Virus record (IMG/VR): IMGVR_UViG_3300028920_000004 | Coordinates: 1-64,000 of that record | DNA length: 64,000 nucleotides | Source: a virus | Strand: one strand, 5' to 3' | Shown: one piece after another, positions 1 through 64,000 of the stretch | Layout: the number at the start of each line of letters is the position of its first letter | Position numbering within the stretch: position 1 is the stretch's first letter | Position numbers and translations under genes: made by a program | The notes under the pieces: generated by a model | Seen by the model: the letters and a program-made list of their open reading frames with translations, nothing else | Told to the model about the DNA's origin: nothing | The model's database searches: none

Positions 1-8
1 GGGAGAGG

Positions 9-200
9 ATGTTCAGAACCGACTACATAGATAAGCTACATTTACATTATCCAGAAGCAACATTTATTACTGTGAGAGCAAATAAAGACGGGCTTCAGTT
101 TTGCGTTTTTACTGAAGATGAAAAAACTGGTGGATTAAAAATATTACACGAGGGTAATAGAGCCATAGGTATAGTTCAGGGATTTAAGTTAAAACACTAA
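9..200 (+). CDS. Small hypothetical protein
   Basis: ORF with GAGG SD upstream. Confidence 0.6.
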   Translation: MFRTDYIDKLHLHYPEATFITVRANKDGLQFCVFTEDEKTGGLKILHEGNRAIGIVQGFKLKH

Positions 201-207
201 TAGGACA

Positions 208-223
208 GGAGGTCATAGATGAA
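208..223 (+). repeat. GGAGGTCATAGATGAA motif (SD + TAG + ATG), copy 1
   Basis: Identical 16-mer at 208, 424 and 727; 15-mer on - strand at 62034-62048. Confidence 0.85.
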
Positions 224-434
224 ATATCTAAAATGGCTATGGCGGACAATTCAGCGGATAGAAGGCGTTGTAGCTCAACACGAACATTCAATCTACATCC
301 GTTGTAATAATTGCACAAAATGGAGTATAAATAAACCCGATGAATTTCAATGTGGTTGTTGCGGGAGTTGGCATACCACAGAATATTATCCAGTAAGAAA
401 TAATTATCGGCAACCACGACAAGGGAGGTCATAG
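219..434 (+). CDS. Small Cys-rich (zinc-ribbon-like) hypothetical protein
   Basis: CNNC ... CGCCG; its stop codon is the TAG inside the repeated motif. Confidence 0.65.
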   Translation: MKYLKWLWRTIQRIEGVVAQHEHSIYIRCNNCTKWSINKPDEFQCGCCGSWHTTEYYPVRNNYRQPRQGRS

Positions 435-439
435 ATGAA
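424..439 (+). repeat. GGAGGTCATAGATGAA motif, copy 2
   Basis: Exact repeat. Confidence 0.85.
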
Positions 440-716
440 GAAGAAAATAAATTTACTTGTAATTCATAAAGATTGTCCTAAGTGGATAAAGGGGCTTAAC
501 AATAAAAAAGAAATACGATGGCAACAATTACTCTGGCTATTAGAAAGGCATACCGATTTAAAGGAATGTTGCCGTTATTTTTTCGGAGCTAATTCATTAC
601 AAAATATACTTAATGAGCCAATACAATATTGTGGATATTGTGGAAGAAGGCTTAATAAAAAGGATTTTAGGTTTCTTAATGACCATTTTACAGAGTTATA
701 TGTAATCCAAAAATAG
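435..716 (+). CDS. Hypothetical protein with Cys pairs
   Basis: ECC ... YCGYCG; strong SD. Confidence 0.65.
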   Translation: MKKKINLLVIHKDCPKWIKGLNNKKEIRWQQLLWLLERHTDLKECCRYFFGANSLQNILNEPIQYCGYCGRRLNKKDFRFLNDHFTELYVIQK

Positions 717-726
717 GTTTAATTGA

Positions 727-742
727 GGAGGTCATAGATGAA
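727..742 (+). repeat. GGAGGTCATAGATGAA motif, copy 3
   Basis: Exact repeat. Confidence 0.85.
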
Positions 743-1250
743 TATAGAATATAAAAGAGGGTGGCTAACTTCTTTAAAATTATTAGTGGTTTTATTGGTA
801 GCTACTTTAGGTTGGCTTTGGGGGAGAGGATTTCCTGGAGTTATGAGATTTTGGCTTCCTATTATTATAGCGGTTACTTGTTTGATTTCAGAAGTAATAC
901 AAAAAAGAGAATGGAAGTGGAAAACTTTTTTCTTATATAGTGGAATGGTTGGATTAGCTTATGGTTTGATGAGTTTATTTGCCTATGGAGCAGGAAGTTG
1001 GTTAAGACCTTTAGGAGTAATACCTCAAAGATTTATAGTAGGATTTATGTGGTCTATTCCTTATATTATAATAGCGTTTGTAAATAATTGTAAAAAAGTT
1101 TGGATATTGTTTGGATTACATTTAATAATATGTACTTTATTTATGGGAATTATTGGAGGGTTTGATTTGCTTCCTGCTCCTGCACAAGAAGCTCTTACAA
1201 GGGGCATTTTAGCATTATTACCTCCATTTATGATAATATGGAAGGAATAA
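738..1250 (+). CDS. Multi-pass membrane protein
   Basis: About 5-6 hydrophobic segments. Confidence 0.75.
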   Translation: MNIEYKRGWLTSLKLLVVLLVATLGWLWGRGFPGVMRFWLPIIIAVTCLISEVIQKREWKWKTFFLYSGMVGLAYGLMSLFAYGAGSWLRPLGVIPQRFIVGFMWSIPYIIIAFVNNCKKVWILFGLHLIICTLFMGIIGGFDLLPAPAQEALTRGILALLPPFMIIWKE

Positions 1251-1253
1251 AAA

Positions 1254-1424
1254 ATGAGAATATTTTCTAGATATGAAAAAAATGATATACCAAGGTGGGG
1301 ATATATAATGTTTTTCCCTTTAATTTTGGGATATTTTCTATTATTAGGAATATTGTTTATAGTATATAGTATAGTAGGAATTGTCTTTAATTGGGTAGCT
1401 TGGTTTGGTAGGAAATTTTGTTAA
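1254..1424 (+). CDS. Small membrane protein, 56 aa (not in ORF track)
   Basis: MRIFSRYEKNDIPRWGYIMFFPLILGYFLLLGILFIVYSIVGIVFNWVAWFGRKFC; starts 3 nt after upstream stop. Confidence 0.6.
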   Translation: MRIFSRYEKNDIPRWGYIMFFPLILGYFLLLGILFIVYSIVGIVFNWVAWFGRKFC

Positions 1425-1458
1425 GTATAAAAAAGTAAGAAAAAAACCCTTGACAACC
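1415..1458 (+). repeat. 44-bp direct repeat copy 1 (A-tract UP element plus -35 box)
   Basis: ATTTTGTTAAGTATAAAAAAGTAAGAAAAAAACCCTTGACAACC identical to 2471-2514. Confidence 0.9.
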
Positions 1459-1479
1459 TACTATGTTATATGGTATAAT
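1450..1479 (+). promoter_or_regulatory. Consensus sigma70 promoter with extended -10
   Basis: TTGACA-18 bp-TATAAT with TGn before -10. Confidence 0.85.
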
Positions 1480-1526
1480 ATAATTGTAGGATATATCTTA
1501 ACCTAAAATCTATATAGAAGGATGTT

Positions 1527-1862
1527 ATGAATATACTAAAAAAGATGATAGTTACAATTTTTCCAAATAAGATAAGGAACAAGTTTTTTTTAGAATCTTT
1601 TATGGAAAAAAAATTATCAGGAGTGGCTTATTATTTATATGGAGCAGTTCCAGTTTTAGGAAATATAGCTAATGGAGAGTATTATGATAATAAAGGTCAT
1701 TTTATTAGAGAGATTGTGTTTGTAGGGATAGAAGATAGTAAAATGAAAGCTAATTTTTGGATTAGAGAAGAGGATATAATAGATTGGTATGTTAATGGAA
1801 GTCCTATTCCAAATTTTTCTAAACGTAGGGATAAATATATGAAAGAATACTTTAAAGTTTAA
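1527..1862 (+). CDS. Hypothetical protein
   Basis: ORF directly downstream of promoter, AGAAGGA SD. Confidence 0.65.
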   Translation: MNILKKMIVTIFPNKIRNKFFLESFMEKKLSGVAYYLYGAVPVLGNIANGEYYDNKGHFIREIVFVGIEDSKMKANFWIREEDIIDWYVNGSPIPNFSKRRDKYMKEYFKV

Positions 1863-1880
1863 ATAAAAGGAGGTAGAATA

Positions 1881-2129
1881 ATGGAAAAGGTATTAGCAGT
1901 TATAAAGAAAGTGCTAGATTGGGTAACTAATGTTGGTGCTGGTGTAATAGATGTGGCACAAGCAATAGTTAAGGTACTTAAAGGTGTTGTAACTTTAGTG
2001 GTAGATATACTTTGTCCTATTTTTGGCGATAATTTTGATAATGTAGTTTATAAAGTTAGAGATGTTATCAATGTAGTAGATGATGTGTTGGAAAGAATAA
2101 AGGATATAATGCTTAAATTGGGAAAGTAA
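1881..2129 (+). CDS. Amphipathic, Val-rich small protein; possible -1 frameshift extension to 2320
   Basis: Strong AAGGAGG SD; ends TTG GGA AAG TAA. Confidence 0.75.
   Translation: MEKVLAVIKKVLDWVTNVGAGVIDVAQAIVKVLKGVVTLVVDILCPIFGDNFDNVVYKVRDVINVVDDVLERIKDIMLKLGK
2120..2126 (+). other. Candidate programmed -1 ribosomal frameshift site G GGA AAG
   Basis: Same heptamer as the lambda G-T site, correctly phased before the stop; -1 frame open for 64 codons. Confidence 0.5.
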
Positions 2130-2434
2130 AAGGGATTTTCAGTCTTTTATTTTGGTTAGCTCAATTTAAATTTTTTAGAGTAAAATTTGGAAAATATTAT
2201 TATTGGATAGTTACTAATAAAAAGAGATTGGAAATCAATGATGAAGATAAGATAGGAAATATGAAGTTGGTTTGTAAAGGTTCACCGCCAAATGTTCGGT
2301 GTGAATGGAAGGCATTATAATGGAAAAAGGTTATTAAGTAATAACAGTCTATATGTTTAAGAAACATATCAAAACCTAAAAAGTAAAGCTTGGTTATGCT
2401 TGAGGGCTTATGAATATAAGTCCTCTTTGCTTTG

Positions 2435-2466
2435 GAGAGGGAAATAAAATTCCCTCTCTTTTTTTT
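2435..2466 (+). terminator. Rho-independent terminator
   Basis: GAGAGGGAA-ataaaa-TTCCCTCTC followed by T8. Confidence 0.85.
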
Positions 2467-2470
2467 GTCT

Positions 2471-2514
2471 ATTTTGTTAAGTATAAAAAAGTAAGAAAAA
2501 AACCCTTGACAACC
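2471..2514 (+). repeat. 44-bp direct repeat copy 2
   Basis: Identical to 1415-1458. Confidence 0.9.
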
Positions 2515-2535
2515 CCCTTATATGTATGGTATAAT
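2506..2535 (+). promoter_or_regulatory. Consensus sigma70 promoter upstream of packaging operon
   Basis: TTGACA-18 bp-TATAAT, extended -10. Confidence 0.85.
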
Positions 2536-2591
2536 ATAAGTAGAGGTAAATAATAGCATAATTATGTTTATTTTTAAAATAGGAAAGATAA

Positions 2592-3281
2592 ATGAGTCGT
2601 AAACCTAATAAAACCAAAGACTTACAAGAAACTATAGAAAAATATAAATTTAATGGAATAGGTCTAACTACTACAGAAAAGCGTAGAGGCGGTAAAATAT
2701 TTAGAGATTATTGTAATGTTTATCATATAGATAAACTTAGCGATTTAGAACTTTTGAATGAATTGGTTTGGAGAGAAATAATACAACAGCGTTATAAGAA
2801 GAAAATTGGAGACCTTTCCAAAACAAAGAGAAGTAAAAGAGGCGAAAAAAATAAAATATCTACAGAAATAGTGCCTAAGAGATTAGTAGATGAATTAAAT
2901 GATAATCTTAAAAATATTGTGGATTTGAAAGATAAATTAGGATTAATGCAAGGTGAAGAAGGTAATAGCGTTTACGATTATATCGAAGATTTAAAAGAGA
3001 GATTTAGAAAATATAGAGAAGAAAATATAGAAGAATTTATGATTTCTTGTCCTTTTTGCGGAGAGGAAATAGTTCTAAATTTAAGAACTGATAAATATAA
3101 AGCTTCAAATTTAAGACTTTTTAAAAACAAAATATTGTGTAATAAAGAATTGTGGTTGCTATATAAGAAAGAAGGAAAAATCACAAAAAAAGATATGGCA
3201 AAGGTTTTAAATGTTTCTACAGATTATATTGATTGGTTAGATTCTCATATCTATAAAGAAGATAAAAAACAACTTTCCTAA
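2592..3281 (+). CDS. Putative terminase small subunit
   Basis: Immediately upstream of TerL; basic, helical, C-terminal HTH-like ITKKDMAKVLNVS. Confidence 0.5.
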   Translation: MSRKPNKTKDLQETIEKYKFNGIGLTTTEKRRGGKIFRDYCNVYHIDKLSDLELLNELVWREIIQQRYKKKIGDLSKTKRSKRGEKNKISTEIVPKRLVDELNDNLKNIVDLKDKLGLMQGEEGNSVYDYIEDLKERFRKYREENIEEFMISCPFCGEEIVLNLRTDKYKASNLRLFKNKILCNKELWLLYKKEGKITKKDMAKVLNVSTDYIDWLDSHIYKEDKKQLS

Positions 3282-3340
3282 CTTTCTGCGTTTTAAGTTC
3301 ATTTCTTAGTTTTTCAATTCTTTTATCCCCGAAAAAATAT

Positions 3341-4960
3341 ATGCTAAAACATAAACTTACAGAAGAAGAGCTTTCTTTTATAGAACAATGGCACAATCCT
3401 AAATGTGTGATAGAAAGTCTTTGTCCTAATTTTGATAATTTGAGTAGTTTTAAAAGTAATAGAAATGACAAATTACATCTTTATCAAATTCCTATGATTT
3501 CTAAAGAAAGTATGATAAATTTTGAAGCTACAGCTAAATTACATAATTTAGATGAAAAAGGGAAATTTAAATTAAAGAAAAATGTTGGTGAAATTTATAA
3601 TGTTGGAGCAAGGGCATATGGTAAGACCCTTTGTTCTTTACGTTTAGATATTTTACATTCTCTATTACATGAAGAAGAATTAAATTCTACTATTTTTTCT
3701 ATTGATGAGAAGAGAATCCGAGGAGTATTAAATCCTGTAAAAAGGGCTTGTGAATTTCATCCTATAATAAAAGATTGGGAGGTTGGTTGTAGATTTAAAC
3801 CTTCTATAGAGATGGAAAGTAAGAAGACAGGTTGGAGAATTTTAGGAATTAATTTAACTATTAAAGGAAAGTCTCCTGGAGAACAATGGTATCAAGTCCA
3901 TTGTGATAAAACTTGGGGAGAAGAAGTTTCATTTGAAAGTGATGATATATACAAAAAAAGAAGAGAATCCGAAGGAAAGTATGGAACTATTAATCGCCTT
4001 GCTGGAATGACTAATTTTACTTTACATTCTCCAATGGGAAAAGTATTTAAGGATTCTAAGAAGAAAAAATTTGTTTTAAATTTGCCGAGATATGTAAGTC
4101 CTTATTGGGATTCCGAACAAAGGGAAAATGCTGAAAAAGATTATGGAGGTAAAAAAACCTCCAAATATAAAATTTTTGTTGAAGGCGAAATAATAAAAGA
4201 TGCCGAGACAGAAATAGATATGGAAATGATAGAGCCTTGTTGGAACCGCAAAACAGAAATAAAAAGATTTGAGATTGACAAGAAAGATTTTAAAAGATTT
4301 AGAGATTTGATAGTGGTCGAGAGACCTAAATGCGATAGACTTTTTATAAGTGCAGATATAGGAGAAACTTCTGGTACTGATATAAATATTTTTGCCGAAA
4401 AAGGTGAAAGATATAAATGGCTTTATAACATAATAATATATGATAGAAAATTAGAACACCAAGAAGAAATTTTTAAATATTTAGCAGAAGAGCTTGAAGC
4501 TAATGTAATTGCTTTAGATAATGGTGAAGGATTTGGTAGAGTTCTTTCTGACCATTTGATAGAAAAGTATGGTAACGAAAGGGTTTTAAAATATGATGGT
4601 AATGTTAAAGTTAAAGTAGGTTATCAAAAGGATAATAAAGGAAGACCTAAAGTAGATAAAAAAGGAAAATTGGTTTATAGAGAAGAAAGAATGAGAGAAT
4701 GGGGAGTTAGTAGGATTAAAACTCTTCTCTATGGAGGAAGGTTATTACTTCCCAAAGATTATAAATTAGAAAATCAATTAACATATGTAGTTTCAAGAAT
4801 GTCTGGAAATAGAAAAATATATGAATGTTTTTCTGATACTGGAGACCACTTATTTGATTCTTTGGTAATTTTTGGAGTTTCACAATGGTATTTTGGAGAT
4901 TTTAATAAAACTAAACCTATAAAAAAGAAAAAGGCAAGAGGTATTTCAACAATATTTTAA
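3341..4960 (+). CDS. terL: Terminase large subunit
   Basis: Walker A GARAYGKT, Walker B-like WGEE, RNase H-like ISADIG / ALDNG / DHLFDSL. Confidence 0.8.
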   Translation: MLKHKLTEEELSFIEQWHNPKCVIESLCPNFDNLSSFKSNRNDKLHLYQIPMISKESMINFEATAKLHNLDEKGKFKLKKNVGEIYNVGARAYGKTLCSLRLDILHSLLHEEELNSTIFSIDEKRIRGVLNPVKRACEFHPIIKDWEVGCRFKPSIEMESKKTGWRILGINLTIKGKSPGEQWYQVHCDKTWGEEVSFESDDIYKKRRESEGKYGTINRLAGMTNFTLHSPMGKVFKDSKKKKFVLNLPRYVSPYWDSEQRENAEKDYGGKKTSKYKIFVEGEIIKDAETEIDMEMIEPCWNRKTEIKRFEIDKKDFKRFRDLIVVERPKCDRLFISADIGETSGTDINIFAEKGERYKWLYNIIIYDRKLEHQEEIFKYLAEELEANVIALDNGEGFGRVLSDHLIEKYGNERVLKYDGNVKVKVGYQKDNKGRPKVDKKGKLVYREERMREWGVSRIKTLLYGGRLLLPKDYKLENQLTYVVSRMSGNRKIYECFSDTGDHLFDSLVIFGVSQWYFGDFNKTKPIKKKKARGISTIF

Positions 4961-4977
4961 TATTAGGAGGAACTAAA

Positions 4978-5208
4978 ATGGCAACTAAATGGTTGGATGC
5001 TCCATTAAGCGAATATGTATATCATAAATCTGCTGAAGCTGAAAGTGGATATGATTATCACCTTTATATTCATCCTAAAGGGCAAGCTATAATAATGAGA
5101 GAAACTATTGCTACTGGAGATATACAATATGCTGACGGAGGCATAGATGGTGCGAATTGGAGTGATAGAGCAACACAAGATTATGTCAACTACAATAATT
5201 TAGGATAA
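4978..5208 (+). CDS. Small virion-associated hypothetical protein
   Basis: AGGAGG SD; head-module position. Confidence 0.6.
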   Translation: MATKWLDAPLSEYVYHKSAEAESGYDYHLYIHPKGQAIIMRETIATGDIQYADGGIDGANWSDRATQDYVNYNNLG

Positions 5209-5228
5209 TTGTATAAGGAGAATAAAAT

Positions 5229-6344
5229 ATGTCTAAAGAATATAAACTTAATCCAAGAACAGGAAAATTTAATAGGGTAGATGATGATAATAAAGGTTTT
5301 AGAAAATCTGATTATCCTTTTTACAAAAATTGGAGATATATAGATTTAGCAGATACTAATCCTTTATATGTAGTTTTCAATGCAATATGTCATGATAGTC
5401 AAAATCTATATTTAGGAGGAGTACCAGGAATAGTAAAAGTAAATTTATCTGACTATACCAATGTATCTAATAAAGATGTAGGTATGATAGTTTTAAATGT
5501 TTCTACAGATAACAGTTTATTATATATGATAGGGATGAATGGAGCCGATAGATTATTTAAAGTGCTAGATTTATCAGATTTTACTACATTAACATCTTTA
5601 AATATAAATTCTATATTGAAAGATGGAGCCTCTGCATATGCTGGAACTATGGCTATAGTAGGAAGAGAAGTATATATATTTGGAAACGGCAAAATAGCTA
5701 AAATAGACCCTATAGACTTAAATATAGATGCTACAGTAGATATTGGAGCTATAGATTCTGATTTTGCAAATCAAGGTGGACATGATATTTTTCAATATGG
5801 TAACTATTTATTTGTAATATCTTCTGGTTCTTCAAATGGAAAAATTGCAAGAATTGATTTAGGAGATTTTACTGCGAATGGGATAAGTATTTTAGATTGT
5901 ACAGAAACTTATGAATGGTTAAAGAATTTTACCAGTTTTTTTGTAGCTGGAAAATATGCTTATGTTGCAGGATATAATGGAGTAATAGGGAAATTAGATA
6001 TAGAAAAATTTGTAATTAAAAAATATGTAGATATTTATGCTGTAAGCAATACTTTATGGAATATGGTAACTACATTTACCGATGGGAGATATGGGTATTG
6101 TATTTCTGACCAAAAATCTATAATGAGAATAGATTTGATGAATTTTTCTCAAGATAGTGTAGAATTTTATGATTATTCTACAGAAGTAAATCCGAAGGGG
6201 CTTTTTTATCATTTTAATGATGTAACAGTAGTAAATAATTATGCTTATTTTGCTCCTGAACAAGAATATCAAAAATATCCAGGAAAACAACAAGATTCAG
6301 GAAAAGTAATAATATATCCACTTAATGATGGAAAGAAAATATAA
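5229..6344 (+). CDS. Beta-propeller-like protein with N-terminal LNPRTGKF motif
   Basis: Repeating beta-strand units (YLY..IVKVNL, GKIAKID, GKIARID, IMRID). Confidence 0.6.
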   Translation: MSKEYKLNPRTGKFNRVDDDNKGFRKSDYPFYKNWRYIDLADTNPLYVVFNAICHDSQNLYLGGVPGIVKVNLSDYTNVSNKDVGMIVLNVSTDNSLLYMIGMNGADRLFKVLDLSDFTTLTSLNINSILKDGASAYAGTMAIVGREVYIFGNGKIAKIDPIDLNIDATVDIGAIDSDFANQGGHDIFQYGNYLFVISSGSSNGKIARIDLGDFTANGISILDCTETYEWLKNFTSFFVAGKYAYVAGYNGVIGKLDIEKFVIKKYVDIYAVSNTLWNMVTTFTDGRYGYCISDQKSIMRIDLMNFSQDSVEFYDYSTEVNPKGLFYHFNDVTVVNNYAYFAPEQEYQKYPGKQQDSGKVIIYPLNDGKKI

Positions 6345-6577
6345 TGAGAATAGAAAATGATAAACTTTTACATATATTAGTAAGTTTTGGACTTTTCATG
6401 TCCTTTCATTTCTTTTTGGGAATGGGGATAATATTGTCGGCAAATTTAACTTTATTAATTGGATTATTAAAAGAATTTTGGGATATAAGAGGAACAGGAT
6501 TTAGTCCAAAAGATTTACTAGCAGATTTAGTTGGAATATCAATACCTTTAATTATTGCTTTAATACTAAACAAATAG
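6344..6577 (+). CDS. VanZ/YfiM-like small membrane protein
   Basis: DKLLH ... KEFWD ... DLLADLVG. Confidence 0.65.
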   Translation: MRIENDKLLHILVSFGLFMSFHFFLGMGIILSANLTLLIGLLKEFWDIRGTGFSPKDLLADLVGISIPLIIALILNK

Positions 6578-6586
6578 GAGAGATAA

Positions 6587-8287
6587 ATGGCAGAAGTACA
6601 ACAAGTAAATTATGTAGATTGGTTATTGAATGTTTTATCTGAAAAAATAATAGTTCCTAAAGAATTCCATAGTAGAGTTAAGGACGTAAAGGAATTATTA
6701 GAAGATGATGTTTCAGGATTAGTAGATACTTTGACTGATTTTGCAGTAGATTCAGCATCAAAAGGATTTGCCATAGAAAGTAATAATGATAATCTTAATG
6801 AAATTTTAAACAAATGGATTACAGAAATAAATAAAGATTATAGAGGAAGAGTGCCAGTAGGTTTAGATTCTTTAGCGAAAGAATATTTTAAAGAATATTG
6901 GAAATATTCTTCCTTTCCTGTATTAAAAGTTATAGATTGGAAAGCTTATGATGGAATATTGTTACCTACTAAAATGTTTTTTGTAGATGGTGGTAGCATA
7001 TATTCTCAACAAAAAGAGGATGGAAAAAAACTTAGCTTATTAAGTTATGATTATTATATAGGAAAACCTCAGAAAGATGGTAAAAATAAAATAGGAGATA
7101 ATGCCATATTTTCTAGGGCTAATGGAAGATGGTTCGATGAATATCCAGTACCTTTTATTATAAAGAGAGGTATTTATCATAATTGGAAAATTGTAGAAGA
7201 TTTGAAAAAGAAACAAGTAAAAGTATTAAATGAAGTTATCCCTTATTTATTATGGATTAGTAAACAAGACAATTCTGCTGAAGGTGATAAATATGATGAT
7301 GGGGATTTAAAAAAAGTTGCAGAAGATATGAGAGATTTACTAGAAAAAATGAAAGATTCTACAAGTAAAACCAGAACTCCTGCAAGAGTTAGCGTTAATG
7401 AAGATTTGAAACATCTTATTCCAGATTTATCGAATTTATTTAGTATAGAATTATTTGCTCAAGCAGAAAGAAATATATTAGCTGGTCTTGGTTTCATTGA
7501 TATAGTAGAGGCGGTTACGACTTCTCGTAGAGAATCTATATTAAATCCTAAAGCTTTTATACAAGAAGTTAAAACAGGAACAGAGGATTTTGCAAATGTT
7601 TTACAACAACTTTTATTTATGATTCAGGAAAAAAATGAGAAAAATAAAAAATATATGTCTTCCAAGTTTTATATAAATAAACCTTATGTATCTATATTTC
7701 AGACTGGAGAATTTAAAAATCAATTAATGCTTCTGTGGAGAAATGGGCAACTTTCTGATAAAACTTATTGTGAAATAGTCGGAGAAGTGGAGTTTGGAAG
7801 AGAGAAGCGAAGAAGAGAACAAGAAGCTAAAGATGGTACGGAAGTTACTATGTACCCTCATATTACTCAAAATAATGAAGACAAAGAAAGTTACCAGGAA
7901 AAACTTAGACAAGAAAAATTTGAAGATATAGATAAAAGAGGAAAGCCTATTCCTGATGACAAAACAGACCCTACAGAAAGAAAAGAAAAATATGATATGA
8001 GCAAAGTAGAACTTAAAGGTTCTCCTTATGATACTATCAAAGAACTACCAAAAAGTGTGAGAAATAATATGACCTTATCGCTTCAAAGAACTTTTTTAAG
8101 GGTATTTAATGAGGCTTATAAAGAATATGGAAATGATAGCAAGGCTTTTAGAACTGCTTGGAATATTATAAAGAAAATAGCTAGGAAAAATGACAAAGGA
8201 AAGTGGGTTAAAAAAGCTTCTAGGCTTAAAGTAACTAAATTAGATATAGTCCAAGCAATAAATGAAAATAAAGGAGACCAAAAGTAA
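6587..8287 (+). CDS. Portal protein with C-terminal ChaB-like domain
   Basis: Size and position before protease; C-terminal PYDTIKELPKSVRN...FLRVFNEAY...AFRTAWNIIKK matches ChaB pattern. Confidence 0.7.
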   Translation: MAEVQQVNYVDWLLNVLSEKIIVPKEFHSRVKDVKELLEDDVSGLVDTLTDFAVDSASKGFAIESNNDNLNEILNKWITEINKDYRGRVPVGLDSLAKEYFKEYWKYSSFPVLKVIDWKAYDGILLPTKMFFVDGGSIYSQQKEDGKKLSLLSYDYYIGKPQKDGKNKIGDNAIFSRANGRWFDEYPVPFIIKRGIYHNWKIVEDLKKKQVKVLNEVIPYLLWISKQDNSAEGDKYDDGDLKKVAEDMRDLLEKMKDSTSKTRTPARVSVNEDLKHLIPDLSNLFSIELFAQAERNILAGLGFIDIVEAVTTSRRESILNPKAFIQEVKTGTEDFANVLQQLLFMIQEKNEKNKKYMSSKFYINKPYVSIFQTGEFKNQLMLLWRNGQLSDKTYCEIVGEVEFGREKRRREQEAKDGTEVTMYPHITQNNEDKESYQEKLRQEKFEDIDKRGKPIPDDKTDPTERKEKYDMSKVELKGSPYDTIKELPKSVRNNMTLSLQRTFLRVFNEAYKEYGNDSKAFRTAWNIIKKIARKNDKGKWVKKASRLKVTKLDIVQAINENKGDQK

Positions 8288-10461
8288 TGAAAGTAAAAGT
8301 AAAAAAATCGGAGGTATCAGCGTTTTTAAATGATTATAAATCCAATTCTGAAACTTATATTTTGGAGGAAGGCAAATCTAAAGAAATAGCTAAAATTGCT
8401 AATAAAAGAGGGATAGAATTAGCTAATAGCAGAGATTTAGCAGGATTTAAAACAGTTTATACTTTTGCTAATCAAGCTAATAAAAATAGGGTAAGGCTTC
8501 CAGAGAAAGAACTTTTAAAAGCTCTTCCTTCTCTTATAGGAAAACCTGTGGATATTGACCATAATAGAAGGTATGTTATAGGTTATTATATAGATTACAA
8601 ATATAATAAAGCAGAAAATAAGGTAATAGCTTATGGTATCTTCTTTAAGAATTGTTTTGAAGATGAATGGGAAAAAGCTCAAAAATTATTTAAGGAAAAG
8701 AAATTAACTACTTCATATGAAATATGGAGTGATAGTAGAAAAACTAAAGAGCTTTCAGATGGAACTATAGAGCTTTATGATTTACAAGTGGCTGGCGGTG
8801 GCTTATTATTTAATGAGGAACCAGCCTTTGAAGATGCAGAAGTTCTTGAAGTAGCTAAGAAGAAAATAGATTCTGATGTGAAACTAATTTTTGCTAATAA
8901 TTCTTCTAAGAAATATAAAAATGAGGAACTTATAATGTGTGATAAAGGAAAATGTAAAATAAAAACTTCTGCTGAAGTTTATCAGTGTGAATGTCCTAAG
9001 TGTGGAGAAAAAACAAGTTCATCTACTCATTGTAATCAAACTAAATGTCCTAAATGTGGAACTATGATGAGAAAAGAAGGATTTCCTGGTAAAGGACAAC
9101 CAGATAAATCTCCAAATGCAACTCCGCAAAAGTCTCAAATTAAATGTAAAAATTGTGGTAAAGAATTTGAATATGATACTGAAAGTTCAAATGTAAAATG
9201 TCCTGAATGTTTAGCAATTCTTAATCAAAAAGGAGAAATGGTGCATCCTCCTCAAATTAAGAATTTTAAAATATTATGTCCGTCTTGTCAGGTTGATAAT
9301 TGGTTAATATTAGGTAGGGATGAACATAGAGCAAAAATCCAATGTTTAAGTTGTAAAAAGAAATATGCTGTTAAATTTACTAAAGAACAAAAAAGTGCTC
9401 TACCTGAAGGAGTAAGTTTCTTTTATGAAGGTACTCAAAGATGTTATCAGTGTGGTACTATAATAAGATACGGAGGATTTTCTGATTATAAAGAAAAAGA
9501 ACTTAAATGCCCGAAGTGCGGATTAAAATTTAGTATAGATATTAAAAACTCAAATAATACCAAAATATCTGAAATTACAGAGATAGATAAGCCTAAGAAA
9601 TCTTCTAAAGAGGGAGGAAAAAGGATGAATTACGTTTTAGAGGTATCTAAATATCATAGATTTGTAGATAATTTTGAAGCTCTTGATAAATCTATTTATA
9701 GCGAATATGAAAAAGCCAGCGAAAAAGTTAGTAAGAGATTAACATATAAAGAAAGACAATCTCTTTCAGATAATGATTTTGCGGTAGTAGTAAAAGTTAA
9801 AGACAAAAAAACTGGTAAAGTTAGAAAAATCAGAAAATATCCGATACATGACAAAGCTCATGTGAGAAATGCTTTGGCTAGAATAGCTCAGAAAGAAGCC
9901 AAAGAAGCCTTGAAAAAACTTGGAGTTTCAGTAGAAAAAGTAAAGGCAAAAATAGAAGCTAAAGCTAAAAAACTTGGAATAGAAACTTCTGAAAAGAAGG
10001 TAAAAGCTTCAAAGAAAGAATCTCCATATAAGAGTTCTAAGACTTTGAGAAAAGCTGTCTCTAGGATTAAGGAAGCAGAAAAACAGGTTGAAGAAATTAA
10101 GAAAGCTTCTGATAAAAAGTCTAACAACTATAAAGAGGCTATTAGAAACTTTGCAGATAAAGTAAAGAAACTTGAAGGAAAGGTTAAACTTTATGAATCT
10201 AATGCTAAGAAGATAGTGGAAAGAAGACAAGAACTTGGAGATGAATATTCTAAGGATTTGACAGATAAGGATATTCTTAATGATGATAAATTTGATAGAG
10301 CAAAAACTGAAAAAGAAAACTTAATGCTTAAAGCTAAATTAAATAAGTCATCTGATGAAACTGTAGGTATAAAACCCAAAGATGAAAATTATTGGGCTAA
10401 AACTAGAAAAGAAATTGACGAATTGGCTTTTGGTAAAGCCGACGATAAAGATAAGGAATAA
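8287..10461 (+). CDS. Prohead protease/scaffold fusion with four zinc ribbons
   Basis: N-terminal protease-like ANKN...GKPVDIDH...SYE...GGGLL..EPAF; eight CxxC pairs; YPIHDKAHVRNALAR motif; C-terminal coiled coil. Confidence 0.7.
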   Translation: MKVKVKKSEVSAFLNDYKSNSETYILEEGKSKEIAKIANKRGIELANSRDLAGFKTVYTFANQANKNRVRLPEKELLKALPSLIGKPVDIDHNRRYVIGYYIDYKYNKAENKVIAYGIFFKNCFEDEWEKAQKLFKEKKLTTSYEIWSDSRKTKELSDGTIELYDLQVAGGGLLFNEEPAFEDAEVLEVAKKKIDSDVKLIFANNSSKKYKNEELIMCDKGKCKIKTSAEVYQCECPKCGEKTSSSTHCNQTKCPKCGTMMRKEGFPGKGQPDKSPNATPQKSQIKCKNCGKEFEYDTESSNVKCPECLAILNQKGEMVHPPQIKNFKILCPSCQVDNWLILGRDEHRAKIQCLSCKKKYAVKFTKEQKSALPEGVSFFYEGTQRCYQCGTIIRYGGFSDYKEKELKCPKCGLKFSIDIKNSNNTKISEITEIDKPKKSSKEGGKRMNYVLEVSKYHRFVDNFEALDKSIYSEYEKASEKVSKRLTYKERQSLSDNDFAVVVKVKDKKTGKVRKIRKYPIHDKAHVRNALARIAQKEAKEALKKLGVSVEKVKAKIEAKAKKLGIETSEKKVKASKKESPYKSSKTLRKAVSRIKEAEKQVEEIKKASDKKSNNYKEAIRNFADKVKKLEGKVKLYESNAKKIVERRQELGDEYSKDLTDKDILNDDKFDRAKTEKENLMLKAKLNKSSDETVGIKPKDENYWAKTRKEIDELAFGKADDKDKE

Positions 10462-10532
10462 TATTGCTATAAAAGATAATAGCAAGAAAGAAAAAAGATA
10501 TAATATTAAAATCTAAAAAGTGAGGTAATGAA

Positions 10533-11516
10533 ATGAATCTTAAAGATTTGAAAACAAGTGGCTATTTTGATTTGAATCTAGCCAAGGCTCTTGGTCAGCC
10601 TATCAATCCGCATAAGCCTACTCCTTTTGAAGTAGATGCGATAGCGGATGTGCTTACTGCTAAAGTTGGAGAGAAAATATATCGTTTTACCGCCCTCGAA
10701 AGCGAAAATGATATATGTCTGGATGTTGAGACCGATGGTTCACTTACTGTTGTTAAGAGAAGCGTAACTGGCGATGCCGAGCTTACGTTTAAGGGTCTTA
10801 ATTCTAAGTTGGAGTATGTGCTTGTTGATGATATTCTTTCATCTACGGATGAGAATAAAAGGGATTTAGCTACGAGAAAAGCTTCTATTACTCGTAGTAT
10901 GGATAAGAGAGAAGTTAGGATGATAGTTTCAGCTATACTTAATAAAACTGCTGGTTATCTTCCTGGTGCGAATCCTCATGAGTATACCATTGTAAGTGGG
11001 GATGACCTATATGATGCTATTATGGGTATGAAGCATCTTGTTGAAGATTTTGGCGATGATTTTGTGCTATTGGTTGGTAATACTGTTAAAGAAAAGATTG
11101 ATACTTATGATAAGGATAATGTGGGTAGTTTTAATTATAATATAGGTCTCAAACAGAGACTTGCGGATATGGGTATTAAGGATATAATTAAAGTATTTGG
11201 TAAAGTTGAAGCTGTAGATGCTAGCGGTGAAGTGCAGATAATGGATAAGAAGAAGATGATACTTGTGGCTAGAAATTCTAGAATTGCCGATGGTAAACCT
11301 ATAAAGTTCGTTAGGAGAAAGATTTCTGCTGAGGTTGCTAAGTTGATAGGTGCGGAAGCTGATAGTATGTTCCGTATAATCCTAAAGAACCCTGCTCCTG
11401 TAAATAATGCAGGTAGCAATACTTTTGGTTATGGTGTTTATGGTTATGAGAGTATTATATTTACGATAACGAATCCTAAAGCAGTCGCAATATGTGATGC
11501 TACTTCGATTGTTTGA
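10533..11516 (+). CDS. Major capsid protein (putative HK97 fold)
   Basis: Follows scaffold, 327 aa, distinct codon usage, followed by long hairpin. Confidence 0.75.
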   Translation: MNLKDLKTSGYFDLNLAKALGQPINPHKPTPFEVDAIADVLTAKVGEKIYRFTALESENDICLDVETDGSLTVVKRSVTGDAELTFKGLNSKLEYVLVDDILSSTDENKRDLATRKASITRSMDKREVRMIVSAILNKTAGYLPGANPHEYTIVSGDDLYDAIMGMKHLVEDFGDDFVLLVGNTVKEKIDTYDKDNVGSFNYNIGLKQRLADMGIKDIIKVFGKVEAVDASGEVQIMDKKKMILVARNSRIADGKPIKFVRRKISAEVAKLIGAEADSMFRIILKNPAPVNNAGSNTFGYGVYGYESIIFTITNPKAVAICDATSIV

Positions 11517-11529
11517 TAAGGATTAAAAT

Positions 11530-11587
11530 ATAAGAGTTTTGGGAAGGGTATTCACTGAGTGGATAACTCTTCCCAAACTCTGCTTAT
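11530..11587 (+). terminator. Long stem-loop after capsid gene (terminator or stabiliser)
   Basis: AGAGTTTTGGGAAGGGT...ACTCTTCCCAAACTCT; no clear U-tract. Confidence 0.55.
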
Positions 11588-11604
11588 CTTAGGAGACTTT
11601 AAAA

Positions 11605-12042
11605 GTGATTATAGTAAAAAATCAATTAAATAAAAAAGAAGAGCAATTTTTTAGAATTTTTTTAGCAGAATTGACTGACTTTTATAGTGATTTCTATATT
11701 ACTAAGGATAGGATAAGGTTAGATATTAAGGAAAATGTAGACTTATTTTTGAAAGAAGCTAAAAAAGGCAATAAATTATTGTATGGGGAAAAAGAAGGAA
11801 TTGCAGGAATTGTTGGATATGCAGATAATTTTCCAAGAAAATATTTAAAAATTTTAGCTAAAGATGAAAATGGAGCAGATAAGTTAGTTAGAAGAGCCAT
11901 AGAAATTGTAGATTGTGATTTATGGGCAAAAATAAAGAAAAAAAATCCTCTAATTAAAATATTATATAATAATGGTTTTATACATAAAGGAAATAGAGGA
12001 AAAGAACTGCTAATGTATTATGAAAAATATAAAAATAAGTAA
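11605..12042 (+). CDS. Hypothetical protein, GNAT-like C-terminus
   Basis: KKKNPLIKILYNNGF resembles GNAT N..A..LY...GF motif. Confidence 0.45.
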   Translation: MIIVKNQLNKKEEQFFRIFLAELTDFYSDFYITKDRIRLDIKENVDLFLKEAKKGNKLLYGEKEGIAGIVGYADNFPRKYLKILAKDENGADKLVRRAIEIVDCDLWAKIKKKNPLIKILYNNGFIHKGNRGKELLMYYEKYKNK

Positions 12043-12051
12043 GGAGAAATT

Positions 12052-12612
12052 ATGTTAAGTGCTCTTTATACTAAAATTCGGGCATTAGTAAAAGATTTTG
12101 AAAAAGAAGATAGCGAAGCTTGGGAATATACTGTAACTAATATTTTTGAAATATCAGAAGACAATATCAATTCTTTAGAAGATGTAAAATTAAATGGAAG
12201 TAGTTTAGGAAGTGGAGAATATTCTTATGATTCCTCTGAGAAAGAGATTACAGTAAGTGCCAGTCTAACTTCTGGAGACAAAATTCAAGCCAAATATAAA
12301 TATTATAAATATTCTGAAACCGAACTTAAAGAATATATAAGGTCTGCTATAGTTTGGATTTCTGTTCTTGGTTACGATGAATATGATTATGAACTTAAAG
12401 ATACTTATATTTATCCTTCTCCAGATAGTGAAACTAAAGATTTAATAGCAGTAGTGGCTTCTATATTAATTAAACCTAATTATAGTGAATATAGATTGCC
12501 GAATCTTACTGTTAGATATAGAGGAAGGGAATTGAGTAAGGAAGATAAAATTGCAAAATTAGTTGATAGATTTAAGTCTTCTGTAGGTGTTAATGTAATT
12601 ATTGAATTTTAA
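12052..12612 (+). CDS. Putative head-tail adaptor with inserted beta-sandwich
   Basis: Position after MCP; KIRALVKD N-terminus; VKLNG..Y.Y...EITV...GDKIQAKY module. Confidence 0.55.
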   Translation: MLSALYTKIRALVKDFEKEDSEAWEYTVTNIFEISEDNINSLEDVKLNGSSLGSGEYSYDSSEKEITVSASLTSGDKIQAKYKYYKYSETELKEYIRSAIVWISVLGYDEYDYELKDTYIYPSPDSETKDLIAVVASILIKPNYSEYRLPNLTVRYRGRELSKEDKIAKLVDRFKSSVGVNVIIEF

Positions 12613-12623
12613 GAGGAGATATT

Positions 12624-12986
12624 ATGGAAGAACAAAGAGCAACTCAGTATGATTTAAAGGTATATCAACATACTGCTCCTATAGGTTGGCAATTAGAATT
12701 TGTGAAAGATGATGCTTCTTTGGATATTACAGATTATACTATATTTTTTACTGTTAAATCAGACCCTAAAGATGAAGATGATGATGCTTTAATAAAAAAA
12801 GATATAACTACCCATAGTAGTCCAACAGAAGGGAAAACTTTAATATCTTTAACTACTTCTGATACTAATATTGATGTAGGTTCTTATTACTATGATATAA
12901 AATATAAGGATGGTAATGGTAATCAAGACATTCTTTTTTATGGTAAGTTTGAAGTTCAAAGACCTATAACTAAAAGGACTTCTTAA
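12624..12986 (+). CDS. BppU N-terminal-like structural protein
   Basis: LDITDYTIFFTVK...G...ISLT..DT...GSYYYDI. Confidence 0.6.
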   Translation: MEEQRATQYDLKVYQHTAPIGWQLEFVKDDASLDITDYTIFFTVKSDPKDEDDDALIKKDITTHSSPTEGKTLISLTTSDTNIDVGSYYYDIKYKDGNGNQDILFYGKFEVQRPITKRTS

Positions 12987-12987
12987 T

Positions 12988-13350
12988 ATGGCAGATGATA
13001 TTATAAAAACTACAAATGATTTTACTGTAAAATTTACTGAGAAGTCTATTTTAGATGTAGATTTTACGGAAAAAGAAGTATTAGAAGTAAAAGTTAATAA
13101 AATAGATATTGTGGAATATGTTCAAAAAGAAGTAATATCTAATCTTAAATATGAAGTTCCTACTAAATTAAGTGCTACACAATTTCAAACTTCTGTGGAT
13201 TATACTCAAGCTACTTTACAAGTAACTTTAAACGGATTAAAAGTACCAAAACAATATATTACATACGATACTGCTACTAAATTTACTATAGCAGATACTA
13301 CTAAAGATGGAGATATAGTAGAGGTAATGTATATAGAAAAAACCACATAA
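12988..13350 (+). CDS. Structural protein with beta-sandwich module
   Basis: LQVTLNG ... GDIVEVMY. Confidence 0.55.
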   Translation: MADDIIKTTNDFTVKFTEKSILDVDFTEKEVLEVKVNKIDIVEYVQKEVISNLKYEVPTKLSATQFQTSVDYTQATLQVTLNGLKVPKQYITYDTATKFTIADTTKDGDIVEVMYIEKTT

Positions 13351-13437
13351 AAGATAAGATAAATATAGGGCTAGAGTAATTAAATGAGGTTAAAAACTAG
13401 TAAATAGCCCAAAATTGAAATAAAGAAGGGATGTCAA

Positions 13438-14217
13438 ATGGCATTAAATACCGCTATAAGAGGATTACAGATTAGAGATGGATTTTTTGGTGATGGCATT
13501 AAGAGAAATGATTCAGATGGAGATATTGCCGAACTTGCATTAAAATCTAGTGGAGGTTTAAAAATAGATACTGCTGAATTAGCGATTGAACCAGATGATT
13601 TTGCAGGAAATGGTCTTGCTGATGATGGTTCTGATAATTTGAAGTTAGATATTAATGGTTTGTCTGATACTGGAATAGATGTTGCAAATGATTTTCTAGC
13701 TTTTGATGATGCTACTGATAGTGAAGCTAAAAAAGAATCTATTGTAGATTTTGTTAGTGCAATAGCTGGAGATGGTTTAACTGAAGATTCTGATGGTGTT
13801 CTTGATGTTGAAGTAGATGATTCTACAATAGAGATTGATACCGATACTCTTAGAGTAAAAGACGGAGGCATTACAGAACCTAAATTAGATATAGTCAATT
13901 CTACTGTTGATGGATATGTTCTTTCATGGTCTGATGGCGATGGTCAGATGAAATGGATAGATATTGATGCAAATGCTGTTCAAAATGCTGATATAATCAA
14001 AGAGGATTTAACCTCTGATATTGATGCTTCTGGATATGCAGGTGAGCATACTTTGTCTAATACTCCTGTTGCAAATTCTTTACAGTTATTTTTGAATGGG
14101 ATATTACAACAAGAAGGTTCTGGAAATGATTATGAATTGTCTGGAACTACTATAACATTTTCTACTGCTCCTGAGAGTGGAGATATTGTTATAGCTCATT
14201 ATGTAATTTCTGACTAA
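13438..14217 (+). CDS. Acidic fibre/decoration protein
   Basis: AGDGL/DGGIT fibre-like repeats; C-terminal LFLNG...DY.LSGTTITF..AP.SGD module. Confidence 0.65.
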   Translation: MALNTAIRGLQIRDGFFGDGIKRNDSDGDIAELALKSSGGLKIDTAELAIEPDDFAGNGLADDGSDNLKLDINGLSDTGIDVANDFLAFDDATDSEAKKESIVDFVSAIAGDGLTEDSDGVLDVEVDDSTIEIDTDTLRVKDGGITEPKLDIVNSTVDGYVLSWSDGDGQMKWIDIDANAVQNADIIKEDLTSDIDASGYAGEHTLSNTPVANSLQLFLNGILQQEGSGNDYELSGTTITFSTAPESGDIVIAHYVISD

Positions 14218-14261
14218 TATTAACAAACCCTCATTTAATTACTCAAATAAAGGAGAAAATA

Positions 14262-14450
14262 ATGGCTAAGAAGAGGAAGATAGATATTAAACTCTTAAAA
14301 GAAAAATTAGAATGGGCTAAAGAAGAAACACTAAAAGGTTCTAATATAATTAAAGTTTATAATACAAAAATTGATAATATTAAAAATACCTTACTTAGAT
14401 TAGAAGGTGTTATAGCATTTATTAATGAAATCTTAGGAGATAATAAATAA
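14262..14450 (+). CDS. Small coiled-coil protein
   Basis: AGGAG SD; heptad pattern. Confidence 0.55.
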   Translation: MAKKRKIDIKLLKEKLEWAKEETLKGSNIIKVYNTKIDNIKNTLLRLEGVIAFINEILGDNK

Positions 14451-14602
14451 TGTCCGTTAAAAGAATAATAAATGAAACACAAAGGCATCTTTTAAAAGAG
14501 AATTTAGAATTAAAAGATAGGAATGAAGTTTTAACCTCTCTTATAAAGTTGCTTATTAAATATAATATAATACCTAAAGAAGAATTAGAGGAGTTATTAT
14601 AA
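14450..14602 (+). CDS. Small hypothetical protein, 50 aa (not in ORF track)
   Basis: MSVKRIINETQRHLLKENLELKDRNEV...; TAATG overlaps at both ends. Confidence 0.55.
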   Translation: MSVKRIINETQRHLLKENLELKDRNEVLTSLIKLLIKYNIIPKEELEELL

Positions 14603-17538
14603 TGTCAGATAGGAATACATCTATAAATCGTAAACAATTAAAACCTATAAGACAAGATGATTTAGACGCCACTAATTCTCCTTCTGATGGATATGTACCT
14701 TCTTATGATGAAGCTACAGGTCAATTTACTTGGGTAGAAAATACAGGAGGAAGTTCTTTTGCAAATACAGTAATGGTTTCTTCTTCTGGTGGAGATTATA
14801 CAACAATTCAAGGGGCTTTAGATGATAATGGAGCCGATACTCTTATTTTAGTTTATCCTGGAACTTATACTAATGATACTATCAATTTTTCTGCCAATAA
14901 TCAATGTATTATAGGAGTGGGATTTACATCTCAACAACTTATAACTAACACTGCTCAAATATGTAATTTTGGGGCTTATACTGGATGTAGGTTAGAAAAT
15001 TTAAAATTAATAGGTACTTATACTTCCGCTATAGATATGATAACAGGTTCTGGTGCTTTATCTTCAAAGTATTGTCATTTTGAAATAACCGCCTCTGGAA
15101 CGATAGCAGGTTCTCCAAGAATAATATATACTACTGGAACTTTTGGACAAGACAAAGGTTCTTTAATTTATTCAAATACTGCTTCGAGTTCTGGAAGAAT
15201 AAAAAGAGCCATTCAGCCAGGTACGAATGGTACTATTACTCTAAGAAGAGTAAATATAGAGGTTAGTGGTTCTGGTGATGCAAATGCGATTGCAGTAGGG
15301 TATTCTATTGGTTCAGGAATTATAAATGCTTATAGATGTTCGGCAGATATAGAAGATACTGATGCTAATATAGTGGTGGGTCTTGGAGATTTGAATGGTA
15401 GTGGAGAAGATGAATATATTGCGAATGATGTTCATGTTATATGTGGAGGAATAGGAAAAATAGGGTATGGTTTTTATGTTACTTCTTCAACATCTCTTTC
15501 GGTAAGAAGTATGTATAATCATATACATATAACAGATGGAGGAGGAAGTTCTTATTCTGTATATTTAGGTGCTAATACTATTATAACTTCTCAATTTGAT
15601 GATATAATAGCAAGCGATGGTTACAATGACCAAGGAGGAAATTTGGTATTAGTCAATAGTTCTATTGATGGAGAATTAAGTATTACTAATGGATTAACGC
15701 TTGTAAATAGAATAACTGAATTTTCTACAGATGGAACTCTTGGAGATAATTCAGACAATGCAGTTCCAACTGAAAAAGCAGTAAAAACTTATGTAGATAA
15801 TAATTTAGGAGCTTCTAGTATAGAAGATTTATCCGATGTTGATTTTGATTCTGGAACTCCTACTGATAATAATGTATTAACTTATGATAGTAATACTGGA
15901 AAATGGAAAGCAGAAGCAGGAGGGTCAGGAACTCCTGGAGGTTCTGATACTCAAGTACAATATAATAATGGAGGTTCTTTTGGTGGAAATTCTAATTTTT
16001 ATTTCGATGATGCTATAAGTGCTGAAACTTTATATCTATTAGGAAAAATAGTAACTTATGGAGTGTGGGATGCAGATGAAGATACTGGAGTAGAATTTGA
16101 CCAAGGAGCAGTAGATGAAGATAAAATTAGATTTTCTACTGGAAGTTATGAAAGATGGCAAATAGATGAAAATGGACATTGGCTTCCTGGAGTTAACAAC
16201 CATTATGATATAGGTACTAATGCTCTTCCTGTAAGAAAAGCATATATTAATGAAATACAATTAGAGGATGATAATTCTTTCAATGGAATAGATGATTTTA
16301 CTTTAGAAGTGAATGGAGATAGTAAATTAAAAGTAGCGGATAGAATAGAACAAAATATAATGCTTAATGCTTTTAGAATAGCAGTAAATGGTTCTCTAAC
16401 CCAATTTAATATGACTGATGGAATATTAGATGAGTATGAAGATGAAAGTGGAATAGATACTGTTTCTTCTACCAATGAAGAATATGATTCTTCTAATGAT
16501 TTATATAATCCTTCAGTTAATGCAGGTGGCAACGATGAAAATACCAAATTACTGCTCCATTGTAATGGAGTAGATGAATCTACTACTTTTACTGACGAAT
16601 CTGATTCTGCACATACAGTTACTGCACATGAAACCGCCCAAGTAGATACTACTAATAAAAAATGGGGAACAGGAAGTTTACAATTAGATGGAAATAGTGA
16701 TTATTTAAGTATTCCAGATAGTGCAGATTGGGATTTAGTTGGTTCAAATGCTGATAATTGGACAGTAGATTTTTGGGTAAAATTTAATCTTACAAATATA
16801 AGTACAGTAGAACCACTTATTTCGCAAGATGAAGGAGCTTCTGACGGTTGGTATATATTTAGAAATATTTCAGAAGAGATAAGATTTAATTTTTTTAGTG
16901 CTACGGTATTACAAATAAATCCTGGGGGTATAGTAGTTAATGATACAGATTGGCATCATATAGCATTTATAAAAATAGGAACTGAATATGCTCTTTATGT
17001 AGATGGACAACAGGGAGCATATGGCACAACTGCTTCTATAGATACTTTTTCTGCCCCAATTACTATTGGTTATAATCCTAATACTTATACAGGTTATTTT
17101 AATGGTTATTTAGATGAAATCCGCATACAGCATTCTAATTATTTTAACGCTTCCCCTAATTCTACTCCTGATGATACTATAATGGTTCCTACTTCAGAAT
17201 ATGGAGATGGACTTACTAATAATATGACATTAATTTCAAATTCTTCTACTGCTGAAGCGGAACCTAATGATGCTAGAATTGTAGTTTTTGAGGAAGATGT
17301 AGATTCGATTACAATTAATACTGACTTAAAGGCTTATGTTAGTAAAGATGGAGGTTCGACTTGGGCAGAGGTAACTCTTTCTGATGAAGGAAATTATGAA
17401 GCGTCTAAAAGAATATTATCTGGAATTGTAGATTTAACCGCTTCTGGAATTGGCTCTGGAACTGACATTGAATATAAATTAGTAACTGCAAATAATAAAG
17501 ACCTAAAAATTCATGGGGCTTCTGTGAGTTGGGATTAA
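14602..17538 (+). CDS. Large fibre/receptor-binding protein (beta-helix region, fibre repeats, LamG domain)
   Basis: DYTTIQGA..VYPGTY pectin-lyase-like start; PGGSDTQVQYNNGG; TKLLLHCNG...WHHIAF...YLDEIRI LamG. Confidence 0.75.
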   Translation: MSDRNTSINRKQLKPIRQDDLDATNSPSDGYVPSYDEATGQFTWVENTGGSSFANTVMVSSSGGDYTTIQGALDDNGADTLILVYPGTYTNDTINFSANNQCIIGVGFTSQQLITNTAQICNFGAYTGCRLENLKLIGTYTSAIDMITGSGALSSKYCHFEITASGTIAGSPRIIYTTGTFGQDKGSLIYSNTASSSGRIKRAIQPGTNGTITLRRVNIEVSGSGDANAIAVGYSIGSGIINAYRCSADIEDTDANIVVGLGDLNGSGEDEYIANDVHVICGGIGKIGYGFYVTSSTSLSVRSMYNHIHITDGGGSSYSVYLGANTIITSQFDDIIASDGYNDQGGNLVLVNSSIDGELSITNGLTLVNRITEFSTDGTLGDNSDNAVPTEKAVKTYVDNNLGASSIEDLSDVDFDSGTPTDNNVLTYDSNTGKWKAEAGGSGTPGGSDTQVQYNNGGSFGGNSNFYFDDAISAETLYLLGKIVTYGVWDADEDTGVEFDQGAVDEDKIRFSTGSYERWQIDENGHWLPGVNNHYDIGTNALPVRKAYINEIQLEDDNSFNGIDDFTLEVNGDSKLKVADRIEQNIMLNAFRIAVNGSLTQFNMTDGILDEYEDESGIDTVSSTNEEYDSSNDLYNPSVNAGGNDENTKLLLHCNGVDESTTFTDESDSAHTVTAHETAQVDTTNKKWGTGSLQLDGNSDYLSIPDSADWDLVGSNADNWTVDFWVKFNLTNISTVEPLISQDEGASDGWYIFRNISEEIRFNFFSATVLQINPGGIVVNDTDWHHIAFIKIGTEYALYVDGQQGAYGTTASIDTFSAPITIGYNPNTYTGYFNGYLDEIRIQHSNYFNASPNSTPDDTIMVPTSEYGDGLTNNMTLISNSSTAEAEPNDARIVVFEEDVDSITINTDLKAYVSKDGGSTWAEVTLSDEGNYEASKRILSGIVDLTASGIGSGTDIEYKLVTANNKDLKIHGASVSWD

Positions 17539-17553
17539 TTTAAGGAAAAAATA

Positions 17554-17907
17554 ATGGACGAATTATTTGAAGAAAAATCACAAAAAATTAAAATTTATAT
17601 GGCGAGAGAAAGAGTATTAGACCCATACGAAAAAAATACCGAACTTGTAAAATTAAATTCTATATCTATTCCTGCCATAGTAACAGACTTAGGATTTTCT
17701 CAAATTTCTTGGAAAATGCCTGGAATAGAAACCGATAAAGCAAAAGAAATTATAATCAGAGAAAGAGATAAATCTTTGCTTGAACAATCTTCAGTAATAG
17801 AAACCTCAAAAGATGAATTTTACAATGGTTGGAAGATTAACGGAAAATTGCAATTTCGTACAGAAGATAATTATATTAGAGCTTATATCTATTATAAGAA
17901 GATTTAA
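17554..17907 (+). CDS. Putative head closure protein
   Basis: Size and neck-module position. Confidence 0.45.
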   Translation: MDELFEEKSQKIKIYMARERVLDPYEKNTELVKLNSISIPAIVTDLGFSQISWKMPGIETDKAKEIIIRERDKSLLEQSSVIETSKDEFYNGWKINGKLQFRTEDNYIRAYIYYKKI

Positions 17908-17920
17908 CCGAAAGAATAAA

Positions 17921-18067
17921 ATGGCTGATAATAAAGATTTAAATACTCAACTTATAATACATTGGTATACTATAGATTTTAAAGAAAATATAGTTCATAT
18001 AATGTATAGTATTGTTCCTCCAAAAGGAAAAGAAAAGGTTTATTTAGCGGAAAGGCATTTAGTATGA
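17921..18067 (+). CDS. Small hypothetical protein (start reassigned to MADNK)
   Basis: The longer track ORF overlaps the upstream gene. Confidence 0.4.
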   Translation: MADNKDLNTQLIIHWYTIDFKENIVHIMYSIVPPKGKEKVYLAERHLV

Positions 18068-18594
18068 AGATGGGAATGAATATGACTATTACACCTAAAT
18101 TTACAGCAAGAGAAGTCATGATACCTTTATATAAAGATTGGAATTCTTTTAAAGCTTTTACTATGAAATTAGGTATGAATATTCATAATTATATGCAAAA
18201 TTATATAAATGCCAGAAGGCATAGAAGAGGAGGCACTGGTAACTTAGCCAATGCTATAAATTTTGTAGATTTATCTACTCCGAAAACTATAGGTTGGGGA
18301 ATAGGAGATATAAATTTGCTCCAAAAAAAAGCTCCTTACTGGTATGTTATAAACTATGGTAAGAAAATTACTGGAGAACCTTTTATTCCTGGTGGAGGTA
18401 AATTTGTTCCAGGTTCTTTTGAAGGACATGCTTCAGAAGGGGCTTTAGCAGGTGGAGTGGAAAAATTTAATTATAAAGACGGAAGTAAAATGGGTATAAA
18501 ACCTAAAAGTGTAATTAGACCTATTGACTATATAGATTCTACTTGGATAATGTTTAATAAACAAATAGCAGTATTATTAGCATCTTTTAAATAA
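18064..18594 (+). CDS. Putative tail completion (HK97 gp10-like) protein
   Basis: TGNLANAI ... APYWYVINYG. Confidence 0.6.
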   Translation: MKMGMNMTITPKFTAREVMIPLYKDWNSFKAFTMKLGMNIHNYMQNYINARRHRRGGTGNLANAINFVDLSTPKTIGWGIGDINLLQKKAPYWYVINYGKKITGEPFIPGGGKFVPGSFEGHASEGALAGGVEKFNYKDGSKMGIKPKSVIRPIDYIDSTWIMFNKQIAVLLASFK

Positions 18595-18604
18595 AGGATA
18601 AGAA

Positions 18605-19102
18605 ATGGCATATCGTATTTCGAGAAACTTAGAAGCTTCAATAATAGATTTTTTAGAAAATAATTTAGATTCTGATTGGGGAAATGTAGACGTTGTTAAA
18701 ACTTTTGCTGAAGTTTATGGAGTTAATATGAGCCAATCTGATAGAAATGCTATAGTGTGTGTTAGATGTGGAATTACTCCTCATGATTGGGTAGAATTAG
18801 GTTCTAAAGCTACCAAAAGAGAACCTGCTATAATTATAGATTTATTTTGTGCGAATGATGGTCAAAGATTAGATTTAAAAGACTATCTTATAGAAAAACT
18901 AAAAAATGGATGTGCGTATTACAAATATACTATCGTAAATGGAGCAGTGGATTCTAAAGTAGCTGATGGAAGAATTTCTTTAGTAGCTCCTCCAGAAGAT
19001 GAACCTATAGATTTTAATACTCCAAAAAATGAATTAGAACCTATAGATAGATATAGACATAGAATTACTTTAAGAGTAAGTACAGGAGATTATGAATCAT
19101 GA
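18605..19102 (+). CDS. Putative tail terminator
   Basis: Position before tail tube, size. Confidence 0.5.
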   Translation: MAYRISRNLEASIIDFLENNLDSDWGNVDVVKTFAEVYGVNMSQSDRNAIVCVRCGITPHDWVELGSKATKREPAIIIDLFCANDGQRLDLKDYLIEKLKNGCAYYKYTIVNGAVDSKVADGRISLVAPPEDEPIDFNTPKNELEPIDRYRHRITLRVSTGDYES

Positions 19103-19416
19103 TATTAGAATATATTAAAAACTGGCAATTTTGGACATTTATTATAGCTATTGCTTCATTACTTTATAGTATGGCTAACCATATAGTAGGTAAAATAGTA
19201 GCCTCTAAAATTCAAAATAATGAACTTAAACATTTAAAACTTGATATTGATAATATAAGAAAAGAAGAACTTATGTTTAAAAAAGACTTGAAAAAAGAAT
19301 TGCATGGTATTAAACTTATTGTAAGAAGGGTAGAACGTAAGCAAATTAAAAGAGATGCGATATGTGAGGAACATTTGCATAGGTATTATAGTGGAAAAGG
19401 TAAGAAAAAAGAATAA
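19099..19416 (+). CDS. Single-TM coiled-coil protein (holin-like candidate)
   Basis: N-terminal TM, basic C-terminus. Confidence 0.45.
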   Translation: MILEYIKNWQFWTFIIAIASLLYSMANHIVGKIVASKIQNNELKHLKLDIDNIRKEELMFKKDLKKELHGIKLIVRRVERKQIKRDAICEEHLHRYYSGKGKKKE

Positions 19417-19493
19417 AAGATAATAAAGAGACTAAGGTTTAATCTAAAGAAGAGAAAAAACCTTATAAATTAGTCAAAGGAGGACTAAATACT

Positions 19494-20753
19494 ATGGCGA
19501 TGATTCATGCGAAAAAGTATAAACCCCGAATATTTCCAATTAAAGGAGATGCTTCTGATGCTGAGATAGATAGGGCACAAAAAATTGCTCCTACAGCTAC
19601 TCTTAATAGAGATGAAGTCAAGGAAATAGGTAGGGAAAGTAATGATGGTGTGGTTGGTTATATAAAAAGAGCTTCTAGTGTTGCCTATTCTCTTACTCAG
19701 TTAGAATATGGCAGTTTAGAATTTTGGCAGAAGCTGATTAATGATGATACTCTTGGTAATGATGGAGAAACTCCAATAGACCTTGATGATTTTAATAATG
19801 CTTATTTTAATATTTGTGCTTATTTAACCGATGATGATGATAATTTTGTAGGTACAATGTGGTACCCTAAATTAAGGACTTCTGGATTTTCTATTACAGT
19901 GGGAGACCCTGATGCTATTATAGAAAGAAGTTTTGATTTGGTTGGAGAATCTGCTGTTCAATGGCAAGGAGATAATAAGTATATCATATATGGTACACAT
20001 ACTGCTGGTTCTGGTGGAGATAATGAAATAGATTTAACTTCTAAAGAACCTGCGGAAGACCCTGATAATAGCGGAGAATATATGTTAATGGTTACTAGAT
20101 ATAGAAGTGGAACTGGAACTACAGAATTGACAGTTAGTACAGATTATAGTTATAGTAGTGTAACTAAAATATTGACTATAAATGCTTCTGCTATTGCTAC
20201 TGGAGATGTGATTAAATATTGGTATACTTCCGCTACTGCTCCTGATGCTCAATTTACAGTAAATGATTCTGACCCTGTAGCTATTGCTGGAGATTCCGTT
20301 AGTATATATTTATATATCCCTGCAAGCGGAAAACCTTCAAGTTCTGATTATATATATAAACTACAAAGTGCTACTATAGATGTTTCTCTTAGTAGAACTG
20401 ACTATAAAGAACTTGGTAATAAAGCAGTGGTTAAAAGAGGTGTAGATGATAAGACTGTAACAATTACTTTGGGTAGAATACTTAGCGAAACTACAGTTGA
20501 AGAGGTTTTAAGAGGGGCTGGTTCGGATTATGGTAAATTAGATGTAGATGAATTTACCGATGAGGCTACTCTTATAATTAAATTTTATGCTGATAATTCT
20601 AAGACTTCGTTTAAGTATGGTATAAAATGTACAGATTTAACAGTTTCCAATTTTAATCCTAGTGTAGATGTTGGAGCTTATGCTGAAAGAGAGAATGTGC
20701 TAACTGGAAGTTCTATGCAAATTACTGCATCTACTTCTGAATTAGGCATATAA
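19494..20753 (+). CDS. Major tail tube protein with inserted beta-sandwich domain
   Basis: Strong SD, position upstream of chaperones and tape measure, followed by hairpin. Confidence 0.7.
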   Translation: MAMIHAKKYKPRIFPIKGDASDAEIDRAQKIAPTATLNRDEVKEIGRESNDGVVGYIKRASSVAYSLTQLEYGSLEFWQKLINDDTLGNDGETPIDLDDFNNAYFNICAYLTDDDDNFVGTMWYPKLRTSGFSITVGDPDAIIERSFDLVGESAVQWQGDNKYIIYGTHTAGSGGDNEIDLTSKEPAEDPDNSGEYMLMVTRYRSGTGTTELTVSTDYSYSSVTKILTINASAIATGDVIKYWYTSATAPDAQFTVNDSDPVAIAGDSVSIYLYIPASGKPSSSDYIYKLQSATIDVSLSRTDYKELGNKAVVKRGVDDKTVTITLGRILSETTVEEVLRGAGSDYGKLDVDEFTDEATLIIKFYADNSKTSFKYGIKCTDLTVSNFNPSVDVGAYAERENVLTGSSMQITASTSELGI

Positions 20754-20759
20754 TATAAA

Positions 20760-20796
20760 TTTAGGGTAGGGAAGAAATTTTCTTCCCTACCTTTAA
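20760..20796 (+). terminator. Stem-loop after major tail gene
   Basis: GGTAGGGAAGAA / TTCTTCCCTACC inverted repeat. Confidence 0.65.
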
Positions 20797-20816
20797 AAAG
20801 GTAAGCGGAGGAAAGT

Positions 20817-21050
20817 ATGGGAAGAGTAAAAGAATATAGAGTAAGTGAAGAATATTTGAATACTGTCATATCTAATGGTTCTAAAACTTTAGTTGGGCAA
20901 ATAATGAAAAGATTTGACAATTCAGATAATGTAGAAGAGATTAAAAAAGAGGTAAGGGAGTTAGTGTACGAGAATTATAGAACTATTAAAGCATATATAC
21001 AAGCCTTTCAAGCAGGTCTTGAATTTGAAACTCCCAAGAAACAGGATTAA
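20817..21050 (+). CDS. Hypothetical protein (tail region)
   Basis: GGAGG SD. Confidence 0.6.
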   Translation: MGRVKEYRVSEEYLNTVISNGSKTLVGQIMKRFDNSDNVEEIKKEVRELVYENYRTIKAYIQAFQAGLEFETPKKQD

Positions 21051-21071
21051 ACTGTAACTTGGGATTTTTTT
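21033..21071 (+). terminator. Possible terminator
   Basis: CCCAAG..ACAG..CTGT..CTTGGG then T-run. Confidence 0.45.
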
Positions 21072-21088
21072 GTAAGAGGAGGTAAGTA

Positions 21089-21757
21089 ATGTCGGAAAAG
21101 AAAAAGTTTAAAATAGCCAAAAAAGCTTTAGAAGCCCTTCAGAATTTAGAAGCAGAAACAGAAATAGAGGACGAAGTAAAAAATAATCAAATAGTATTTA
21201 AGTCTGGAGAGACTACCTATAGAGTTAGAATACCTTCTTCAGAAGAAACAGAAGATATATCAAGGTTTAGAAGAAAGAAGTATATAGAATTTTTGGATGA
21301 TGATTCTTATATATTTGAAGCAGATTTAAAGGCAAAATTAAAAAAGAAAAATGTTGATATTTCAAAAATAGATGATAAAATTGCTACTTTATCTAAAAAA
21401 ATCAAAAAAAAGTTTTTGGAGTTATCAACTTGTCAAGTAGATGATACTGCTAAGGAATTAGAGAAAGAGATTTTGGATATGAAAGAACAGGTATTTATAG
21501 AAGTTAGAAAAAAATCTAATTGGTTAGCAAATTCTTTAGAAAATCAACTGATGGTAGAAACTAGTTCGTATACTATTTATTTGGTTTTAGAAAAAAAAGT
21601 TAAAGTAAAAAAAGAAGAAACGAAATGGGAAAGAGTATTTAAATCTTATGAAGATTTTAATAAGAGTAAAAATACTGATTTGATGGCTAAAGCATATTCT
21701 AAAGGTTCAAAAATTTTGTATGTGGAAAGATTAAATGTGGAGCCAGATAATGCCTAA
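21089..21757 (+). CDS. Putative tail assembly chaperone
   Basis: Between tube and tape measure; helical, charged. Confidence 0.55.
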   Translation: MSEKKKFKIAKKALEALQNLEAETEIEDEVKNNQIVFKSGETTYRVRIPSSEETEDISRFRRKKYIEFLDDDSYIFEADLKAKLKKKNVDISKIDDKIATLSKKIKKKFLELSTCQVDDTAKELEKEILDMKEQVFIEVRKKSNWLANSLENQLMVETSSYTIYLVLEKKVKVKKEETKWERVFKSYEDFNKSKNTDLMAKAYSKGSKILYVERLNVEPDNA

Positions 21758-22097
21758 TACGAAAATTCTTAGAAAATTAGCTAGGTCAAATAAATATCAA
21801 AACATTTATAATCAATGTAAAAAAATTCATGGTATAACTTTATTTAAAAACAAGAATAATTTTACGGAATTGCAACAAGAATTTTTATATTGGTTATCAG
21901 TTTATTCTATGCTGTACGATGACTTATATAATAACGAAAAATTTATCAATGAGGAAATAATAAAAAATGATATTAGGGTAGATGCTTATTTAATATATAA
22001 AGAAGAAAAAAGAAAAAACCCTAAAAAATATAAAAAACTTGAAGAATCAATCTCAACTTCTAAGTTGACAGGAATACCTACGTTAAAATTTGAATAA
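21735..22097 (+). CDS. Putative second tail assembly chaperone (start probably 21750)
   Basis: Directly upstream of tape measure. Confidence 0.5.
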   Translation: MWSQIMPNTKILRKLARSNKYQNIYNQCKKIHGITLFKNKNNFTELQQEFLYWLSVYSMLYDDLYNNEKFINEEIIKNDIRVDAYLIYKEEKRKNPKKYKKLEESISTSKLTGIPTLKFE

Positions 22098-22110
22098 GGA
22101 AGTGTAAACT

Positions 22111-25100
22111 ATGAATATGGGAAAACAATATTTAATAAATTTCTTGGTTACTATGACAGGGGATAAAATAACTGCTAAGAGATTTAAAATGTTTGAAGCT
22201 CAAATTAAAGGTACAGGTAAAACTATGGTGGCTACTGGAAAACAAGCTCAAACTATGGGTAATTGGTTCTCTACTATTGCTAAAAGAGCTTTATTAACAA
22301 TCCCTGCCTGGTTATTACTTAGAAGAATATTTATGGGAATTTTTGGAACCATAGACCATGTTACTACTAAGAATATGGAATTAGCAGATGCTATGGCTAG
22401 AATAAAAACTGTAGTATCAGCATCTTCTAAACACATAGAAAGAGATATGGCTATCATAGAAGAAGTTATATCTAGGGTAGCAGTTACTACTCGAAGAGAT
22501 ATAGGCGAATTAGCAGAAGTTTTCTATTATTTAAGAACTGCTAATTTAACTACTGCAGAAGCTATATCTGCTTTTGAACCTACAGTGGCTACTTTAGTAG
22601 GAACTATGGGGGATGCTAAAACAGTAACTAGAGCAGTAGCAGGTATATATAATACTATGGGAGAAAATTTAGGTAAAAATTTATCCACTTATGAGAAGTT
22701 CCAAAAAATAAATGATGTTTTGACCTACACCTATGCTTGTTATACTCCAGATACAGAGGTTTTAACTGATAAAGGTTGGAAACTGTTTACAGAATTAGAT
22801 AGAACAGAGAAAGTAGCAACTTTAAATCCAAATACTCACGAATTAGAATATCAAAAACCGATAAAATATGTGAACAAAGATTTTGAAGGTAAATTATTAC
22901 ATTTAAAAGGAAGATTTGTAGATATTAAAGTAACACCTTTGCATAAATTATATGCCAAAATAGGATATAAAACAAAGAATAAAGCCTATAAAAGAGTAAG
23001 AGCAGAAGAAGTATATAGAAAACCTAAAACTTTTTATAGGGGTTCTAATTGGAACGGAAAAAATCCTGAATATTTCGTTTTACCAGAAATAGATAATCAT
23101 CAATTAGATGGTAAATCAAAAAGAATTCCTATTAAAACTTGGTTAAAATTCCTTGCTTGGTATTTAAGTGAAGGAACTTATATGTGGAAAGAAGGGATAG
23201 ACCCTACATATAAAATTCAAATTTATCAATCTAGAAAATCTAAATATTGGGATAAATTAAAGAAAATTATGGAAGAAATGCCCTTTAACTATTCTGAGTT
23301 TAATAGAGGATTTATAATACATAGCAAACAGCTTACATCTTATTTGAAACAATTTGGAAAATCTTATGAAAAATTTATACCTGATTTTGTTAAAAAATTA
23401 TCCAAAGATTTGATAAGGCTTTTCTTAAAAACATATACTTATGGAGATGGAAGCTTTCGTAAAAAATCCTTTGTTATTATTACAAGCTCTAAAACGATGA
23501 GAAATGACCTACAAGAATTAGGATTAAAGGCTGATTATGGTACTACTTATAAAATTAGAAACGGAAAAGTTAAAAATATATGTGGAATAACCACAAAAAA
23601 GAAGACAAGAAACTGTTGGGGGATTAGTTTTTCTGACAGAACAGAAATTTTAATATCACAAGAAAAAAATGAATATTATGCTAAAAAACAAAATAGAAAA
23701 ACTACCAGTAAAGAAGAATGGATTGATTATAAAGGCAAAGTAGTTTGTGTAGAAGTTCCAAACCATACATTATTTGTTAGAAGAAAGGGAAAAGCTTTTT
23801 GGTGCGGAAATACCCAAGATGTCCAAATAGATGAATTAGCATCTTCTTATACTAAATTGGCTCCTTATTTAACAGGACTATCGGATAGTTTTACAGATAT
23901 AGTTACTATGTTAGGTTTCCTTAATACTCGAATGTTGAGAGCAGGAAGAACTGGTAGATTATTGGGTAGAACTATATTACAACTTACTAAAAATGCAGAT
24001 AAATTGAGAAAGTCTTTTGGTGTTGTTTTTGACCCTGATGCTCCTATTAGTTTATTAGATACTATTGAACAAATTAATATATCTTTAGCCACTCAAGGAG
24101 ATATTACTTCCAAACAATCAGAAATGTTGAGGGAAGTTTTTGGAACCAGAGGTTTAGTACCTATGAGGTTAATGTTAGCTTCTTATAATGATATGATTGA
24201 AGCTATAGATGAGGCAAATATAAAGGCTGAAGGATATGCCGAAAAAATGAGATTAATAAGAGAAGCTACTGCTAAAGCTCAAATAGGAAGATTTAAAAAT
24301 TTATTGGTAGTTTTATCTAAAGATTTTGCCTCCGCTACTGGTAACGCAGGAGATTTTGTTGAAATGCTTACTAAAATGAATGATAATTTAGAAATAAGTA
24401 GAGATTCAGTGAGTAGTTATGGTACTACTATAGGATGGTTATTTGATTCTATCAATAGAGGTATTGCACCTTTAACTGCTGGTTGGGCACAATTAATGGA
24501 CATTCTTACTTTTAATTTTCAAGATGTTATGCCTCATGGAGCATGGGGAATATCACAATTTATGGGGCTTAAAAATCTTGGAGATTATGCTTATGATTTA
24601 GAAGAAAAACGATTAGAAACGCAAAGAAAAAGACAAAAAGAAGAGAGCATCAGATTAAGGATGCAAACCAAAGAAGTAGAACTACAGGAACAATTAACAG
24701 AAGCTGAAAGAGATACTGAAAAGATGTTAAAGCATCAATCAAATTTGATGAAAAATTTAGGAGCTTCTTCTTTAGCGGTTAGCAAATATGAATATGAAAA
24801 ATTAAAACTGATATATCAAGAAACTGGAGCCAGAGAAGATTTAAATAATATGACAAAAGCTAGAAATAAGCTTTTGGAAGAACAAGCAAAGTCTCAACAG
24901 AAATTAGTGGAACAAGCAGAAAAATTAATTTCTAAATATGTAACAGCAAATAAAGAAAGACGAGAAGAATTAGAAACTCTTGCTAAATTGAGACAGTTAT
25001 CCCCTGCTGAAATGGGAGGGGTATGGAGTAGATTATGGGATGAAAATGAATTGTCTTTAGTATTGGATAATCTTGAATATTTTACAAGTGAACAACAAAA

Positions 25101-25677
25101 AGCTATATATGAAATAGCAAGAGCAAAATTTCCGCATTTTGCAGAGCTTATTGATGAACCTTTTGGTAAAGAAGCGATAGATGAATTTTCCTCTTATTGG
25201 AAAGAACAAGGATATGATAAAGGACAAGAATTTTGGAATAAATGGGAAGAATTAGGAATAAAAGCTATAAATAATGTTTTTGGGGAAAGTTGGGATAGAG
25301 TTTTAGAAGATTTTAAAGTATTTGTAACAGGAATATCGGAAGTTACAGCTTCTCAACAAAATTATAGAGAAATGTTAGAACAAATAAAACAAAAAGAATC
25401 TTATGCCACTGCTTTTGGCTCTCCTTTAGATAGGTATCATTCAAAACGTCAACATTGGACGTACCAAAGTAAAATGGCTGGAGTGCCTAATGTTCAAACA
25501 GGATTTGGAAAACAAATAGCTCCTATAAATGTGGCTGTAAGTGTAGATGGAGCTTCTAAGGATTTAGCCAATGCAATTTCTGAAAAAATAAAATCAGAAT
25601 TAATAGCTGATAAAAATTTTACTGAAAGTTTGGTAAAGTCAAACAGAGATTTAATAATAAGAAATTTAAAATGGTAA
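22111..25677 (+). CDS. Tail tape measure protein (TP901-type core) containing an intein
   Basis: Helical TMP core (DVLTYTYA/TQDVQIDELASSYTKLAP, GRTGRLL, EVFGTRG) and coiled-coil C-terminus. Confidence 0.85.
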   Translation: MNMGKQYLINFLVTMTGDKITAKRFKMFEAQIKGTGKTMVATGKQAQTMGNWFSTIAKRALLTIPAWLLLRRIFMGIFGTIDHVTTKNMELADAMARIKTVVSASSKHIERDMAIIEEVISRVAVTTRRDIGELAEVFYYLRTANLTTAEAISAFEPTVATLVGTMGDAKTVTRAVAGIYNTMGENLGKNLSTYEKFQKINDVLTYTYACYTPDTEVLTDKGWKLFTELDRTEKVATLNPNTHELEYQKPIKYVNKDFEGKLLHLKGRFVDIKVTPLHKLYAKIGYKTKNKAYKRVRAEEVYRKPKTFYRGSNWNGKNPEYFVLPEIDNHQLDGKSKRIPIKTWLKFLAWYLSEGTYMWKEGIDPTYKIQIYQSRKSKYWDKLKKIMEEMPFNYSEFNRGFIIHSKQLTSYLKQFGKSYEKFIPDFVKKLSKDLIRLFLKTYTYGDGSFRKKSFVIITSSKTMRNDLQELGLKADYGTTYKIRNGKVKNICGITTKKKTRNCWGISFSDRTEILISQEKNEYYAKKQNRKTTSKEEWIDYKGKVVCVEVPNHTLFVRRKGKAFWCGNTQDVQIDELASSYTKLAPYLTGLSDSFTDIVTMLGFLNTRMLRAGRTGRLLGRTILQLTKNADKLRKSFGVVFDPDAPISLLDTIEQINISLATQGDITSKQSEMLREVFGTRGLVPMRLMLASYNDMIEAIDEANIKAEGYAEKMRLIREATAKAQIGRFKNLLVVLSKDFASATGNAGDFVEMLTKMNDNLEISRDSVSSYGTTIGWLFDSINRGIAPLTAGWAQLMDILTFNFQDVMPHGAWGISQFMGLKNLGDYAYDLEEKRLETQRKRQKEESIRLRMQTKEVELQEQLTEAERDTEKMLKHQSNLMKNLGASSLAVSKYEYEKLKLIYQETGAREDLNNMTKARNKLLEEQAKSQQKLVEQAEKLISKYVTANKERREELETLAKLRQLSPAEMGGVWSRLWDENELSLVLDNLEYFTSEQQKAIYEIARAKFPHFAELIDEPFGKEAIDEFSSYWKEQGYDKGQEFWNKWEELGIKAINNVFGESWDRVLEDFKVFVTGISEVTASQQNYREMLEQIKQKESYATAFGSPLDRYHSKRQHWTYQSKMAGVPNVQTGFGKQIAPINVAVSVDGASKDLANAISEKIKSELIADKNFTESLVKSNRDLIIRNLKW
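22738..23811 (+). mobile_element. 358-aa intein with LAGLIDADG homing endonuclease
   Basis: Starts CYTPDTEVLT, block B VTPLH, FLAWYLSEG and YTYGDGS motifs, ends VEVPNHTLFVRRKGKAFWCGN followed by Thr. Confidence 0.92.
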
Positions 25678-25681
25678 AAAA

Positions 25682-26095
25682 ATGTCTATTAATAATTTTA
25701 CAGTAAAAATTAATTTTAATGATGGAACCTATGATTATGATTTACCATATGTGTTCCAAGTTGCAGACCCAAAAGAAGGGATGAAATCTGTAGATATTGA
25801 AGGTGTAGCTAAAGACGGAAGTAATATGCTTCCTGGAGGCAAAAAAAGTCAAGAGATAAGAATTAGAGGTAGAGTATTTGGTGATGATTATGATGAAGTT
25901 CAAGAAAATTTAAGTGAACTTAAAACTAAAATAACTACTGATATTGCTACTCTTACTTTAAAATATTGGAATGGTTCTACTTGGGTAAATAATTGGCAAT
26001 ATACTGTAAGAAGAATAGAACCTATAAAATTTAGAGAATCTTTAAGAAGAAGAAAACAAGAATATGAAGTTTCTTTTCTTGTGTTAGTATATTAA
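25682..26095 (+). CDS. Distal tail (Dit)-like protein, paralog 1
   Basis: Directly after TMP; aligns over its full length with next ORF. Confidence 0.6.
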   Translation: MSINNFTVKINFNDGTYDYDLPYVFQVADPKEGMKSVDIEGVAKDGSNMLPGGKKSQEIRIRGRVFGDDYDEVQENLSELKTKITTDIATLTLKYWNGSTWVNNWQYTVRRIEPIKFRESLRRRKQEYEVSFLVLVY

Positions 26096-26104
26096 GGAGA
26101 AAAA

Positions 26105-26509
26105 ATGTCTGGAATTAGAACTAGATTAATATTTGATGATGGAAGCTCCTATACTTTTCCTTATGTTTTTCATATAGATGACCCAAAAGAAGGGATGAAA
26201 TCTAGAATTATAGATGGAAATAGGGGAGATGGAAGTATAGTAATTCCAGGAAATAAAGAAAGTCAGGATATAACAATAGAAGGTAGATTTGTAGAAGATG
26301 GATATGAAAATATAACTTCTCAAATAACTTCTATGAGAAATTCTATATCTACTAATCAGGCTTCCTTAAAATTGCAACATTATAATGGAAGTTCTTGGGA
26401 AACGGATTGGGAATATACTGTTCGTAGAAAAGAAGAGATAGAATTTCCAGAAAGTTTAAGAACTGCGGAACAAAAATATAAAGTATTATTTAAAGTATTA
26501 AGTTATTAA
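26105..26509 (+). CDS. Distal tail (Dit)-like protein, paralog 2
   Basis: Shares PYVF..DPKEGMKS, SQ.I.I.GR, W.YTVRR, F.ESLR with previous ORF. Confidence 0.6.
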   Translation: MSGIRTRLIFDDGSSYTFPYVFHIDDPKEGMKSRIIDGNRGDGSIVIPGNKESQDITIEGRFVEDGYENITSQITSMRNSISTNQASLKLQHYNGSSWETDWEYTVRRKEEIEFPESLRTAEQKYKVLFKVLSY

Positions 26510-26542
26510 AAGATAGAAAAATAAAGAAGGAGGAAATATCAA

Positions 26543-27202
26543 ATGGCAACTAATTTAACTGTTTCAGCCAATATTCTAGATGCGGATTTGGCTTATGATG
26601 CCAGTGGTGCGAGTTATATTGATATGGATTTGACTAACGATTATTTGATATGGACAGAAGGAGATGCTATTGTCAAGGATTTAATGACCCACGAACCAAC
26701 TGCTGACGAGCTAAATGATGCCTCAACTATCATAGACCCTAGTTCAGATACTACAGTTAATCTTTTACTGTTAATGGACTATTCTCATGATGTTGGAGGT
26801 TCATATTATACTCATAAAGTGATAGGTATGGGTGAAAATAAGCGTTATGTATTAGGTTTTAGATTTGATGATGCAACCGCTTCAGAACCTCAATTAGAAG
26901 CTTGGGATGATTCTGACCATGATAGTTATGATAATCATGTATTAGGAAATGGAACTCCAGCAAATTCTATGGTAAAGGCAGTATGTACCACTTCAGGTGC
27001 TCCTGGAGCTAGTTGGGCTGGTAGTGCAATAGCTGGTGGAAGTAATGTTCTTGAATTAAATGATGGTAATGGGGCTATCTCTGCTCCTGCTTCTGGAACT
27101 ACAGAAGACCTTTATGCTAATGTAAAAATAGTTATTCCTGCTGGATATGCCACACCTGCGACTGAGACTTTTGTGTTGACAGTACGTTATACTTGGTCAT
27201 AA
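26543..27202 (+). CDS. Acidic structural (tail-tip) protein
   Basis: Strong SD, beta-rich composition. Confidence 0.55.
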   Translation: MATNLTVSANILDADLAYDASGASYIDMDLTNDYLIWTEGDAIVKDLMTHEPTADELNDASTIIDPSSDTTVNLLLLMDYSHDVGGSYYTHKVIGMGENKRYVLGFRFDDATASEPQLEAWDDSDHDSYDNHVLGNGTPANSMVKAVCTTSGAPGASWAGSAIAGGSNVLELNDGNGAISAPASGTTEDLYANVKIVIPAGYATPATETFVLTVRYTWS

Positions 27203-27229
27203 AAATCATATAAACATAGGAGAAATATA

Positions 27230-27835
27230 ATGAAGAAAGATAATATTCAACCTATTTTTATTATAATATTTGAAGATAATACTAAGTTTGAAGGTGGAAC
27301 TTCTTATTATGAAACTAAATGGAATCAAATTCCAGATAAGAAGATAAGAAATATATTTTATAGATTACCTTCTGGAGATTCTTTATGTTTACCAGTCGGA
27401 GATAAATATTATCACAAAGTAGAAGCTACTCAAGATATTTATGGAGGTAAAAATAAAGGTAAAGTTATATTGAGATATGCTTATATTATGGTAAAAAGAG
27501 GAGAGAAAGTTATACAATATAAGATTCAATTATTTAACTCCATGTATAGAGAATGTCATTTGATTTTAAATTATAAAGGAAAAAAAATAAAAAAAATAAC
27601 TCCTAAAAATGAAGTATATATAGTAAAAGGTTCAGAAATTAAAGCTAAAAACCTTAGAAAAGGTAATACCATATCTAAATATAATTATAAAGACAAAAAA
27701 ATGGAAATTATGAATGTAATTGAAAATAAAATAATACCTAAGCTTGGAGATAAAAAAATAGGAAATATTTCTATTAAAATACTACCTATTAATAGTTCTG
27801 AAATAAAATCTCTCAACAAGGAGAATTGGAAATAA
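27230..27835 (+). CDS. Basic hypothetical protein, possible degenerate Hint-like segment
   Basis: ITPKNEVY...IKAKNLRKGNTI. Confidence 0.55.
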   Translation: MKKDNIQPIFIIIFEDNTKFEGGTSYYETKWNQIPDKKIRNIFYRLPSGDSLCLPVGDKYYHKVEATQDIYGGKNKGKVILRYAYIMVKRGEKVIQYKIQLFNSMYRECHLILNYKGKKIKKITPKNEVYIVKGSEIKAKNLRKGNTISKYNYKDKKMEIMNVIENKIIPKLGDKKIGNISIKILPINSSEIKSLNKENWK

Positions 27836-30507
27836 TGGCAATATTTGAGGAAACTTTTGAATCTTATGCAGATGGAAGTAACATAAATGGTCAAGGAAGT
27901 TGGGTAGCTAGCGGTACTTTATGGACAGTATCAACTGCTCAATCTTTAGGAGGTTCTAAATCTCTTAAATATGATGGTAACGCAGGAGAAAGTGCAAAAA
28001 GAGTATTTGGAGATAGAACTTCTATTACACAATTTGATTTTTATGTTTATCTTGAAGCTCAAGGAGGAACTTTTGCAGATAAAAAAATTATGATTTCTGA
28101 CAGTGCCGATACTGCTGGTTGGGGGATTGTTGCAAAAATAGATTTGGGTACAAATTGGTTTACTTTAGATACTGCTGGAAATCATTTAGATACTGGAATT
28201 TCTGCTACTTTAGGACAATGGTATCATTTTAAATATGTATATTATCCTTCTTCTAATAATGCTAAACTTTATATTGATGATACTTTGGTTGGAACTGTTA
28301 CTGTTGCTTATACTCCTAATAAAATAGCTTTATATGGAGATGAAAATACCAAATTTTATGTAGATAGTATTTTAGTAGACCCTCCTTCAACAGAAAATAC
28401 AGAAAATATTACCAATTATTTCAATATGATTTCTCCTCCTACAGTAACCGAAGATATATCCAATGATTTTAGAATGGCAAATGCTATAGAATATGATTAT
28501 GATATAAATAATAAAATAAATACTCATAAATTAGTATATTCCGATATAAATAATAAAATAAATACTTCATTACAACAATTATATGACATTCAAAATAAAA
28601 TTAATACTGTAAAACAAGTAACAGATGACCTTGGGAATTTAATATCTTTTGTTGATGAAACTAAGGAAGATATAGAAAATGATATAAGAACTCAAGCGTT
28701 AGAGTTATCTGATGTATCTAATGATTTTAGAATGATAAAAAGCTGGCAAAAAGCTGGTAATGTAGGTTTTGTATCTTCTGGTAAAGGATATATAAAATGT
28801 TATATTGGAGGAATAGAACAAACTGATTTTGTAGTAGATACCGTAATTATAAATAAAGTACCTAACGAAGCTCATACTGCTGTTTTTGAATTAGGACGAG
28901 CTTATGATTCTACTGCTCCTAGTAAAGAAACCACTGTTGAAATTAAATATAGAGATATTCGATTATACTATGGATATATAACTAAAGTAACCCCTTCTGA
29001 TAATCCAGAACATATAAGAATAGAATGTAGTAACAAATATTGGAAACAAAATCAAGAAAACAAAGTTTGGTTTTATGTTGGACATGAGCCAAATGATAGT
29101 AGAGATGTATATTACAATACTATATCAGAAGGTTTGTCTAGTGGTTGTGGTTTTTCAGTTCCTTTTGGAAGCTTTGTGCCAGAAACTATGGATTTATTTG
29201 GAATAGGACAATCTGATGCTATTACTTCTCTTATTAATAATGCTGGAAATTTTGGATGGTATTATGATATAAATGAGAATAAGAAAATTATAAAGTATGG
29301 ACAAGGAAATATTATAAAATTAAATAGACAAGAGATAGGTACTAATATTGGATTACATCAAGTGCTTAATCATAATATGGAAGAATCTGTAGAAAATTTG
29401 GTCAATAAATTTAGAGTACAAATGGGAGATAAAGTAATAAGAAATATAGATAATGATAAAAATAGTTCTAGAACTTGGAGAATAGCAGGGTTATGGAGCA
29501 CTACTATTGTTCCTTCTCCTATGTGGGATGAAGATTATGAAGTCCTAGCTAAAAATTCCGATGATAATTATGGATTTGATTATTTTAATGAAGACAATGC
29601 TTATAAATATGAAGATGTTTTTAAAAAATATAATCTAAATTTTAGTTTGGATTCTTATGGGTCTGCTTTTGGAACTGCTGTAAATTGGGCTAATAACTAT
29701 ACTATCAATGAAAATATAGCTCCAGAAGTCATTATACAAGCAGATAGCCATACTGAATTTAGTTATAGTTCTTCTTATGGAGAGGAAGATTATTTTAGAT
29801 GTACTATTCCTTTGATTGAATCTGATAATTTTTTAAGCCTATCAAAATATAGAGTTCTAGATGGAGGTTATAATATAGATTGGACAGAAGGAGTTTTGAC
29901 TTTTAATGAACCAATATATATAGAAGTTTTAAATTCAAATGGAGAAGTAATAGGAATAAGAAGACCTTTAATAACAGTTAAAGTATGGTTTAGACCTTTA
30001 GTTACTGATTTAGATAGTGATACAGATAATCCAGAAAGTGATATTACTAATCCTTTAATGTTCTTCACTGACAAGATGGGAAGCTATTCTAAAACAATAA
30101 TAGAACCTTTAAATCTAGGAAATTTATCTATACAGCAAGGTGGAAGTTATAGAGAAAGAACTACTGAATATTATACTGATGCCAACGGACAAAGACATTA
30201 TTATTATAATTATTATTATATACCTTCTTGGGATGATACTTCTTTTGCAAATGATTATGCAAATTGGCAATTAAGTAAAAAATGTGATGTAAAAAAGACA
30301 GGAAATATAGAAGTAACTTTAGATTGTGCAATATTTAATAGTATATCCTTAAATAATAGGATAAAAGTACCAGGAATGATAGATACTCCATTAAATGTTA
30401 TGTCATTAAGGTATGATTTAAATACTTTTACTGTTACTGTAGGATTAGAGAACGGAAGATATTATAAAAGAACTATAAGTAAGCCATATAGAGGAGATAA
30501 TACATAA
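27826..30507 (+). CDS. Tail-tip/hub protein with N-terminal lectin-like domain and 14-aa repeats
   Basis: ETFESY..G.INGQGSW, WYHFK..LYIDD lectin; DINNKINT repeats; hub-like C-terminus (YYGYI.KV, ISLNNRIKV..V.SL.YDL). Confidence 0.65.
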   Translation: MEIMAIFEETFESYADGSNINGQGSWVASGTLWTVSTAQSLGGSKSLKYDGNAGESAKRVFGDRTSITQFDFYVYLEAQGGTFADKKIMISDSADTAGWGIVAKIDLGTNWFTLDTAGNHLDTGISATLGQWYHFKYVYYPSSNNAKLYIDDTLVGTVTVAYTPNKIALYGDENTKFYVDSILVDPPSTENTENITNYFNMISPPTVTEDISNDFRMANAIEYDYDINNKINTHKLVYSDINNKINTSLQQLYDIQNKINTVKQVTDDLGNLISFVDETKEDIENDIRTQALELSDVSNDFRMIKSWQKAGNVGFVSSGKGYIKCYIGGIEQTDFVVDTVIINKVPNEAHTAVFELGRAYDSTAPSKETTVEIKYRDIRLYYGYITKVTPSDNPEHIRIECSNKYWKQNQENKVWFYVGHEPNDSRDVYYNTISEGLSSGCGFSVPFGSFVPETMDLFGIGQSDAITSLINNAGNFGWYYDINENKKIIKYGQGNIIKLNRQEIGTNIGLHQVLNHNMEESVENLVNKFRVQMGDKVIRNIDNDKNSSRTWRIAGLWSTTIVPSPMWDEDYEVLAKNSDDNYGFDYFNEDNAYKYEDVFKKYNLNFSLDSYGSAFGTAVNWANNYTINENIAPEVIIQADSHTEFSYSSSYGEEDYFRCTIPLIESDNFLSLSKYRVLDGGYNIDWTEGVLTFNEPIYIEVLNSNGEVIGIRRPLITVKVWFRPLVTDLDSDTDNPESDITNPLMFFTDKMGSYSKTIIEPLNLGNLSIQQGGSYRERTTEYYTDANGQRHYYYNYYYIPSWDDTSFANDYANWQLSKKCDVKKTGNIEVTLDCAIFNSISLNNRIKVPGMIDTPLNVMSLRYDLNTFTVTVGLENGRYYKRTISKPYRGDNT

Positions 30508-31316
30508 TGCCAGAGAATATAAGACAAAAAATAGATAATTTAGAACGTGAGATAAAAAGTTTAAGAAGTAAATTACAAGCTCTTGAAGATAGAAAAGATA
30601 GTAGATTTATACTTCCTTATTCTAAAATAGGATTAGGAAAAAGTCCAGCTCAAAGATTTCCTACTGATATTTCGGCAGGGTTAGGAGGCTCAAAGGGTAG
30701 TTTCTTGCCTTGGAATGATTTAGAGTTAGTTCGTCCAGGTTACGGAACCATATTAGCGACTACTGCTCCTGCAAAAGCTTATCATAAACATAGTCATTCA
30801 GAATATTCGGGTGGAGCTTTAGACGTTAATACTTTAAAATTAGTAGAATATGATACGGATGGGAATGGAAATATTATAGGAGAAGGAGGTACTTCTTTAA
30901 ATCGTCATTGTCAACAATTTTGGAAAGAAGACCCTGTAATAGCTAAAACTGCCAGTGGAATAGAAAAAATTGGACTTTTGGATATAGAATTCGATGAAGC
31001 TACTCAAAAATGGTTAGCTGGTGGAAAAGCTGATTATATAGATGTGGAAAATACTTATTTGGTTCAATATGCTTATCATAAATATGATGATGATGGTAAT
31101 TTAATAACTACTGTAAATGCTGATGGAATAACAGTTCCAGTAGAATATTCTTCTACTGCTGAAGGAGTAACTAAAGAAATTAAAATAGATGATAAAGGTA
31201 ATGAGATGAAAGCTCCTTTATTAGTTTCTGATGATAGTTTTAGGTCTAATGTAATTTGGGATGAAGATGCCCAAACGTGGAGATTTTATGCAGTGTTTAG
31301 ACCTTGGGAGGAGTAA
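30507..31316 (+). CDS. Tail-associated hypothetical protein
   Basis: N-terminal coiled coil, HKHSH motif. Confidence 0.55.
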   Translation: MPENIRQKIDNLEREIKSLRSKLQALEDRKDSRFILPYSKIGLGKSPAQRFPTDISAGLGGSKGSFLPWNDLELVRPGYGTILATTAPAKAYHKHSHSEYSGGALDVNTLKLVEYDTDGNGNIIGEGGTSLNRHCQQFWKEDPVIAKTASGIEKIGLLDIEFDEATQKWLAGGKADYIDVENTYLVQYAYHKYDDDGNLITTVNADGITVPVEYSSTAEGVTKEIKIDDKGNEMKAPLLVSDDSFRSNVIWDEDAQTWRFYAVFRPWEE

Positions 31317-32665
31317 TAATTATTATGGAAGAAACTTATCCTTCTATATATGAATATTATGATTATTTAATTAAGACTTATATATCCAATCTATCAGATT
31401 ATAGTGATTGGATTTCTACTGAAAGAATTGATAATTTTTATTCTAAAAACCAACCTATACGATATAGAATTCCTTTCAATACTCATGATGAATTCGGAAA
31501 CGAAAAAACCGAAAGTGAATGGGTATGGGTTACTAAAGAACAATTAGCTATTGCTCTTTTGCTCAAAGAAGCTCTCCTACAACAATATGATAGATTTCCT
31601 AGTCTAGATAATTTACAATTTCAAGATGAAATATGGTATAATGATTCAAGTGATGATTATAGATGGGCATGTTTTAAATTAATGGATAGTCCTGCACATG
31701 CTTTTTATAATGATTTCTCTACTGAAGGAATGGGATTCGCTAGTTCTACTTGTGTAGTAGATGTTCCTATATATCCTTATTACAGTTGTTGTAGTATAAA
31801 AGGATATAGGATTCCTTATATATGGGCTAAAACATGGATAAAACAACCTAACAGATTTTCAGGATTACAAATAAGATTTGAAGAAAGAACATATATCAAA
31901 ACTTCATCTTCTCCAGATATTCCTACCTTTGTAACCGATGGCAGAAAAAACTTAGAAACTTGGTATAAACCTGTCCAAAGATACTATCTCTATTATAATA
32001 CAGGTCAAAGGTATGGACAATATTATGTAGATTCTCAATTATGTAGAAAATCATGTCCTATTAATGACCGATATTATTCTCCAGGTTTAGGGGAATATGC
32101 TGGAGACCGACCAGATATTTGTAAAATATGGACAAATATAGGAACTGGCACTTGTTCTGATTATGGACTTCCTAATGATGGATATGAATGTAGAGAAGGA
32201 TTATATTATGTTTATCAATGTGCAGAATATGGCTATGATTGTAGACCTTATTATGATTGGATAGGTGGAGGAGGAGTTACTTATTATGATGATAGAACTC
32301 ATCCTGATTTAAGAGGAGCCAATAACCAAATTATAACTCCATATCCTCATGGAGGTTCTTGGTATCTACAAAATCCTTTAGATGCTGTAGATTTATGTGC
32401 TGTATGTTCTTCAGGAAGTCAAAGCGATAAATCAGGAGTAGATAATGAAGACATAGAAGAAATTTGGGTTAGAGCTTATATTGTAGATAGTAAGGGAAAT
32501 GAAATTACATTTGATAAAACTTTAGGAGCCAGCGAAGGAATTCAAAATGCAGAATTTGCGTATGACCAAGTAATTAATATTTTAAGAACTATCCATGAAA
32601 AAATAGAATCAGATGGAGATTTTACTTATAATCTATATTATTATGGTGGTCGAGGAACTGCTTAA
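31304..32665 (+). CDS. Tyr/Cys-rich hypothetical protein, last gene of + operon
   Basis: Long ORF; start probably 31325. Confidence 0.6.
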   Translation: MGGVIIIMEETYPSIYEYYDYLIKTYISNLSDYSDWISTERIDNFYSKNQPIRYRIPFNTHDEFGNEKTESEWVWVTKEQLAIALLLKEALLQQYDRFPSLDNLQFQDEIWYNDSSDDYRWACFKLMDSPAHAFYNDFSTEGMGFASSTCVVDVPIYPYYSCCSIKGYRIPYIWAKTWIKQPNRFSGLQIRFEERTYIKTSSSPDIPTFVTDGRKNLETWYKPVQRYYLYYNTGQRYGQYYVDSQLCRKSCPINDRYYSPGLGEYAGDRPDICKIWTNIGTGTCSDYGLPNDGYECREGLYYVYQCAEYGYDCRPYYDWIGGGGVTYYDDRTHPDLRGANNQIITPYPHGGSWYLQNPLDAVDLCAVCSSGSQSDKSGVDNEDIEEIWVRAYIVDSKGNEITFDKTLGASEGIQNAEFAYDQVINILRTIHEKIESDGDFTYNLYYYGGRGTA

Positions 32666-33404
32666 AATAATCACCTTTTTTTAAAGCTTTACATTTAATA
32701 GTTTTTTTTATTATTTCTTTTCTTAATCTTTTTTGATTATATTTAGAATTGGACAATCGTTTAAAAAATTCTTCATAACTTATATTAGGAAACAAAGTTA
32801 AATTACTATCTCCTACCACTATAATCTTACATTTTTCTTCATTCTGAAAATATCCAAAATCTATCATTTGTTTATTAGGACTATTATAATAGGCATCTTT
32901 GCCTATTCCTCTATGATTAATTTCTCCTTGATAATAATGAGTTAAATTCCTATTAAATTTCTTTTTATTTTTATTCTTTTTTAATTTGCCATAATCATAC
33001 CCTAATAAATAAATATTGCCTTTATCTATCAAATAAATAGCTAAAGAAAGTGTAAAAACTCCTGCCAAATTTTTTCTATATACTCCATCTCTTAAATCTC
33101 TATTATAATGACCACTAGCATACAATCTTAAAGTATTTGGATAAGGAACTTCATCTTTACTTCTATATGTTCCAATTAATAAAGGCAAAGAATCAATTTT
33201 ATCATATTCGTGTTCATAAAATCCTTGATTGCTTTGTTTTGTTGGGTTATAATCTACATAAGAAGTAAAAGTAGAATCAAAATGTTTATAAGCATAATTT
33301 ATAGTAATAACAAATTTATCTTTAATCTTATCTTTTAATCCTTGGCTTAATCCATCTTTAATAGAATAACCCCCTCCAATTATAATTACTTCATTGGGTA
33401 TCAT
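32622..33404 (-). CDS. Maf/MptE-like (GT29/GT42-related) ulosonic acid transferase candidate
   Basis: VIIIGGGYSI...VITINYAY...IYLLGYDY...HYY. Confidence 0.6.
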   Translation of the reverse strand: MIPNEVIIIGGGYSIKDGLSQGLKDKIKDKFVITINYAYKHFDSTFTSYVDYNPTKQSNQGFYEHEYDKIDSLPLLIGTYRSKDEVPYPNTLRLYASGHYNRDLRDGVYRKNLAGVFTLSLAIYLIDKGNIYLLGYDYGKLKKNKNKKKFNRNLTHYYQGEINHRGIGKDAYYNSPNKQMIDFGYFQNEEKCKIIVVGDSNLTLFPNISYEEFFKRLSNSKYNQKRLRKEIIKKTIKCKALKKGDYFKQFLDHHNNIDYK

Positions 33405-34183
33405 ATTTTACTCCAAGCTTCACTTATGATTTTTATAATATTTTCCATATCATCTAAAGGTAATTGCGTAGCACTATCAGATATTGCTTTATCTGGTTCG
33501 GGATGAACTTCAATAAATATTCCGTCAACATATCCAGTAGCTATTGCTCCTTTTATCATAGGAATTACAAATTCTCTATTTCCTCCTGATTTTCCTCCTT
33601 TAGATGGAATTTGTTGGCTATGTGTAGCATCGAAAATAATAGGATAATTTCCAAATTTTTTCATAATCATAAAAGACCTAAAATCTACTATAAGGTTATT
33701 ATATCCAAAACAAGTACCCCTTTCCGTTATCATAATATTCTTATTTCCAGTAGCTTCTACCTTCTCTATGACATATTTTATATCCCAAGGAGAAAGAAAT
33801 TGACCCTTTTTTATGTTGACTTTTCGAGCATATCTTCCAATAGTGTGAATTAAGTCTGTTTGTCGGCACAAAAAGGCTGGAATTTGGACAATATCAGCTA
33901 TTAGAGCTACTTTTTTGGCCTCTTCGACTGTATGGGTATCTGTTAAAATCTTAATGCCTTGTGCCTTGATTCTGCTTAAAATTCCTAATCCAGTTTCTAA
34001 TCCTACTCCTCTAAGTGAATTATTAGAGGTTCTATTAGCTTTATCATAGGAAGCTTTAAATATGAACTCTATATTATCATATTTATCGGTAATTTCTTTA
34101 AGCTTTTCTGCGGTTTTTCGTGTGGTGGTTTCATCTTCGATGGCACAATTACCAGCAATTAGAATAAGTTTTTTATTTTTCAT
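33401..34183 (-). CDS. kdsA: 3-deoxy-D-manno-octulosonate 8-phosphate synthase
   Basis: IAGNCAIE, KASYDKANRTS, QIPAFLCRQTDL, KKGQFLSP, ERGTCFGYNNL, DATHS, EVHPEP. Confidence 0.95.
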   Translation of the reverse strand: MKNKKLILIAGNCAIEDETTTRKTAEKLKEITDKYDNIEFIFKASYDKANRTSNNSLRGVGLETGLGILSRIKAQGIKILTDTHTVEEAKKVALIADIVQIPAFLCRQTDLIHTIGRYARKVNIKKGQFLSPWDIKYVIEKVEATGNKNIMITERGTCFGYNNLIVDFRSFMIMKKFGNYPIIFDATHSQQIPSKGGKSGGNREFVIPMIKGAIATGYVDGIFIEVHPEPDKAISDSATQLPLDDMENIIKIISEAWSKI

Positions 34184-34193
34184 TTGCTATCCT

Positions 34194-34595
34194 TTATAAT
34201 TCTAACATTCCTTTCTTCTTCATTTCTGGTTCAGTATATTCTTTCCCTTTTATAACTTTCCCTCCTATAGATTCTCTATTAATATCATTAGGGTCTATTT
34301 TACCCTTTTCTACAAAGGCTAGTTCTACCATTATACTATCTTTTACCGCAAAAAATCTATGTTTGACTGGAGGACGGACTTCAAATATATCTCCTGGTTT
34401 TAAAACTTTTGACCCTCTTTCCGTTTCTATTCTTACCGCACCTTTAATAACTGCAAAACGATTTATTTTTTTACTATGGGTATGGGTCGAACAAAAATAA
34501 TTTTTCTTAACATTTAGTAGGTCTATCTCTGAAGTTCTGGTAAGAAGCAATCTTTGTCTAGTTCCCCAAATTTTGAATACGCTACTATCGTCCAT
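34194..34595 (-). CDS. Cupin-domain protein (sugar isomerase-like)
   Basis: KIWG...CSTHTH..K...G...LKPGD..V.P..KHRF. Confidence 0.75.
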   Translation of the reverse strand: MDDSSVFKIWGTRQRLLLTRTSEIDLLNVKKNYFCSTHTHSKKINRFAVIKGAVRIETERGSKVLKPGDIFEVRPPVKHRFFAVKDSIMVELAFVEKGKIDPNDINRESIGGKVIKGKEYTEPEMKKKGMLEL

Positions 34596-34598
34596 GAA

Positions 34599-34757
34599 TT
34601 ATTCCTCCTCTGATAATATCTTAGTTCTGTCCTTAATTACTTTTAGAGAATCTTTACCTCTTTTTCTAACCACATAATCGTAATCTTCTATCTCATCTTC
34701 TAATACCTTTTCTCTTTTATCCAAAACTAACATCTTAACATTTTTAAGGATTCTCAT
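34599..34757 (-). CDS. Small hypothetical protein, 52 aa (not in ORF track)
   Basis: MRILKNVKMLVLDKREKVLEDEIEDY...; fills the gap between genes. Confidence 0.45.
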   Translation of the reverse strand: MRILKNVKMLVLDKREKVLEDEIEDYDYVVRKRGKDSLKVIKDRTKILSEEE

Positions 34758-35712
34758 GAGTTTCTAATACCCTTTCTGTTTGGTTAATAAAGTTTTTAAT
34801 ATCTTCTAATTTAATCGCTACTGCAAGAGAAGGATATTTTTCTACATCTTGAAAAATAAATCCTTCTACATTATATATAATACCTACAACCACTCCTACT
34901 ATTTGTCCTTGTCTATTTACTACCATTCCTCCAGAATTACCAGGAAAGGTTGGAGCACTTATAAGCATGTAATAGTTATAACTATCATTATATTTTCTTT
35001 TTATATAATTTGATACTATTCCTCGTTGTATGGTATAATGGAAACAATAAGGATGCCCTACAGTATATATTTCAGACCCTTTAGCTGGTATTTTTTTAGA
35101 TATATTAATAGCTGATACCTTTTGAATAGGTTTTTTTAGTCTTATAATAGATAAATCTAAATTATCAGCTTTAAAAATATTAGAATTTTCTATTTCAAAA
35201 AATTCTTGAATATCGTCATTTAAATTTACCACTACTCTATATTTATCAGAATTTTTAACCACATGTTTTGCGGTTAAAATCCATATATAATTTTCATCTA
35301 TTTGATATATTGTTCCTGTACCTCCTACTTTTCCGCATATAATTTCTACTGTAGCTTTTTGTAAATCTATAAAACTTGGAGTTTTTACATACTCATCTAT
35401 TATGTTGTCATATATTATCTGTTGTATGCTTACTTCATTTAACATCTCTCTATTAGTAGATATTAAACTATCTACTATCTTTATCTTTTTATTTATTTTT
35501 TGAAAATTATTATCAGATTTTTCATCTACATTTTTAATCTTCTTCTTTTCTTTGACTAAATGATTTTCCATCATCCTTATCCTATCACCTAAATGCTTAT
35601 TAATATTTGTTACATTTTCTATAAATATTCCTCCCATAATTAAAACCCCTACCAAAATTCCTATAAATCCTACTATTACCAATTTCTTCATTTTACTCTC
35701 ACTTCCTTTCAT
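34744..35712 (-). CDS. Membrane-anchored trypsin-like (S1/HtrA-type) serine protease
   Basis: N-terminal TM, LTAKHV, DLSII, GNSGG triad motifs. Confidence 0.9.
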   Translation of the reverse strand: MKGSESKMKKLVIVGFIGILVGVLIMGGIFIENVTNINKHLGDRIRMMENHLVKEKKKIKNVDEKSDNNFQKINKKIKIVDSLISTNREMLNEVSIQQIIYDNIIDEYVKTPSFIDLQKATVEIICGKVGGTGTIYQIDENYIWILTAKHVVKNSDKYRVVVNLNDDIQEFFEIENSNIFKADNLDLSIIRLKKPIQKVSAINISKKIPAKGSEIYTVGHPYCFHYTIQRGIVSNYIKRKYNDSYNYYMLISAPTFPGNSGGMVVNRQGQIVGVVVGIIYNVEGFIFQDVEKYPSLAVAIKLEDIKNFINQTERVLETHENP

Positions 35713-36206
35713 ATTTTAAGCCAATCCCAATTCCTAAAATATTCTTTAAGAAAAGTATTGACATTTTTATGGTAATTATTATCTGAAATCAAAAAATCAG
35801 TATCAAAAAAATGCCACTGTTGTTTATACCAAAATACACAAATACAATGCCCTCCTTGATTATCATTGTGCATTAAATATAAATCGCTTGGAATATTAAG
35901 TTCTTGTAATAATGCTTTAGATAAAATAGCAAAATCTTCACAGTCTCCATATTTAAATTCTATAGTTTCTAAAGGAGTTTGCCAAAAATCATATTTATAG
36001 ACTAAACTTTCGGATTTATATGTTATATTGGTTATTAACCATATTTTTATATCTTCAGGTGTTTTGATATTATTTTCAGATATAATATGTTGTATTTTAT
36101 ATCTATTTCCAGATTCAAAATATTTTATTACTTTGTCATAATGAGGATTATTAGATAATAACATAATCATCATATATGCCAAAAGTATTTTATTATAAAA
36201 TTTCAT
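35709..36206 (-). CDS. Transglutaminase-like cysteine peptidase (BTLCP)
   Basis: DFWQTPLET...GDCEDFA...HCICV...FD. Confidence 0.85.
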   Translation of the reverse strand: MKFYNKILLAYMMIMLLSNNPHYDKVIKYFESGNRYKIQHIISENNIKTPEDIKIWLITNITYKSESLVYKYDFWQTPLETIEFKYGDCEDFAILSKALLQELNIPSDLYLMHNDNQGGHCICVFWYKQQWHFFDTDFLISDNNYHKNVNTFLKEYFRNWDWLKI

Positions 36207-36207
36207 A

Positions 36208-37083
36208 CTAATCCCCCATAACTTTCCTTAATCTTTTATTTGTTTTCTTCATTTTACAGTTCCAATAATTAGTAAAAACTTTTTTCATATCTCTAGTAGC
36301 CACTACTAATTGTTTCAAATTATATTTATCTTTAGCCAATGTTTTAAATTTTTTTAACCCTCTTTTTCTATATTTTTCATATTCTTTTGGTTTATATTCT
36401 ATATATTTACCAGAAATATCAATATTATAAAAAGATTTCCAATTTTTATTTTTAACTCTATATGCCCAATCTATATGTTCAGCCAATTTTAAATTTTCAT
36501 CCCATTTAATATCTATAAGCATTTTAGTTTTTGCTATAAAAAAATTTCTATGAATGTCTACTGGTTGGAACATATTTCCTTCAAATATTAGATAAGGTCT
36601 TTTTGGACAATCCAATTTAAAATGTTTATTTGGGATTAATTCAATATCTCCTTCCCAAGGTACTCTTCCATTTATATCGAATCCGATAGTACCATATTTT
36701 TCATTACTATCTAAAAATCTTATAATATTATTAATATCATATTTATCAGTAAACAATAAAGAATCTGCACTTATCCAACAATATTCATATCCTTTTTCTT
36801 TAGCTTTTTTAACTAAAAAGTTTCTAGCATAACTTAATCCACAATCAAAAGGTAAATTATAATAAGTTATACCATCTCTAAGTTGTCCGTACCCATAATC
36901 TGTAATATTCATACCAAAATTAGAAAATCCTTGTAATTTATCATTATCAGTTTTATAACTTTGATTTCCTACAAAGATATGATAATTCGGATTCCAATTA
37001 TCTAATATAGATTGGACAGATTTAATTAATAAGTCTTCTCTCAAAAATGTAGTTATAATTATCGCTGTTTTATTTTTTGTCAT
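36208..37083 (-). CDS. Glycosyltransferase family 2
   Basis: IIITTFLR, PFDCGLSYARN, WDENLKLAEH. Confidence 0.85.
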   Translation of the reverse strand: MTKNKTAIIITTFLREDLLIKSVQSILDNWNPNYHIFVGNQSYKTDNDKLQGFSNFGMNITDYGYGQLRDGITYYNLPFDCGLSYARNFLVKKAKEKGYEYCWISADSLLFTDKYDINNIIRFLDSNEKYGTIGFDINGRVPWEGDIELIPNKHFKLDCPKRPYLIFEGNMFQPVDIHRNFFIAKTKMLIDIKWDENLKLAEHIDWAYRVKNKNWKSFYNIDISGKYIEYKPKEYEKYRKRGLKKFKTLAKDKYNLKQLVVATRDMKKVFTNYWNCKMKKTNKRLRKVMGD

Positions 37084-37498
37084 AATAAACCTCTAAAATA
37101 GTCCTATATACTAACATATTAGGTAAATAATTATTAAAAATTTCAGCATCTTCTCCGTTAAATATTTTACTTAATGCTCCTGCTACTCCTGCACTCCTAC
37201 TTATACCTGCTTCACATTGACAAATAACTAAATTAATATTATTCTTATATTTGTTTATAAAATTAAGAATATTTTTAGCATCTTCTTGTGTGAATAATTT
37301 TACTTTTATGTCAGAATTAGGCATATGTAAACCATCTAAATCATGAAAATCTAACCAAAGTATATCTAAACAATTTGCTTGTGAGGCTATCTTTCCTAAT
37401 TCTATAGGATATTTTGGACTTCTTATAGAAATTATTATATGAGGTTTATTTTCTTGATAATTTTTTATTTCTCTTTCACTCATTACTAAAAATTTCAT
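37070..37498 (-). CDS. CX5R protein-tyrosine/dual-specificity phosphatase-like protein
   Basis: CEAGISRS, FHD, PN..VY. Confidence 0.85.
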   Translation of the reverse strand: MKFLVMSEREIKNYQENKPHIIISIRSPKYPIELGKIASQANCLDILWLDFHDLDGLHMPNSDIKVKLFTQEDAKNILNFINKYKNNINLVICQCEAGISRSAGVAGALSKIFNGEDAEIFNNYLPNMLVYRTILEVYYDKK

Positions 37499-37507
37499 AA
37501 TATTTCC

Positions 37508-37705
37508 TTAATATTGTATAGGGCTTCGAGCCAATTCTTTTATATCTTTTTTTCTACAATGTGGACATCTTACTTTCCCTGTTTTTCCATTAGGTCTTGA
37601 CCATCTTCCATTTTCTAATAAAATAGTTCCTGTTTTAAAAAGTCTAGTAAATTCTTTATTACAATTATTACACCTATACTTAACTAAAAATTTTTTATTT
37701 TTCAT
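37508..37705 (-). CDS. Zinc-ribbon protein
   Basis: CNNC ... CPHC. Confidence 0.7.
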   Translation of the reverse strand: MKNKKFLVKYRCNNCNKEFTRLFKTGTILLENGRWSRPNGKTGKVRCPHCRKKDIKELARSPIQY

Positions 37706-37708
37706 AGT

Positions 37709-38287
37709 TTACTCCTTATATCCATATTTTATTGCCATTCCTCTTATCATATCTGTAAAAACTGGACTAATTTTATATAAATCTTCCCAAATTAATTTTC
37801 TATGGATTCTCATATTAGCCCTACTTACTATTGGTCTTTTTTTATTTTTTATTCCTAATTCTTTGCACCATTTATTCCATACTTTAGGAAGTTCTTCTAT
37901 CTTATATCTCCAAGAAGCTTTAGATTCTATAACCAAATTCCAACAATACCATGACCGCATACAATTATAAATACTTTGATTTCTATGTTTTAAAGGGTCA
38001 TCAAAAGGCACATATTTATTTATATATTCAAAACTTTGATTCCAAAGAGTAGTAGAAGAAGCAATAACATTTAAAGGATGTCTTACTTGATGAATTATTT
38101 TATCAAAATTGCATTTAATAATATTCTCAGGGGAAGGTTTAGGAAACTCTCCATCCACACAATGCTTCCAAGAAACTGTATATTTATGCCCACTTCTTTC
38201 AAACATTGAATCTTCTCCTAAAGCTCTAAGAAGTTTATAAGTATACATAGTGGCTGACCTAGGATGTCCTGTAATAAGATATTTCAT
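37709..38287 (-). CDS. Sulfotransferase-like protein
   Basis: 5'-PSB loop ITGHPRSAT; 3'-PB QVRHPL..IAS. Confidence 0.75.
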   Translation of the reverse strand: MKYLITGHPRSATMYTYKLLRALGEDSMFERSGHKYTVSWKHCVDGEFPKPSPENIIKCNFDKIIHQVRHPLNVIASSTTLWNQSFEYINKYVPFDDPLKHRNQSIYNCMRSWYCWNLVIESKASWRYKIEELPKVWNKWCKELGIKNKKRPIVSRANMRIHRKLIWEDLYKISPVFTDMIRGMAIKYGYKE

Positions 38288-38721
38288 TATTTCCCTTCCT
38301 TGTTTATTTTCATTATACGTTCCACTTCTTCAATTAATTCTTCTGCACTTCTATAATTATGTTTATAATGAAAATTAATAGCTTTATCATCAAATATAAT
38401 ATCAAAATAAGGTTTAAATCTACTATCACATAAATTAGGGTCTCTTGGAGGTTGTCTATTTATAGCATGATATTTAAAATTATTATCTTTTAACCATTTT
38501 TTTAATTTAGGAGTACACATCCTACCAGTAAAAAGACCTATCCAATATCCTTTATCATAATAATGCTTCATAACATTTCTTATAGAAGCTACAGGACTTC
38601 CTAATTTATCAAACTCCCAAGGTCTAGTATAAGTAGCTATAACAGAATCAAAGTCAAACATTAGATAGCCTTTATATTGTAACATTTTATTCCTCCAAAT
38701 AGGCTTCCCATTTAGTTCCAA
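38287..38721 (-). CDS. HAD-family phosphatase
   Basis: FDFDSVI, FTGR, KP, FDDKA. Confidence 0.8.
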   Translation of the reverse strand: MELNGKPIWRNKMLQYKGYLMFDFDSVIATYTRPWEFDKLGSPVASIRNVMKHYYDKGYWIGLFTGRMCTPKLKKWLKDNNFKYHAINRQPPRDPNLCDSRFKPYFDIIFDDKAINFHYKHNYRSAEELIEEVERIMKINKEGK

Positions 38722-39358
38722 TTAATTTTTTCTTGATATAATTATAATTAATTATTAGTTTTTCTAAAGATTCTTTATTTTGTTTTTTAGTTACTGGTTT
38801 TAAATTTCTAACTTTAACTCCTAAAAATTTTTGTATCTTTTTTAATTCTTTGCTTAAATCTTTACATAAATCTTCGTAATAAACTGTAATTATAGGATTA
38901 TCTTTGAAATAATTATCTCCCCATTCTTCATTATTCTTTATTCCATTAATACGTTGAGCTAAATCTATATAATCTACTTTTATCATTTTTTTGTTAAGAG
39001 AGGTTCTTTTTCTACCTCTTATTAATCTCCACCAACCAGTTTTACACGCAATAAGATGAGATACTACTGTTCTTAATTTATTTTGTCTTTTAAGATGTAT
39101 AACTGAAATATTTTTACTTTTGCACCATTTCCAAAAATCTGCATTTGCATGGTTATAAAATATTTTAACACCTGTTACTTTATAACGTAAATTTCCCCAT
39201 ATTCTTTTTTTCTCAGAAGCTATAGTTCTATTTCGTCTTTTTAATTTTTTATGGTCAAAGGTTTCATTATAACACCTTATATCAGAATGTTTATTTAAAG
39301 CTGATTGTATTATAGTAGAACCTGTTCTTTCTCTTGCTAATATAATAAATTTCTTCAT
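38687..39358 (-). CDS. Stf0-family sulfotransferase
   Basis: ARERTGST, VIHLKRQNKLRTVVS, YYEDL, KQN...I.NY. Confidence 0.85.
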   Translation of the reverse strand: MKKFIILARERTGSTIIQSALNKHSDIRCYNETFDHKKLKRRNRTIASEKKRIWGNLRYKVTGVKIFYNHANADFWKWCKSKNISVIHLKRQNKLRTVVSHLIACKTGWWRLIRGRKRTSLNKKMIKVDYIDLAQRINGIKNNEEWGDNYFKDNPIITVYYEDLCKDLSKELKKIQKFLGVKVRNLKPVTKKQNKESLEKLIINYNYIKKKLIGTKWEAYLEE

Positions 39359-40533
39359 TATTTATCCCTTTTTATTATAGTTAGAACATCTTCATATCCT
39401 TGTTTTAATAAATAATCTACTACAGGAAAAGATACTAATACCTCTAAATGGTTCTTATTAAAAATTTTAGTATTTTCTGGCATATTTTTATATGAAATAT
39501 TTTCTCCTATTTTTTCTTTAGAATATTTTGGATTATCAACTGCTACTTCTAAACGAGGGGTTTCTAAATCTCCATATACCACCCATCTATGACAAGTTTC
39601 TCCTAATAAGCAAATATATTTATTATATTTTTGTAACTCTTTAATCAACATTAAATTCTTTTTTGTGTAAACTGCTTTTTGAATAGTATCATCTTTTGAG
39701 GTTTCTATTTCAATTTTAAAATTTTTAGATTTAAGTTCTCTGAATTTATGCTCTGATACTTTATGTAAATCTTTTAAAGTTTTTAACCCCATTTTTTCAA
39801 GATAAATTTTCCAGCTATCTCTTTTATTATCTGTTCTGGTTTTGGCATATTTACTAGTATCATCTTTCATTTGATGATTAACTACTACTGAGGGCACATA
39901 AGTAACTTTCCATTTAGTTTTCTTTAATCTAAAAAAGAAATCATTATGCTCAACCATTTTTAACCTTTCATCCCACATTATATCCTCAAATATTTCTCTT
40001 TTGGCTAAAAAGAAATTTAAAGCTAATTGAGAATAATAATATTTAATATATGGATATTCTTTCGTAGTTTTCCATTCCCGACTTTCTTTATCTATTAAAT
40101 AAAATTGATGATTAATATTATCTAGGTACATATCATAAGTATGAATATCTCTATTATTAACCCTACCTGCTGATATGCCTATATATTTATCTTCATTTAA
40201 AACTTGTTTAAGAGTATTCAAATTTGTCTGTTCATAAAAATCAAAATCATTATCTATTATCAATATATAAGGTTCTGTTGATTGTTTGATTAAAAAATTA
40301 CGAGCAAAAGACAATCCACAATTAAAAGGTAGATTATAAATCTTATGACCTTCTTTTTCTAATTCTTTAAAAAATCCCATTTCTCTAATATTAAATTTGT
40401 CTTGATTACCGACATAAAATCTTATTGTTGTAGGATAATATCTACGAATAGATTTTATTTCTTCTATGGTTTTATTTATCCTAGTAAAAGAAGGTATTAT
40501 AACTGCTATATCTGGAATTTTCTTATAATACAT
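39358..40533 (-). CDS. Glycosyltransferase family 2 with C-terminal extension
   Basis: PFNCGLSFARN, IIDND, WDERLKMVEH. Confidence 0.85.
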   Translation of the reverse strand: MYYKKIPDIAVIIPSFTRINKTIEEIKSIRRYYPTTIRFYVGNQDKFNIREMGFFKELEKEGHKIYNLPFNCGLSFARNFLIKQSTEPYILIIDNDFDFYEQTNLNTLKQVLNEDKYIGISAGRVNNRDIHTYDMYLDNINHQFYLIDKESREWKTTKEYPYIKYYYSQLALNFFLAKREIFEDIMWDERLKMVEHNDFFFRLKKTKWKVTYVPSVVVNHQMKDDTSKYAKTRTDNKRDSWKIYLEKMGLKTLKDLHKVSEHKFRELKSKNFKIEIETSKDDTIQKAVYTKKNLMLIKELQKYNKYICLLGETCHRWVVYGDLETPRLEVAVDNPKYSKEKIGENISYKNMPENTKIFNKNHLEVLVSFPVVDYLLKQGYEDVLTIIKRDK

Positions 40534-41570
40534 TAAATTTCCTTTATTATTATTCTATCTTCATAAGGATGTTGTAAAACTATTCTCTTAATATCTGTAA
40601 ATAAATTCCATTTTTTATGTTTTACATTTTTCAAAATACATTCGCTATAGAAATTATATTTTAAATAATATAAAAATCTTTTAACTTTGTTCATATCAGG
40701 ATATTTAGTAAACATATTTATTATAGCTTCTATATCATATATAGATGATACTTTTTGATTTATATCTTTGAAATTATAAAAAGCTTCTCCTACTATTACA
40801 ACTGGTTTTTTCCACATCATAGCTTGTAAACCAATTCCAGAATTAATGGTCAATATTAAATCAGAATATTCTATCATTGATTTATAATGAAAATTATCTA
40901 CAATTCTCAAATTTTTAGTTTCTTTGTTAATATGATATTTATCTTCTTTTTCTATTGGATGATTCTTTACTAAAAATAACCAAGTAGGATATTCTTGTGC
41001 CAATTTCTTAATCAATATATTAAAATTAGTAGTATTTTCAATCCAATTACTCCATAAAAGAGTAACAGTATCATCATGAACTTGTAAAGGAACAAAAATA
41101 ATTCTATTATATTTATTTAGATTTATATTTAACATATCACAAAAAAGCCCAAAAGAAGGTCTATTATTTTTTTGAGTTTCTAATGAAGTATTGTCTTTTT
41201 TAAAATTATCAATATATTGATTTATTTTTTCTTTTTGAACTTCTGTTAAAAGATGATTCCATCTACTTTCATCATAAGAAGAACTATCTACCAAAAATCC
41301 ATTTTTATCCATAAATACAGTATTAGGCAAAGCCCCTCTTTCTATAATATAGACTGGATGATTAATTTTTCTAAGATATTCATAAAGTTCAAATTTCCAT
41401 TTATTTCTGTCAGTAACTAAATATCCATAAGGATTCCATAGAAGAACAGGATTTTCTGGAGAAATATTATCACCTGCTCTAAGACTTTTTTTAGAGATAT
41501 TTAAATGTTTTCTAAGCAATTTTACACAAGGATGATTAAAATCTGGAGTTAAAAATTTAAAAGTATTCAT
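40533..41570 (-). CDS. KpsS/KpsC-like (GT107) beta-Kdo transferase
   Basis: IERGALP, FVPLQVHDD (QxxxD), KNHP, TINSGIGLQAM..KPV..G.AFY. Confidence 0.8.
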   Translation of the reverse strand: MNTFKFLTPDFNHPCVKLLRKHLNISKKSLRAGDNISPENPVLLWNPYGYLVTDRNKWKFELYEYLRKINHPVYIIERGALPNTVFMDKNGFLVDSSSYDESRWNHLLTEVQKEKINQYIDNFKKDNTSLETQKNNRPSFGLFCDMLNINLNKYNRIIFVPLQVHDDTVTLLWSNWIENTTNFNILIKKLAQEYPTWLFLVKNHPIEKEDKYHINKETKNLRIVDNFHYKSMIEYSDLILTINSGIGLQAMMWKKPVVIVGEAFYNFKDINQKVSSIYDIEAIINMFTKYPDMNKVKRFLYYLKYNFYSECILKNVKHKKWNLFTDIKRIVLQHPYEDRIIIKEI

Positions 41571-42223
41571 TATATTTCCTTTGGATAATTAAAAGTCTTA
41601 AAATCTTCTTTATACCAAGCTATGATAGTTGATTTTTTCATTTCGTTATTATACAATTCTTTATAATTTTTGTTTTTAGATTCTCTAATTTTAGGTAATT
41701 CTTTTATAATTATATTTGCATTTCTAAACGTCAATCTTAATCCATAATTAAAATCTAATTCAAACTTAATAATTTTATTTATTTTAAATTCTTCTACAAT
41801 ATGACTTTGAATATAAGAATGAGCATCTTTATTGTAAATTCCTCTCGGCAAATAAGTATGTAAAAATTTTAAAAAACTAATACCTTCTTCCCAATCTTTC
41901 CTATATATTCCATAATTGGCTATTGTAGGAACTTTTTTTCCTCTAAATTTTTCTATTTTTTCAGGAGTTGACTGAATTTTATCAAGATATAAAGAAGCAA
42001 TTCTGGTATAGGGATTTCTCACAACTATAAATTTTTTATAATCTGAAGGAATATCTTTAGCATTTATTAATAAATGCCTGGTAGAATCATGAATGTTATT
42101 TTCTTTTATTTCTAATCCCATACTATTTGCTATAATAAATTTAATAGTAGAACTACCAGCTTTTCCATTTACAATATATGCTAATTTACTATTAGGTATT
42201 AATATTGCTTTTATAGGTAACAT
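41570..42223 (-). CDS. Carbohydrate sulfotransferase (Sulfotransfer_2 type)
   Basis: KAGSSTIK, VRNPYTRIASLY, H...Q, Y..DF..FNY. Confidence 0.85.
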   Translation of the reverse strand: MLPIKAILIPNSKLAYIVNGKAGSSTIKFIIANSMGLEIKENNIHDSTRHLLINAKDIPSDYKKFIVVRNPYTRIASLYLDKIQSTPEKIEKFRGKKVPTIANYGIYRKDWEEGISFLKFLHTYLPRGIYNKDAHSYIQSHIVEEFKINKIIKFELDFNYGLRLTFRNANIIIKELPKIRESKNKNYKELYNNEMKKSTIIAWYKEDFKTFNYPKEI

Positions 42224-42633
42224 TATATGATTTTTCCTTTAAAATAAATAGATTCTAAATTTTTATCTGAAGAAATTATTTTTCGTCTTAAAAGTTCTTC
42301 CTTTAATTTTAGCATCCCATAATTTTTTCCTATTTTTTTAATTTTCTTTATTTTAGTTGTTTTTCCTATTTTTGTATTTACATTATCTACTTTAAAAGAT
42401 AATTGAGTATTTTTATTTATTCTATTTTTAAGTGTTTTAAGCTTATGTTTTAATAATAAAATTCGAACTTCATAATTATCAAAAGAAGGAATTTCAAAAT
42501 AATTAACATATAAATTTTTTATTGGCTTTCTAAATATGTCAATACTTTCTACATAACCTATAACCTTTCTTCTATAAATCAATTCGCATATTCTTATATC
42601 TTCATCTATATCTGCTCTTTTATATCTTCTCAT
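42223..42633 (-). CDS. Hypothetical protein
   Basis: Translationally coupled ORF. Confidence 0.5.
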   Translation of the reverse strand: MRRYKRADIDEDIRICELIYRRKVIGYVESIDIFRKPIKNLYVNYFEIPSFDNYEVRILLLKHKLKTLKNRINKNTQLSFKVDNVNTKIGKTTKIKKIKKIGKNYGMLKLKEELLRRKIISSDKNLESIYFKGKII

Positions 42634-42634
42634 T

Positions 42635-43414
42635 TTAATTCCTTTCTTTTAATTGTCCATTATGATTTACTATATAAAATTTATTTACTTTCCAATTTAT
42701 CTTAAAATATTTTAAATGTCTATTTCTTTTTCTTAATTTAGCATATTCAGAAGAAGGTAATTTATGATTGTGTAATATTTTCATATCTGGACAATGACAT
42801 ATTCTTTGTTCATGAAGTTTACACTTTAAGAAATAATCAGCATGTTCGCCTCCAGAAATTTTTGTATCTTCATTCCAAGAATAAAGCAAAGCTTTAGTAG
42901 CTATCCAAAAATTAGGAACATAATCACAATAATAAAATTTAGTTTCTGGAGTTTCTTCCCATTTTTTACCTACATATTCTATGGGTATTCTTATAAATAA
43001 ATTATATTCTGGTTCATATATAAATATACCTTCCCATTCTTGAACTTTTCCATTAGGTCTTGTAATTTTACCACCTACTATATCTGCTACCCCTCTTTTT
43101 AATAAAGATTTTCCTATTTTTAAACTATCATCTTGAAATATAAAATCATCTTCCACAATAACAATATATTTTTGCTTAACTTTATCCAAAAGAAAATTTC
43201 TAGCATATGGAAGACCGCAATCAAAAGGAACTTTATAATAATTTACAAAATTTCTTTCATATAATTCAGTATCTATCTCTTTATTTTGGTCAGCGACATA
43301 TATATGAATATCAGGATAAAATTTACTAATACTTTCTATACATTCCTTTATTGCTTTAGGTCTTAATATTGTAGTTAAAGTTATTGCAGTATCTTTCATT
43401 TTAATCCTCCTCAA
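42635..43414 (-). CDS. Glycosyltransferase family 2
   Basis: TTILRP, PFDCGLPYARN, VEDD, EHADYF. Confidence 0.85.
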   Translation of the reverse strand: MRRIKMKDTAITLTTILRPKAIKECIESISKFYPDIHIYVADQNKEIDTELYERNFVNYYKVPFDCGLPYARNFLLDKVKQKYIVIVEDDFIFQDDSLKIGKSLLKRGVADIVGGKITRPNGKVQEWEGIFIYEPEYNLFIRIPIEYVGKKWEETPETKFYYCDYVPNFWIATKALLYSWNEDTKISGGEHADYFLKCKLHEQRICHCPDMKILHNHKLPSSEYAKLRKRNRHLKYFKINWKVNKFYIVNHNGQLKERN

Positions 43415-44057
43415 ACCAATTCCAAGATTTCATATCTCCTTTAAAATTAGGTTTAAAATAAGGGTCATCTGGAAAATAATCTTTAAGGGTTTCTATATCA
43501 TACCATCCAGTTGTTAATTTAGGTAATTTTTTATTTTTTCTTTTCTTTACAAAACCTACGATATTATATCTTATTCTTTTAAATCTGCCATTTCTTACAT
43601 CAAACCCTGTTAATATTAAATTATACATCAAACTTCCAATATTCCAACCTGTAGAAATATGTCCTCCTACTATATTGTTTTTATATGGAGGTACTATCAC
43701 AAAAAATATACCATTATCATTTAAAAGATTATATATTTTATTCAAAAATATTCCAGTATCTTGTATATGTTCCATAACATGAGAAGCGAGAATGGCATCA
43801 AATTTTTTATTAAATTTGTAAGTCATAAAATCGCCTTTAATAAAATGATAGTTAGGGTGGTTATAATTAAAATGCTTAGTAATATCTATAGAATAAAGTT
43901 CTTTATTATTTTTTGTAAAAAATTTAGTAATATCTGTATGTTTACCAGTGCCTATATCTAAAATACTGTTAAAATTATAAGTAAGAATTTTATTAAAAAT
44001 TTCTATCATATCTCTTTTTTTTATATTCTTTATATTTGACATCATAATTCCTTCCAT
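43401..44057 (-). CDS. Class I SAM-dependent methyltransferase
   Basis: ILDIGTG, FDAILASHVMEH, IVPP. Confidence 0.85.
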   Translation of the reverse strand: MEGIMMSNIKNIKKRDMIEIFNKILTYNFNSILDIGTGKHTDITKFFTKNNKELYSIDITKHFNYNHPNYHFIKGDFMTYKFNKKFDAILASHVMEHIQDTGIFLNKIYNLLNDNGIFFVIVPPYKNNIVGGHISTGWNIGSLMYNLILTGFDVRNGRFKRIRYNIVGFVKKRKNKKLPKLTTGWYDIETLKDYFPDDPYFKPNFKGDMKSWNWFEED

Positions 44058-44155
44058 ATTAATCCACTTCCATACTTCTGCAAATAATTAAAGAATTCTA
44101 TTTATATAATTTCCATTTGATAAAGATTTTTTAATACTTACCCAATAATTTTTCA

Positions 44156-44683
44156 TCATATTATCTTATTATCCTCTAAATATTTTATTACTTTATTTGT
44201 AGATTCTTCTATAGTTTCTGTTTCAGTATCACATATAATTTCAGGATTTTTAGGGGCTTCATATGGGTCATCAAATCCAGTAAAGCCTTTAATTTTACCT
44301 TTTAATGCTTTTTTCCACATTCCTTTAACATCTCTTTTTATACATTCTTTTACAGAGGCTTTGACAAAAACTTCGACAAAATTTGTAACATTATTTCTTA
44401 TATTCTCTCTTGTTTTTGCATAAGGACTTACAAATGAAGCAATTACTACTACTCCATTTCTTGATAAAAGTTTAGATACAAAATTTATTCTATTTATATT
44501 TTTATCTCTATCCTCTTTAGAAAATCCCAAATCATTACTTAATTTTCCTTTTCTTACTATATCCCCATCTAATCGTTCTACTCTTTTTCCTCTGTTATAT
44601 AGTTCTTTAGCCAATTCATCTGCTATTGAACTTTTTCCTGAACAAGGAATTCCAGTAAACCAAACTACACATCCTTTTTTCAT
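44156..44683 (-). CDS. cysC: Adenylyl-sulfate (APS) kinase
   Basis: WFTGIPCSGKS, LDGD, DLGFSKEDR, SFVSP, RDVKG, FTGFDDPYEAP. Confidence 0.95.
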   Translation of the reverse strand: MKKGCVVWFTGIPCSGKSSIADELAKELYNRGKRVERLDGDIVRKGKLSNDLGFSKEDRDKNINRINFVSKLLSRNGVVVIASFVSPYAKTRENIRNNVTNFVEVFVKASVKECIKRDVKGMWKKALKGKIKGFTGFDDPYEAPKNPEIICDTETETIEESTNKVIKYLEDNKII

Positions 44684-44699
44684 AAAAGGTCTCCTTAAA

Positions 44700-45647
44700 T
44701 TATATTTTATTTATTATAGTAGCAATTAGATATACAATAGAAAATCCCAAAATTGGAGACATTATCCAAGTTAAAAAACATTTTTTAATAGTTTTTATTC
44801 CTAATTTCTTTATACCTTTTCCTCTATTAGCTACCCCAAATCCAAAAACTGCAAAAGAATTTAATTGTACTAAAGATTGAGGAAGACCTATCAAAGATGC
44901 ACTAATTAATAAACTACCTGTTACTAAACTTATAATACCTGCCGATATTAAATCTAATTGTGTAACTTTTTTTCCTATAGACTGTAAATTTCCTTTGCCT
45001 AAAACAAATCCTCCTATTCCAAAAAAAGGAGCAAGTATAAAAGTCGCTAATTTACTTGTCATAATTTGTGCTCCTGCAAAAACACCTGAAGCATTAGCTA
45101 CATTATTAGACCCTATGCTAAAAGCAGTATAACAACTTGTAAGTATATCCCAAAATTTAATAGAATTATGTTTAAAGTCTTTTATTTTTGGATAAATAAA
45201 TTTACCACATAAAAAAGTAATTAAAAAAGCAGAAAAAGGTAACACTATCCATAAAGGAATCATTCTTTGAAAAATTTCCCATTTAACTGCATTATGATAA
45301 GCTCCATACCCTACAATACTAAAAACTGTAATTTGACTTGTAGAGGCTGGTATTTTAAATAAATTAGCTAAAAATAAAGCAATAGTAGTTCCAGTAAAAA
45401 TGATTAATGCACTTTTTATGTTCAATAATTCTGGATTTATTAATCCTTTACTGATTACTTTCACTACTCTAAATCCTAATAAATAAGCCCCTAATAATAC
45501 AAATATTGCAAATAAAATAGAAGCTTTTTTTCTTGATATTATCCCTCCTCCATATTCTGCTGAAAAAGTAGGAGCAATACCAGACCCTCCCATATTAACT
45601 GCAAATAAAATTCCTAAAAATATTAAACCTATTACTAATAAATTCAT
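44700..45647 (-). CDS. PiT-family anion permease, CysP (sulfate) type
   Basis: Multi-TM; N-terminal NMGGSG..(S)A.YG.G resembles B. subtilis CysP NIGASG rather than PitA; second signature GSNNVANA; PASTSQ. Confidence 0.8.
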   Translation of the reverse strand: MNLLVIGLIFLGILFAVNMGGSGIAPTFSAEYGGGIISRKKASILFAIFVLLGAYLLGFRVVKVISKGLINPELLNIKSALIIFTGTTIALFLANLFKIPASTSQITVFSIVGYGAYHNAVKWEIFQRMIPLWIVLPFSAFLITFLCGKFIYPKIKDFKHNSIKFWDILTSCYTAFSIGSNNVANASGVFAGAQIMTSKLATFILAPFFGIGGFVLGKGNLQSIGKKVTQLDLISAGIISLVTGSLLISASLIGLPQSLVQLNSFAVFGFGVANRGKGIKKLGIKTIKKCFLTWIMSPILGFSIVYLIATIINKI

Positions 45648-45664
45648 AAATTCTCCATTATAAT

Positions 45665-46303
45665 TTAAAGTTTTTTTATTTTCGGAAAAATTTCTAAAGC
45701 CAATTTAAGAATCATATATGGACTATAATGATTCATGTTTAATAAATATTTTTTTATATTTTGCTTATCCATTAATATAGTAGGATTAAGAAACTCAGTA
45801 TTTAAATTATTATGACAATATTCATCTAAAGTTTGTATCATTTTTGTTCTTGAAGGTTTATTGTATATATTATGATTACTCACAAACAATATAGGTTTAT
45901 TATCTAACAATTTATGAATTTTTTTTAATTTGGCTACATAATTATCAGAATAAACTTTTTTATATTTAGTATGTTTATAAAATTTAGGAAAAGGAGATAA
46001 ATAATAACCATGTTCGCACAAATAATTAGTAACTCCGCTAATCTCTATTATATATTTATCTATTTTATTAATAGGAATAGTTATTTTTTTTGTTTTAATA
46101 CATTCTAAATTTCCACTCCGTTTATTTATAATATCCTTATGATTAGGTCTAATACCTTTTAAAATTTCTATAGCTTGAATAATTTGTTCTAACGTATGCA
46201 AATGCGGTAAAATCATATATAATTCCATAGAAGTATCTTTACATCGTCTATATACTCTGGTTGGATTTTTTACTCTGCAACTTCCAATAGTTAATATTTT
46301 CAT
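45665..46303 (-). CDS. Hypothetical protein, possibly SGNH-like glycan-modifying enzyme
   Basis: N-terminal IGSCR, IEIS, C-terminal NHYS. Confidence 0.45.
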   Translation of the reverse strand: MKILTIGSCRVKNPTRVYRRCKDTSMELYMILPHLHTLEQIIQAIEILKGIRPNHKDIINKRSGNLECIKTKKITIPINKIDKYIIEISGVTNYLCEHGYYLSPFPKFYKHTKYKKVYSDNYVAKLKKIHKLLDNKPILFVSNHNIYNKPSRTKMIQTLDEYCHNNLNTEFLNPTILMDKQNIKKYLLNMNHYSPYMILKLALEIFPKIKKL

Positions 46304-46944
46304 TAATTCTTTTCATCCTCTATATTAAAAGGTATTACTAAATTTGCTAAAGATTTGCTCTGGCATACACTATTATATTCTCTTTCCACTACATATTTCC
46401 TAAATTTATTTTCGGGATTTTCTTTTCCTCTATTAGCTCTAAATTTAAAAGTATCTTCAGGATTTCCATCTAGATAAACCCCATAATCAAATAAATTACC
46501 ATATAAAGCATATAACCCTTCTACTATTAAAAGGTCAATATTTTTAGAGTTACAAATAGAAAATTCAATACTATCTATATACATATGTATTCTTTGAATA
46601 TATAATTTCTTTTCATTATTTTTAAAATTCTTTAATACTTTATTAAATTTCTCCCACATTATTTCTTCTTTACCTATTATATCAGTTTCTTTTCTAACTT
46701 TATTTCTTATATGCCAATTAGTCTTATAATAATCATCTAGATGTAATACCTTATTTTTAATATTATATTTTTTATATAACTGTTCTTGAATAACATAAGC
46801 ACATTCTGTTTTTCCAGTTCCGCTTACTCCTGTAATAGCTAATATAAATTTACTGTCTTTTTTATATTTTTTAAGAACTTCCGCTAAAATAATTTCTGCT
46901 TTTTTTTCATGCAAAGGTAATATATTTACTCTATCTCCAATCAT
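46303..46944 (-). CDS. Uridine kinase/PRK-like P-loop kinase
   Basis: GVSGTGKT, LHLDDYY, IVEGLYA. Confidence 0.75.
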   Translation of the reverse strand: MIGDRVNILPLHEKKAEIILAEVLKKYKKDSKFILAITGVSGTGKTECAYVIQEQLYKKYNIKNKVLHLDDYYKTNWHIRNKVRKETDIIGKEEIMWEKFNKVLKNFKNNEKKLYIQRIHMYIDSIEFSICNSKNIDLLIVEGLYALYGNLFDYGVYLDGNPEDTFKFRANRGKENPENKFRKYVVEREYNSVCQSKSLANLVIPFNIEDEKN

Positions 46945-46958
46945 CTTATCCTCACTTT

Positions 46959-47114
46959 TTAGACAAATTCATATTTTCCATTACCTACATATTTTCTTTC
47001 ATATTTTTTTTGACAAAAAGGACAATTAAATTTACCTTCACCTATCATTTTAACCACAAATATATGTCCACATTCACAATTTATAGTTATAGTATTATAT
47101 CTTTTATTTTCCAT
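46959..47114 (-). CDS. Small zinc-ribbon protein, 51 aa (not in ORF track)
   Basis: CECG ... CPFC. Confidence 0.6.
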   Translation of the reverse strand: MENKRYNTITINCECGHIFVVKMIGEGKFNCPFCQKKYERKYVGNGKYEFV

Positions 47115-47466
47115 TATTTTTTCTCCTTATTTCGGTAGCACTAATTGATTCTGTTTCTTTATCCAATTTAATTTCATTTATGCCCCAACCAACTTTTCTT
47201 CCATGGCAAACTTCTTTAATATCTGGAAGAGTAACATATTTAACCCTTCCGCTTTTAATTTCTTCCCTAAATTCTTTTCTTATCATTTCAACTCTTTCTC
47301 TAACAGTATAAGGATTTTTATCATCTATTTTAGTATCTCTTATTCCTATACAAACTTTTCCATTTTTATTTAAAACAGTTCTTATTAATTGTATATGTCC
47401 AGCGTGAAGCGGTTGCCATCTCCCAATAAATAAACTATATTCTCCTGTAAAATTATTATTAGACAT
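47104..47466 (-). CDS. Small HIGH-motif nucleotidyltransferase (candidate minimal sulfate adenylyltransferase)
   Basis: FIGRWQPLHAGH, NPY...ER, HGRKVG, ISATEIR. Confidence 0.8.
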   Translation of the reverse strand: MSNNNFTGEYSLFIGRWQPLHAGHIQLIRTVLNKNGKVCIGIRDTKIDDKNPYTVRERVEMIRKEFREEIKSGRVKYVTLPDIKEVCHGRKVGWGINEIKLDKETESISATEIRRKNNGK

Positions 47467-47468
47467 AA

Positions 47469-47684
47469 TTAAAATCCTTTCTTAGTTCCTTTTCTTAAAT
47501 CTAATATTATAGTTGAAAAATAATAATAGTCTTCTTCAAAATGTTTTTTAGCATGTTCGATTGAAAAATTTCTTAATTCTTTAAGTGCTAATAATTGTGC
47601 TTCTTCTGTAGCCTCATATTTTATGATAAATACTTCTCCACAACCTGTACAAGTTCTAATTACTAAATTCATATATTTTTCCAT
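47469..47684 (-). CDS. Hypothetical protein
   Basis: CTGC ... H...H. Confidence 0.55.
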   Translation of the reverse strand: MEKYMNLVIRTCTGCGEVFIIKYEATEEAQLLALKELRNFSIEHAKKHFEEDYYYFSTIILDLRKGTKKGF

Positions 47685-47707
47685 AAGCTCTCACTTTTTT
47701 AAAATCA

Positions 47708-49129
47708 CTAATCTAATTCTATAAGTTGTATATCTTCAGGAATATTATCAAATCTATGTAAAATGAGTATTAATTGAAATGGAAACTCATTAAAAATTTT
47801 AAGAATATAATCCAAATTAGATTTATCTAAACTACCTAAACCTTCATCAGCAATAATTAATCCATCTTCTCCTCGTTCCATCAATAACGCTAATTTGAAA
47901 GCTATTTGTAATATTAATTTTTCCCCTGTAGACAAATCTTTATAATTAAATTGAACTTCTTCTTTGGTTAATAATACATTAAATTTTCCTTTTTCATTCA
48001 CTTCAAAAGATACTTTAAAATTTATTTTATTTAGAATTTTATTTATAATAGGTTCCAATACTTTAATACTTTCTGTTAAATAATAAGAAGAAAAATTATC
48101 GAGTTCTTTAATTGCCCTACTTACTATTTCTACATCTTTAGTTGTATATTTATATTTTTTTTCATTAGGATTTCTTTCTAGTTTAGATAATAATCTCTCT
48201 AAATTATCTTCTTTGGTTTCCAATTTTTTTACTTTCTTTTCATATTGGACAATAATATCTAACATTGTTTCATTGTCTTTTACTTTACTTTCTAATCTTG
48301 GTACTATTTCTTTTATTTTCTTTTCAAATTTTTGGATAATATCAGTTTTAAGTTCCTCTGTTATTTCTTGTTCGCATACATAACAAACATCTAAAGATTC
48401 TAATTTATCTATTCTAGATTCAAAATATTCAATGCTATTTTCTAACTTGCCTATTTTTTTTGTATTCTTATTAGATTTATTTTCTAAATTCTCTACTTTA
48501 TCTTTTAAAGTTTCTATTTTATATTGTATTTTATCATAAGCAGTTTTTAATATACTTTTTCTTTTTTCTGAATAATAATGTATATTTTTAACCAAATTAT
48601 CTTTATTAAAGATTTCCCTTTGTCTTTTAATTTCCCTAAGATTATCTCTAATTTTCTTTATTCTTTTTTCATTAAGAGAAAATATAATATTTTTTAAAGC
48701 GGTTTGTCCTTGTTCCAAAAAATTAGATTCTTTACTATAAGCATCTATAACCCTAAATTGTTGAAATTGTTCTCTATCTCCGAGCAAATCATCTATAAAA
48801 TATTGAGCTTCTCTATTAGTAATAAATTTTAATAACTCTTCATTCTTATATATTTCTAATTTAGTAGGGTATTTTCTAATAATTTTATATATATCTTTAT
48901 CTTTCCTTATAGTATGTTCTGTCATACAAGATTTGGCTATATTTCTTGTAGGAAGGTCTCCTAATGAATTTGCCATAGAATATCCCCAAATCCCAAACAA
49001 AACTGATGATAGAGCAAGTGTGCTCTTACCAGACCCATTAGAACCTGTTATTAAGACGTTTTTTTCCCATTTTTGGGCTTTTTTCTCAAATTTCTTGAAA
49101 TTTTCTAAATAAGTATGTTTTAAATACAT
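47708..49129 (-). CDS. SbcC/Rad50-like ATPase
   Basis: GSNGSGKS, coiled coil with CYVC hook, LSTGE signature, ADE Walker B. Confidence 0.9.
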   Translation of the reverse strand: MYLKHTYLENFKKFEKKAQKWEKNVLITGSNGSGKSTLALSSVLFGIWGYSMANSLGDLPTRNIAKSCMTEHTIRKDKDIYKIIRKYPTKLEIYKNEELLKFITNREAQYFIDDLLGDREQFQQFRVIDAYSKESNFLEQGQTALKNIIFSLNEKRIKKIRDNLREIKRQREIFNKDNLVKNIHYYSEKRKSILKTAYDKIQYKIETLKDKVENLENKSNKNTKKIGKLENSIEYFESRIDKLESLDVCYVCEQEITEELKTDIIQKFEKKIKEIVPRLESKVKDNETMLDIIVQYEKKVKKLETKEDNLERLLSKLERNPNEKKYKYTTKDVEIVSRAIKELDNFSSYYLTESIKVLEPIINKILNKINFKVSFEVNEKGKFNVLLTKEEVQFNYKDLSTGEKLILQIAFKLALLMERGEDGLIIADEGLGSLDKSNLDYILKIFNEFPFQLILILHRFDNIPEDIQLIELD

Positions 49130-49132
49130 ATT

Positions 49133-49378
49133 TTATCCTATAGCTATAATGGACATTACATAAAAAATTATCACAAATATTATTAAAATAGTTACTAATT
49201 TTAAATTAGCAGTAGTATATAATAGCAAAAGAAAAAGAAAACTTCCAATGCCAAAAATAATTTGTCCTACCAATCCTACTAAATTAAGAGTGGTCATTTT
49301 TAAGCCTATTCCAAAATAATATCCATTTGGTTTGTATTCTAAAAATAAAAATCCAAAATTTAATATAATATCTTCCAA
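49133..49378 (-). CDS. Small membrane protein
   Basis: Two hydrophobic segments. Confidence 0.45.
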   Translation of the reverse strand: MEDIILNFGFLFLEYKPNGYYFGIGLKMTTLNLVGLVGQIIFGIGSFLFLLLLYTTANLKLVTILIIFVIIFYVMSIIAIG

Positions 49379-49440
49379 ATATATTTTGTTTTCTATAAAA
49401 TTTTTTAAAATGGTCGCTAATAGATTCTATTAATTTAATT

Positions 49441-49761
49441 TTATCTCTCATCTCCATTTCCTTTTATTTTTCCTCTTACTTTTCTTGAAGCAAGTTTCTT
49501 AATATTTTCCTTCATTAATTCTTCATAATCTAATCCTAATGTTTCACATAAAACTGCTAAATACCAAGTACAATCCGCTATTTCTCTTCCAATCTGAATG
49601 GTAGGAACTGAACCATAATCTCCTCTAAGCCATTTCTTAACTTTTTCTGCAATTTCTCCTGCCTCTCCACAAACTCCTAAAGTTAATCTAGGAACAAGGT
49701 CATAAGTATTATTTGGAAATAAAGTATCTAAAGCTTTCTTCTGATATTCTTTAAATGTCAT
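49441..49761 (-). CDS. MazG-like nucleoside triphosphate pyrophosphohydrolase
   Basis: EYQ..A..T, GEAGEIAEKVKK, EIAD..WY, N..KL.SR..RG...G.GD.R. Confidence 0.9.
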   Translation of the reverse strand: MTFKEYQKKALDTLFPNNTYDLVPRLTLGVCGEAGEIAEKVKKWLRGDYGSVPTIQIGREIADCTWYLAVLCETLGLDYEELMKENIKKLASRKVRGKIKGNGDER

Positions 49762-49762
49762 A

Positions 49763-49954
49763 TTAATCTCCTTTACTCCATTCTCCTATTATCCAAATAG
49801 GAACTTTAGTTGGAATTTTATTTTGCACTTTAAGAAAATCTATAAATTCATAATAATGGTCTTTTCCCATATATTGAATTAATATATCTTGAGTTATTAA
49901 AAATTGTTTCATTTTGTTATCCTTTTTCTTATAATCTTCCAAAAAGCCAAGCAA
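49763..49954 (-). CDS. Small hypothetical protein
   Basis: Coupled ORF; start uncertain. Confidence 0.4.
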   Translation of the reverse strand: MLGFLEDYKKKDNKMKQFLITQDILIQYMGKDHYYEFIDFLKVQNKIPTKVPIWIIGEWSKGD

Positions 49955-50050
49955 ATTCTTCTTTTGTATATTCTCTTAAAAATTTATTATTTATATAAAT
50001 ATTTATATTCATATTATAAGGATTTTTCATTATTTTTAATCTTTCCATAC

Positions 50051-50245
50051 TCATAGCCTCAGACCCATTCTTTTTATAGAAGTTCTTAAATATGGATTAT
50101 TAATATTATCAAAATTCAATTTTTGTAACCATCTATGATTACAATTTTTTTCTAAACAATAACATTCGTTAGTAATTTCATCATATTGTATAAATGGACT
50201 TCCACAATTAGGACACTTTTCAATAGTCATATTGTACCTCTCCAA
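50051..50245 (-). CDS. Zinc-ribbon protein
   Basis: CPNC ... C...C. Confidence 0.55.
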   Translation of the reverse strand: MERYNMTIEKCPNCGSPFIQYDEITNECYCLEKNCNHRWLQKLNFDNINNPYLRTSIKRMGLRL

Positions 50246-50313
50246 TTTTTAACCATAAAATAAAATTATAAATTTTATCATCACCCACAAATTCTAGCAT
50301 TGTATCAAAGATT

Positions 50314-50703
50314 TTATTTCTCATCGTTCTTTACCTTTGCCTTATTTCTTTTCACAGTAGTAACATAATCAGGATTTAATTTGTAATATCCCTTTCCAGT
50401 ACGCACTATAAATTCCTCTTCATAAAGCAATTTAAATATTCTATTAATTTGTCCATCTAAAGATTCTTTTGACCATTTAAGTCCACAATCTTTATGATGT
50501 TGAACAATCCATCTATCATACTCTTTGGTTGGATTTTTTAAGAAAACTTTAAATATTACTTGTGCATTTATATATAGGCTACATGTTTTACACTTTTTCA
50601 AAAATATTTGACTTTGTTTATGTTCTAATTCACTTTCTTTTTCTCTTAGTTTATCTATTTCCCTTTGAAGCTTAAAATATTTCTGTATTTTATTTTTACT
50701 CAT
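50314..50703 (-). CDS. Hypothetical protein, possible winged-helix C-terminus
   Basis: L.E.EFIVRTGKGYYKLNP. Confidence 0.55.
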   Translation of the reverse strand: MSKNKIQKYFKLQREIDKLREKESELEHKQSQIFLKKCKTCSLYINAQVIFKVFLKNPTKEYDRWIVQHHKDCGLKWSKESLDGQINRIFKLLYEEEFIVRTGKGYYKLNPDYVTTVKRNKAKVKNDEK

Positions 50704-50989
50704 TTTCTATCTCCTTACATTTATCACAAATATTTAATTCCTGTTCTATTTCCCATCCTTCAGAAACATTCTTATTTATAACTTTTCCATTAGTTCTTCC
50801 TAATTTATTTTCAGTTTCTAACCAATTTATAAATTCTTGTCTTTCTTTTTGAACTTTAAAAGTTTTATAATATTTACCTTTCTGCCTATAAAGAGCGTAA
50901 CAAACAATATAATATTTTCTTTCTCTTTTCTTTATTATTTTTTTATTCATACGTTTGGAAGGTTTATTACAACTATCACATATAAACAT
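50696..50989 (-). CDS. Hypothetical zinc-binding protein
   Basis: CDSC ... CDKC. Confidence 0.6.
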   Translation of the reverse strand: MFICDSCNKPSKRMNKKIIKKRERKYYIVCYALYRQKGKYYKTFKVQKERQEFINWLETENKLGRTNGKVINKNVSEGWEIEQELNICDKCKEIENE

Positions 50990-51879
50990 TATATTTCCTC
51001 CATCTGACTTTTTAGAAGTTCTCTTACATCCTTATCCTTAATTTTATTTATTTTTTTAATAAAAAGCTTTTTAAAATTTATATTTTCTTTATTAGCTTTA
51101 TTAAATTTAGAGATAATATTAAAATCTAATTTTATTTTAAATTCAGCAAATTTATTTTTAAATTCTTTTACTTTTTTAATTTCATTTTTATAAATACCAA
51201 AATCTTGTATAACTACTTTTACTTTACTTTTTTCTTTATTTTTTATTTTCTGTAATTGTTCTTCCGCATAATTCGGAATTTCACAAGTATTTATTTGATA
51301 TATAAGATAAGGAGTTTTTAAAGGAACTTCTTTTAATTTATTTTTATTTAGGAGAAAAACTTTTTTATGAGTACCTTCCAATTCACTAAAAGATATATAA
51401 CGAACTGACCCTGGATGATACATTTTATCTTTCAATAATTCTTGGTAAATATGTTGATGTCCTAAGAAAACCTTATTATATTTCCTTAATTCTTTTACTG
51501 TTCTTTCATAGGTTCCATATTCTTTTTTAGATTTATTAGTCATAAAATGAGCATACAAATTATTGTCTTTATCTATATATTCTTTAATTACTTTGATTCC
51601 CACGCATTTTAAATATTCAATAGCAGAAAAACCCATACTTTCATCATGATTGCCTACAATAAAAATTACATCTTTAAAAACTTTCTTAAATCGCCTTGCC
51701 CATTTCAAACCAAAAGAATATTCTTTAGGAGTAGGATTTTTCTTATTAAAATAATCACCAAGCATTATCATAGTTTGAGCTTTATTTTTCTTACCTATTT
51801 GAACAATTTCTATAAAAATTTGCTCAAGTTCTTTTAATGCTTTTTCTTCTATATGAGGGTCAGTCCAAATAAATTTCAT
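50989..51879 (-). CDS. SbcD/Mre11-like metallophosphoesterase nuclease
   Basis: DPH, GD, GNHD, GHQH, PGS....FSE. Confidence 0.88.
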   Translation of the reverse strand: MKFIWTDPHIEEKALKELEQIFIEIVQIGKKNKAQTMIMLGDYFNKKNPTPKEYSFGLKWARRFKKVFKDVIFIVGNHDESMGFSAIEYLKCVGIKVIKEYIDKDNNLYAHFMTNKSKKEYGTYERTVKELRKYNKVFLGHQHIYQELLKDKMYHPGSVRYISFSELEGTHKKVFLLNKNKLKEVPLKTPYLIYQINTCEIPNYAEEQLQKIKNKEKSKVKVVIQDFGIYKNEIKKVKEFKNKFAEFKIKLDFNIISKFNKANKENINFKKLFIKKINKIKDKDVRELLKSQMEEI

Positions 51880-52169
51880 TATTTTTTTTCTTTATTTTTT
51901 GTAGTTATTGATATGCCAAGTTTTTTAGCTTCTTCTATTGCTTTATTTACTGCATCTAATTGAATCTGTAAAGTTTCTAGTTCTAGGTCAAATTGTTTCT
52001 GATTTTCCTCATGTTGTTTTTTAAATCCTGCCATTCTTCTTTCTATGACAGTCCTATTAGTCAAAAGTAGAGAAATATCTATCTCTTGAGTGCTGGTAGT
52101 AATAACTCTTAATTTACCATCTTTGGTTTTACCATAAGTTCTTTTAGTAGTAGGTTTTTTCATGTTCAC
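51879..52169 (-). CDS. Coiled-coil hypothetical protein
   Basis: AGGAGG SD. Confidence 0.6.
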   Translation of the reverse strand: MNMKKPTTKRTYGKTKDGKLRVITTSTQEIDISLLLTNRTVIERRMAGFKKQHEENQKQFDLELETLQIQLDAVNKAIEEAKKLGISITTKNKEKK

Positions 52170-52181
52170 TTCTTCCTCCTT

Positions 52182-53213
52182 TTATTTTTCATTTCCATCA
52201 TACAAAACTCCATTATATACAAATTTGCCTTTGATAATTCTGATATTATCTACATAAAAATATCCATTTGGCAAATAATAAACTATCACAAAACCATGTT
52301 CCCATCTATTAGGCCTATTCTTACCATATGCAGGTGCTCTGTTACAAAGACATCCTCCATTATACCCTACTATAGATATTTCTTTTGCACTTGATAATTC
52401 TGTTCTTGATGCTATAGTATGAGTATGGAAGAATAATACATTAGTCATAAAACTTTGTATATGCCTTCTTACCGCATATATGGTTGCATATATACCATGA
52501 GTAACTGACAATCTACCTATTCTTTCTATATAATTAGTATCTTCATAAACCTTATAGCCTCTTTCTTTAAGATTAAGTTCGGTAGTAGGACTTATTAATC
52601 CTTCCAATACTGGCATTTCTTCTATAAGTCCTTTATACCAATCTTCATGATTTCCCCAAAAATAAGCCTTATCACAATTTTTTGGCAGTCTCTTATCAAA
52701 TTCATCCAATAAAACATTACCTATAGCGTAATGTTCTTTTAATCTTTGAGTTTCTAAAGTCTTTTTCTTATTTTTATTCCAATGACTAATCGGAGACATA
52801 TCCATAAAATCCCCAACAACCCTAAATCCATCAAAATTTACATCTTCCATAAGCTTAAAAATAGCTTTATGTGCAGGTATATCATGCTCTGGTACATGGT
52901 TATCTGCTACATATAAATATTTTTTAAAACCTTTGTTAGTAGGTTTTATTATTTTAGATTTAGGTATTGTCCATTCCTGTTTAGCAGATTTAATAACTTC
53001 TCTAATTTGCTCAGAATCTATATCTCTACTTCCTACTTTATTTCTTAAATTTAAATCCATTCTTGGTTTTATGGTTCCTTTTTTTCTAAGTCTTTGAGCA
53101 TATCTTTGAGCAGTTCTTTCGCCTATTTTCATAAGCTCTGCGATTTCATAATCGTTTTTTCCTAAATTATACAACTCTATAAATAACTTTTTATCTATCC
53201 TCATATTACCCAT
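52182..53213 (-). CDS. HTH + calcineurin-like metallophosphoesterase
   Basis: N-terminal HTH; DNH, GD..D, GNHE, HG, HTH. Confidence 0.85.
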   Translation of the reverse strand: MGNMRIDKKLFIELYNLGKNDYEIAELMKIGERTAQRYAQRLRKKGTIKPRMDLNLRNKVGSRDIDSEQIREVIKSAKQEWTIPKSKIIKPTNKGFKKYLYVADNHVPEHDIPAHKAIFKLMEDVNFDGFRVVGDFMDMSPISHWNKNKKKTLETQRLKEHYAIGNVLLDEFDKRLPKNCDKAYFWGNHEDWYKGLIEEMPVLEGLISPTTELNLKERGYKVYEDTNYIERIGRLSVTHGIYATIYAVRRHIQSFMTNVLFFHTHTIASRTELSSAKEISIVGYNGGCLCNRAPAYGKNRPNRWEHGFVIVYYLPNGYFYVDNIRIIKGKFVYNGVLYDGNEK

Positions 53214-53318
53214 TTTCTTCCTCCTTTTTAGGCTTCAAATGATTACAACTTTTACAAACATATCTACCATCTATCTTAATACATTCTTTTTCTTTTTTAC
53301 AACAAAAACATTTTACAT

Positions 53319-53621
53319 TCATAGTTTAGGCTTCCTTTCTATATGTATATATCCATTAATTATAAATAATTCCCTTTCGTTCTTTCTTGGTATGCCTATA
53401 ACTATTCTTGGTAATTTATTTCTATCTAATGCTTCATTCCAAATTTTTTCCAATACTTTTTGAGTTAATCTATAGGATTTTTTATCTGTATATTTTACTT
53501 CTATTAAAAGGTCTTTGCCTCTTAAATCTCCCTTATCTATTTCAAAAGCTCCTGAATTAATACATTTTTGTACCAAATCTTCAAAAGCTTGTCCTTTTTC
53601 TCTATTACTTTTTTTACTCAT
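53319..53621 (-). CDS. Holliday junction resolvase (PD-D/ExK)
   Basis: G..FE, SGA, GD, IEVK. Confidence 0.75.
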   Translation of the reverse strand: MSKKSNREKGQAFEDLVQKCINSGAFEIDKGDLRGKDLLIEVKYTDKKSYRLTQKVLEKIWNEALDRNKLPRIVIGIPRKNERELFIINGYIHIERKPKL

Positions 53622-53636
53622 AATTTTTTTGGGTTC

Positions 53637-53663
53637 AGAGAGGGAGAGTTTATCTCCCTCTCT
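53637..53663. terminator. Intergenic stem-loop
   Basis: AGAGAGGGAGA / TCTCCCTCTCT inverted repeat; no clear U-tract. Confidence 0.5.
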
Positions 53664-53674
53664 ATTATTATAGT

Positions 53675-53932
53675 TTATTCGGTCTTAGTCTTATCTTCAG
53701 GAATATTTAACTTGGTACTAATTCCTTCACTTTTTCCCTGAGACTTAGACCTAAAGTTCTTTCTTCTTTTCCTTTGACCTGTATTAGTATTGCTTCTAAT
53801 ATCCACCACCATTTTGCAGAGCAAACATAAAAGTTTAACTACATCTGCTATGGTAACATCTGTCTTATCATCTTTTAACTTTTTTTCTATCTCCCCTAGG
53901 TCATCATACATATGATTTCTTGCTAAAGACAT
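53675..53932 (-). CDS. Hypothetical protein
   Basis: AGGAGG SD. Confidence 0.6.
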   Translation of the reverse strand: MSLARNHMYDDLGEIEKKLKDDKTDVTIADVVKLLCLLCKMVVDIRSNTNTGQRKRRKNFRSKSQGKSEGISTKLNIPEDKTKTE

Positions 53933-53957
53933 ATCTATATCCTCCTTTCTTTAAGCA

Positions 53958-54233
53958 TTAAACTTCTGGTGGGTACATATCATTTCCACCATCAGAATTA
54001 TCTTTTCCAAAATGTAAATCTTTGGGTTTATTTTCTTGATTTAACGCTTCTATTAATTCTTTATAGGTTACGACTTTTTCATCTACTTTTTCAATATTAA
54101 ATGCTATATCTTCAGATAAATTTAAGATAATATTGCCAACTTCTTTTTTAGTTTCGACATATATTACTAAAGGAATATTGAAAAAATCATCACCTAATAT
54201 TACTCGCTTCCGACTTAAATTTATTTTATACAT
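53958..54233 (-). CDS. Hypothetical protein
   Basis: ORF in operon. Confidence 0.55.
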   Translation of the reverse strand: MYKINLSRKRVILGDDFFNIPLVIYVETKKEVGNIILNLSEDIAFNIEKVDEKVVTYKELIEALNQENKPKDLHFGKDNSDGGNDMYPPEV

Positions 54234-54245
54234 TTTTTTCTTCCT

Positions 54246-54470
54246 TTATATTTTAGCTATACTGTTTTTATTAAAAAATTTAATTAAATCTTGTCCTTCT
54301 TTATGCCAGTCTAAATGTTTATTTTTACAAGTGCTATTAAGATGAGCAATTTTATATATATTTTCAAGTATTATTCTAGTTTCTGGATTTTTGGTTTCTG
54401 TTCCATGTATTAAACATATAGCTTCTATCAATTTTAATTGTTGAGTTTTGGTTAATTTTTTAGTTTTCAT
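54246..54470 (-). CDS. Hypothetical protein
   Basis: ORF in operon. Confidence 0.55.
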   Translation of the reverse strand: MKTKKLTKTQQLKLIEAICLIHGTETKNPETRIILENIYKIAHLNSTCKNKHLDWHKEGQDLIKFFNKNSIAKI

Positions 54471-54474
54471 CTGT

Positions 54475-54789
54475 TTAAATTATCCTTTCTATTCTATATC
54501 TTTCTATTGCCATACCATATCTTTTTTTCATATAGTATTCTGCATCTCTTTCTGAAAACCATACTTGTCTTTCATTTATTTCCCCTAAACCGCCAGGACT
54601 AGATTTATAAGTATATACCCATTCCCATTTATAACATTTATATTCATCTTTAAAAGACTTATAATCTTTCTTTACGCAAGGTCTTATTTTTAAATAATAA
54701 TGTTTACCATCAGATATTATTTGATATTGAAGTTTATATTTTTCTATACATGAAAAAATACGTTGAAATTTATCATTTTCATAATCCAT
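54475..54789 (-). CDS. Hypothetical protein
   Basis: ORF in operon. Confidence 0.55.
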   Translation of the reverse strand: MDYENDKFQRIFSCIEKYKLQYQIISDGKHYYLKIRPCVKKDYKSFKDEYKCYKWEWVYTYKSSPGGLGEINERQVWFSERDAEYYMKKRYGMAIERYRIERII

Positions 54790-54991
54790 TGTTTATATCC
54801 TTTCTGGTTTTATCTTTCTCTTTGTTTCTATCATATTTGGTTTTGTCTTTATGTACTTGCTCAGAAGGATTTCTATTCCATTTCTTACGGACTTTAAGAG
54901 AATCTATTTTATCGCTTCCGCAAAAAGGGCATTTATTTTTCTTAGGGTTATAAAATTGACCATTACAATTTTTACATATATATTTAGACAT
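54779..54991 (-). CDS. Zinc-ribbon protein
   Basis: CKNC ... CPFCGS. Confidence 0.65.
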   Translation of the reverse strand: MSKYICKNCNGQFYNPKKNKCPFCGSDKIDSLKVRKKWNRNPSEQVHKDKTKYDRNKEKDKTRKDINNGL

Positions 54992-55295
54992 TTATATAGC
55001 ACCATCCTCTTGTGGGAGGTTTCTTTGGTTGTTTCTTATTTGTTCTTTTAAGAGGTTCAAAACAAATAACTTTTTTCTCTCCTCTTTCAGTAGGTTCATA
55101 GTCATTACCTATATAATCCCCTTCAGCAAAGATTTTATTGCCATCAGAAAAACAAACTTTATTGATTATTTTATTAGATTTTAAACTTGGGTGTACTCCT
55201 ACTGTCCAATAACAATATATAACTTCATTAGTATTTACATTTTCTATCATCTTATGTTCTACTTGTTCTGGTTTTGCGTAAATTAGTATATCCAT
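54984..55295 (-). CDS. Hypothetical protein (start reassigned to MDILIY, coupled to polB stop)
   Basis: TAATG overlap with polB; C-terminal PPTRGWCY. Confidence 0.55.
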   Translation of the reverse strand: MDILIYAKPEQVEHKMIENVNTNEVIYCYWTVGVHPSLKSNKIINKVCFSDGNKIFAEGDYIGNDYEPTERGEKKVICFEPLKRTNKKQPKKPPTRGWCYINV

Positions 55296-57595
55296 TATTT
55301 TATTTCCTTTACTTCCCACCCCATCGCAGTAAAGGGAGTTTCCAACTTCATTAAAATATTTCTTTCTATCATTAATTTCCAATCTATTATATTCTTATCT
55401 ATATTATCTTGAGTTTCTTCATCAAAAGCAATAACATTTTTAGGCTTTTCTTTTCGATGCAATATGCTTATTTTATATTTATCTTCTTCTAATTCTAATT
55501 TATTAGTTATATATTCTATACCCTCACTTCTAGATAAATCTTTGTCTAATATTTCTTTATAATCTTCTCCTTCAAGATAACCTTTAACTATTATTTGGGT
55601 TTTTCTTTTAGGTTTTTCTTGTGGTTTAATATATATCCAATAATAAGATTGTCCTATTCTTCTTTTAAAATTCTCAGTATTTTCTAAAGCCCTGGCAAAG
55701 ATTGGAACGCTTTTATAGTCTTTAATAGGCTTACTTATCTTACAAGGAAAAGCAATTTCTTTCAATGGTTTATTTTTGAGATTTTTAATTTCATTTTTTA
55801 TCCAATTAAATATTTTATCTTTAGATTCTTTATTCATAATCTTATCTAAAAGAATATCTTGAAACTTAGAAAGATACTCTGTACTATCTTTTCTCTTAAT
55901 TTCTAATCCTTTAATTTTTTCTTCTAATCCAGCAAAAGTTCTTAAATAACCTTTATACCTACAACGAGTGGCAATAAATAATTTCTCAAAATTACCTTCA
56001 TGTTCAAAAACTATATTTACTTTCTTATTAAATCTTTCTTTCGCCCATTTAATTATTACTTCATTTAACCATTCCTCTATATTTTTTCCTTTATCATCTA
56101 TAATAAATCCATCAGTATCAACATATAAAACTTTATATCCCTTCTTTTTTAATTCATCTTCTACATACCAAATTAAATCTCTAACTACTGCTGTAATCAT
56201 TCCTGCTACTCTATGGTCAAACATTCTGAAATATTTATTTCCAATCACTCCCCATGCCGAAAGTACAATAGTTTTTAAAGCTTCATATTTATTTTTAATA
56301 TCTTCATATTCATCAGAACTTGGGTCAGTTTTTTTCTTTTTCTCTTTAAGTATATTTTTTTCTTCAATTAGTTTTTTTGCTATTATAGGTAAAATAGCTT
56401 CTTTGTCTTGTTTAACATAGTAAGTTTCTTTTATTACTTTAGTTTCTCTATCGGTAATATTAACAGGAATAGTATTTGAACTTTTTTTATTTGAAACATT
56501 CGCAGGGTCTAAACATAAATCTATAATAGCATACATATAGGCTCCTGAAAGGTCATAGGAGCCAACATTAAAAAATCTACCTGTATAATAACTTTTCCTA
56601 TGTGCACCTTCAAATTCTCCTGATTCTGCATCTCTTTTCTTCATAGGCAATACTATACCTTTTTTCTTAGCTTCTTTTAATAAAAGCATATCTATAACTC
56701 TACTATTAAATACTCCAAGGTCTTCCCAATTTGCCATAGAAAATCTACGAATTTCATCATAATGATTAATAAGTTGATATTTCTTTTCCAATCTCACCAA
56801 TTTTTTAACGTCTTTTATATTCTTGTCTTTAACTTCATCCGAAATTTTATTAAAATCAGTATCAGGATTTGGCTTATCTTCAAGATATTTTTGAGCAATA
56901 TAATTTAAAGAGTATCTTTTTTCTTGGTTTCTTGTGAAATTTTTAAACCAAGTCATATAGTCAATAATAGAAATTCCAGATGGAAACCAAATTTCTCCAT
57001 CTCCATATCTAGTCTTACCTATAGGGCTTATATTTTCCGCAAATTCTTCATTCATTCTATAGTATAAATATTTATAATCAAACATTACATTCCATCCCAA
57101 AATTAAATCTGGAGATTCTTTCTTAATATATTTACAAAAATTTTCCAACATCTCAAATTCACTTTCATATTCTCTAATATCAAAAGTAATAGTTTTATCT
57201 TTAAAAGAATCATAAACAGTAATAAATGAAACTGGATATTTCGCTTGTTCTGGAACAGGAAATTCATCCGATTTTACTTCTATATCTATAAAGAAATATT
57301 TAATAGAGGTTTTTTCTATACTATCTATCCTATCAATCAAATATCTATTCGTAAATAATACATCAGATTCAAATGAATCTTCAGTTCTCATTTGTCTTAC
57401 ATTTTTAGGTTCCGAGACCATAATTTTCTTTAGTGGAGTTCCATTATATGCTCTATATTTACCTTCTATTTCATCAGAAATTTCATAAAAATAAGGAAAG
57501 AAATTAGTAACTGTTCTAATTTCTTGTTTACCCTTATCATCTCTAAGAAATAGATAAATAGTCCTTCTATGATTTGCTATATTTAATAATTTCAT
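55295..57595 (-). CDS. polB: Family B DNA polymerase with divergent motifs A and B
   Basis: ExoI IDIE, ExoII GWNV.FD, motif A YDLSGAY, motif B KTIVLSAWG, motif C YVDTDG, KGLE..R.D. Confidence 0.9.
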   Translation of the reverse strand: MKLLNIANHRRTIYLFLRDDKGKQEIRTVTNFFPYFYEISDEIEGKYRAYNGTPLKKIMVSEPKNVRQMRTEDSFESDVLFTNRYLIDRIDSIEKTSIKYFFIDIEVKSDEFPVPEQAKYPVSFITVYDSFKDKTITFDIREYESEFEMLENFCKYIKKESPDLILGWNVMFDYKYLYYRMNEEFAENISPIGKTRYGDGEIWFPSGISIIDYMTWFKNFTRNQEKRYSLNYIAQKYLEDKPNPDTDFNKISDEVKDKNIKDVKKLVRLEKKYQLINHYDEIRRFSMANWEDLGVFNSRVIDMLLLKEAKKKGIVLPMKKRDAESGEFEGAHRKSYYTGRFFNVGSYDLSGAYMYAIIDLCLDPANVSNKKSSNTIPVNITDRETKVIKETYYVKQDKEAILPIIAKKLIEEKNILKEKKKKTDPSSDEYEDIKNKYEALKTIVLSAWGVIGNKYFRMFDHRVAGMITAVVRDLIWYVEDELKKKGYKVLYVDTDGFIIDDKGKNIEEWLNEVIIKWAKERFNKKVNIVFEHEGNFEKLFIATRCRYKGYLRTFAGLEEKIKGLEIKRKDSTEYLSKFQDILLDKIMNKESKDKIFNWIKNEIKNLKNKPLKEIAFPCKISKPIKDYKSVPIFARALENTENFKRRIGQSYYWIYIKPQEKPKRKTQIIVKGYLEGEDYKEILDKDLSRSEGIEYITNKLELEEDKYKISILHRKEKPKNVIAFDEETQDNIDKNIIDWKLMIERNILMKLETPFTAMGWEVKEIK

Positions 57596-57636
57596 TATAA
57601 AAATTTCTCCAAATAATCTATTATGTCATTACCATA

Positions 57637-58146
57637 TTATCTTTCAATAATATCTATACCTTCATCATGTACAGGTTTTTCATACATATTATTAAATTTT
57701 GTCCAAACTTGTTCCCATAATTTTCTATCGGGTTGTCCATGAGGGTCATTCATTCTTCTATTTACTGCTTCATTCATAGTTAGTTTTGGCATTTCTATAA
57801 CAATAATGGTATATCCAAAACTTTTAGCATATTTGATATATCTAGCTCTCAGTTCTCTGTTAATACCTACTTCGTCTATTATAATATTAACTCCCAATTT
57901 AACAAAATTTCTAAACATAAATAATTCAGTATTCCATATTGTAGGTTCATATTCTAAATCAAAAATATATTTCCCTGCACCAATTCCATATCTTAAACTA
58001 TCTCTGGATATAACTACATATCCTTTTTTAGAATATTCTTTAGTTAAAGTAGATTTCCCTGTTCCTATATTGCCTACCATCAAAATTAAATTTTTATTTT
58101 TCATTATCACATTCCTTATTTTAAAATATAAAATTTCTAATAGCAA
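57637..58146 (-). CDS. AAA_33/polynucleotide kinase-like P-loop protein
   Basis: GNIGTGKST, ISRD, IIID, P..DEG. Confidence 0.8.
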   Translation of the reverse strand: MLLEILYFKIRNVIMKNKNLILMVGNIGTGKSTLTKEYSKKGYVVISRDSLRYGIGAGKYIFDLEYEPTIWNTELFMFRNFVKLGVNIIIDEVGINRELRARYIKYAKSFGYTIIVIEMPKLTMNEAVNRRMNDPHGQPDRKLWEQVWTKFNNMYEKPVHDEGIDIIER

Positions 58147-58336
58147 TAAAACTTGCTACTATATTCATGATAGCTTGTCCATATAATCTTTTTTTCCAAT
58201 TTATTATAATATAGATTCCACACGCTAAAGCATAAAAAAGCCAACAAATATTAAAAGTATTTATAAAATATAAAGAAATTAAAACTATAGAAGCAGATAT
58301 AAAATCTAAGATATTTATTGGCATTAATTTTTTCAT
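58121..58336 (-). CDS. Small PnuC-like membrane protein
   Basis: CW...........LYGQ pattern, about 3 TMs. Confidence 0.55.
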   Translation of the reverse strand: MKKLMPINILDFISASIVLISLYFINTFNICWLFYALACGIYIIINWKKRLYGQAIMNIVASFIAIRNFIF

Positions 58337-58947
58337 ATCTTCCTTGCAACTGTTATCAAAGTAGGTGCTATTTTATTAATAACTATTTGTTTATATACTT
58401 TAAATCCTTGATTTTGTAATTCTTCTTTTAAAACTTCCGCAGGAACATGATGTACATTCTTCTCTATAAATGTTATTATTTTCCCAAATAGAATATTGCC
58501 CCAAAAATTATCAACACATCCATCAGCTATTATTAATATGCCATTCTTAGTCAATACTCTATGAAATTCTTTAATAGCATCGTATTGATTATCAAAATGA
58601 TGAAAAGCATGAGAACACGCTATTATATGAAATTTATTATCATAGTAAGGAAGTTGTTCTGCTGGAGCTATAGAATATTTTATATTTCCTTTATTTTCTT
58701 TTTTTGCTTGTATTATCATTTTTTTAGAATAATCTACTCCATATAAATATAGATATTCCGACCTATTTTCTAATTTTCTTAAAAACTTACCAGTTCCACA
58801 AGCAATATCTAAAACATTATAACTATCTTCTAATTTCATAAGTTGTATCATTTTATCGTGAGTTCTATTAAATAATAGATACTGTAATATTGACTTATCA
58901 TATTTTTTTGCCCATTTATTAAATCTTTCTTTATGGTCTGTCATCAT
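58333..58947 (-). CDS. Class I SAM-dependent methyltransferase (UbiE-like)
   Basis: VLDIACGTG, GVDYS..M, AEQLPY, AFHHF, EFHRVL..G. Confidence 0.88.
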   Translation of the reverse strand: MMTDHKERFNKWAKKYDKSILQYLLFNRTHDKMIQLMKLEDSYNVLDIACGTGKFLRKLENRSEYLYLYGVDYSKKMIIQAKKENKGNIKYSIAPAEQLPYYDNKFHIIACSHAFHHFDNQYDAIKEFHRVLTKNGILIIADGCVDNFWGNILFGKIITFIEKNVHHVPAEVLKEELQNQGFKVYKQIVINKIAPTLITVARKI

Positions 58948-59290
58948 AATAACTCCTTGGTTGTGGTGTTGGTCTTGGTCGAGGTTGAGGATTTTTAGGA
59001 GGAGGATTATATCCTTTATTTCTTCTTCTTAATCTCCGTCTTAAAAACCTTCTACATCTACAAAAAATATTTGACCTTCTCTTGCAAGGTCTACATCTAC
59101 AATATCTTTCTTCTGTATTAACAGTTAAATTATAAAAGAGGTCTTTATATTTTTCCAATATTCCCATCTTTTTTTTAATATCTTCTTCATTATCATGCTC
59201 TTTCAAAATAAAAATTGACATCTTATCACCCATTTTTTTAGAATATCTTAATATGCCCAAATAGAAAAAATACTCTTTAAACTTTATCAT
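58931..59290 (-). CDS. Hypothetical protein with Arg/Cys/Pro-rich C-terminus
   Basis: CRCRPCKRR...RRRLRRR...PPPKNPQPRPRP. Confidence 0.5.
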   Translation of the reverse strand: MIKFKEYFFYLGILRYSKKMGDKMSIFILKEHDNEEDIKKKMGILEKYKDLFYNLTVNTEERYCRCRPCKRRSNIFCRCRRFLRRRLRRRNKGYNPPPKNPQPRPRPTPQPRSYYDDRP

Positions 59291-59432
59291 TGTCTTTATC
59301 TCCTATTTTTATACCTGCACTTTTAAGTATAGTTTTAATCCTTTCTATTTCTCCAGGCATACCTAACATTTTTGCTATTTTATCTAAAGATTTTCCTTTT
59401 CTATATTGTTTTATTGCTCTTTGTTCTAACAT
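59277..59432 (-). CDS. Small HTH protein, 51 aa (not in ORF track)
   Basis: Y.KGKSLDKIAKMLG...IK.ILKSAG. Confidence 0.6.
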   Translation of the reverse strand: MLEQRAIKQYRKGKSLDKIAKMLGMPGEIERIKTILKSAGIKIGDKDNDKV

Positions 59433-60103
59433 TTCCAGTATCTTTTTCTAATTTCTAATAAAAATTCATTTACTTTGTTTATATTAGGTATATGTCTACA
59501 ATTTTTTAATTTTATAGTTGCCATTTTTTGTAATTCTTCAGCATAATTTATAATTTCTCCCATACCATAATAACCTTCTTTTTTATATCTCATAAGAATT
59601 TTAGCTAAATCTTTTTTTACTTTTATATCAAAATCTTTGTGTTCTAACAAATCCAATAAATAATTTAAGGTTCTAATATATGCAACTGCAAATTTTCCTG
59701 GTTTTTTATCTTTTTTATTTAAGAATTTTTTTCTTTGATTTAACCCATAACCAATAAACGCATTAAAAGCATCTTGAGGATTCCATATATAAGGAAATAA
59801 ATTTTGCAATTTTAAACCCTCTCCTGTAGCTTCTATTGCAGGAGCCTTAAATACTTCTAATATCGAAGGATTACATTTTACCGCTAAATATAAAAAATGT
59901 CCTATTTCATAAGAAGTATTATCTTTATTTGTATCTTCTATCCAATGGCTTCCTTTATATTTATAATTTAAAGATAACAATTTTTGGGTTGGAATTACAT
60001 AAACACTTCTATAATCATAATCACTATTTTTAGTGGCTAATCCATGTGCTCTACTACCTACTAAAACTTTCAATATCGTTATTTTATCTGTTATTTTCTT
60101 CAT
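59426..60103 (-). CDS. Pol-beta superfamily nucleotidyltransferase (RlaP/YcgL-like)
   Basis: GSRAHGLAT..SDYDYR, NPS.LE. Confidence 0.85.
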   Translation of the reverse strand: MKKITDKITILKVLVGSRAHGLATKNSDYDYRSVYVIPTQKLLSLNYKYKGSHWIEDTNKDNTSYEIGHFLYLAVKCNPSILEVFKAPAIEATGEGLKLQNLFPYIWNPQDAFNAFIGYGLNQRKKFLNKKDKKPGKFAVAYIRTLNYLLDLLEHKDFDIKVKKDLAKILMRYKKEGYYGMGEIINYAEELQKMATIKLKNCRHIPNINKVNEFLLEIRKRYWKC

Positions 60104-60608
60104 AATTAAATAAATCTCCTTTTCTACTTGCTAAATAATCAGCCAATATAATTAAATGTTCGTATAATCCTTTAGGTTTAGGCACAAAAGGATTTTTATA
60201 CCAATGCCCCATATGCACACTTATTAACCTTTGTATTTCTGTTCTTCTTCCAATTCTAAATTCTTCTAATAATATATATCCTATTTGTGGATGTAATTTC
60301 ATCATCCAATCCATTCTAGACCAACCTGTAGGATGATTTCTCCATAATTTTTTATTTACTTCTCCTTTTACTGCTAAAATTAATTTACCAATATCATGTA
60401 ACCATGCACTTGCTACTAGCATATCTCTATCTGAATCCTTAATATCAAAGGCATCACATAGATGTTCCATAATATTTGCACATCTTGTAAGATGTTCTCT
60501 CATAGTTTCGCTTCTATGATATTTGCCACTTAAAGAAGCAGGTTGTTCTAATAAATCTTCAAAATTTTCTTCTAATATTTTTAAAGCTTTATCTGTTATT
60601 ATTCCCAT
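60084..60608 (-). CDS. HD-domain phosphohydrolase
   Basis: PAS.SGKYH, H, LHDIGK, HP, HMG, ADYLAS. Confidence 0.85.
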   Translation of the reverse strand: MGIITDKALKILEENFEDLLEQPASLSGKYHRSETMREHLTRCANIMEHLCDAFDIKDSDRDMLVASAWLHDIGKLILAVKGEVNKKLWRNHPTGWSRMDWMMKLHPQIGYILLEEFRIGRRTEIQRLISVHMGHWYKNPFVPKPKGLYEHLIILADYLASRKGDLFNYEENNR

Positions 60609-60793
60609 TTTTTTGTTTTGCCTATCCTTTTTAATTTATCTAAAAGTTTCTTATATTTTTTAATATCTTTCTCGGCATCTTTTATATAAAATATAAAAGG
60701 ACAATTTTGACATATTTTAGCGTGTCTTTTTCTCTGTCTTTTACAGTTACTATACCACCAAGTATTTTCTTGTATATGGTCTTTAAGATTCAC
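60599..60793 (-). CDS. Small hypothetical protein
   Basis: C ... CQNCPF. Confidence 0.5.
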   Translation of the reverse strand: MNLKDHIQENTWWYSNCKRQRKRHAKICQNCPFIFYIKDAEKDIKKYKKLLDKLKRIGKTKKWE

Positions 60794-61256
60794 AATTATA
60801 TTCCTTTATTTTTTTCCAAGCTCTTCTATATCTAGTTTTATTTTTATACCATTGTAGATTTTTTAAATTTTTTTGTTGTCGGCTGATATGTAAGTTATAA
60901 AAATGTTTTGACAAATATTTTTTCATCCATTTTAAACATTGGATTTCTGCAATATATTCAGCATTTATGCTTCCCATTTCAGAACTAAAAGCTTTATTTT
61001 TTAAGTGTCCTAATTCATGAAATATTAAACGCATCAAATCATTTTTAGTTAAATTTTTATCTTTTGACATATTTTTAGCATTATATTGTAAATAAAATCT
61101 ACTATTATCCCATGCATATCTTCCAACACTTCCCCAAGCCCACATAGTATTATCTTGACTTACATCAATAGGTTTAATATGAAATCTTTTTCGCCAATAT
61201 TCTACTTCTTTTTCCATAAATTTTCTTATAAAAGTTCTCTTCATTATCCTCTCCAA
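60783..61256 (-). CDS. Putative zinc metallopeptidase
   Basis: HELGH ... E..A. Confidence 0.65.
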   Translation of the reverse strand: MERIMKRTFIRKFMEKEVEYWRKRFHIKPIDVSQDNTMWAWGSVGRYAWDNSRFYLQYNAKNMSKDKNLTKNDLMRLIFHELGHLKNKAFSSEMGSINAEYIAEIQCLKWMKKYLSKHFYNLHISRQQKNLKNLQWYKNKTRYRRAWKKIKEYNCES

Positions 61257-61379
61257 AATATTAAAGCATTAACCATTACCAAAAGAATACCTATAGTTTT
61301 GATTTTTAATCCAGGAACTAAAAGAGATACCCCCAAATAACCTATTAACATCATTATATAAAATATCCAATATAACATT

Positions 61380-61829
61380 TTATTCTCCTGAAGTTTGAAA
61401 TTCTTGTTCTGTCTTTTTCTTCAAACTTTGTAAAGTAGAAATATCTTGGCTTGCAGATTCTACATAGGCTTGCAGATAATTTCGTATTCTCCTATAATTT
61501 TGAACCAATGCTCTAGCTTCTTCTTTAGTAGCTGTAGAATTAAACTTACCATCTTTCTTAGTGTCATGTGTATTTTTTACTTTAAAATAATAATCCAACT
61601 GAGTATTAGTTTTAGCAGTGTCTACTACTCCCCAAGCAGTTTTAAGGTCAGAATGAGCACCTGTAACTTTACTTAAAAGGGTTCTAATAGTTTGAGGATT
61701 ATCTGATATATCTCTTTTTAATTTCTTTGCTGTTTCATCTACTATTTTTATACTATCTCTAACTTCTGATAATATCATTTCTACTGTTTCTTCTGATTTG
61801 GCTAATTTTTCTATTTTTTTAACTCTCAT
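61380..61829 (-). CDS. UvsY-like recombination mediator candidate
   Basis: Helical, near RecA; ST.TKEEA...V..Y. Confidence 0.45.
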   Translation of the reverse strand: MRVKKIEKLAKSEETVEMILSEVRDSIKIVDETAKKLKRDISDNPQTIRTLLSKVTGAHSDLKTAWGVVDTAKTNTQLDYYFKVKNTHDTKKDGKFNSTATKEEARALVQNYRRIRNYLQAYVESASQDISTLQSLKKKTEQEFQTSGE

Positions 61830-62037
61830 TAGTGCTCTCCTTCTTTATCTCCGCTTGGAGTTCGGTTATAAGGTCGTTAACAGCTAACGTTCCTTTGCCC
61901 CATATATCTCGCCTTGCCTCAAGCCACTCGTGAATGGCGAAGAGGAGTTGGTCAACTCGTTCTTCCTTAAATGGAGACATATGTTTTCCTTGAACATATG
62001 CTCTGCGTAAGTATAACCTAACCTGTTCCCGTATCAT
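61819..62037 (-). CDS. Small hypothetical protein with higher GC than neighbours
   Basis: Starts in the GGAGGTCATAGATG motif. Confidence 0.6.
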   Translation of the reverse strand: MIREQVRLYLRRAYVQGKHMSPFKEERVDQLLFAIHEWLEARRDIWGKGTLAVNDLITELQAEIKKESTNES

Positions 62038-62048
62038 CTATGACCTCC
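62034..62048 (-). repeat. GGAGGTCATAGATGA motif, copy 4
   Basis: Supplies the recA stop and the next start. Confidence 0.8.
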
Positions 62049-63018
62049 CTTTAGGATTTAATTTATTCCAAATCCCTTCTTCTATTTCTTTCCAATCTTT
62101 AGGAGTTAATTTTTCAAGAAATTTATTTTTAGTTCCTTTCTTATTTTTAAATATATAGGTATTTTTCCTTATATCTACAACTCCAAATTGAATACCCTTA
62201 AACAATATAGATTCTTTTTGATTTATCTTTCCAGTATCATAAAACTTAATACAAGTTTTCCTATGAGGCTTCCCTCTTTTATTTTTTATACAATTCAATA
62301 TAATTTCATTCCCTATTCTTTCTTTTTCCCTTCCAGTTCCTTTATCTATACCTTTACTTCTTTTAAATTTTATACGAGTGTTATATAAATGTCTAAGGGC
62401 ATGTCCACCACTGGTAGTCTCAGGATTTCCAAACATAACCCCTACTTTTTCTCTAACCTGATTTACAAAAATAATAGTAGTTTTTTTATCCTCTATAGCT
62501 TCATAAACTTTTCCACATATAATAGAATTAACTCTTGCCTGTAAAGCCATAGTAGGTTCATCTGTTCCTCTATCTATTTGTTCTTTGGCTAATTGAGCAA
62601 CTATACTATCAATAATTATCAAATCTACTTCAGGTATCAGTTTAGGTAAAATATCTCCTATTTCCTCTAAATTTCGTGGAGTAAGTATTAACAATTTTTC
62701 ATTATCTACTCCTAAATGTTTAGCCCAAGATTTATCATAGGAATGTTCGGTATCTATATAAACCACGCTTTTTCCAAGTTTTTGATATTTCTTTATAATA
62801 AACAAACAAAACGTAGATTTTCCAGATGATTCATCTCCGAAAAATTCGATTTTATGTCCACCTTCACAAAGTCTTATACCACCATCCAAAACATAATCCA
62901 ACCCAAAAACTTCAGTTCTAACTATCTCACTTTCAGATATTTCAGAAGCTTTTTTTAATACATAATCCTTACCTAAAACTTTATATAATCTTTCTAATTT
63001 TTTATTATTTTCTAACAT
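62038..63018 (-). CDS. recA: RecA/UvsX recombinase
   Basis: GDESSGKST, IDTEH, IIIDSI, ALQAR, NQVREKVGVMFGNPETTSGG. Confidence 0.93.
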   Translation of the reverse strand: MLENNKKLERLYKVLGKDYVLKKASEISESEIVRTEVFGLDYVLDGGIRLCEGGHKIEFFGDESSGKSTFCLFIIKKYQKLGKSVVYIDTEHSYDKSWAKHLGVDNEKLLILTPRNLEEIGDILPKLIPEVDLIIIDSIVAQLAKEQIDRGTDEPTMALQARVNSIICGKVYEAIEDKKTTIIFVNQVREKVGVMFGNPETTSGGHALRHLYNTRIKFKRSKGIDKGTGREKERIGNEIILNCIKNKRGKPHRKTCIKFYDTGKINQKESILFKGIQFGVVDIRKNTYIFKNKKGTKNKFLEKLTPKDWKEIEEGIWNKLNPKGRS

Positions 63019-63037
63019 TAAAATCTCCTATATTATT

Positions 63038-63067
63038 ATTATACCATAAGATATATAAGGTTGTCAA
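63038..63067 (-). promoter_or_regulatory. Consensus sigma70 promoter for the recA operon
   Basis: TTGACAACC...ATGGTATAAT with 18-bp spacer, same design as 1450 and 2506. Confidence 0.85.
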
Positions 63068-63092
63068 GCATTAATATCTACCTATTTTATTA

Positions 63093-63686
63093 CTAACTTT
63101 GTACTAATCCTGATAATGAAAGCACTATAGCATCTGCGGTATCATTTTCAGAAATCTTTAATTCAAGACTTAATGCTTTATTTACATATTCCACAATTTC
63201 TTTTTTCAGTTGATGAGATTTCAGTTTCTTTTTAGATTTTTTAAACTTTACTTTTGCCCTCGCAGATGTAGGATTTATTAATGTAGCATTATTGGCTATC
63301 CTTTTTAATCTATCATAAGTTAATATGCCATTGTAAGATAATAATTTAGTAGTAAATACAGAAAAACCATAAAAACAATCCTCTATTTTAACAAAATCAA
63401 ATTTATATTCTTGAGATAATTCGTCTTTAAATCTATCTAATTGCTCGGTAAAAAGGTCAACATTATCTAAAGCTTTTTTAGTTTTGCTTTTTGATTTACG
63501 AGGAATATTAGGAACTGTTATTTTATGGGTTTTTTCTAATATTACATAAGAAGAAGTAGTTTTTATTATAGCAAAAGCAGTATGATAAGTAGCGGTATCT
63601 GCCCCTATACTTGTTTTATTAGAATGTAACTTTACCCCAAGAAATTTCTCAACCGATTTTTTACTTACTTTTTTTATATATTTCAT
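63093..63686 (-). CDS. RuvC-like nuclease
   Basis: IGADTA, KIED, D.ADA. Confidence 0.75.
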   Translation of the reverse strand: MKYIKKVSKKSVEKFLGVKLHSNKTSIGADTATYHTAFAIIKTTSSYVILEKTHKITVPNIPRKSKSKTKKALDNVDLFTEQLDRFKDELSQEYKFDFVKIEDCFYGFSVFTTKLLSYNGILTYDRLKRIANNATLINPTSARAKVKFKKSKKKLKSHQLKKEIVEYVNKALSLELKISENDTADAIVLSLSGLVQS

Positions 63687-63985
63687 TTCTTTTTATTTCC
63701 TTTTTTAGGTTTTTCATCTTCATCCAATTCATCAACTCGTACAAACTCTTTGGTTTCCCATATATATTTACAAGGAATTTCAAAATTTTTAATTCTTCTT
63801 TTAGCATCTCTAATTTTATCTATCACAAATTTCCCATATTCTCCTTTACTATCTTCTTCATAAATATATCTTACAGCAAAAGAAGGAAATTGAGTTATCA
63901 AATCTTTAGCTAACCATTGACCATTATCTCTTAATTGTACAAAGACTATTAATATGGATTGTTTATCTCTTGCTTTATCATTCAA
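63683..63985 (-). CDS. Hypothetical protein (may extend beyond window)
   Basis: ORF at window edge. Confidence 0.45.
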   Translation of the reverse strand: MNDKARDKQSILIVFVQLRDNGQWLAKDLITQFPSFAVRYIYEEDSKGEYGKFVIDKIRDAKRRIKNFEIPCKYIWETKEFVRVDELDEDEKPKKGNKKK

Positions 63986-64000
63986 ATGTTTAAGAATTTT

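Follow-up and report, generated by a model that had tools for sequence, protein, structure and literature searches.

We analysed a window of 64,000 nucleotides from a complete 96-kb marine-sediment phage (genome length 95,764 bp). The window contains an island of about 21 tightly packed genes, all on the minus strand, that spans positions 32,622-44,057 and extends to 47,466 through a sulfate-activation module (Table 1). The genes fall into four blocks, inside each of which neighbours overlap or abut; a single overlapping block, 37709-44057, has glycosyltransferases alternating with sulfotransferases. Every gene class listed in the original prediction for 32,622-44,057 was found there on the minus strand. 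Beyond that list, the island encodes two proteases, one a membrane protease of the HtrA type and the other transglutaminase-like, as well as a CX5R phosphatase and a 136-aa protein.

Table 1. Genes of the island and its sulfate-activation module, with the evidence for each assignment.
Feature	Coordinates	Strand	Evidence
Maf-like (MptE/sialyltransferase-like fold) candidate CMP-ulosonate transferase, 260 aa	32622..33404	-	Structural match
KdsA, Kdo-8-phosphate synthase, metal-dependent type	33401..34183	-	NF003543, TIGR01362, active-site columns
Small 3-His cupin, directly upstream of kdsA	34194..34595	-	Cupin_2 27.5 bits
HtrA/trypsin-like serine protease, N-terminal membrane anchor	34744..35712	-	Trypsin_2 73.7 bits
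Transglutaminase-like (LapG/BTLCP-like) cysteine protease, hydrophobic N-terminus	35709..36206	-	DUF553 40.4 bits, Transglut_core 31.3 bits
GT2 paralog a	36208..37083	-	PF00535 27.5 bits
Small CX5R (dual-specificity-phosphatase-like) phosphatase	37070..37498	-	DSPc below threshold, E 7.9e-5
Probable sulfotransferase a (weak)	37709..38287	-	Sulfotransfer_3 18.4 bits, below cut-off 27
Small HAD-fold phosphatase	38287..38685	-	Four HAD motifs invariant; Pfam matches below threshold
Sulfotransferase b (Stf0-like)	38687..39358	-	Sulfotransfer_3 47 bits, Sulfotransfer_1 38.6, Stf0 37.1, all above cut-offs
GT2 paralog b, 130-aa C-terminal extension	39358..40533	-	PF00535 27.4 bits
Single-module KpsC/KpsS-like retaining beta-Kdo glycosyltransferase, predicted	40533..41570	-	PF05159 58.5 bits (cut-off 20)
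Sulfotransferase c (Sulfotransfer_2, carbohydrate type)	41570..42223	-	PF03567 44.1 bits, cut-off 22
136-aa basic protein, no assigned function	42223..42633	-	No Pfam, NCBIfam or PHROG match
GT2 paralog c	42635..43414	-	PF00535 43.2 bits
Class I SAM methyltransferase	43401..44057	-	Methyltransf_23 45.4 bits, Methyltransf_11 38.2
APS kinase (CysC)	44156..44683	-	PF01583 197.7 bits; TIGR00455 212.7 bits, cut-off 138.7
PiT-family sulfate permease (CysP-like)	44700..45647	-	PHO4 127 bits; 7 TM-like segments
212-aa protein, no assigned function	45665..46303	-	No Pfam, NCBIfam or PHROG match
PRK/uridine-kinase-family P-loop kinase	46303..46944	-	PF00485 29.9 bits
120-aa HIGH-motif nucleotidyltransferase (HIGH120)	47104..47466	-	CTP_transf_like 39.4 bits

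The QxxxD and HP motifs noticed earlier in the KpsC-like protein were confirmed: in this full-length single module of 345 aa, Q163, D167, H204 and P205 are invariant across 12 homologs and align with the motifs of KpsC and WbbB. Profile matches to KpsC (6mgd, 7.8e-8) and WbbB (1e-6) span the QVxxD and HP motifs; in both enzymes the Asp of the motif has been proven to be the nucleophile that forms an adduct with Kdo (PMC10148158, PMC9587256). With an AF2 model (pLDDT 90.7), Foldseek ranks 1-20 were exclusively KpsC or WbbB, and KrkA appeared from rank 23; the model aligned to KpsC with Z 20.2 over 280 residues and to WbbB with Z 16.5, against 13.5 at most for other GT-B folds. The protein thus resembles KpsC/KpsS (CAZy GT107) and the N-modules of WbbB (GT99) and KrkA (GT140), all retaining beta-Kdo glycosyltransferases; it shares both alpha/beta domains, the nucleophile Asp and the HP His with KpsC and WbbB. 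Unlike KpsC, WbbB and KrkA, to which it is 13-18% identical, it is phage-encoded and has a single module. It is no KpsS/KpsC ortholog (NF050054, 25 bits versus a cut-off of 600) and has no match in any GenBank phage record, and its donor could possibly be a CMP-ulosonate other than CMP-Kdo.

The last gene of the island, which encodes the Maf-like protein, overlaps the final tail-module gene by 44 nt at its 3' end. The protein has no Pfam match of its own, hence none to PF01973, a family matched weakly by 11 of 42 homologs. Its AF2 model (pLDDT 90) matched Maf (5mu5) with Z 14.3 over 203 residues, then MptE (8.5), Cst-I (7.6) and GT29 (about 7). The modelled fold bears out the reading as a Maf-like transferase and places the protein in a structural class whose members use CMP-activated ulosonic acids: the central fold is common to the Maf flagellin glycosyltransferases (PF01973, MptE-like) and, at Z 7-7.6, to the GT42/GT29 sialyltransferases. 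Unlike Maf, the phage protein has 260 rather than 632 aa and none of the flanking domains, and a protein acceptor is only a candidate. We collected 60 homologs, which carry no source names; the Atlas clusters that resemble the phage protein are viral for the most part. In phage G001, a GT29-like gene adjoins the Maf-like homolog.

KdsA, which is predicted to make Kdo-8-phosphate, scored 350.8 bits on NF003543 and 341.1 bits on TIGR01362, passing both curated equivalog cut-offs (242 and 314 bits). Its metal site (Cys13, His188, Glu225, Asp236) is intact and its active-site columns are invariant in the alignment. The adjacent cupin is closest to clusters, mostly viral, of phosphomannose isomerase (PMI) C-terminal and D-lyxose isomerase cupins. 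In several lineages it is immediately followed by kdsA, kdsB-kdsA or a KpsC-like gene, and viral contigs show at least five arrangements that link it with kdsA, kdsB or a KpsC-like gene, which is why we consider it a candidate new Kdo-supply enzyme. It would feed or process a Kdo precursor, and our leading guess is an arabinose-5-phosphate isomerase acting on ribulose-5-phosphate. KdsB and KdsD had been described as missing from the window; profile searches of the entire 95,764-bp genome gave no match to KdsB (PF02348) or to SIS/KdsD (PF01380), so their absence extends to the rest of the genome. Since the phage does not encode KdsB, CMP-Kdo depends on the host. We also found no enzymes that make or modify NDP-sugars in the whole phage genome. 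The host would therefore carry out the CTP-dependent activation step (KdsB), remove the phosphate from Kdo-8-phosphate and supply all NDP-sugars.

Two of the three sulfotransferases, b and c, are solid, scoring above Pfam cut-offs; the third, a, is weak. Inspection by eye shows PRSAT and RHPxxxxxS motifs in sulfotransferase a, which has no BLAST similarity to the island's other sulfotransferases. The CysP-like permease, the phage's sole transporter-sized polytopic membrane protein, scored 215 bits on the NF053884 sulfate permease model, under the equivalog cut-off of 400. Judged from these genes, the phage itself should furnish the sulfate donor through a permease-to-PAPS supply chain. A homolog of HIGH120 lies directly upstream of CysC in the related phage G004.

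The HAD protein had been likened to KdsC, an identity that we do not support. Its family is fused with APS kinase, 2H phosphoesterase, PNKP-type HAD and pyrophosphatase domains, its homolog in G004 adjoins HIGH120 and CysC, and it matches phrog_415 polynucleotide kinase. We found no homolog in phage G003, where KdsA is present and sulfation genes are absent. The more probable reading is a nucleotide 3'-phosphatase that belongs to the sulfation module and would clear PAP, an inhibitory by-product.

All three GT2 paralogs score above the PF00535 cut-off and are 27-31% identical in pairs; nothing else in the whole genome matches PF00535. The motifs that they were said to share hold in an alignment, with P-x-x-CGL-x3-RNFL and EH invariant. 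Paralog a has a degenerate DXD (SADS) and a 39% identical homolog in G003. For the longest paralog, b, the only one checked for this likeness, residues 11-223 match human B4GALNT1 (GT12; 9h6j, E 1.2e-9), a glycolipid synthase. A methyltransferase gene is present, as predicted, and L010 has a homolog (34% identical) at 2 kb from a distant KpsC-like gene; what suggests a methylated glycan is the generic class I methyltransferase fold. The P-loop of the CX5R phosphatase, CEAGISRS, aligns with DUSP16, and the protein belongs to phrog_5614, to which no function is assigned.

Parts of the island recur in related phages. In G002, G004 and G008, Maf-like, KpsC-like and CysC genes occupy the same location, following the tail genes. 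KpsC-like homologs in related phages are fused with GT1 and GT2 modules or with a radical-SAM domain; in G002 and G004 three sulfotransferases lie directly upstream of a GT1-KpsC-like-GT2 fusion. The complete phage G003 has the cupin, KdsA, a KpsC-like fusion, one GT2 and the Maf-like gene. In relatives known from cut contigs, where the KpsC-like and Maf-like genes are present, no KdsA is visible. Among viruses outside this group, Cafeteria roenbergensis virus encodes a Kdo pathway. Synechococcus phage S-SCSM2R shares KdsA with our phage, has glycosyltransferase and sulfotransferase annotations in its vicinity, and carries kdsB (PMC12801897), whereas the phage described here lacks KdsB and adds Kdo-type transferases and the permease-to-PAPS chain.

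Sequences, motifs, folds and conserved gene neighbourhoods together support the view that the island encodes a set of enzymes which assemble and sulfate a glycan, with Kdo at its centre; this much of the original prediction stands, with the exception of the HAD protein as KdsC. We think it probable that this set of soluble, cytoplasmic enzymes builds a sulfated, possibly O-methylated, Kdo oligosaccharide. The Maf-like enzyme, the KpsC-like enzyme or both would put Kdo onto an acceptor, the GT2 enzymes would then lengthen the chain, and the sulfotransferases and methyltransferase would decorate it. Our preference on the acceptor is weak: it goes to a tail or fibre protein of the virion that would receive its glycan within the cell, and a glycolipid of the host envelope is almost equally likely. 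Mycobacteriophage virions are O-glycosylated by phage GT2 enzymes, and there too soluble phage glycosyltransferases adjoin structural genes and export machinery is unneeded. That system differs, however, in its sugars, its enzymes and the type of host, sulfation and ulosonic acids are not known in it, and virion modification is here a hypothesis. The adjacency to tail genes was kept in all six phages examined (6/6), in each of which the tail module borders directly on the Maf-like gene; two convergent transcription units also meet at this site, and the adjacency may reflect a mere insertion hot spot between convergent operons.

A less probable but serious alternative is that the same chemistry places the product onto the host envelope, at a capsule lipid anchor, LPS core or O-antigen terminus, with export by host machinery and a surface altered so as to block other phages or adsorption of progeny to debris. 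The likeness of GT2 paralog b to B4GALNT1 and the membrane-anchored HtrA-like and LapG-like proteases within the island favour it, KpsC, KpsS and WbbB naturally act on lipid-linked glycans (PMC10148158, PMC9587256), and a cell-surface role has been proposed for kdsA and kdsB of S-SCSM2R (PMC12801897). Against it, a membrane-segment survey of the phage genome found no membrane protein of the size of a glycan exporter, polymerase or ligase (flippase, ABC-2 permease, Wzy, ligase or polyprenyl-phosphate transferase), the genome looks lytic, with its own PolB, RecA and SbcCD, and the Maf-like gene keeps its place beside the tail module.

It is improbable that the island makes no single product, with KdsA and the cupin boosting host LPS precursors and sulfation acting on unrelated small molecules or proteins, as independent auxiliary metabolic genes. 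Such independence would fit the at least 557 KdsA relatives on viral contigs, since most of the best 80 have no other island genes within 6 kb, and it would fit G003, with Kdo and no sulfation, and G004, with sulfation and no visible KdsA. However, glycosyltransferases and sulfotransferases alternate in one overlapping block, sulfotransferases directly precede the KpsC-like fusion in G002 and G004, and the phage's only GT2s lie in the island. Hypermodification of phage DNA with Kdo-containing glycans, in the manner of phage DNA glycosyltransferases on 5-hydroxymethylcytosine, is very unlikely: a phage glycosyltransferase that places a Kdo-like sugar acid on cytosine has been described in a preprint, but the enzymes reported to glycosylate DNA have GT-B folds resembling T4-beta-GT rather than KpsC-like or Maf-like ones (10.1101/2023.12.21.572611), and the genome has no thymidylate-synthase-type hydroxymethylase. 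A Tet/JBP search matched neither the phage genome nor any control genome.

The HtrA-like protease has a TM-like segment at residue 6, and L143 encodes a homolog of 41% identity at a distance of 3 kb from kdsA. The LapG match of the transglutaminase-like protease is weak. The presence of two exported proteases within the island points to the envelope rather than the virion.

The viral record is complete (95,764 bp with direct terminal repeats), and the window covers its first 64 kb, with a GC content of 23-31% and a GC skew whose sign flips at ~32.6 kb. The island and the tail module are convergent, and their 3' ends overlap by 44 nt. Since everything from 32622 on lies on the minus strand, the island forms the distal end of a leftward transcription unit. 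Its genes fall into four blocks, overlapping or abutting within each, with inter-block gaps of 98-210 nt. Scans for consensus promoters and terminators gave matches that were not above shuffled expectation, and we found no near-identical DNA in GenBank phages. The gene classes listed in the original prediction of a Kdo-glycan island were each confirmed by Pfam and NCBIfam scans. Beyond that list, the island encodes two proteases, one HtrA-like with a membrane anchor and one transglutaminase/LapG-like, as well as a CX5R phosphatase and an unassigned 136-aa protein.

Coordinates of the island and its flanks in the window, and of related loci on stretches of other viral contigs (L numbers)
Feature	Positions	Strand	Description
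Structural module	up to 32665	+	tape-measure protein (22111-25677), then seven more ORFs ending at 32665
Island, then SbcC/Rad50, Mre11-type phosphoesterase, PolB, RecA and other replication genes	from 32622	-	all genes on minus strand
Maf-like protein	32622-33404	-	
KdsA	33401-34183	-	
Cupin	34194-34595	-	
GT2a	36208-37083	-	
CX5R phosphatase	37070-37498	-	
Third sulfotransferase	37709-38287	-	18.4 against a cut-off of 27; identified chiefly from PAPS-loop-like motifs seen by eye
HAD phosphatase	38287-38685	-	start placed at the ATG giving 132 aa (protein-database call)
Sulfotransferase	38687-39358	-	over Pfam cut-offs (PF13469 / PF00685)
GT2b	39358-40533	-	391 aa; C-terminal 130 aa at 39358-39750
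KpsC-like protein	40533-41570	-	
Sulfotransferase	41570-42223	-	over Pfam cut-off (PF03567)
GT2c	42635-43414	-	
ORF without family match	45665-46303	-	212 aa, between kinase and sulfate permease; N-terminus ILTIGSCRV faintly like GSCFA/SGNH-type hydrolases
HIGH nucleotidyltransferase	47104-47466	-	120 aa
KdsA fusion	L153:5950-7389		KdsA with 220-aa C-terminal domain (no PDB sequence match); small cupin directly after
Operon with cupin and kdsA	L160:4074-6744		JmjC-type oxygenase (MINA/NO66-like), small cupin, kdsB, kdsA
Different glycan island preceding Maf-like gene	L001:2427-9630 (G001)		methyltransferase, radical SAM, PIG-L deacetylase, WbqC, 1054-aa double-GT1 protein, GT29-like sialyltransferase
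~880-aa proteins	L004:3684-6338; L002:2335-4974		KpsC-like module central, GT1 and GT2 modules flanking
Radical-SAM-KpsC-like protein	L003:8201-11389 (G003)		KpsC-like module behind radical-SAM domain; radical-SAM/SPASM protein next
Closest viral KdsA (65% identity)	L143:2545-6789		neighbours: HtrA-like protease (41% identical to the window's), peptide deformylase, BT1/MFS transporter, PQ-loop protein, ClpP

Phage surface-sugar genes are commonly treated as separate auxiliary functions. In this complete phage they form a single block, joining a Kdo synthase, two classes of transferase predicted to use CMP-acidic sugars, sulfate uptake, activation and transfer, and probably by-product removal. 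The distinctive feature is that one complete genome unites a Kdo supply, two ulosonate-type transferases, three GT2 paralogs, including a B4GALNT1-like one, and a complete chain leading from sulfate to PAPS to acceptor. Sequence, structure prediction and genomic context are the basis of our interpretation as a whole.

The KpsC-like protein matches PF05159 over the cut-off, and Q163, D167, H204, P205 and E77 are invariant in 12 homologs, several of them from long contigs. A profile of the 12 homologs matched KpsC (6mgd, 7.8e-8) and WbbB (1e-6) in the PDB, with an alignment spanning the QVxxD and HP motifs: Q163/D167 align with QVESD of KpsC 6mgd and QVEDD of WbbB, and H204/P205 with the HP of both enzymes. 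The Asp of QXXXD is the catalytic nucleophile and forms a covalent Kdo adduct (PMC10148158), the His of HP is the proton donor to CMP in retaining beta-Kdo transferases (PMC9587256), and an N-domain Glu (Glu66 in KpsC, Glu158 in WbbB) is the general base (PMC10148158, PMC9587256). Two of these three catalytic residues, the Asp and the His, are matched by alignment; the Glu is matched by invariance and spacing only, with 90 residues from E77 to D167 as against 94 in KpsC-N. An AlphaFold model of the protein (pLDDT 90.7) retrieved only KpsC/WbbB at Foldseek ranks 1-20, with KrkA from rank 23. The model aligns with KpsC 6mgb at a Z score of 20.2 (rmsd 3.7, 280 of 321 residues, both domains covered) and with WbbB at 16.5; the twelve best entries are all KpsC/WbbB, and the next fold, a generic GT-B, scores at most 13.5. 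We conclude that the protein, as modelled, has the modified two-domain GT-B architecture of the GT107/GT99/GT140 group. Its score against the KpsS/KpsC ortholog model NF050054 is 25 bits (cut-off 600), and the best NCBIfam rows are likewise below cut-off (BFO_1060-family GT, 41 against 200; TIGR04396, 32.6 against 125). Sequence and model thus describe a protein that is not a KpsS/KpsC ortholog; it is a phage branch of that fold, predicted to work like them. A tblastn search of GenBank phages with this protein gave no match. A scan of viral contigs with the single protein as query also returned nothing, whereas an alignment-based scan of IMG/VR did find loci, 39 in all.

KdsA is an equivalog-level assignment (NF003543, 350.8 bits, cut-off 242; TIGR01362, 341.1 bits, cut-off 314), and DAHP synthase models fall far under their cut-offs. 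Residues C13, H188, E225 and D236, together with the KANRS, QIPAFLCRQTDL and KKGQF motifs, do not vary among four phage KdsA sequences; we take the Cys, His, Glu and Asp to be the metal ligands of the metal-dependent class. The absence of KdsB and KdsD, originally noted for the window, holds for the whole phage genome, in which we found no CTP_transf_3 (KdsB/NeuA), SIS, NTP_transferase, NTP_transf_3 or NAD-epimerase domain. KdsB is also absent from each of 31 viral records bearing KpsC-like genes. CMP-Kdo activation and every NDP-sugar would therefore have to come from the host. The HIGH nucleotidyltransferase was set aside as a substitute CMP-Kdo synthetase because its gene adjoins CysC in a related phage (G004) and the chemistry of its superfamily differs: these enzymes adenylylate or cytidylylate oxygens of phosphate or sulfate rather than the hydroxyl of a sugar. 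The KdsC step could fall to the CX5R phosphatase or to the host. By hydropathy scan, the one transporter-sized polytopic protein of the phage is the sulfate permease, and nothing resembles a flippase, polymerase, ligase, ABC-2 permease or WecA; either host export is used or the acceptor is intracellular.

The cupin gene stops 10 nt upstream of kdsA in the window phage, and overlaps it by 4 nt in two other viral records (G003 and G031) and by 11 nt in a third (G023). KdsA is encoded within 4 kb in 15 of 81 loci with cupin relatives, and directly downstream of the cupin in eight of those 15 (tblastn gaps of 15-66 nt). The cupin lies within 6 kb of kdsA at 14 of the 80 top-ranked viral KdsA loci, taken from at least 557 KdsA relatives. 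The order varies: cupin-kdsA; a kdsA fusion followed by the cupin (L153); kdsA, one or more genes, then the cupin; and cupin-kdsB-kdsA (L160 and L161, with kdsB confirmed by PF02348 and no SIS-type isomerase on the contig). In L063, a KpsC-like gene directly follows the cupin. We conclude that the cupin and Kdo metabolism are functionally linked. The kdsA-cupin spacing of L153 recurs on about a dozen viral contigs (L145-L157). In L160, the 321-aa ORF upstream of the cupin was ruled out as a KdsD, being the JmjC-type oxygenase, and the 215-aa ORF after KdsA had no PDB match.

The nearest clusters to the cupin are small, mostly viral cupins with PMI C-terminal or D-lyxose isomerase families (PF01050, PF07385), and the cupin itself scores 19.7 against PF01050, under the cut-off of 23.6. 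Its metal site is not His-His-Glu-His: an invariant N45 occupies the canonical Glu position, alongside H38, H40 and H79. A simple isomerase reading is weakened by this Asn, by the PHROGs label of the family (cysteine dioxygenase) and by the fact that most family members have no KdsA nearby. Arabinose-5-phosphate isomerase is our leading guess, held tentatively and with more doubt than confidence; the alternative is an activity that opens or anomerises the Kdo ring. In the literature searched, we found no paper linking a cupin to arabinose-5-phosphate isomerase activity.

For the Maf-like protein, the original call was right at the level of the fold. The window protein has no Pfam match, PF01973 included, and 11 of 42 homologs match PF01973 weakly (best E 1.9e-4). 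Its profile matched no PDB sequence and Foldseek E-values were weak, the clear answer coming only from an exhaustive structural search, in which the model (pLDDT 90.2) aligned with the Maf flagellin glycosyltransferase 5mu5 over 203 residues (Z 14.3), followed by MptE (8.5), Cst-I (7.6) and GT29 sialyltransferases (~7). An ESM Atlas model reached a TM score of 0.64 to MptE-like clusters. The Atlas clusters resembling the protein are mostly viral, and in two of them 26-27% of members carry the WaaZ_KDO_III family. In another viral record, G001, a Maf-like homolog directly follows a GT29-like gene.

The three GT2 paralogs, the only PF00535 proteins in the genome, score 27.5 (GT2a), 27.4 (GT2b) and 43.2 (GT2c) bits against a cut-off of 23.3. 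They share 27-31% pairwise identity, and alignment bore out the common motifs first read by eye, with P-x-x-CGL-x3-RNFL and EH invariant across all three. The DXD position reads DND in GT2b, EDD in GT2c and ADS in GT2a and its G003 homolog. GT2b, the longest and the one paralog compared with the PDB, matched human B4GALNT1 (GT12) with an E value of 1.2e-9. GT12 enzymes add GalNAc beside the sialic acid of their acceptor, a preference that would suit a chain bearing an ulosonic acid; we regard this only as a lead. By eye, the C-terminal 130 aa of GT2b resemble the extension at the C-terminus of P0063, a KpsC-like homolog, and the two may represent a common domain for docking or oligomerisation. 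We found no published description of phage-encoded sulfotransferases in the literature searched.

The HAD protein had been read as a possible KdsC. This was not borne out: it has no NCBIfam match at all, its gene is linked to CysC rather than to kdsA, and its family is fused to nucleotide-type partners. All four HAD motifs are invariant. A profile search recovered 1,231 representatives, with fusions to APS kinase, 2H phosphoesterase, PNKP-type HAD, inorganic pyrophosphatase, Tad3 and a nucleotide-modification domain. Together with the position of the gene beside CysC in G004, the lack of a detectable homolog in G003, which has kdsA, and a PHROGs match to a polynucleotide-kinase family, these fusions argue that the protein is best read as a nucleotide 3'-phosphatase linked to PAPS metabolism. 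Such an enzyme would remove PAP, the inhibitory product of the sulfotransferases. One homolog, P0111 (279 aa), is a natural fusion of APS kinase and a small HAD. Single-sequence PDB searches with the HAD and CX5R phosphatases gave no informative match.

Structural proteins of three related phages (G002, G004 and G008) are 30-55% identical to those of the window phage, and their islands occupy the same site, just beyond genes homologous to those for the 893-aa and 269-aa proteins of the tail module. The order in G004 is HAD, HIGH nucleotidyltransferase, CysC, three sulfotransferases, an 884-aa GT1-KpsC-like-GT2 fusion, a nucleotide-sugar transferase, an unassigned ORF and the Maf-like gene; G002 shares the fusion and has two sulfotransferases homologous to those of G004. 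These fusions recall WbbB as putative multi-module glycan synthases, and the joining of KpsC-like modules to other GT modules argues that the Kdo-type module works within a chain-building enzyme set. G003 (complete, 102 kb) carries the cupin, KdsA, a 1062-aa radical-SAM-KpsC-like fusion, a radical-SAM/SPASM protein, a GT2 and the Maf-like gene, with no sulfation genes anywhere in its genome; the radical-SAM proteins suggest radical chemistry on a Kdo glycan. The gene content of these relatives indicates that the Maf-like and KpsC-like proteins form a conserved core, and that sulfation and Kdo supply come and go.

We lean slightly towards a virion protein as the target of the glycan. In all six phages examined, the Maf-like gene comes last in the island and abuts the tail module, in agreement with the tail adjacency of the original prediction; export genes were not found, and the gene content suggests a lytic phage. 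By analogy, known Maf enzymes, which glycosylate protein in the cytoplasm, would point the same way. Alternatively, the product could be placed on the host envelope, consistent with the lipid-linked glycans that are the natural acceptors of KpsC and WbbB (PMC10148158, PMC9587256) and with the two exported proteases within the island. Phage DNA, a further conceivable substrate of the transferases, is an unlikely target. Returning to the virion, a joint reading, in which tail or fibre proteins carry a sulfated Kdo glycan begun by the Maf-like enzyme and the cupin is a new, non-SIS enzyme of Kdo-precursor supply, is improbable in our estimation; if true, the virion glycan would have no described counterpart among phages.

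A real product would make this the first phage to which a sulfated Kdo glycan is attributed, and would show that phages import the capsule-type retaining Kdo transferase fold. Three enzyme hypotheses are open to direct test: Kdo transfer by the KpsC-like protein, a role of the cupin in Kdo supply, and PAP phosphatase activity of the HAD protein. The island is also a starting point for learning how uncultured phages of marine sediment change their virions or hosts. We found no published account of phage Kdo-glycan islands with KpsC-like enzymes in the literature searched. KdsA relatives are common on viral contigs and rare in GenBank phages, where 14 records matched. Four of these reach ~40% identity or above: an uncultured phage of 462 kb, two metagenomic contigs bearing an Acinetobacter phage label, and S-SCSM2R; the last was reported to be the first cyanophage carrying kdsA and kdsB (PMC12801897). 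The phage with the closest viral KdsA (L143) shares replication genes with the window phage. As a hint of host, a 7.6-kb contig from the bin of a Verrucomicrobiales MAG carries a cupin-kdsA pair.

Follow-up and report, generated by a model that had tools for sequence, protein, structure and literature searches.

Supplies of PAPS dedicated to glycolipid sulfation are found in rhizobia (NodPQ with NodH) and mycobacteria (CysDNC with Stf0), where an extra copy of the sulfate-activation machinery serves a glycoconjugate sulfotransferase and not assimilation. These systems are cellular, employ a sulfurylase of the CysD/CysN type and have no dedicated permease. Two-step, ATP-dependent sulfate activation is likewise carried out by PAPS synthases and Sat–CysC proteins, such as metazoan PAPSS1 (1x6v), the Aquifex enzyme (2gks) and the Sat–CysC fusions of CPR genomes found in this study, in which a HIGH-fold adenylyltransferase and an APS kinase are often fused, in either domain order. 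With regard to uptake, no PiT-family sulfate permease other than CysP has, to our knowledge, been characterised. In Bacillus subtilis, where its role as a sulfate permease is proven, this Gly/Asn-type PiT protein is encoded beside sulfate-activation genes, including cysC, in the arrangement cysH-cysP-sat-cysC (PMC5840216). On phage genomes, more often the larger ones, cysC is also encountered, and both cysC and cysH have been called assimilatory AMGs (PMC10914622; bioRxiv 10.1101/2021.01.05.425418).

The locus described here lies within a window of 64,000 nt (positions 1 to 64,000 of IMG/VR record IMGVR_UViG_3300028920_000004), which is part of a complete phage genome of some 96 kb (95.8 kb), where hallmark genes are found alongside a terminal repeat. 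It similarly places a PiT permease beside cysC; however, whilst the B. subtilis operon relies on Sat and serves reduction (cysH), the phage cassette has neither a reductase nor Sat, and carries three sulfotransferases, one of them only probable. It is likely that the cassette encodes a self-contained sulfation pipeline, leading from sulfate import via APS and PAPS to the sulfation of a glycan.

Organization of the cassette

The cassette is one tightly packed operon (Table 1), with all genes on the − strand and 16 junctions of −35 to +98 nt, 9 of which are overlaps. The first-pass annotation had described it as such, and every gene named there was recovered in its place. The 51-aa zinc-ribbon ORF overlaps the NT120 stop by 11 nt. 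Beyond the cassette, the same-orientation block runs on to position 32622 with a largest gap of 148 nt, and no terminator-like sites were found on the − strand within the co-oriented block. Expression would occur within a long − strand transcription unit that comes after the phage replication and recombination genes.

The continuation contains a zinc-ribbon ORF, a PTP/DSP-like phosphatase (CX5R), a GT2, a transglutaminase-like protein, a trypsin-like protease, a cupin, KdsA (33401-34183) and a conserved 260-aa ORF (32622-33404), with homologues of the latter in the related phages L004 (42 %) and G177 (37.5 %). The same two phages carry homologues of the KpsS/KpsC-like transferase (44 and 27 % identity, respectively). 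The three GT2s, the KpsS/C-like, methyltransferase and TviD_N-like genes of the same stretch and KdsA just downstream had gone unmentioned previously.

Table 1. Genes of the cassette and its co-oriented continuation
Feature	Coordinates	Strand	Basis
NT120, HIGH-type nucleotidyltransferase, 120 aa	47104..47466	−	PF01467, E 9e-10
Zinc-ribbon ORF, 51 aa	46959..47114	−	CxC...CxxC pattern; zinc-binding Pfam matches weak
PRK/uridine-kinase-family P-loop kinase	46303..46944	−	PF00485 PRK, E 6e-7
TviD_N-like protein, SGNH-like fold	45665..46303	−	Atlas structural neighbours
PiT-family permease, putative CysP type	44700..45647	−	PF01384, 127 bits (cut-off 33.7)
APS kinase CysC (predicted), 175 aa	44156..44683	−	PF01583 198 bits; TIGR00455 212.7 bits
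SAM-dependent methyltransferase	43401..44057	−	Methyltransf_23, _11, _31, E 1e-9 to 1e-12
GT2 glycosyltransferase, 259 aa	42635..43414	−	PF00535, E 5e-11
Lys-rich ORF, 136 aa	42223..42633	−	Pfam/NCBIfam families: nothing above noise
Sulfotransfer_2-type sulfotransferase	41570..42223	−	PF03567, E 3.5e-11
KpsS/KpsC-like (Capsule_synth) transferase	40533..41570	−	PF05159, E 1e-15
GT2 glycosyltransferase, 391 aa	39358..40533	−	PF00535, E 3.6e-6, 27.4 bits (cut-off 23.3)
Sulfotransfer_3/_1/Stf0-type sulfotransferase	38687..39358	−	PF13469, PF00685, PF09037
Capless HAD phosphatase	38287..38721	−	Four HAD motifs in family alignment
Probable third, divergent sulfotransferase	37709..38287	−	PF13469 E 0.003 (sub-cut-off); hhalign
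Co-oriented operon continuation	32622..37705	−	Pfam matches, spacing

CysC and the sulfotransferases

By family membership CysC is a canonical APS kinase, and it is assumed to convert APS and ATP to PAPS. Its TIGR00455 score exceeds the cut-off of 138.7 bits, NF002059 returns 239 bits and the full motif set is present (P-loop, DGDxxR, LGFS, DR..NI.R and SPY..R), in keeping with its initial assignment. It shares 63-72 % identity with its counterparts in related phages and lacks the membrane extension that relatives carry.

Two genes are clearly predicted to encode sulfotransferases. The Sulfotransfer_2-type example is covered by PF03567 across model positions 6-252 of 252 (44 bits, cut-off 22), and its translation contains the PAPS-binding motifs GKAGSST and RNPYTRIAS. 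The second matches three families, each above its own cut-off (PF13469, 47 bits; PF00685, 39 bits; PF09037, 37 bits), Stf0 amongst them, and an iterated profile seeded from it retrieves 40 ORFs in the fetched loci, adjoining NT120/CysC. The third gene is probably a divergent sulfotransferase: PF13469 reaches 18 bits (cut-off 27) over the 3′-phosphate-binding region, and hhalign assigns 94 % probability to the PAPS 5′-phosphosulfate (5′-PSB) loop, GHPRSAT, alone, with no support from PDB and BLAST searches. The original gene list (PiT permease, CysC, HIGH nucleotidyltransferase, P-loop kinase, HAD phosphatase and three sulfotransferases) is therefore retained, save that its third sulfotransferase is only probable.

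A candidate minimal ATP sulfurylase

For the first activation step, neither of the two known ATP sulfurylases but a tiny, hitherto undescribed enzyme appears to be used. NT120 (motifs GRWQPLHAGH, HGRKVGWG and ISATEIR) has its best sequence and fold matches amongst archaeal-type NMNAT/NadM and PPAT (1f9a, 2qjo, 4nah), with which HxGH and ISxTxxR are shared, yet the NCBIfam models for NMNAT and PPAT fall far under their cut-offs (56 vs 127 bits and 25 vs 103 bits, respectively). The AF2 model (pLDDT 88) is closest in fold to PPAT and archaeal NMNAT (Z ~10), with Sat proteins at Z 6-7.7 (Thermus ATP sulfurylase, 7.7). At the family level NT120 does not count as a homologue of Sat. It gives no match to PF01747, and Sat has a catalytic domain of ~200 aa plus a PUA-like domain, whereas NT120 comprises 105-125 aa. 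Unlike NMNAT and PPAT, it is missing ~40-50 acceptor-binding residues and has an APS kinase as its conserved partner; PPAT and dephospho-CoA kinase form a pair of the same chemistry with another acceptor.

Fusions of NT120 to APS kinase occur in at least 91 proteins (64 kinase-first, 27 nucleotidyltransferase-first), and NT120 lies beside, or is fused to, CysC in 39 of the 44 cellular and 12 of the 19 viral loci. Canonical APS-kinase motifs persist in the fused kinases; around two-thirds of these kinases lack the lid. Sat is absent from 40/44 NT120 cellular genomes, and full-length PAPS_reduct proteins are present in only 5. In a sample of 385 CPR genomes (MAGs of two classes, counted without regard to phylogeny), a strong APS kinase is encoded by 21, with Sat in 9, with NT120 in 8 and with both in none. 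Sulfotransferases occur in all six APS-kinase genomes of the first class, vs 15/128 of the rest; these 15 CPR genomes have sulfotransferase matches without an APS kinase. Because of this gene fusion, adjacency and Sat displacement, NT120 is proposed as a candidate ATP sulfurylase of minimal size, converting sulfate + ATP to APS + PPi; the comparative evidence for this is strong. On the other side stand its structural proximity to PPAT and NMNAT, the missing match to Sat, the fused kinases that have no lid and the CPR genomes in which sulfotransferase matches occur without an APS kinase. The cassette would be independent of host PAPS only if NT120 truly makes APS. Some complete phages (e.g. G179) have cysC but neither NT120 nor Sat, and therefore host APS can suffice.

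The HAD phosphatase, kinase and TviD_N-like protein

The HAD protein probably starts at Met13 (38685), giving ~132 aa, and its motifs (DxD, T..R, K and DD) are all intact and conserved in the family alignment. The family numbers 138 cluster representatives (E ≤ 1e-3) in a library of 1.84 billion proteins, and its profile matches 9iqw (E 9e-13), 2obb, 1xpj and Pnkp, with GmhB and KdsC also listed. The nearest solved relative, 9iqw, is AfhF of phage HY126, an arabinose-1,5-bisphosphate phosphatase. The HAD gene adjoins NT120 in L004 and L020, and is fused to it in L001/L002 and P0241/P0242. It is a candidate PAP 3′-phosphatase or pyrophosphatase, with a sugar-phosphate phosphatase about equally plausible.

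The PRK-like kinase scores 46 bits against NF005807, under the cut-off. Among its nearest structural neighbours in the Atlas are the sucrose-kinase domain of AgaSK and kinases that are fusion partners of sucrose phosphorylase/synthase, and no homologue was found in the fetched loci; this PRK/Udk-type protein is therefore probably a sugar or glycan kinase outside PAPS synthesis, which corrects the first-pass reading. The TviD_N-like protein has no match in local Pfam and NCBIfam copies, but resembles TviD N-terminal domain clusters in the Atlas (feature score 0.95, TM 0.82), many of them viral, providing a lead towards a probable polysaccharide O-acyl/acetyl transferase.

The combination of kinase, HAD and HIGH nucleotidyltransferase is also the architecture of ADP-heptose-type (HldE/GmhB) sugar activation, which counts against the pipeline. 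Under such a scheme, which we regard as unlikely, host Sat/CysDN would give APS, sulfation would be served by no more than CysC, the sulfotransferases and possibly the permease, and the trio would form a nucleotide-sugar route resembling HldE/GmhB or AfhE/AfhF, the kinase producing a sugar bisphosphate, HAD a sugar-1-phosphate, and NT120 an NDP-sugar for the cassette glycosyltransferases. HldE/GmhB (ADP-heptose) and HY126 AfhE/AfhF (UDP-arabinose) indeed pair a kinase, small HAD and nucleotidyltransferase, with kinase–nucleotidyltransferase fusions, and the HAD protein is distantly related to AfhF. HldC, a heptose-1-P adenylyltransferase of PF01467, appears in the NT120 fold list at Z 6.0, the kinase with its sugar-kinase kin lies two genes downstream of NT120, and HAD–NT120 fusions and phages with cysC alone point the same way. 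However, NT120 universally partners an APS-kinase-family domain that has kept its conserved motifs, not a sugar kinase; most NT120 loci have neither HAD nor PRK-like kinase; Sat and NT120 are mutually exclusive as APS-kinase partners; and sulfotransferases are the commonest specific neighbours. The known sugar systems also differ in their kinases (ribokinase or other type, none from the APS-kinase family), in the MurU-like fold of AfhE and in having no sulfotransferase association.

The PiT permease

The permease is ~40 aa shorter than CysP and scores 215 bits against NF053884 (SulfPermCysPBac; model positions 5-315 of 354), where an equivalog must reach 400. This was the sole PiT model to respond, so that its score is as such non-discriminating. 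In alignment with TmPiT (6l85), both GANDVAN aspartates are changed, the one to Gly (GGSG) and the other to Asn (GSNNVAN). These signature aspartates are reportedly essential for phosphate transport, and B. subtilis CysP is reported to have the same two replacements (PMC5840216). The likeness to CysP drawn by the first-pass annotation is hence upheld, and the protein is probably a CysP-type sulfate importer. It is a phage-borne permease peculiar to the present phage, with no relatives found in GenBank phages or IMG/VR, including the closest sequenced phage relatives.

Less probable again than the nucleotide-sugar route is that the permease simply transports phosphate, its gene being an auxiliary one for phosphate acquisition, like pstS of cyanophages, that happened to reach a variable island and has no tie to sulfation. 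In favour of this, PiT is mainly a family of phosphate transporters, the best solved relative transports phosphate, the CysP equivalog cut-off is not reached, and related phages with the same module have no PiT gene. Set against this are the loss of both phosphate-essential aspartates exactly as in CysP, the location of the gene 16 nt upstream of cysC, where the CysC of relatives is extended by two membrane helices, and the B. subtilis operon in which cysP accompanies sat and further genes of sulfur metabolism (PMC5840216).

Sulfation versus assimilation

A family-profile search of the complete genome found no Sat, PAPS_reduct (CysD/CysH), NIR_SIR sulfite reductase or CysQ, extending genome-wide the earlier remark that the window holds no PAPS or sulfite reductase; cysteine-synthesis genes are likewise absent. 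As Sat, CysD/CysH and sulfite reductase are missing, sulfation is favoured over assimilation. The proposal of a dedicated PAPS supply for glycan sulfotransfer is further sustained by sulfotransferases interleaved with glycosyltransferases in one operon.

Phages both related and unrelated carry CysC, NT120, sulfotransferases and glycosyltransferases as a recurring group, to which PiT and the PRK-like kinase do not belong. In Pfam tallies around phage cysC (12 non-redundant loci), sulfotransferases, glycosyltransferases and methyltransferases predominate, and same-family sulfotransferases lie within the fetched flank of 22/44 cellular and 6/12 non-redundant viral loci. In the syntenic relative L004 a single run comprises HAD–NT120–CysC and then three sulfotransferases and a KpsS-like gene. 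That CysC and sulfate uptake would boost host assimilatory sulfate reduction towards cysteine during infection, with the sulfotransferases incidental, is the usual literature account of phage cysC (PMC10914622), yet is highly improbable here given the lack of cysH, sulfite reductase and cysteine-synthesis genes, the operon shared with three sulfotransferase genes and the sulfotransferases and glycosyltransferases that flank cysC across the 12 loci.

Proposed pathway

In the sulfation pipeline, the CysP-type PiT permease, judging by its signatures, would bring in sulfate, NT120 would adenylylate it to APS and CysC would phosphorylate this to PAPS. Sulfate would then be transferred by two clear and one probable sulfotransferase of different subfamilies to a glycan made or modified by the interleaved GT2s, KpsS/C-like transferase, methyltransferase, TviD_N-like acyltransferase and PRK-like kinase, with KdsA encoded downstream. 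The HAD protein may most likely clear a chain-stalling product, PAP or PPi, a guess evenly balanced with a role on sugar phosphates.

The sulfated glycan could mask or remodel the surface of the host, or decorate virions. Contrary to the AMG account, cysC in this phage, and in most of the phage loci examined, keeps company with NT120, sulfotransferases and glycosyltransferases, and is without cysH, a setting that points to sulfation rather than assimilation.

Genome context and gene order

The virus record is a single contig of 95,764 bp, rated 100 % complete, with a 115-bp terminal repeat and a G+C content of 23-31 %; the window covers its first 64 kb. Encoded within the genome are a family-B DNA polymerase (PolB), a UvsX-like recombinase, SbcC/SbcD-like nucleases, a tape-measure protein and a baseplate-like protein. 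As PolB displays only ~24 % identity to any cultured phage polymerase, the lineage is an uncultured one. At residues 173-314 and 536-569, the tape-measure ORF (22111-25677) matches PHROGs whose annotations are thymidylate synthase and ribonucleotide reductase, suggesting that it holds an inserted element.

Structural genes occupy the + strand up to ~32.6 kb, and beyond that point all genes lie on the - strand. The cassette itself (37709-47466) contains 16 gene junctions of -35 to +98 nt, nine of them overlaps, and the co-oriented block extends as far as 32622, its gaps never exceeding 148 nt. A promoter/terminator scan, which AT-rich DNA makes uninformative, revealed no - strand terminator-like site within the block. 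The first-pass annotation had described a tightly coupled operon here, and the junctions bear this out; each gene that it named was recovered in its place by Pfam or NCBIfam profiles or by motifs, with one sulfotransferase only probable (see table). The arrangement is confirmed as real and not a product of chance. The same stretch also holds genes omitted from that annotation, namely three GT2 glycosyltransferases, a KpsS/KpsC-like Capsule_synth protein, a SAM methyltransferase and a TviD_N-like protein, and a PTP-like phosphatase, KdsA and others follow directly downstream. Scattered through the cassette are three small Cys-pair (zinc-ribbon-like) ORFs, one of which overlaps the stop codon of NT120, the 120-aa HIGH nucleotidyltransferase ORF, by 11 nt.

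Profile searches of the complete genome returned no Sat, no CysD/CysH-type PAPS_reduct protein, no sulfite reductase and no CysQ, such that the absence of PAPS reductase and sulfite reductase, originally remarked upon for the window, holds for the entire phage. Megablast comparison of the cassette with GenBank phages yielded no match.

Features of the cassette, its surroundings and the CysC extensions of other loci
Feature	Position	Strand	Evidence
PTP/dual-specificity-phosphatase-like protein, 142 aa	37070-37498	-	CX5R loop (CEAGISRS)
Zinc-ribbon-like ORF, 65 aa	37508-37705	-	Cys pairs
Probable third sulfotransferase	37709-38287	-	PF13469 18.4 bits, below cut-off of 27; hhalign 94 %, 26 columns of the 5'-PSB loop only
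HAD phosphatase, 144 aa	38287-38721	-	motifs I (DxD), II (T/S), III (K) and IV (DD) all present
Sulfotransferase, Sulfotransfer_3/_1/Stf0	38687-39358	-	PF13469 47 bits, PF00685 39 bits, PF09037 37 bits; above cut-offs
Sulfotransferase, Sulfotransfer_2	41570-42223	-	PF03567 44 bits; above cut-off
CysC, APS kinase	44156-44683	-	PF01583 197.7 bits, cut-off 21.1; positions 1-152 of 152
PiT permease	44700-45647	-	PHO4/PiT PF01384 127 bits, cut-off 33.7
PRK-like kinase, 213 aa	46303-46944	-	matches PRK/uridine kinase
Zinc-ribbon-like ORF, 51 aa	46959-47114	-	Cys pairs
NT120	47104-47466	-	PF01467 39.4 bits, cut-off 21; TIGR00125 37.9 bits, cut-off 27.7
Zinc-ribbon-like ORF, 71 aa	47469-47684	-	Cys pairs
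KdsA	33401-34183	-	
KpsS/KpsC-like Capsule_synth; putative Kdo transfer			PF05159 58.5 bits, cut-off 20; only positions 138-272 of 310
CysC N-terminal extensions in other loci	L001:5717-5941, L003:9776-10000, L004:945-1133, L020:10333-10566; also L009:9800-10000		two hydrophobic helices

APS kinase and sulfotransferases

CysC, the kinase predicted to convert APS to PAPS, is a canonical member of its family (TIGR00455, 212.7 bits against a cut-off of 138.7). Its 175-aa translation contains the P-loop, DGDxxR, LGFS, DRxxNIxR and SPY..R motifs, which include the residues assigned to APS binding; the first four of these blocks are also kept in 92 kinases that are fused to NT120 domains.

With regard to the three sulfotransferases previously proposed, two score above Pfam cut-offs, but the third is only probable, as it falls under the PF13469 cut-off, matches at the 5'-phosphosulfate loop alone, and gained no support from PDB or BLAST searches. 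The 5'-phosphosulfate loop and 3'-phosphate R...S motifs can be read in the translations as RERTGST / KRQNKLRTVVS, GKAGSST / RNPYTRIAS and GHPRSAT / RHPLNVIAS. The function of phage sulfotransferases has been stated to be unclear (PMC10580990), and our searches found no paper on phage sulfation pathways.

Recurrence of the module in other phages

Co-occurrence of these genes in related phages, on which the pathway put forward in the first-pass annotation depended, was found in G177, in L004 and across 12 non-redundant loci. G177 is a complete, syntenic 104-kb relative (PolB 47 %, SbcC 44 % and many tail genes 35-67 % identity) with a variable island at the matching site, flanked by sbcC and by the convergent tail genes; this island contains CysC (71 %), a KpsS-like gene, the 260-aa unknown (32622-33404 in the window) and NT120 (48 %). 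Beside the same tail genes, the syntenic relative L004 carries, as one run, HAD, NT120, CysC, three tandem sulfotransferases and a KpsS-like gene. At the 12 non-redundant phage loci, the ORFs most often seen within 5 kb of cysC, after the kinase and NT120, are Sulfotransfer_3 (7 ORFs) and GT1 (7), followed by Sulfotransfer_1 (5), GT2 (4) and methyltransferases (4). A profile seeded with the Sulfotransfer_3 protein of the window found members within the fetched flank of 6 of 12 viral and 22 of 44 cellular loci.

A number of further observations concern these relatives. The complete 189.6-kb phage G179 (the record of locus L010) has a cysC with a membrane extension and sulfotransferases nearby, but neither NT120 nor Sat; some phages apparently rely on host APS. 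Two contigs labelled as archaeal MAGs, L020 (Hodarchaeota) and L025 (Thermoplasmatales), possess a CysC and NT120 pair with 51-60 % identity to that of the phage, L020 additionally having HAD. Both carry homologues of tail genes of the window (26543-27202 and the tape-measure gene); a viral or proviral origin, followed by binning with archaeal genomes, is probable. In G177 (C1:64021-67023), PolB matches occur in two blocks ~1.2 kb apart, with a segment similar to the tape-measure ORF of the window between them, and a related mobile insert may sit in different genes of the two phages.

NT120 as candidate ATP sulfurylase

CysC needs APS, and as the phage has neither of the known ATP sulfurylases (Sat and CysDN), the first enzyme of the PAPS route is missing. 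The candidate for this step is NT120, which carries the HxGH and C-terminal ISxTxxR motifs of the HIGH nucleotidyltransferase superfamily and is confidently predicted to adopt that fold (AF2 pLDDT 88). Its family is tight, at 104-125 aa throughout, with I14, G15, R16, H21, H24, R43, P52, R58, P81, G89, R90, G93, S109 and R114 invariant; amongst these, H21, H24, G89, R90, S109 and R114 may correspond to the Sat-type motif order HxxH ... GR ... IS(G/A)TxxR. The nearest folds are PPAT and archaeal NMNAT (Z ~10), with Thermus Sat 1v47 (Z 7.7, 111 residues aligned, 22 % identity) and yeast Sat (Z 6.1) both below them. Due to the lack of any match to the Sat domain PF01747 at E <= 1 in the genome, in searches whose controls respond, NT120 is not classed as a member of the Sat family. 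It stands outside that family and yet probably works as Sat does, and a protein of this size would suit so small an acceptor as sulfate. Our literature searches found no publication on NT120 as an ATP sulfurylase, or on its fusions to APS kinase.

The strongest rival explanation would have NT120, HAD and a kinase form a HldE/GmhB-like nucleotide-sugar route, with APS supplied by the host. The company kept by NT120 weakens this reading, as its universal partner is an APS kinase. At least 91 proteins of 212-297 aa, detected in a search for longer relatives, fuse an NT120 domain to an APS-kinase domain, 64 of them kinase-first and 27 NT-first, demonstrating independent fusions. These fused kinases retain the P-loop and the DGDxxR, GFS, DR and NxxR blocks conserved in canonical APS kinases, and the lid segment is absent from about two thirds of them. 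NT120 immediately adjoins cysC in 12 of the 19 IMG/VR loci with a CysC relative, and a CysC-like kinase is adjacent or fused in 39 of 44 species genomes with NT120 (mostly Patescibacteria, with some Pelagibacteraceae single-cell genomes, Acidobacteriota and archaeal-labelled MAGs). The nucleotide-sugar route is also at odds with the richness of NT120 neighbourhoods in sulfotransferases, and with the fact that most NT120 loci have neither HAD nor the PRK-like kinase. Sulfotransfer_3 genes are present in 26 of the 44 NT120 genomes versus 2 of 14 control genomes; 40 of the 44 have no Sat, and a full-length PAPS_reduct protein occurs in only five.

Mutual exclusion of Sat and NT120 argues against this rival as well. 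Displacement of one by the other was assessed in two classes of CPR bacteria, comprising 134 genomes and 251 sampled genomes. In the first class exactly six genomes harbour an APS kinase, which is fused to Sat in three and to NT120 in the other three, and sulfotransferases are found in all six, versus 15 of the 128 others. Fifteen genomes of the second class have a strong APS kinase, six with Sat, five with NT120 and none with both. Pooling the 21 strong-APS-kinase genomes gives zero overlap between Sat and NT120 (naive probability ~0.002, phylogeny ignored). The patterns of fusion, adjacency and displacement make APS synthesis by NT120 fairly likely. Fifteen small CPR genomes (the class of G018, including G055, G056 and G059) have Sulfotransfer_3 matches in the absence of APS kinase, Sat and NT120; either these MAGs are incomplete, or the cells get PAPS elsewhere.

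Several other identities for NT120 were considered and rejected. NAD salvage, with NT120 as a NadR-like NMNAT and the PRK-like kinase as a ribosylnicotinamide kinase, is rejected as NT120 lies far under the NMNAT cut-offs (45.9 versus 181 bits for TIGR01527, 56 versus 127 bits for NF002243) and aligns with the N-terminal half of the models only (positions 2-79), as its conserved partner is APS kinase, and as none of the fetched loci contains a homologue of the PRK-like kinase. Two findings speak against PPAT/DPCK-like CoA salvage by an NT120 and kinase pair, namely its association with sulfotransferases and the APS-kinase motifs that the kinases retain. A longer, frameshifted NT120 is discounted by the family's constant length and by the separate 51-aa zinc-ribbon ORF that fills the gap after its stop. 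Lastly, the presence of KdsA, together with the lack of any KdsB-type CMP-Kdo synthetase (PF02348) anywhere in the complete genome, prompted the idea that NT120 and HAD act as KdsB/KdsC analogues and supply the KpsS-like enzyme. Two observations led to its rejection as the main reading: NT120 and HAD occur in related phages that have no KdsA, and most NT120 carriers found are CPR bacteria, which are not known to make Kdo.

The permease and the membrane extension of CysC

The permease aligns with both halves of the solved phosphate transporter TmPiT (6l85), and a role in phosphate transport is an alternative to sulfate uptake. In the signature GANDVAN motifs, however, the phage protein reads GGSG (opposite GAND) and GSNNVAN, replacing the aspartates with Gly in the N-terminal and Asn in the C-terminal motif, and these residues are invariant across 22 homologues of the subfamily. 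According to a passage in Marietou et al. (PMC5840216), citing Aguilar-Barajas et al. 2011, the GANDVANA aspartates are essential for phosphate transport in PiT proteins; the same passage has them replaced by Gly and Asn in Bacillus subtilis CysP, which it presents as the only characterised PiT-family sulfate permease. The sole NCBIfam model matching the phage permease is NF053884 (Bacillus CysP sulfate permease), with 215 bits over nearly the full length; as this is under the equivalog cut-off of 400 bits, the protein is CysP-like and not a demonstrated equivalog. All 22 homologues tested likewise match this model and no other, such that its score alone does not discriminate, and it is the TmPiT alignment, with Gly and Asn at the aspartate positions, that offers the discriminating evidence for the predicted specificity. 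The phosphate reading is weakened by the replaced aspartates and by the position of the gene beside cysC, 16 nt upstream, and specificity for sulfate is accordingly predicted as the probable one.

Relatives of the permease are scarce: none was found in 50,697 GenBank phage records or in two scans of IMG/VR, and one metagenome scan gave a single weak match. Homologues with 58-73 % identity (P0002-P0013) reside on unannotated metagenome contigs.

PiT is absent from the related phages, whose CysC has a membrane extension instead. In L001, L003, L004 and L020 this is an N-terminal addition of ~70 residues forming two hydrophobic helices, and a similar one occurs in three more distant phage loci (L009, L010 and L012), that of L009 matching DUF2061. 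CysC of the window begins directly at the P-loop, with the permease gene filling the upstream position. Given this shared position, permease and small membrane domain may serve the same step, either sulfate entry or hand-over.

Phosphatases and glycan genes

HAD belongs to a family of small, capless phosphatases of ~130 aa, with D23, D25, K103, D111 and D112 invariant or nearly so in an alignment of 49 sequences; its model (AF2 pLDDT 87) and its Foldseek and profile matches are those of capless HADs. As Met13 is where its homologues start, translation probably begins at 38685. The nearest solved relatives are AfhF of phage HY126 (an arabinose-1,5-bisphosphate 5-phosphatase), two uncharacterised proteins and polynucleotide 3'-phosphatases. 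Fusions of HAD with NT120 occur in L001/L002 and in the proteins P0241/P0242; in L004 and L020 the two genes are neighbours. Since PAP is a ribose 3',5'-bisphosphate and the genome has no CysQ, this linkage favours removal of PAP or PPi as the candidate role. Nearly as likely, given KdsA, is a sugar-phosphate role such as on Kdo-8-P. The PTP-like protein constitutes a second phosphatase inside the glycan operon.

The PRK-like kinase resembles sugar kinases, e.g. the sucrose-kinase domain of AgaSK, and is read as a candidate glycan enzyme. As a lead, the 212-aa TviD_N-like protein suggests putative O-acylation of a polysaccharide. KdsA is accompanied by the KpsS/C-like gene. The acceptor of sulfate is probably a glycan.

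Significance for phage and host biology

The gene families, the operon structure, the absence of reductive genes and the recurrence of the module are direct observations, and they support the initial proposal of PAPS supply and sulfotransfer as opposed to assimilation, a reading that the gene content of the complete genome excludes in practice. We read the system as PAPS-dependent sulfation of the kind known elsewhere, here encoded by a phage that would bring a permease and a non-canonical first enzyme of its own. We give even chances to the full model, in which NT120 would be a third, minimal ATP sulfurylase (~110 aa, from an NMNAT/PPAT-like ancestor, independent of Sat and CysDN) within a phage-owned pipeline from extracellular sulfate to sulfate ester, and in which the CysC membrane domain would also serve sulfate entry or hand-over.

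Should NT120 prove to be an ATP sulfurylase, it would supply the opening reaction of PAPS synthesis that many CPR bacteria, some archaeal-labelled contigs and SAR11 cells lack, and as a very small enzyme it would be useful for enzymatic PAPS regeneration. The permease offers a simple complementation assay for the specificity of CysP-type PiT proteins and, if a sulfate importer, would make this the first virus, as far as we have found, to import the inorganic substrate of a modification pathway.

Phage cysC has been treated in the literature as an assimilation gene (PMC10914622), and viral-ecology counts routinely take it as such, whereas this cassette and those of the relatives point to a gene that chiefly supplies sulfotransferases. 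This alters the meaning of phage cysC counts for sulfur cycling, and suggests sulfated glycans as a surface trait under phage control. Should the NT120 and membrane-domain readings both hold, most phage cysC auxiliary metabolic genes would need to be seen as serving sulfation, not assimilation.

What the first reader, a model, noticed from the sequence alone, without database searches (positions are those of the whole stretch)
47104..47466. 120-aa HIGH nucleotidyltransferase as a candidate minimal ATP sulfurylase
Seen: the window has no sat or cysDN, yet CysC needs APS. This ORF has GRWQPLHAGH, a HGRKVG segment and C-terminal ISATEIR. Established: Sat-type ATP sulfurylases belong to the HIGH superfamily, with HxxH, GRD and SGT..R motifs. 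Inference: it may be a stripped-down ATP sulfurylase that would normally be annotated as a cytidylyltransferase or NMNAT.
Basis: inference. Interest (0 to 1): 0.75.

Follow-up and report, generated by a model that had tools for sequence, protein, structure and literature searches.

The report
Candidate minimal ATP sulfurylase in phages
A 120-residue nucleotidyltransferase in this phage belongs to a large unnamed family that is almost always fused or adjacent to APS kinase in phages and tiny-genome bacteria lacking any known ATP sulfurylase, so it is probably a new, very small enzyme for the first step of making the sulfate donor PAPS.

Summary
The ORF (47104-47466, minus strand, 120 aa) and all three motifs are real. 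It is conserved, with over 590 matches in viral contigs.

By sequence and predicted fold it is a shortened relative of archaeal-type NMN adenylyltransferase, not a trimmed Sat. It keeps the ATP and catalytic motifs (GRxQPxHxGH, ISxTxxR). It has lost the roughly 27-residue segment after PDI and the C-terminal helices, and it has its own invariant R43 (IRDT) and G89-R90 (GRKVGW).

- An APS-kinase-family domain is fused (both orders) or adjacent in 112 of 126 homologous loci.
- 59 of 80 viral records with a full-length cysC carry the gene. None of 50 searched has Sat.
- Of 30 cellular genomes with it (mostly Patescibacteria), none has Sat and one has CysD. Other Patescibacteria with APS kinase have Sat or CysD beside it.
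- PAPS-type sulfotransferases are the commonest other neighbour (48 of 126 loci).
- The window's operon adds a CysP-like permease, CysC and two sulfotransferases.

Best reading (about 0.65): a new minimal ATP sulfurylase that forms a PAPS synthase with APS kinase. No enzyme activity has been shown, and I found no paper describing it. Earlier scan notes on this idea concern only this same genome.

The parts
47104..47466 (-). Mini HIGH-type nucleotidyltransferase, 120 aa; candidate minimal ATP sulfurylase.
   Evidence: ORF. PF01467 at 39.4 bits. Family alignment A1. AF2 model with pLDDT 88.
47395..47424 (-). GRWQPLHAGH (residues 15-24): the nucleotide-binding and transition-state motif, HxGH with an upstream Arg.
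   Evidence: G15, R16, H21, G23 and H24 are invariant in A1. The motif is shared with archaeal-type NMNATs (A4).
47332..47343 (-). IRDT (residues 42-45) after strand 2. It replaces the IGS(A/S)Q of NMNATs. R43 is invariant and is proposed (inference) to hold the sulfate.
   Evidence: A1 and A4.
47182..47205 (-). HGRKVGWG (residues 88-95): a family-specific loop with invariant G89, R90 and G93. It sits where NMNATs carry about 27 extra residues.
   Evidence: A1 and A4. It did not align to the Sat GRDHAG loop in hhalign.
47125..47145 (-). ISATEIR (residues 108-114): the second ATP-binding signature, ISxTxxR.
   Evidence: I108, S109 and R114 are invariant and T111 is nearly so. This is the only stretch that aligns to Sat profiles.
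46959..47114 (-). 51-aa Cys-rich (zinc-ribbon-like) ORF overlapping the transferase stop by 11 nt; function unknown.
   Evidence: In the nearest relatives L047 and L048 the APS kinase ORF carries a 75-residue N-terminal extension at the corresponding place.
44156..44683 (-). CysC, a full-length APS kinase with lid; the proposed downstream partner.
   Evidence: PF01583 at 197.7 bits. TIGR00455 at 212.7 bits, above the 138.7 cut-off.
44700..45647 (-). PiT/PHO4-family permease, closest to the CysP sulfate permease.
   Evidence: PF01384 at 127 bits. NF053884 SulfPermCysPBac at 215 bits, which is below its cut-off of 400.
38687..39358 (-). PAPS-type sulfotransferase (Sulfotransfer_3 / Stf0-like).
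   Evidence: PF13469 at 47 bits (cut-off 27) and PF09037 at 37 bits.
41570..42223 (-). Sulfotransferase family 2.
   Evidence: PF03567 at 44.1 bits, cut-off 22.

Best explanation
The 120-aa protein is a minimal sulfate adenylyltransferase (ATP + sulfate -> APS + PPi). It belongs to a distinct family that arose from archaeal-type NMN adenylyltransferases.

What the family kept and lost (shown): it kept the ATP-binding and catalytic core (GRxQPxHxGH, NPxT..ER, ISxTxxR). It lost the roughly 27-residue segment after PDI and the C-terminal helices. From my knowledge of the NMNAT structures, that lost segment holds the nicotinamide ribotide. It gained an invariant Arg after strand 2 (IRDT) and a GRKVGW loop.

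Proposed mechanism (inferred): only an oxyanion pocket remains where other family members hold the acceptor's phosphate, so sulfate itself attacks the alpha-phosphate of ATP. APS then passes to the neighbouring or fused APS kinase to give PAPS. APS kinase and the cell's pyrophosphatase would pull the unfavourable equilibrium.

In this phage the module sits with a CysP-like permease, CysC and at least two sulfotransferases in a Kdo/glycosyltransferase operon. It would therefore let the phage make PAPS for a sulfated glycan.
For: - Fusion: most longer homologues carry PF01467 + PF01583. Both domain orders occur (A2). Fused kinases P0146, P0129 and P0159 pass the apsK equivalog cut-off.
- Neighbourhood: an APS-kinase-family domain is fused (40) or lies within 1.5 kb (72) in 112 of 126 loci.
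- Kinase motifs: 106 of 116 partner kinases keep FSxxDR and 97 keep DGDxxR. PF01583 was the best Pfam hit in 7 of 8 sampled, and scored above its cut-off in all 8.
- Reverse test: 56 of 80 viral cysC loci have the gene within 5 kb, and 3 more have it elsewhere in the record.
- Missing enzyme: Sat was found in 0 of 30 carrier genomes and CysD in 1 of 30. Sat was found in 0 of 50 viral cysC records.
- Complementary distribution: in 301 sampled Patescibacteria, 9 credible APS kinases sit beside Sat and 1 beside CysD. The 2 genomes with the mini enzyme have neither. Fisher p = 3.6e-7.
- Consumers: sulfotransferases are the top other neighbour family, present in 48 of 126 loci. The closest relative L047 has the order ST-NT-CysC-x-ST. 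Sulfotransfer_3 occurs in 16 of 30 carrier genomes.
- Active site: catalytic motifs are invariant and the segment after PDI is deleted.
- Fold: the Sat catalytic domain is a recognisable fold relative (1v47_B, Z 7.7, 111 residues aligned).
- Phylogeny: the family forms a clade separate from NMNATs at 98% SH-aLRT, with several fusion and fission events.
Against: - No biochemical data exist for any member.
- The nearest relatives by sequence and fold are NMNAT and PPAT, not Sat. There is no sequence-level homology to Sat beyond ISxTxxR.
- Most partner kinases are a short form without the lid (only 14 of 116 keep KGxYK), and no short form has been characterised.
- The predicted fold has only three clear strands, with an unstructured stretch at residues 82-102. 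The protein may need a partner or oligomer to be active.
- Six complete cysC phages lack the gene, so phages can rely on host APS.
- In cultured Xylella, Xanthomonas and Stenotrophomonas phages the fusion sits next to a NADAR gene, with only a weak sulfotransferase-like neighbour.
- The MAGs are incomplete.
Confidence: 0.65

Rival explanations
1. It is an accessory or regulatory subunit of APS kinase rather than a sulfurylase. It might bind nucleotide, act as a scaffold, or act in trans as the lid for the lid-less kinases. APS would then come from the host.
For: The link to APS kinase is what the data show directly. Most partner kinases lack the lid. The fold is truncated. Some complete cysC phages do without it.
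Against: All catalytic residues of an active HIGH transferase are invariant. 29 of 30 carrier genomes have no other source of APS. The window's partner is a full-length, lidded CysC.
Confidence: 0.14
2. It is an NMN (or NaMN) adenylyltransferase for phage NAD salvage. The fused form would be a NadR-like pair of transferase plus kinase.
For: Its best family matches are archaeal NMNAT and NadM. Phages do carry NadM-type enzymes (H13-H17). A NADAR gene lies next to the fusion in Xylella phage Bacata.
Against: Scores are far below the NMNAT cut-offs (56 against 127, and 45.9 against 181). The segment after PDI and the C-terminal helices are deleted. The partner kinase belongs to the APS-kinase family, not the NadR ribosylnicotinamide-kinase type. 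No NAD-salvage genes appear among the frequent neighbours.
Confidence: 0.07
3. It is a small cytidylyl- or adenylyltransferase for a glycan precursor (TagD-like glycerol-3-phosphate or a sugar phosphate) used by the adjacent glycosyltransferases.
For: Its size matches TagD at about 129 aa. Weak matches exist to 2b7l and 1coz. The window operon is rich in glycan genes.
Against: Across 126 loci the constant partner is APS kinase, not glycan genes. NMNAT-type motifs fit better than cytidylyltransferase ones.
Confidence: 0.05
4. With the kinase it forms a CoA-type pair: a PPAT-like transferase plus a 3'-kinase acting on dephospho-CoA or another adenylylated compound.
For: PPAT is a close fold relative (4nah Z 9.9). 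APS kinase and dephospho-CoA kinase both phosphorylate an adenosine 3'-OH (established knowledge).
Against: The kinases keep APS-kinase motifs and hit PF01583 and TIGR00455, not CoaE. The linked neighbours are sulfotransferases and a CysP-like permease.
Confidence: 0.03

Closest known systems
Archaeal-type NMN adenylyltransferase (NadM N-domain; PDB 1f9a, 1ej2, 2qjo)
   Same: Shares the GRxQPxHxGH, NPxT..ER, PDI and ISxTxxR motifs and the Rossmann-like core. It is the best sequence and fold match (Z 10.1).
   Different: The mini enzyme is about 50-60 residues shorter. It lacks the roughly 27-residue segment after PDI and the C-terminal helices. It has IRDT in place of IGSxQ and its own GRKVGW loop. 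It scores far below the family cut-offs. It is linked to APS kinase, not to NAD genes.
Sat-type ATP sulfurylase (PF01747; PDB 1v47, 1j70, PAPSS1 1x6v)
   Same: Same superfamily fold (Z 6.2-7.7), with HxxH and ISxTxxR-type motifs. Like Sat it is fused or adjacent to APS kinase, which is the same reaction logic.
   Different: There is no PF01747 match. hhalign aligns only 23 columns. It has no QTRN or GRDHAG motifs (A3 against A1). It is about 105-120 aa, against about 210 for the Sat catalytic domain plus flanking domains.
CysDN ATP sulfurylase
   Same: Carries out the same proposed reaction, and CysN is often fused to CysC.
   Different: It has an unrelated fold (PAPS-reductase-like ATP pyrophosphatase plus GTPase). 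The mini enzyme has no GTPase partner. CysD is absent from the virus and from 29 of 30 carrier genomes.
Bifunctional PAPS synthases (animal PAPSS; Aquifex Sat-CysC)
   Same: One polypeptide joins an adenylyltransferase and an APS kinase, in either order.
   Different: The fusions here are only about 245-285 aa. They use the NMNAT-derived domain, and mostly a lid-less short kinase.

Membership tests
HIGH-signature nucleotidyltransferase superfamily (PF01467 CTP_transf_like) | Profile match above the gathering cut-off | tested here: met
   39.4 bits against 21. TIGR00125 at 37.9 bits against 27.7.
HIGH-signature nucleotidyltransferase superfamily (PF01467 CTP_transf_like) | HxGH and ISxTxxR signatures on a Rossmann-like core | tested here: met
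   HAGH at 21-24 and ISATEIR at 108-114 are invariant in A1. Fold matches.
Sat-type ATP sulfurylase (PF01747) | Match to the PF01747 catalytic-domain profile | tested here: not met
   There is no PF01747 hit for the protein or anywhere in the virus. hhalign of A1 against A3 gives probability 41% over 23 columns.
Sat-type ATP sulfurylase (PF01747) | QxRN sulfate and phosphosulfate-binding motif just before HxxH | tested here: not met
   Sat sequences have FQTRNxxHRxH (A3). The mini family has GRxQPxHxGH (A1).
Sat-type ATP sulfurylase (PF01747) | GRDHAG loop | tested here: inconclusive
   A GRKVGW loop with invariant G89, R90 and G93 exists. It was not aligned to GRDHAG by hhalign, and no model coordinates were available to compare positions.
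Sat-type ATP sulfurylase (PF01747) | Catalyses ATP + sulfate -> APS + PPi | not testable with these tools
   Only genomic linkage supports this.
Archaeal-type NMNAT (TIGR01527 / NF002243) | Score above the curated cut-off | tested here: not met
   45.9 against 181.2, and 56 against 127. Only profile positions 2-79 match.
Archaeal-type NMNAT (TIGR01527 / NF002243) | Segment after PDI (xTNSLWxxYV...) and the C-terminal helical region | tested here: not met
   Both are absent from all mini-family members aligned with six Patescibacteria NMNATs (A4). The family forms a separate clade at 98% SH-aLRT.
PAPS-synthase-type pairing (sulfate adenylyltransferase + APS kinase) | The partner is a genuine APS kinase | tested here: met
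   The window CysC scores 212.7 bits against 138.7. Fused P0146 scores 207.5, P0129 142 and P0159 140.9. Short lid-less partners score only 60-96 bits but keep DGDxxR and FSxxDR.
PAPS-synthase-type pairing (sulfate adenylyltransferase + APS kinase) | No other ATP sulfurylase in the same genome (non-orthologous displacement) | tested here: met
   Sat in 0 of 30 and CysD in 1 of 30 carrier genomes. Sat in 0 of 50 viral cysC records. The MAGs are incomplete.
Glycerol-3-phosphate cytidylyltransferase (TagD/GCT) | Closest family by sequence or fold | tested here: not met
   2b7l at E 1.3e-4 and 1coz at 3.4e-3 against 1f9a at 1.3e-12. Z 7.3 against 10.1.

The most novel reading that the evidence does not exclude
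There is a third, NMNAT-derived class of ATP sulfurylase of only about 105-120 residues. With a lid-less, roughly 140-residue APS kinase it forms the smallest known PAPS synthase, at about 245 aa when fused. In that pairing the two halves may complete each other's active sites. The class is widespread in phages and Patescibacteria. On this reading most 'phage cysC auxiliary metabolic genes' are self-contained sulfation modules feeding phage sulfotransferases, not aids to host sulfur assimilation.
Probability: 0.55. Interest if true: 0.85.

Novelty: new variant of a known kind. Interest (0 to 1): 0.8.

Why it matters
Two ATP sulfurylase types are known to me: Sat and CysDN. A third, far smaller type would fill a gap in pathway reconstructions. 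APS kinase and sulfotransferases appear in Patescibacteria and phages with no visible source of APS.

It would also change how phage cysC genes are read. They are currently counted as assimilatory sulfate-reduction auxiliary genes (PMC10914622). It points instead to widespread phage-directed sulfation of glycans or other targets.

A PAPS synthase of about 245 aa would also be a compact part for enzymatic or in-cell PAPS regeneration. Cultured phages carry the fusion (Xylella phages Sano, Salvo and Bacata; Stenotrophomonas phage DLP_6), so the idea can be tested directly.

Tried and rejected
- Complex prediction of the window CysC (A5) with the mini transferase (A1) returned no verdict, score 0.00. 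This is not evidence either way.
Neighbourhoods were instead analysed by ORF clustering in scripts.
- tblastn with the window's PiT, Sulfotransfer_2, PRK-like kinase, methyltransferase and GT2 proteins found none of them in the other loci at 1e-5. The permease linkage is therefore specific to this phage.
- Profile-profile comparison with Sat gave only the ISxTxxR motif, so the 'trimmed Sat' reading was rejected.
- Sat did not appear in the Foldseek list shown. It appeared only in the exhaustive VIA search, at Z 6-7.7.
- A random sample of 301 Patescibacteria held only 2 true mini enzymes. That is too few for a phyletic-profile statistic on its own, so it was combined with the 30 carrier genomes.
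- Six literature searches and the protein atlas ('cytidylyltransferase-like') gave no prior functional description.
- The extra domains of 'NT + other' fusions mostly had no family. One has a sub-threshold DHHA1 hit.
- No model coordinates were available to scripts, so no pocket geometry could be measured.

Full report
**Observation.** The ORF at 47104-47466 on the minus strand encodes 120 residues. It carries GRWQPLHAGH (15-24), HGRKVG (88-93) and ISATEIR (108-114). It lies in a tightly packed minus-strand operon of a complete 95,764-bp virus with direct terminal repeats and 25-30% G+C. The virus has no PF01747 (Sat) or PF01507 (CysD/CysH-type) match anywhere. Its CysC is genuine: TIGR00455 scores 212.7 bits against a cut-off of 138.7.

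**What the protein is by sequence and fold.** Pfam places only residues 12-64 in PF01467. NCBIfam's best matches are archaeal-type NMN adenylyltransferases, far below their cut-offs and covering only the first ~80 profile positions.

A profile of 28 family members (A1) finds the archaeal NMNATs 1f9a, 1ej2 and 4yp7 and then NadM, TagD and PPAT in the PDB. It finds no ATP sulfurylase. The AlphaFold model (pLDDT 88, pTM 0.77) matches NMNAT, NadM and PPAT best (Z 10.1, 9.8 and 9.9). Sat catalytic domains follow at Z 6.2-7.7 (1v47_B, 111 residues aligned, 22% identity).

Profile-profile comparison with eight Patescibacteria Sat domains (A3) aligns only the ISxTxxR motif, at probability 41%. The protein is therefore not a trimmed Sat. 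It is a shortened offshoot of the NMNAT branch of the same superfamily.

Alignment with six full-length Patescibacteria NMNATs (A4) shows what changed:
- GRxQPxHxGH, NPxT..ER, PDI and ISxTxxR are kept.
- IGS(A/S)Q after strand 2 becomes IRDT, with an invariant Arg.
- A segment of about 27 residues after PDI (xTNSLWxxYV...) is deleted. From my knowledge of the NMNAT structures, this segment carries the nicotinamide-contacting Asn and Trp.
- The C-terminal ~45 residues are deleted.
- A GRKVGW loop with invariant G89, R90 and G93 appears.

In a quick maximum-likelihood tree the 106 mini enzymes separate from the NMNATs at 98% SH-aLRT.

**Linkage to APS kinase.** Nearly all of the 94 longer homologues carry PF01467 together with PF01583. 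Both domain orders exist. P0136 and P0146 are transferase-kinase. P0123, P0129, P0159 and P0173 are kinase-transferase. P0146, P0129 and P0159 pass the apsK equivalog cut-off (A2).

I fetched 46 loci from genomes (mostly Patescibacteria MAGs) and the best 80 of more than 590 viral matches. A kinase of the APS-kinase family is fused in 40 of these 126 loci and lies within 1.5 kb in 72 more. Eight loci are 'transferase only', several of them at contig ends.

Among the best 150 representatives of a 1.84-billion-protein library, 72 stand alone, 55 are fused to the kinase and 23 are fused to something else. The tree needs several independent fusion or fission events.

The partner kinases come in two forms. 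One is full-length with the KGxYKKA lid. The other is a short form of about 146 aa without the lid. The short form still keeps the P-loop, DGDxxR (97 of 116) and FSxxDR (106 of 116), and it hits PF01583 above the gathering score.

**Reverse test.** I started from the window's CysC and took the 80 best full-length viral relatives. Of these, 56 have the mini enzyme within 5 kb, mostly directly adjacent. Three more have it elsewhere in the record. None of 50 such records has Sat. Six complete cysC phages lack the mini enzyme, so it is common but not obligatory.

**The missing enzyme.** Of 30 cellular genomes carrying the gene, none has Sat. Only one, a Thermoplasmatales MAG, has CysD.

In a random sample of 301 Patescibacteria, ten genomes have an APS kinase above the cut-off. 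Eight of these, plus one kinase truncated at a contig end, have Sat fused or adjacent. One has CysD beside it. The two genomes with the full-length mini enzyme have a short APS kinase next to it and neither Sat nor CysD. The contrast is 1 of 31 against 10 of 12, Fisher p = 3.6e-7. This is the pattern of non-orthologous displacement. The MAGs are incomplete, which weakens any single absence but not the contrast.

**Consumers of PAPS.**
- I clustered all ORFs within 6 kb of the gene. The commonest family after the transferase and kinase is a PAPS-type sulfotransferase (PF13469/PF00685).
- With iterative searches, 48 of 126 loci hold at least one, at a median distance of 454 nt.
- Sulfotransfer_3 is present in 16 of 30 carrier genomes, against 2 of 14 control genomes.
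- The closest relative (L047, 71% identity) has the order sulfotransferase, mini enzyme, CysC, unknown, sulfotransferase, next to the same SbcC-like gene as in the window.
- In the window, three genes have been inserted between the transferase and CysC. These are a PRK/Udk-like kinase, a TviD_N-like protein and a PiT permease closest to CysP.
- Downstream lie a methyltransferase, GT2s, a KpsS/C-like protein, KdsA and two sulfotransferases above threshold.

**Mechanism.** Three things are shown: the catalytic signature of an active HIGH transferase is invariant, the segment after PDI is gone, and the constant partner is APS kinase. The rest is inferred. The remaining pocket would take sulfate in place of an acceptor phosphate, with R43 and R90 as candidate ligands. 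APS would then be handed to the kinase, and pyrophosphatase and the kinase would pull the reaction. I put this at about 0.65.

**Rivals.**
- An accessory or lid-supplying subunit of the kinase (0.14).
- NMNAT or a NadR-like pair (0.07). Against this: sub-threshold scores, the deleted segment after PDI, and the wrong kinase family.
- A glycan-precursor cytidylyltransferase (0.05). Against this: the partner across loci is the kinase, not glycan genes.
- A CoA-type pair (0.03).

A caution applies. In cultured Xylella, Xanthomonas and Stenotrophomonas phages the ~245-aa fusion, annotated 'kinase' or 'adenylylsulfate kinase', sits next to a NADAR gene and only a weak Sulfotransfer_4-like ORF. The use of PAPS there is unclear.

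**Novelty.** Databases call these proteins cytidylyltransferase-like, NMNAT or adenylylsulfate kinase. Six full-text searches found no description of such an enzyme. A study of phage cysC treats it as an assimilatory auxiliary gene and does not mention a partner (PMC10914622). The library covers only open-access papers, so an earlier report cannot be excluded. Other notes from this scan on the same idea concern this same genome only.

**Not done or failed.**
- The complex prediction gave no verdict.

Noticed in passing
window 45665-46303 (-): A 212-aa protein with no Pfam hit resembles the TviD N-terminal domain and the SGNH/GSCFA-like fold in the ESM Atlas (score 0.95, TM 0.82). It is probably a glycan O-acetyltransferase inserted between the transferase and the permease.
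   Followed up: partly
window 46303-46944 (-): A PRK/uridine-kinase-like P-loop kinase (PF00485 at 29.9 bits) lies directly downstream of the transferase and the small Zn-ribbon ORF. tblastn found no counterpart in the 126 related loci, and its role is unknown.
   Followed up: partly
Partner kinases in L049-L126 and the proteins P0123, P0131, P0136, P0197, P0211: Most partner APS kinases are a short form (median 146 aa) lacking the ~20-residue KGxYKKA...FTG lid, but they keep the P-loop, DGDxxR and FSxxDR. To my knowledge this subfamily is uncharacterised, and it may depend on the transferase.
   Followed up: partly
L047 14844-15500 (+): The closest relative phage carries a CTP_transf_like + PEP mutase fusion (Fom1-like), with an aminotransferase and an ornithine cyclodeaminase, just downstream of its sulfation module. 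This suggests a phosphonate pathway in a phage.
   Followed up: no
P0232 (432 aa), P0230 and P0233, P0222 and P0262: Other fusions of the mini transferase exist. One has a sub-threshold DHHA1 domain (23.6 bits), which could be a pAp phosphatase or pyrophosphatase. Two are tandem duplications of the transferase. Two are fused to SAM methyltransferases.
   Followed up: partly
L223 (Xylella phage Bacata) 2555-4318; L224 (Stenotrophomonas phage DLP_6) 3590-4321: Cultured phages encode the kinase-transferase fusion (~245 aa, annotated 'kinase' or 'adenylylsulfate kinase'). In Bacata it follows a NADAR-domain gene and a weak Sulfotransfer_4-like ORF.
   Followed up: partly
window 32622-40533 (-): The rest of the operon holds KdsA (PF00793 at 227 bits), a cupin, a trypsin-like protease, a transglutaminase-like protein, three GT2s, a weak DSP-phosphatase-like ORF and a KpsS/C-like capsule protein. 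This fits a Kdo-containing, sulfated, O-acetylated and methylated glycan.
   Followed up: partly
G025 and G026 (Acidobacteriota MAGs, 4.3 and 5.6 Mb; loci L042, L043): Two large non-CPR genomes carry the mini transferase, with a sulfotransferase beside it in L042. They show neither Sat nor CysD above threshold, which is unexpected for free-living bacteria of that size.
   Followed up: no
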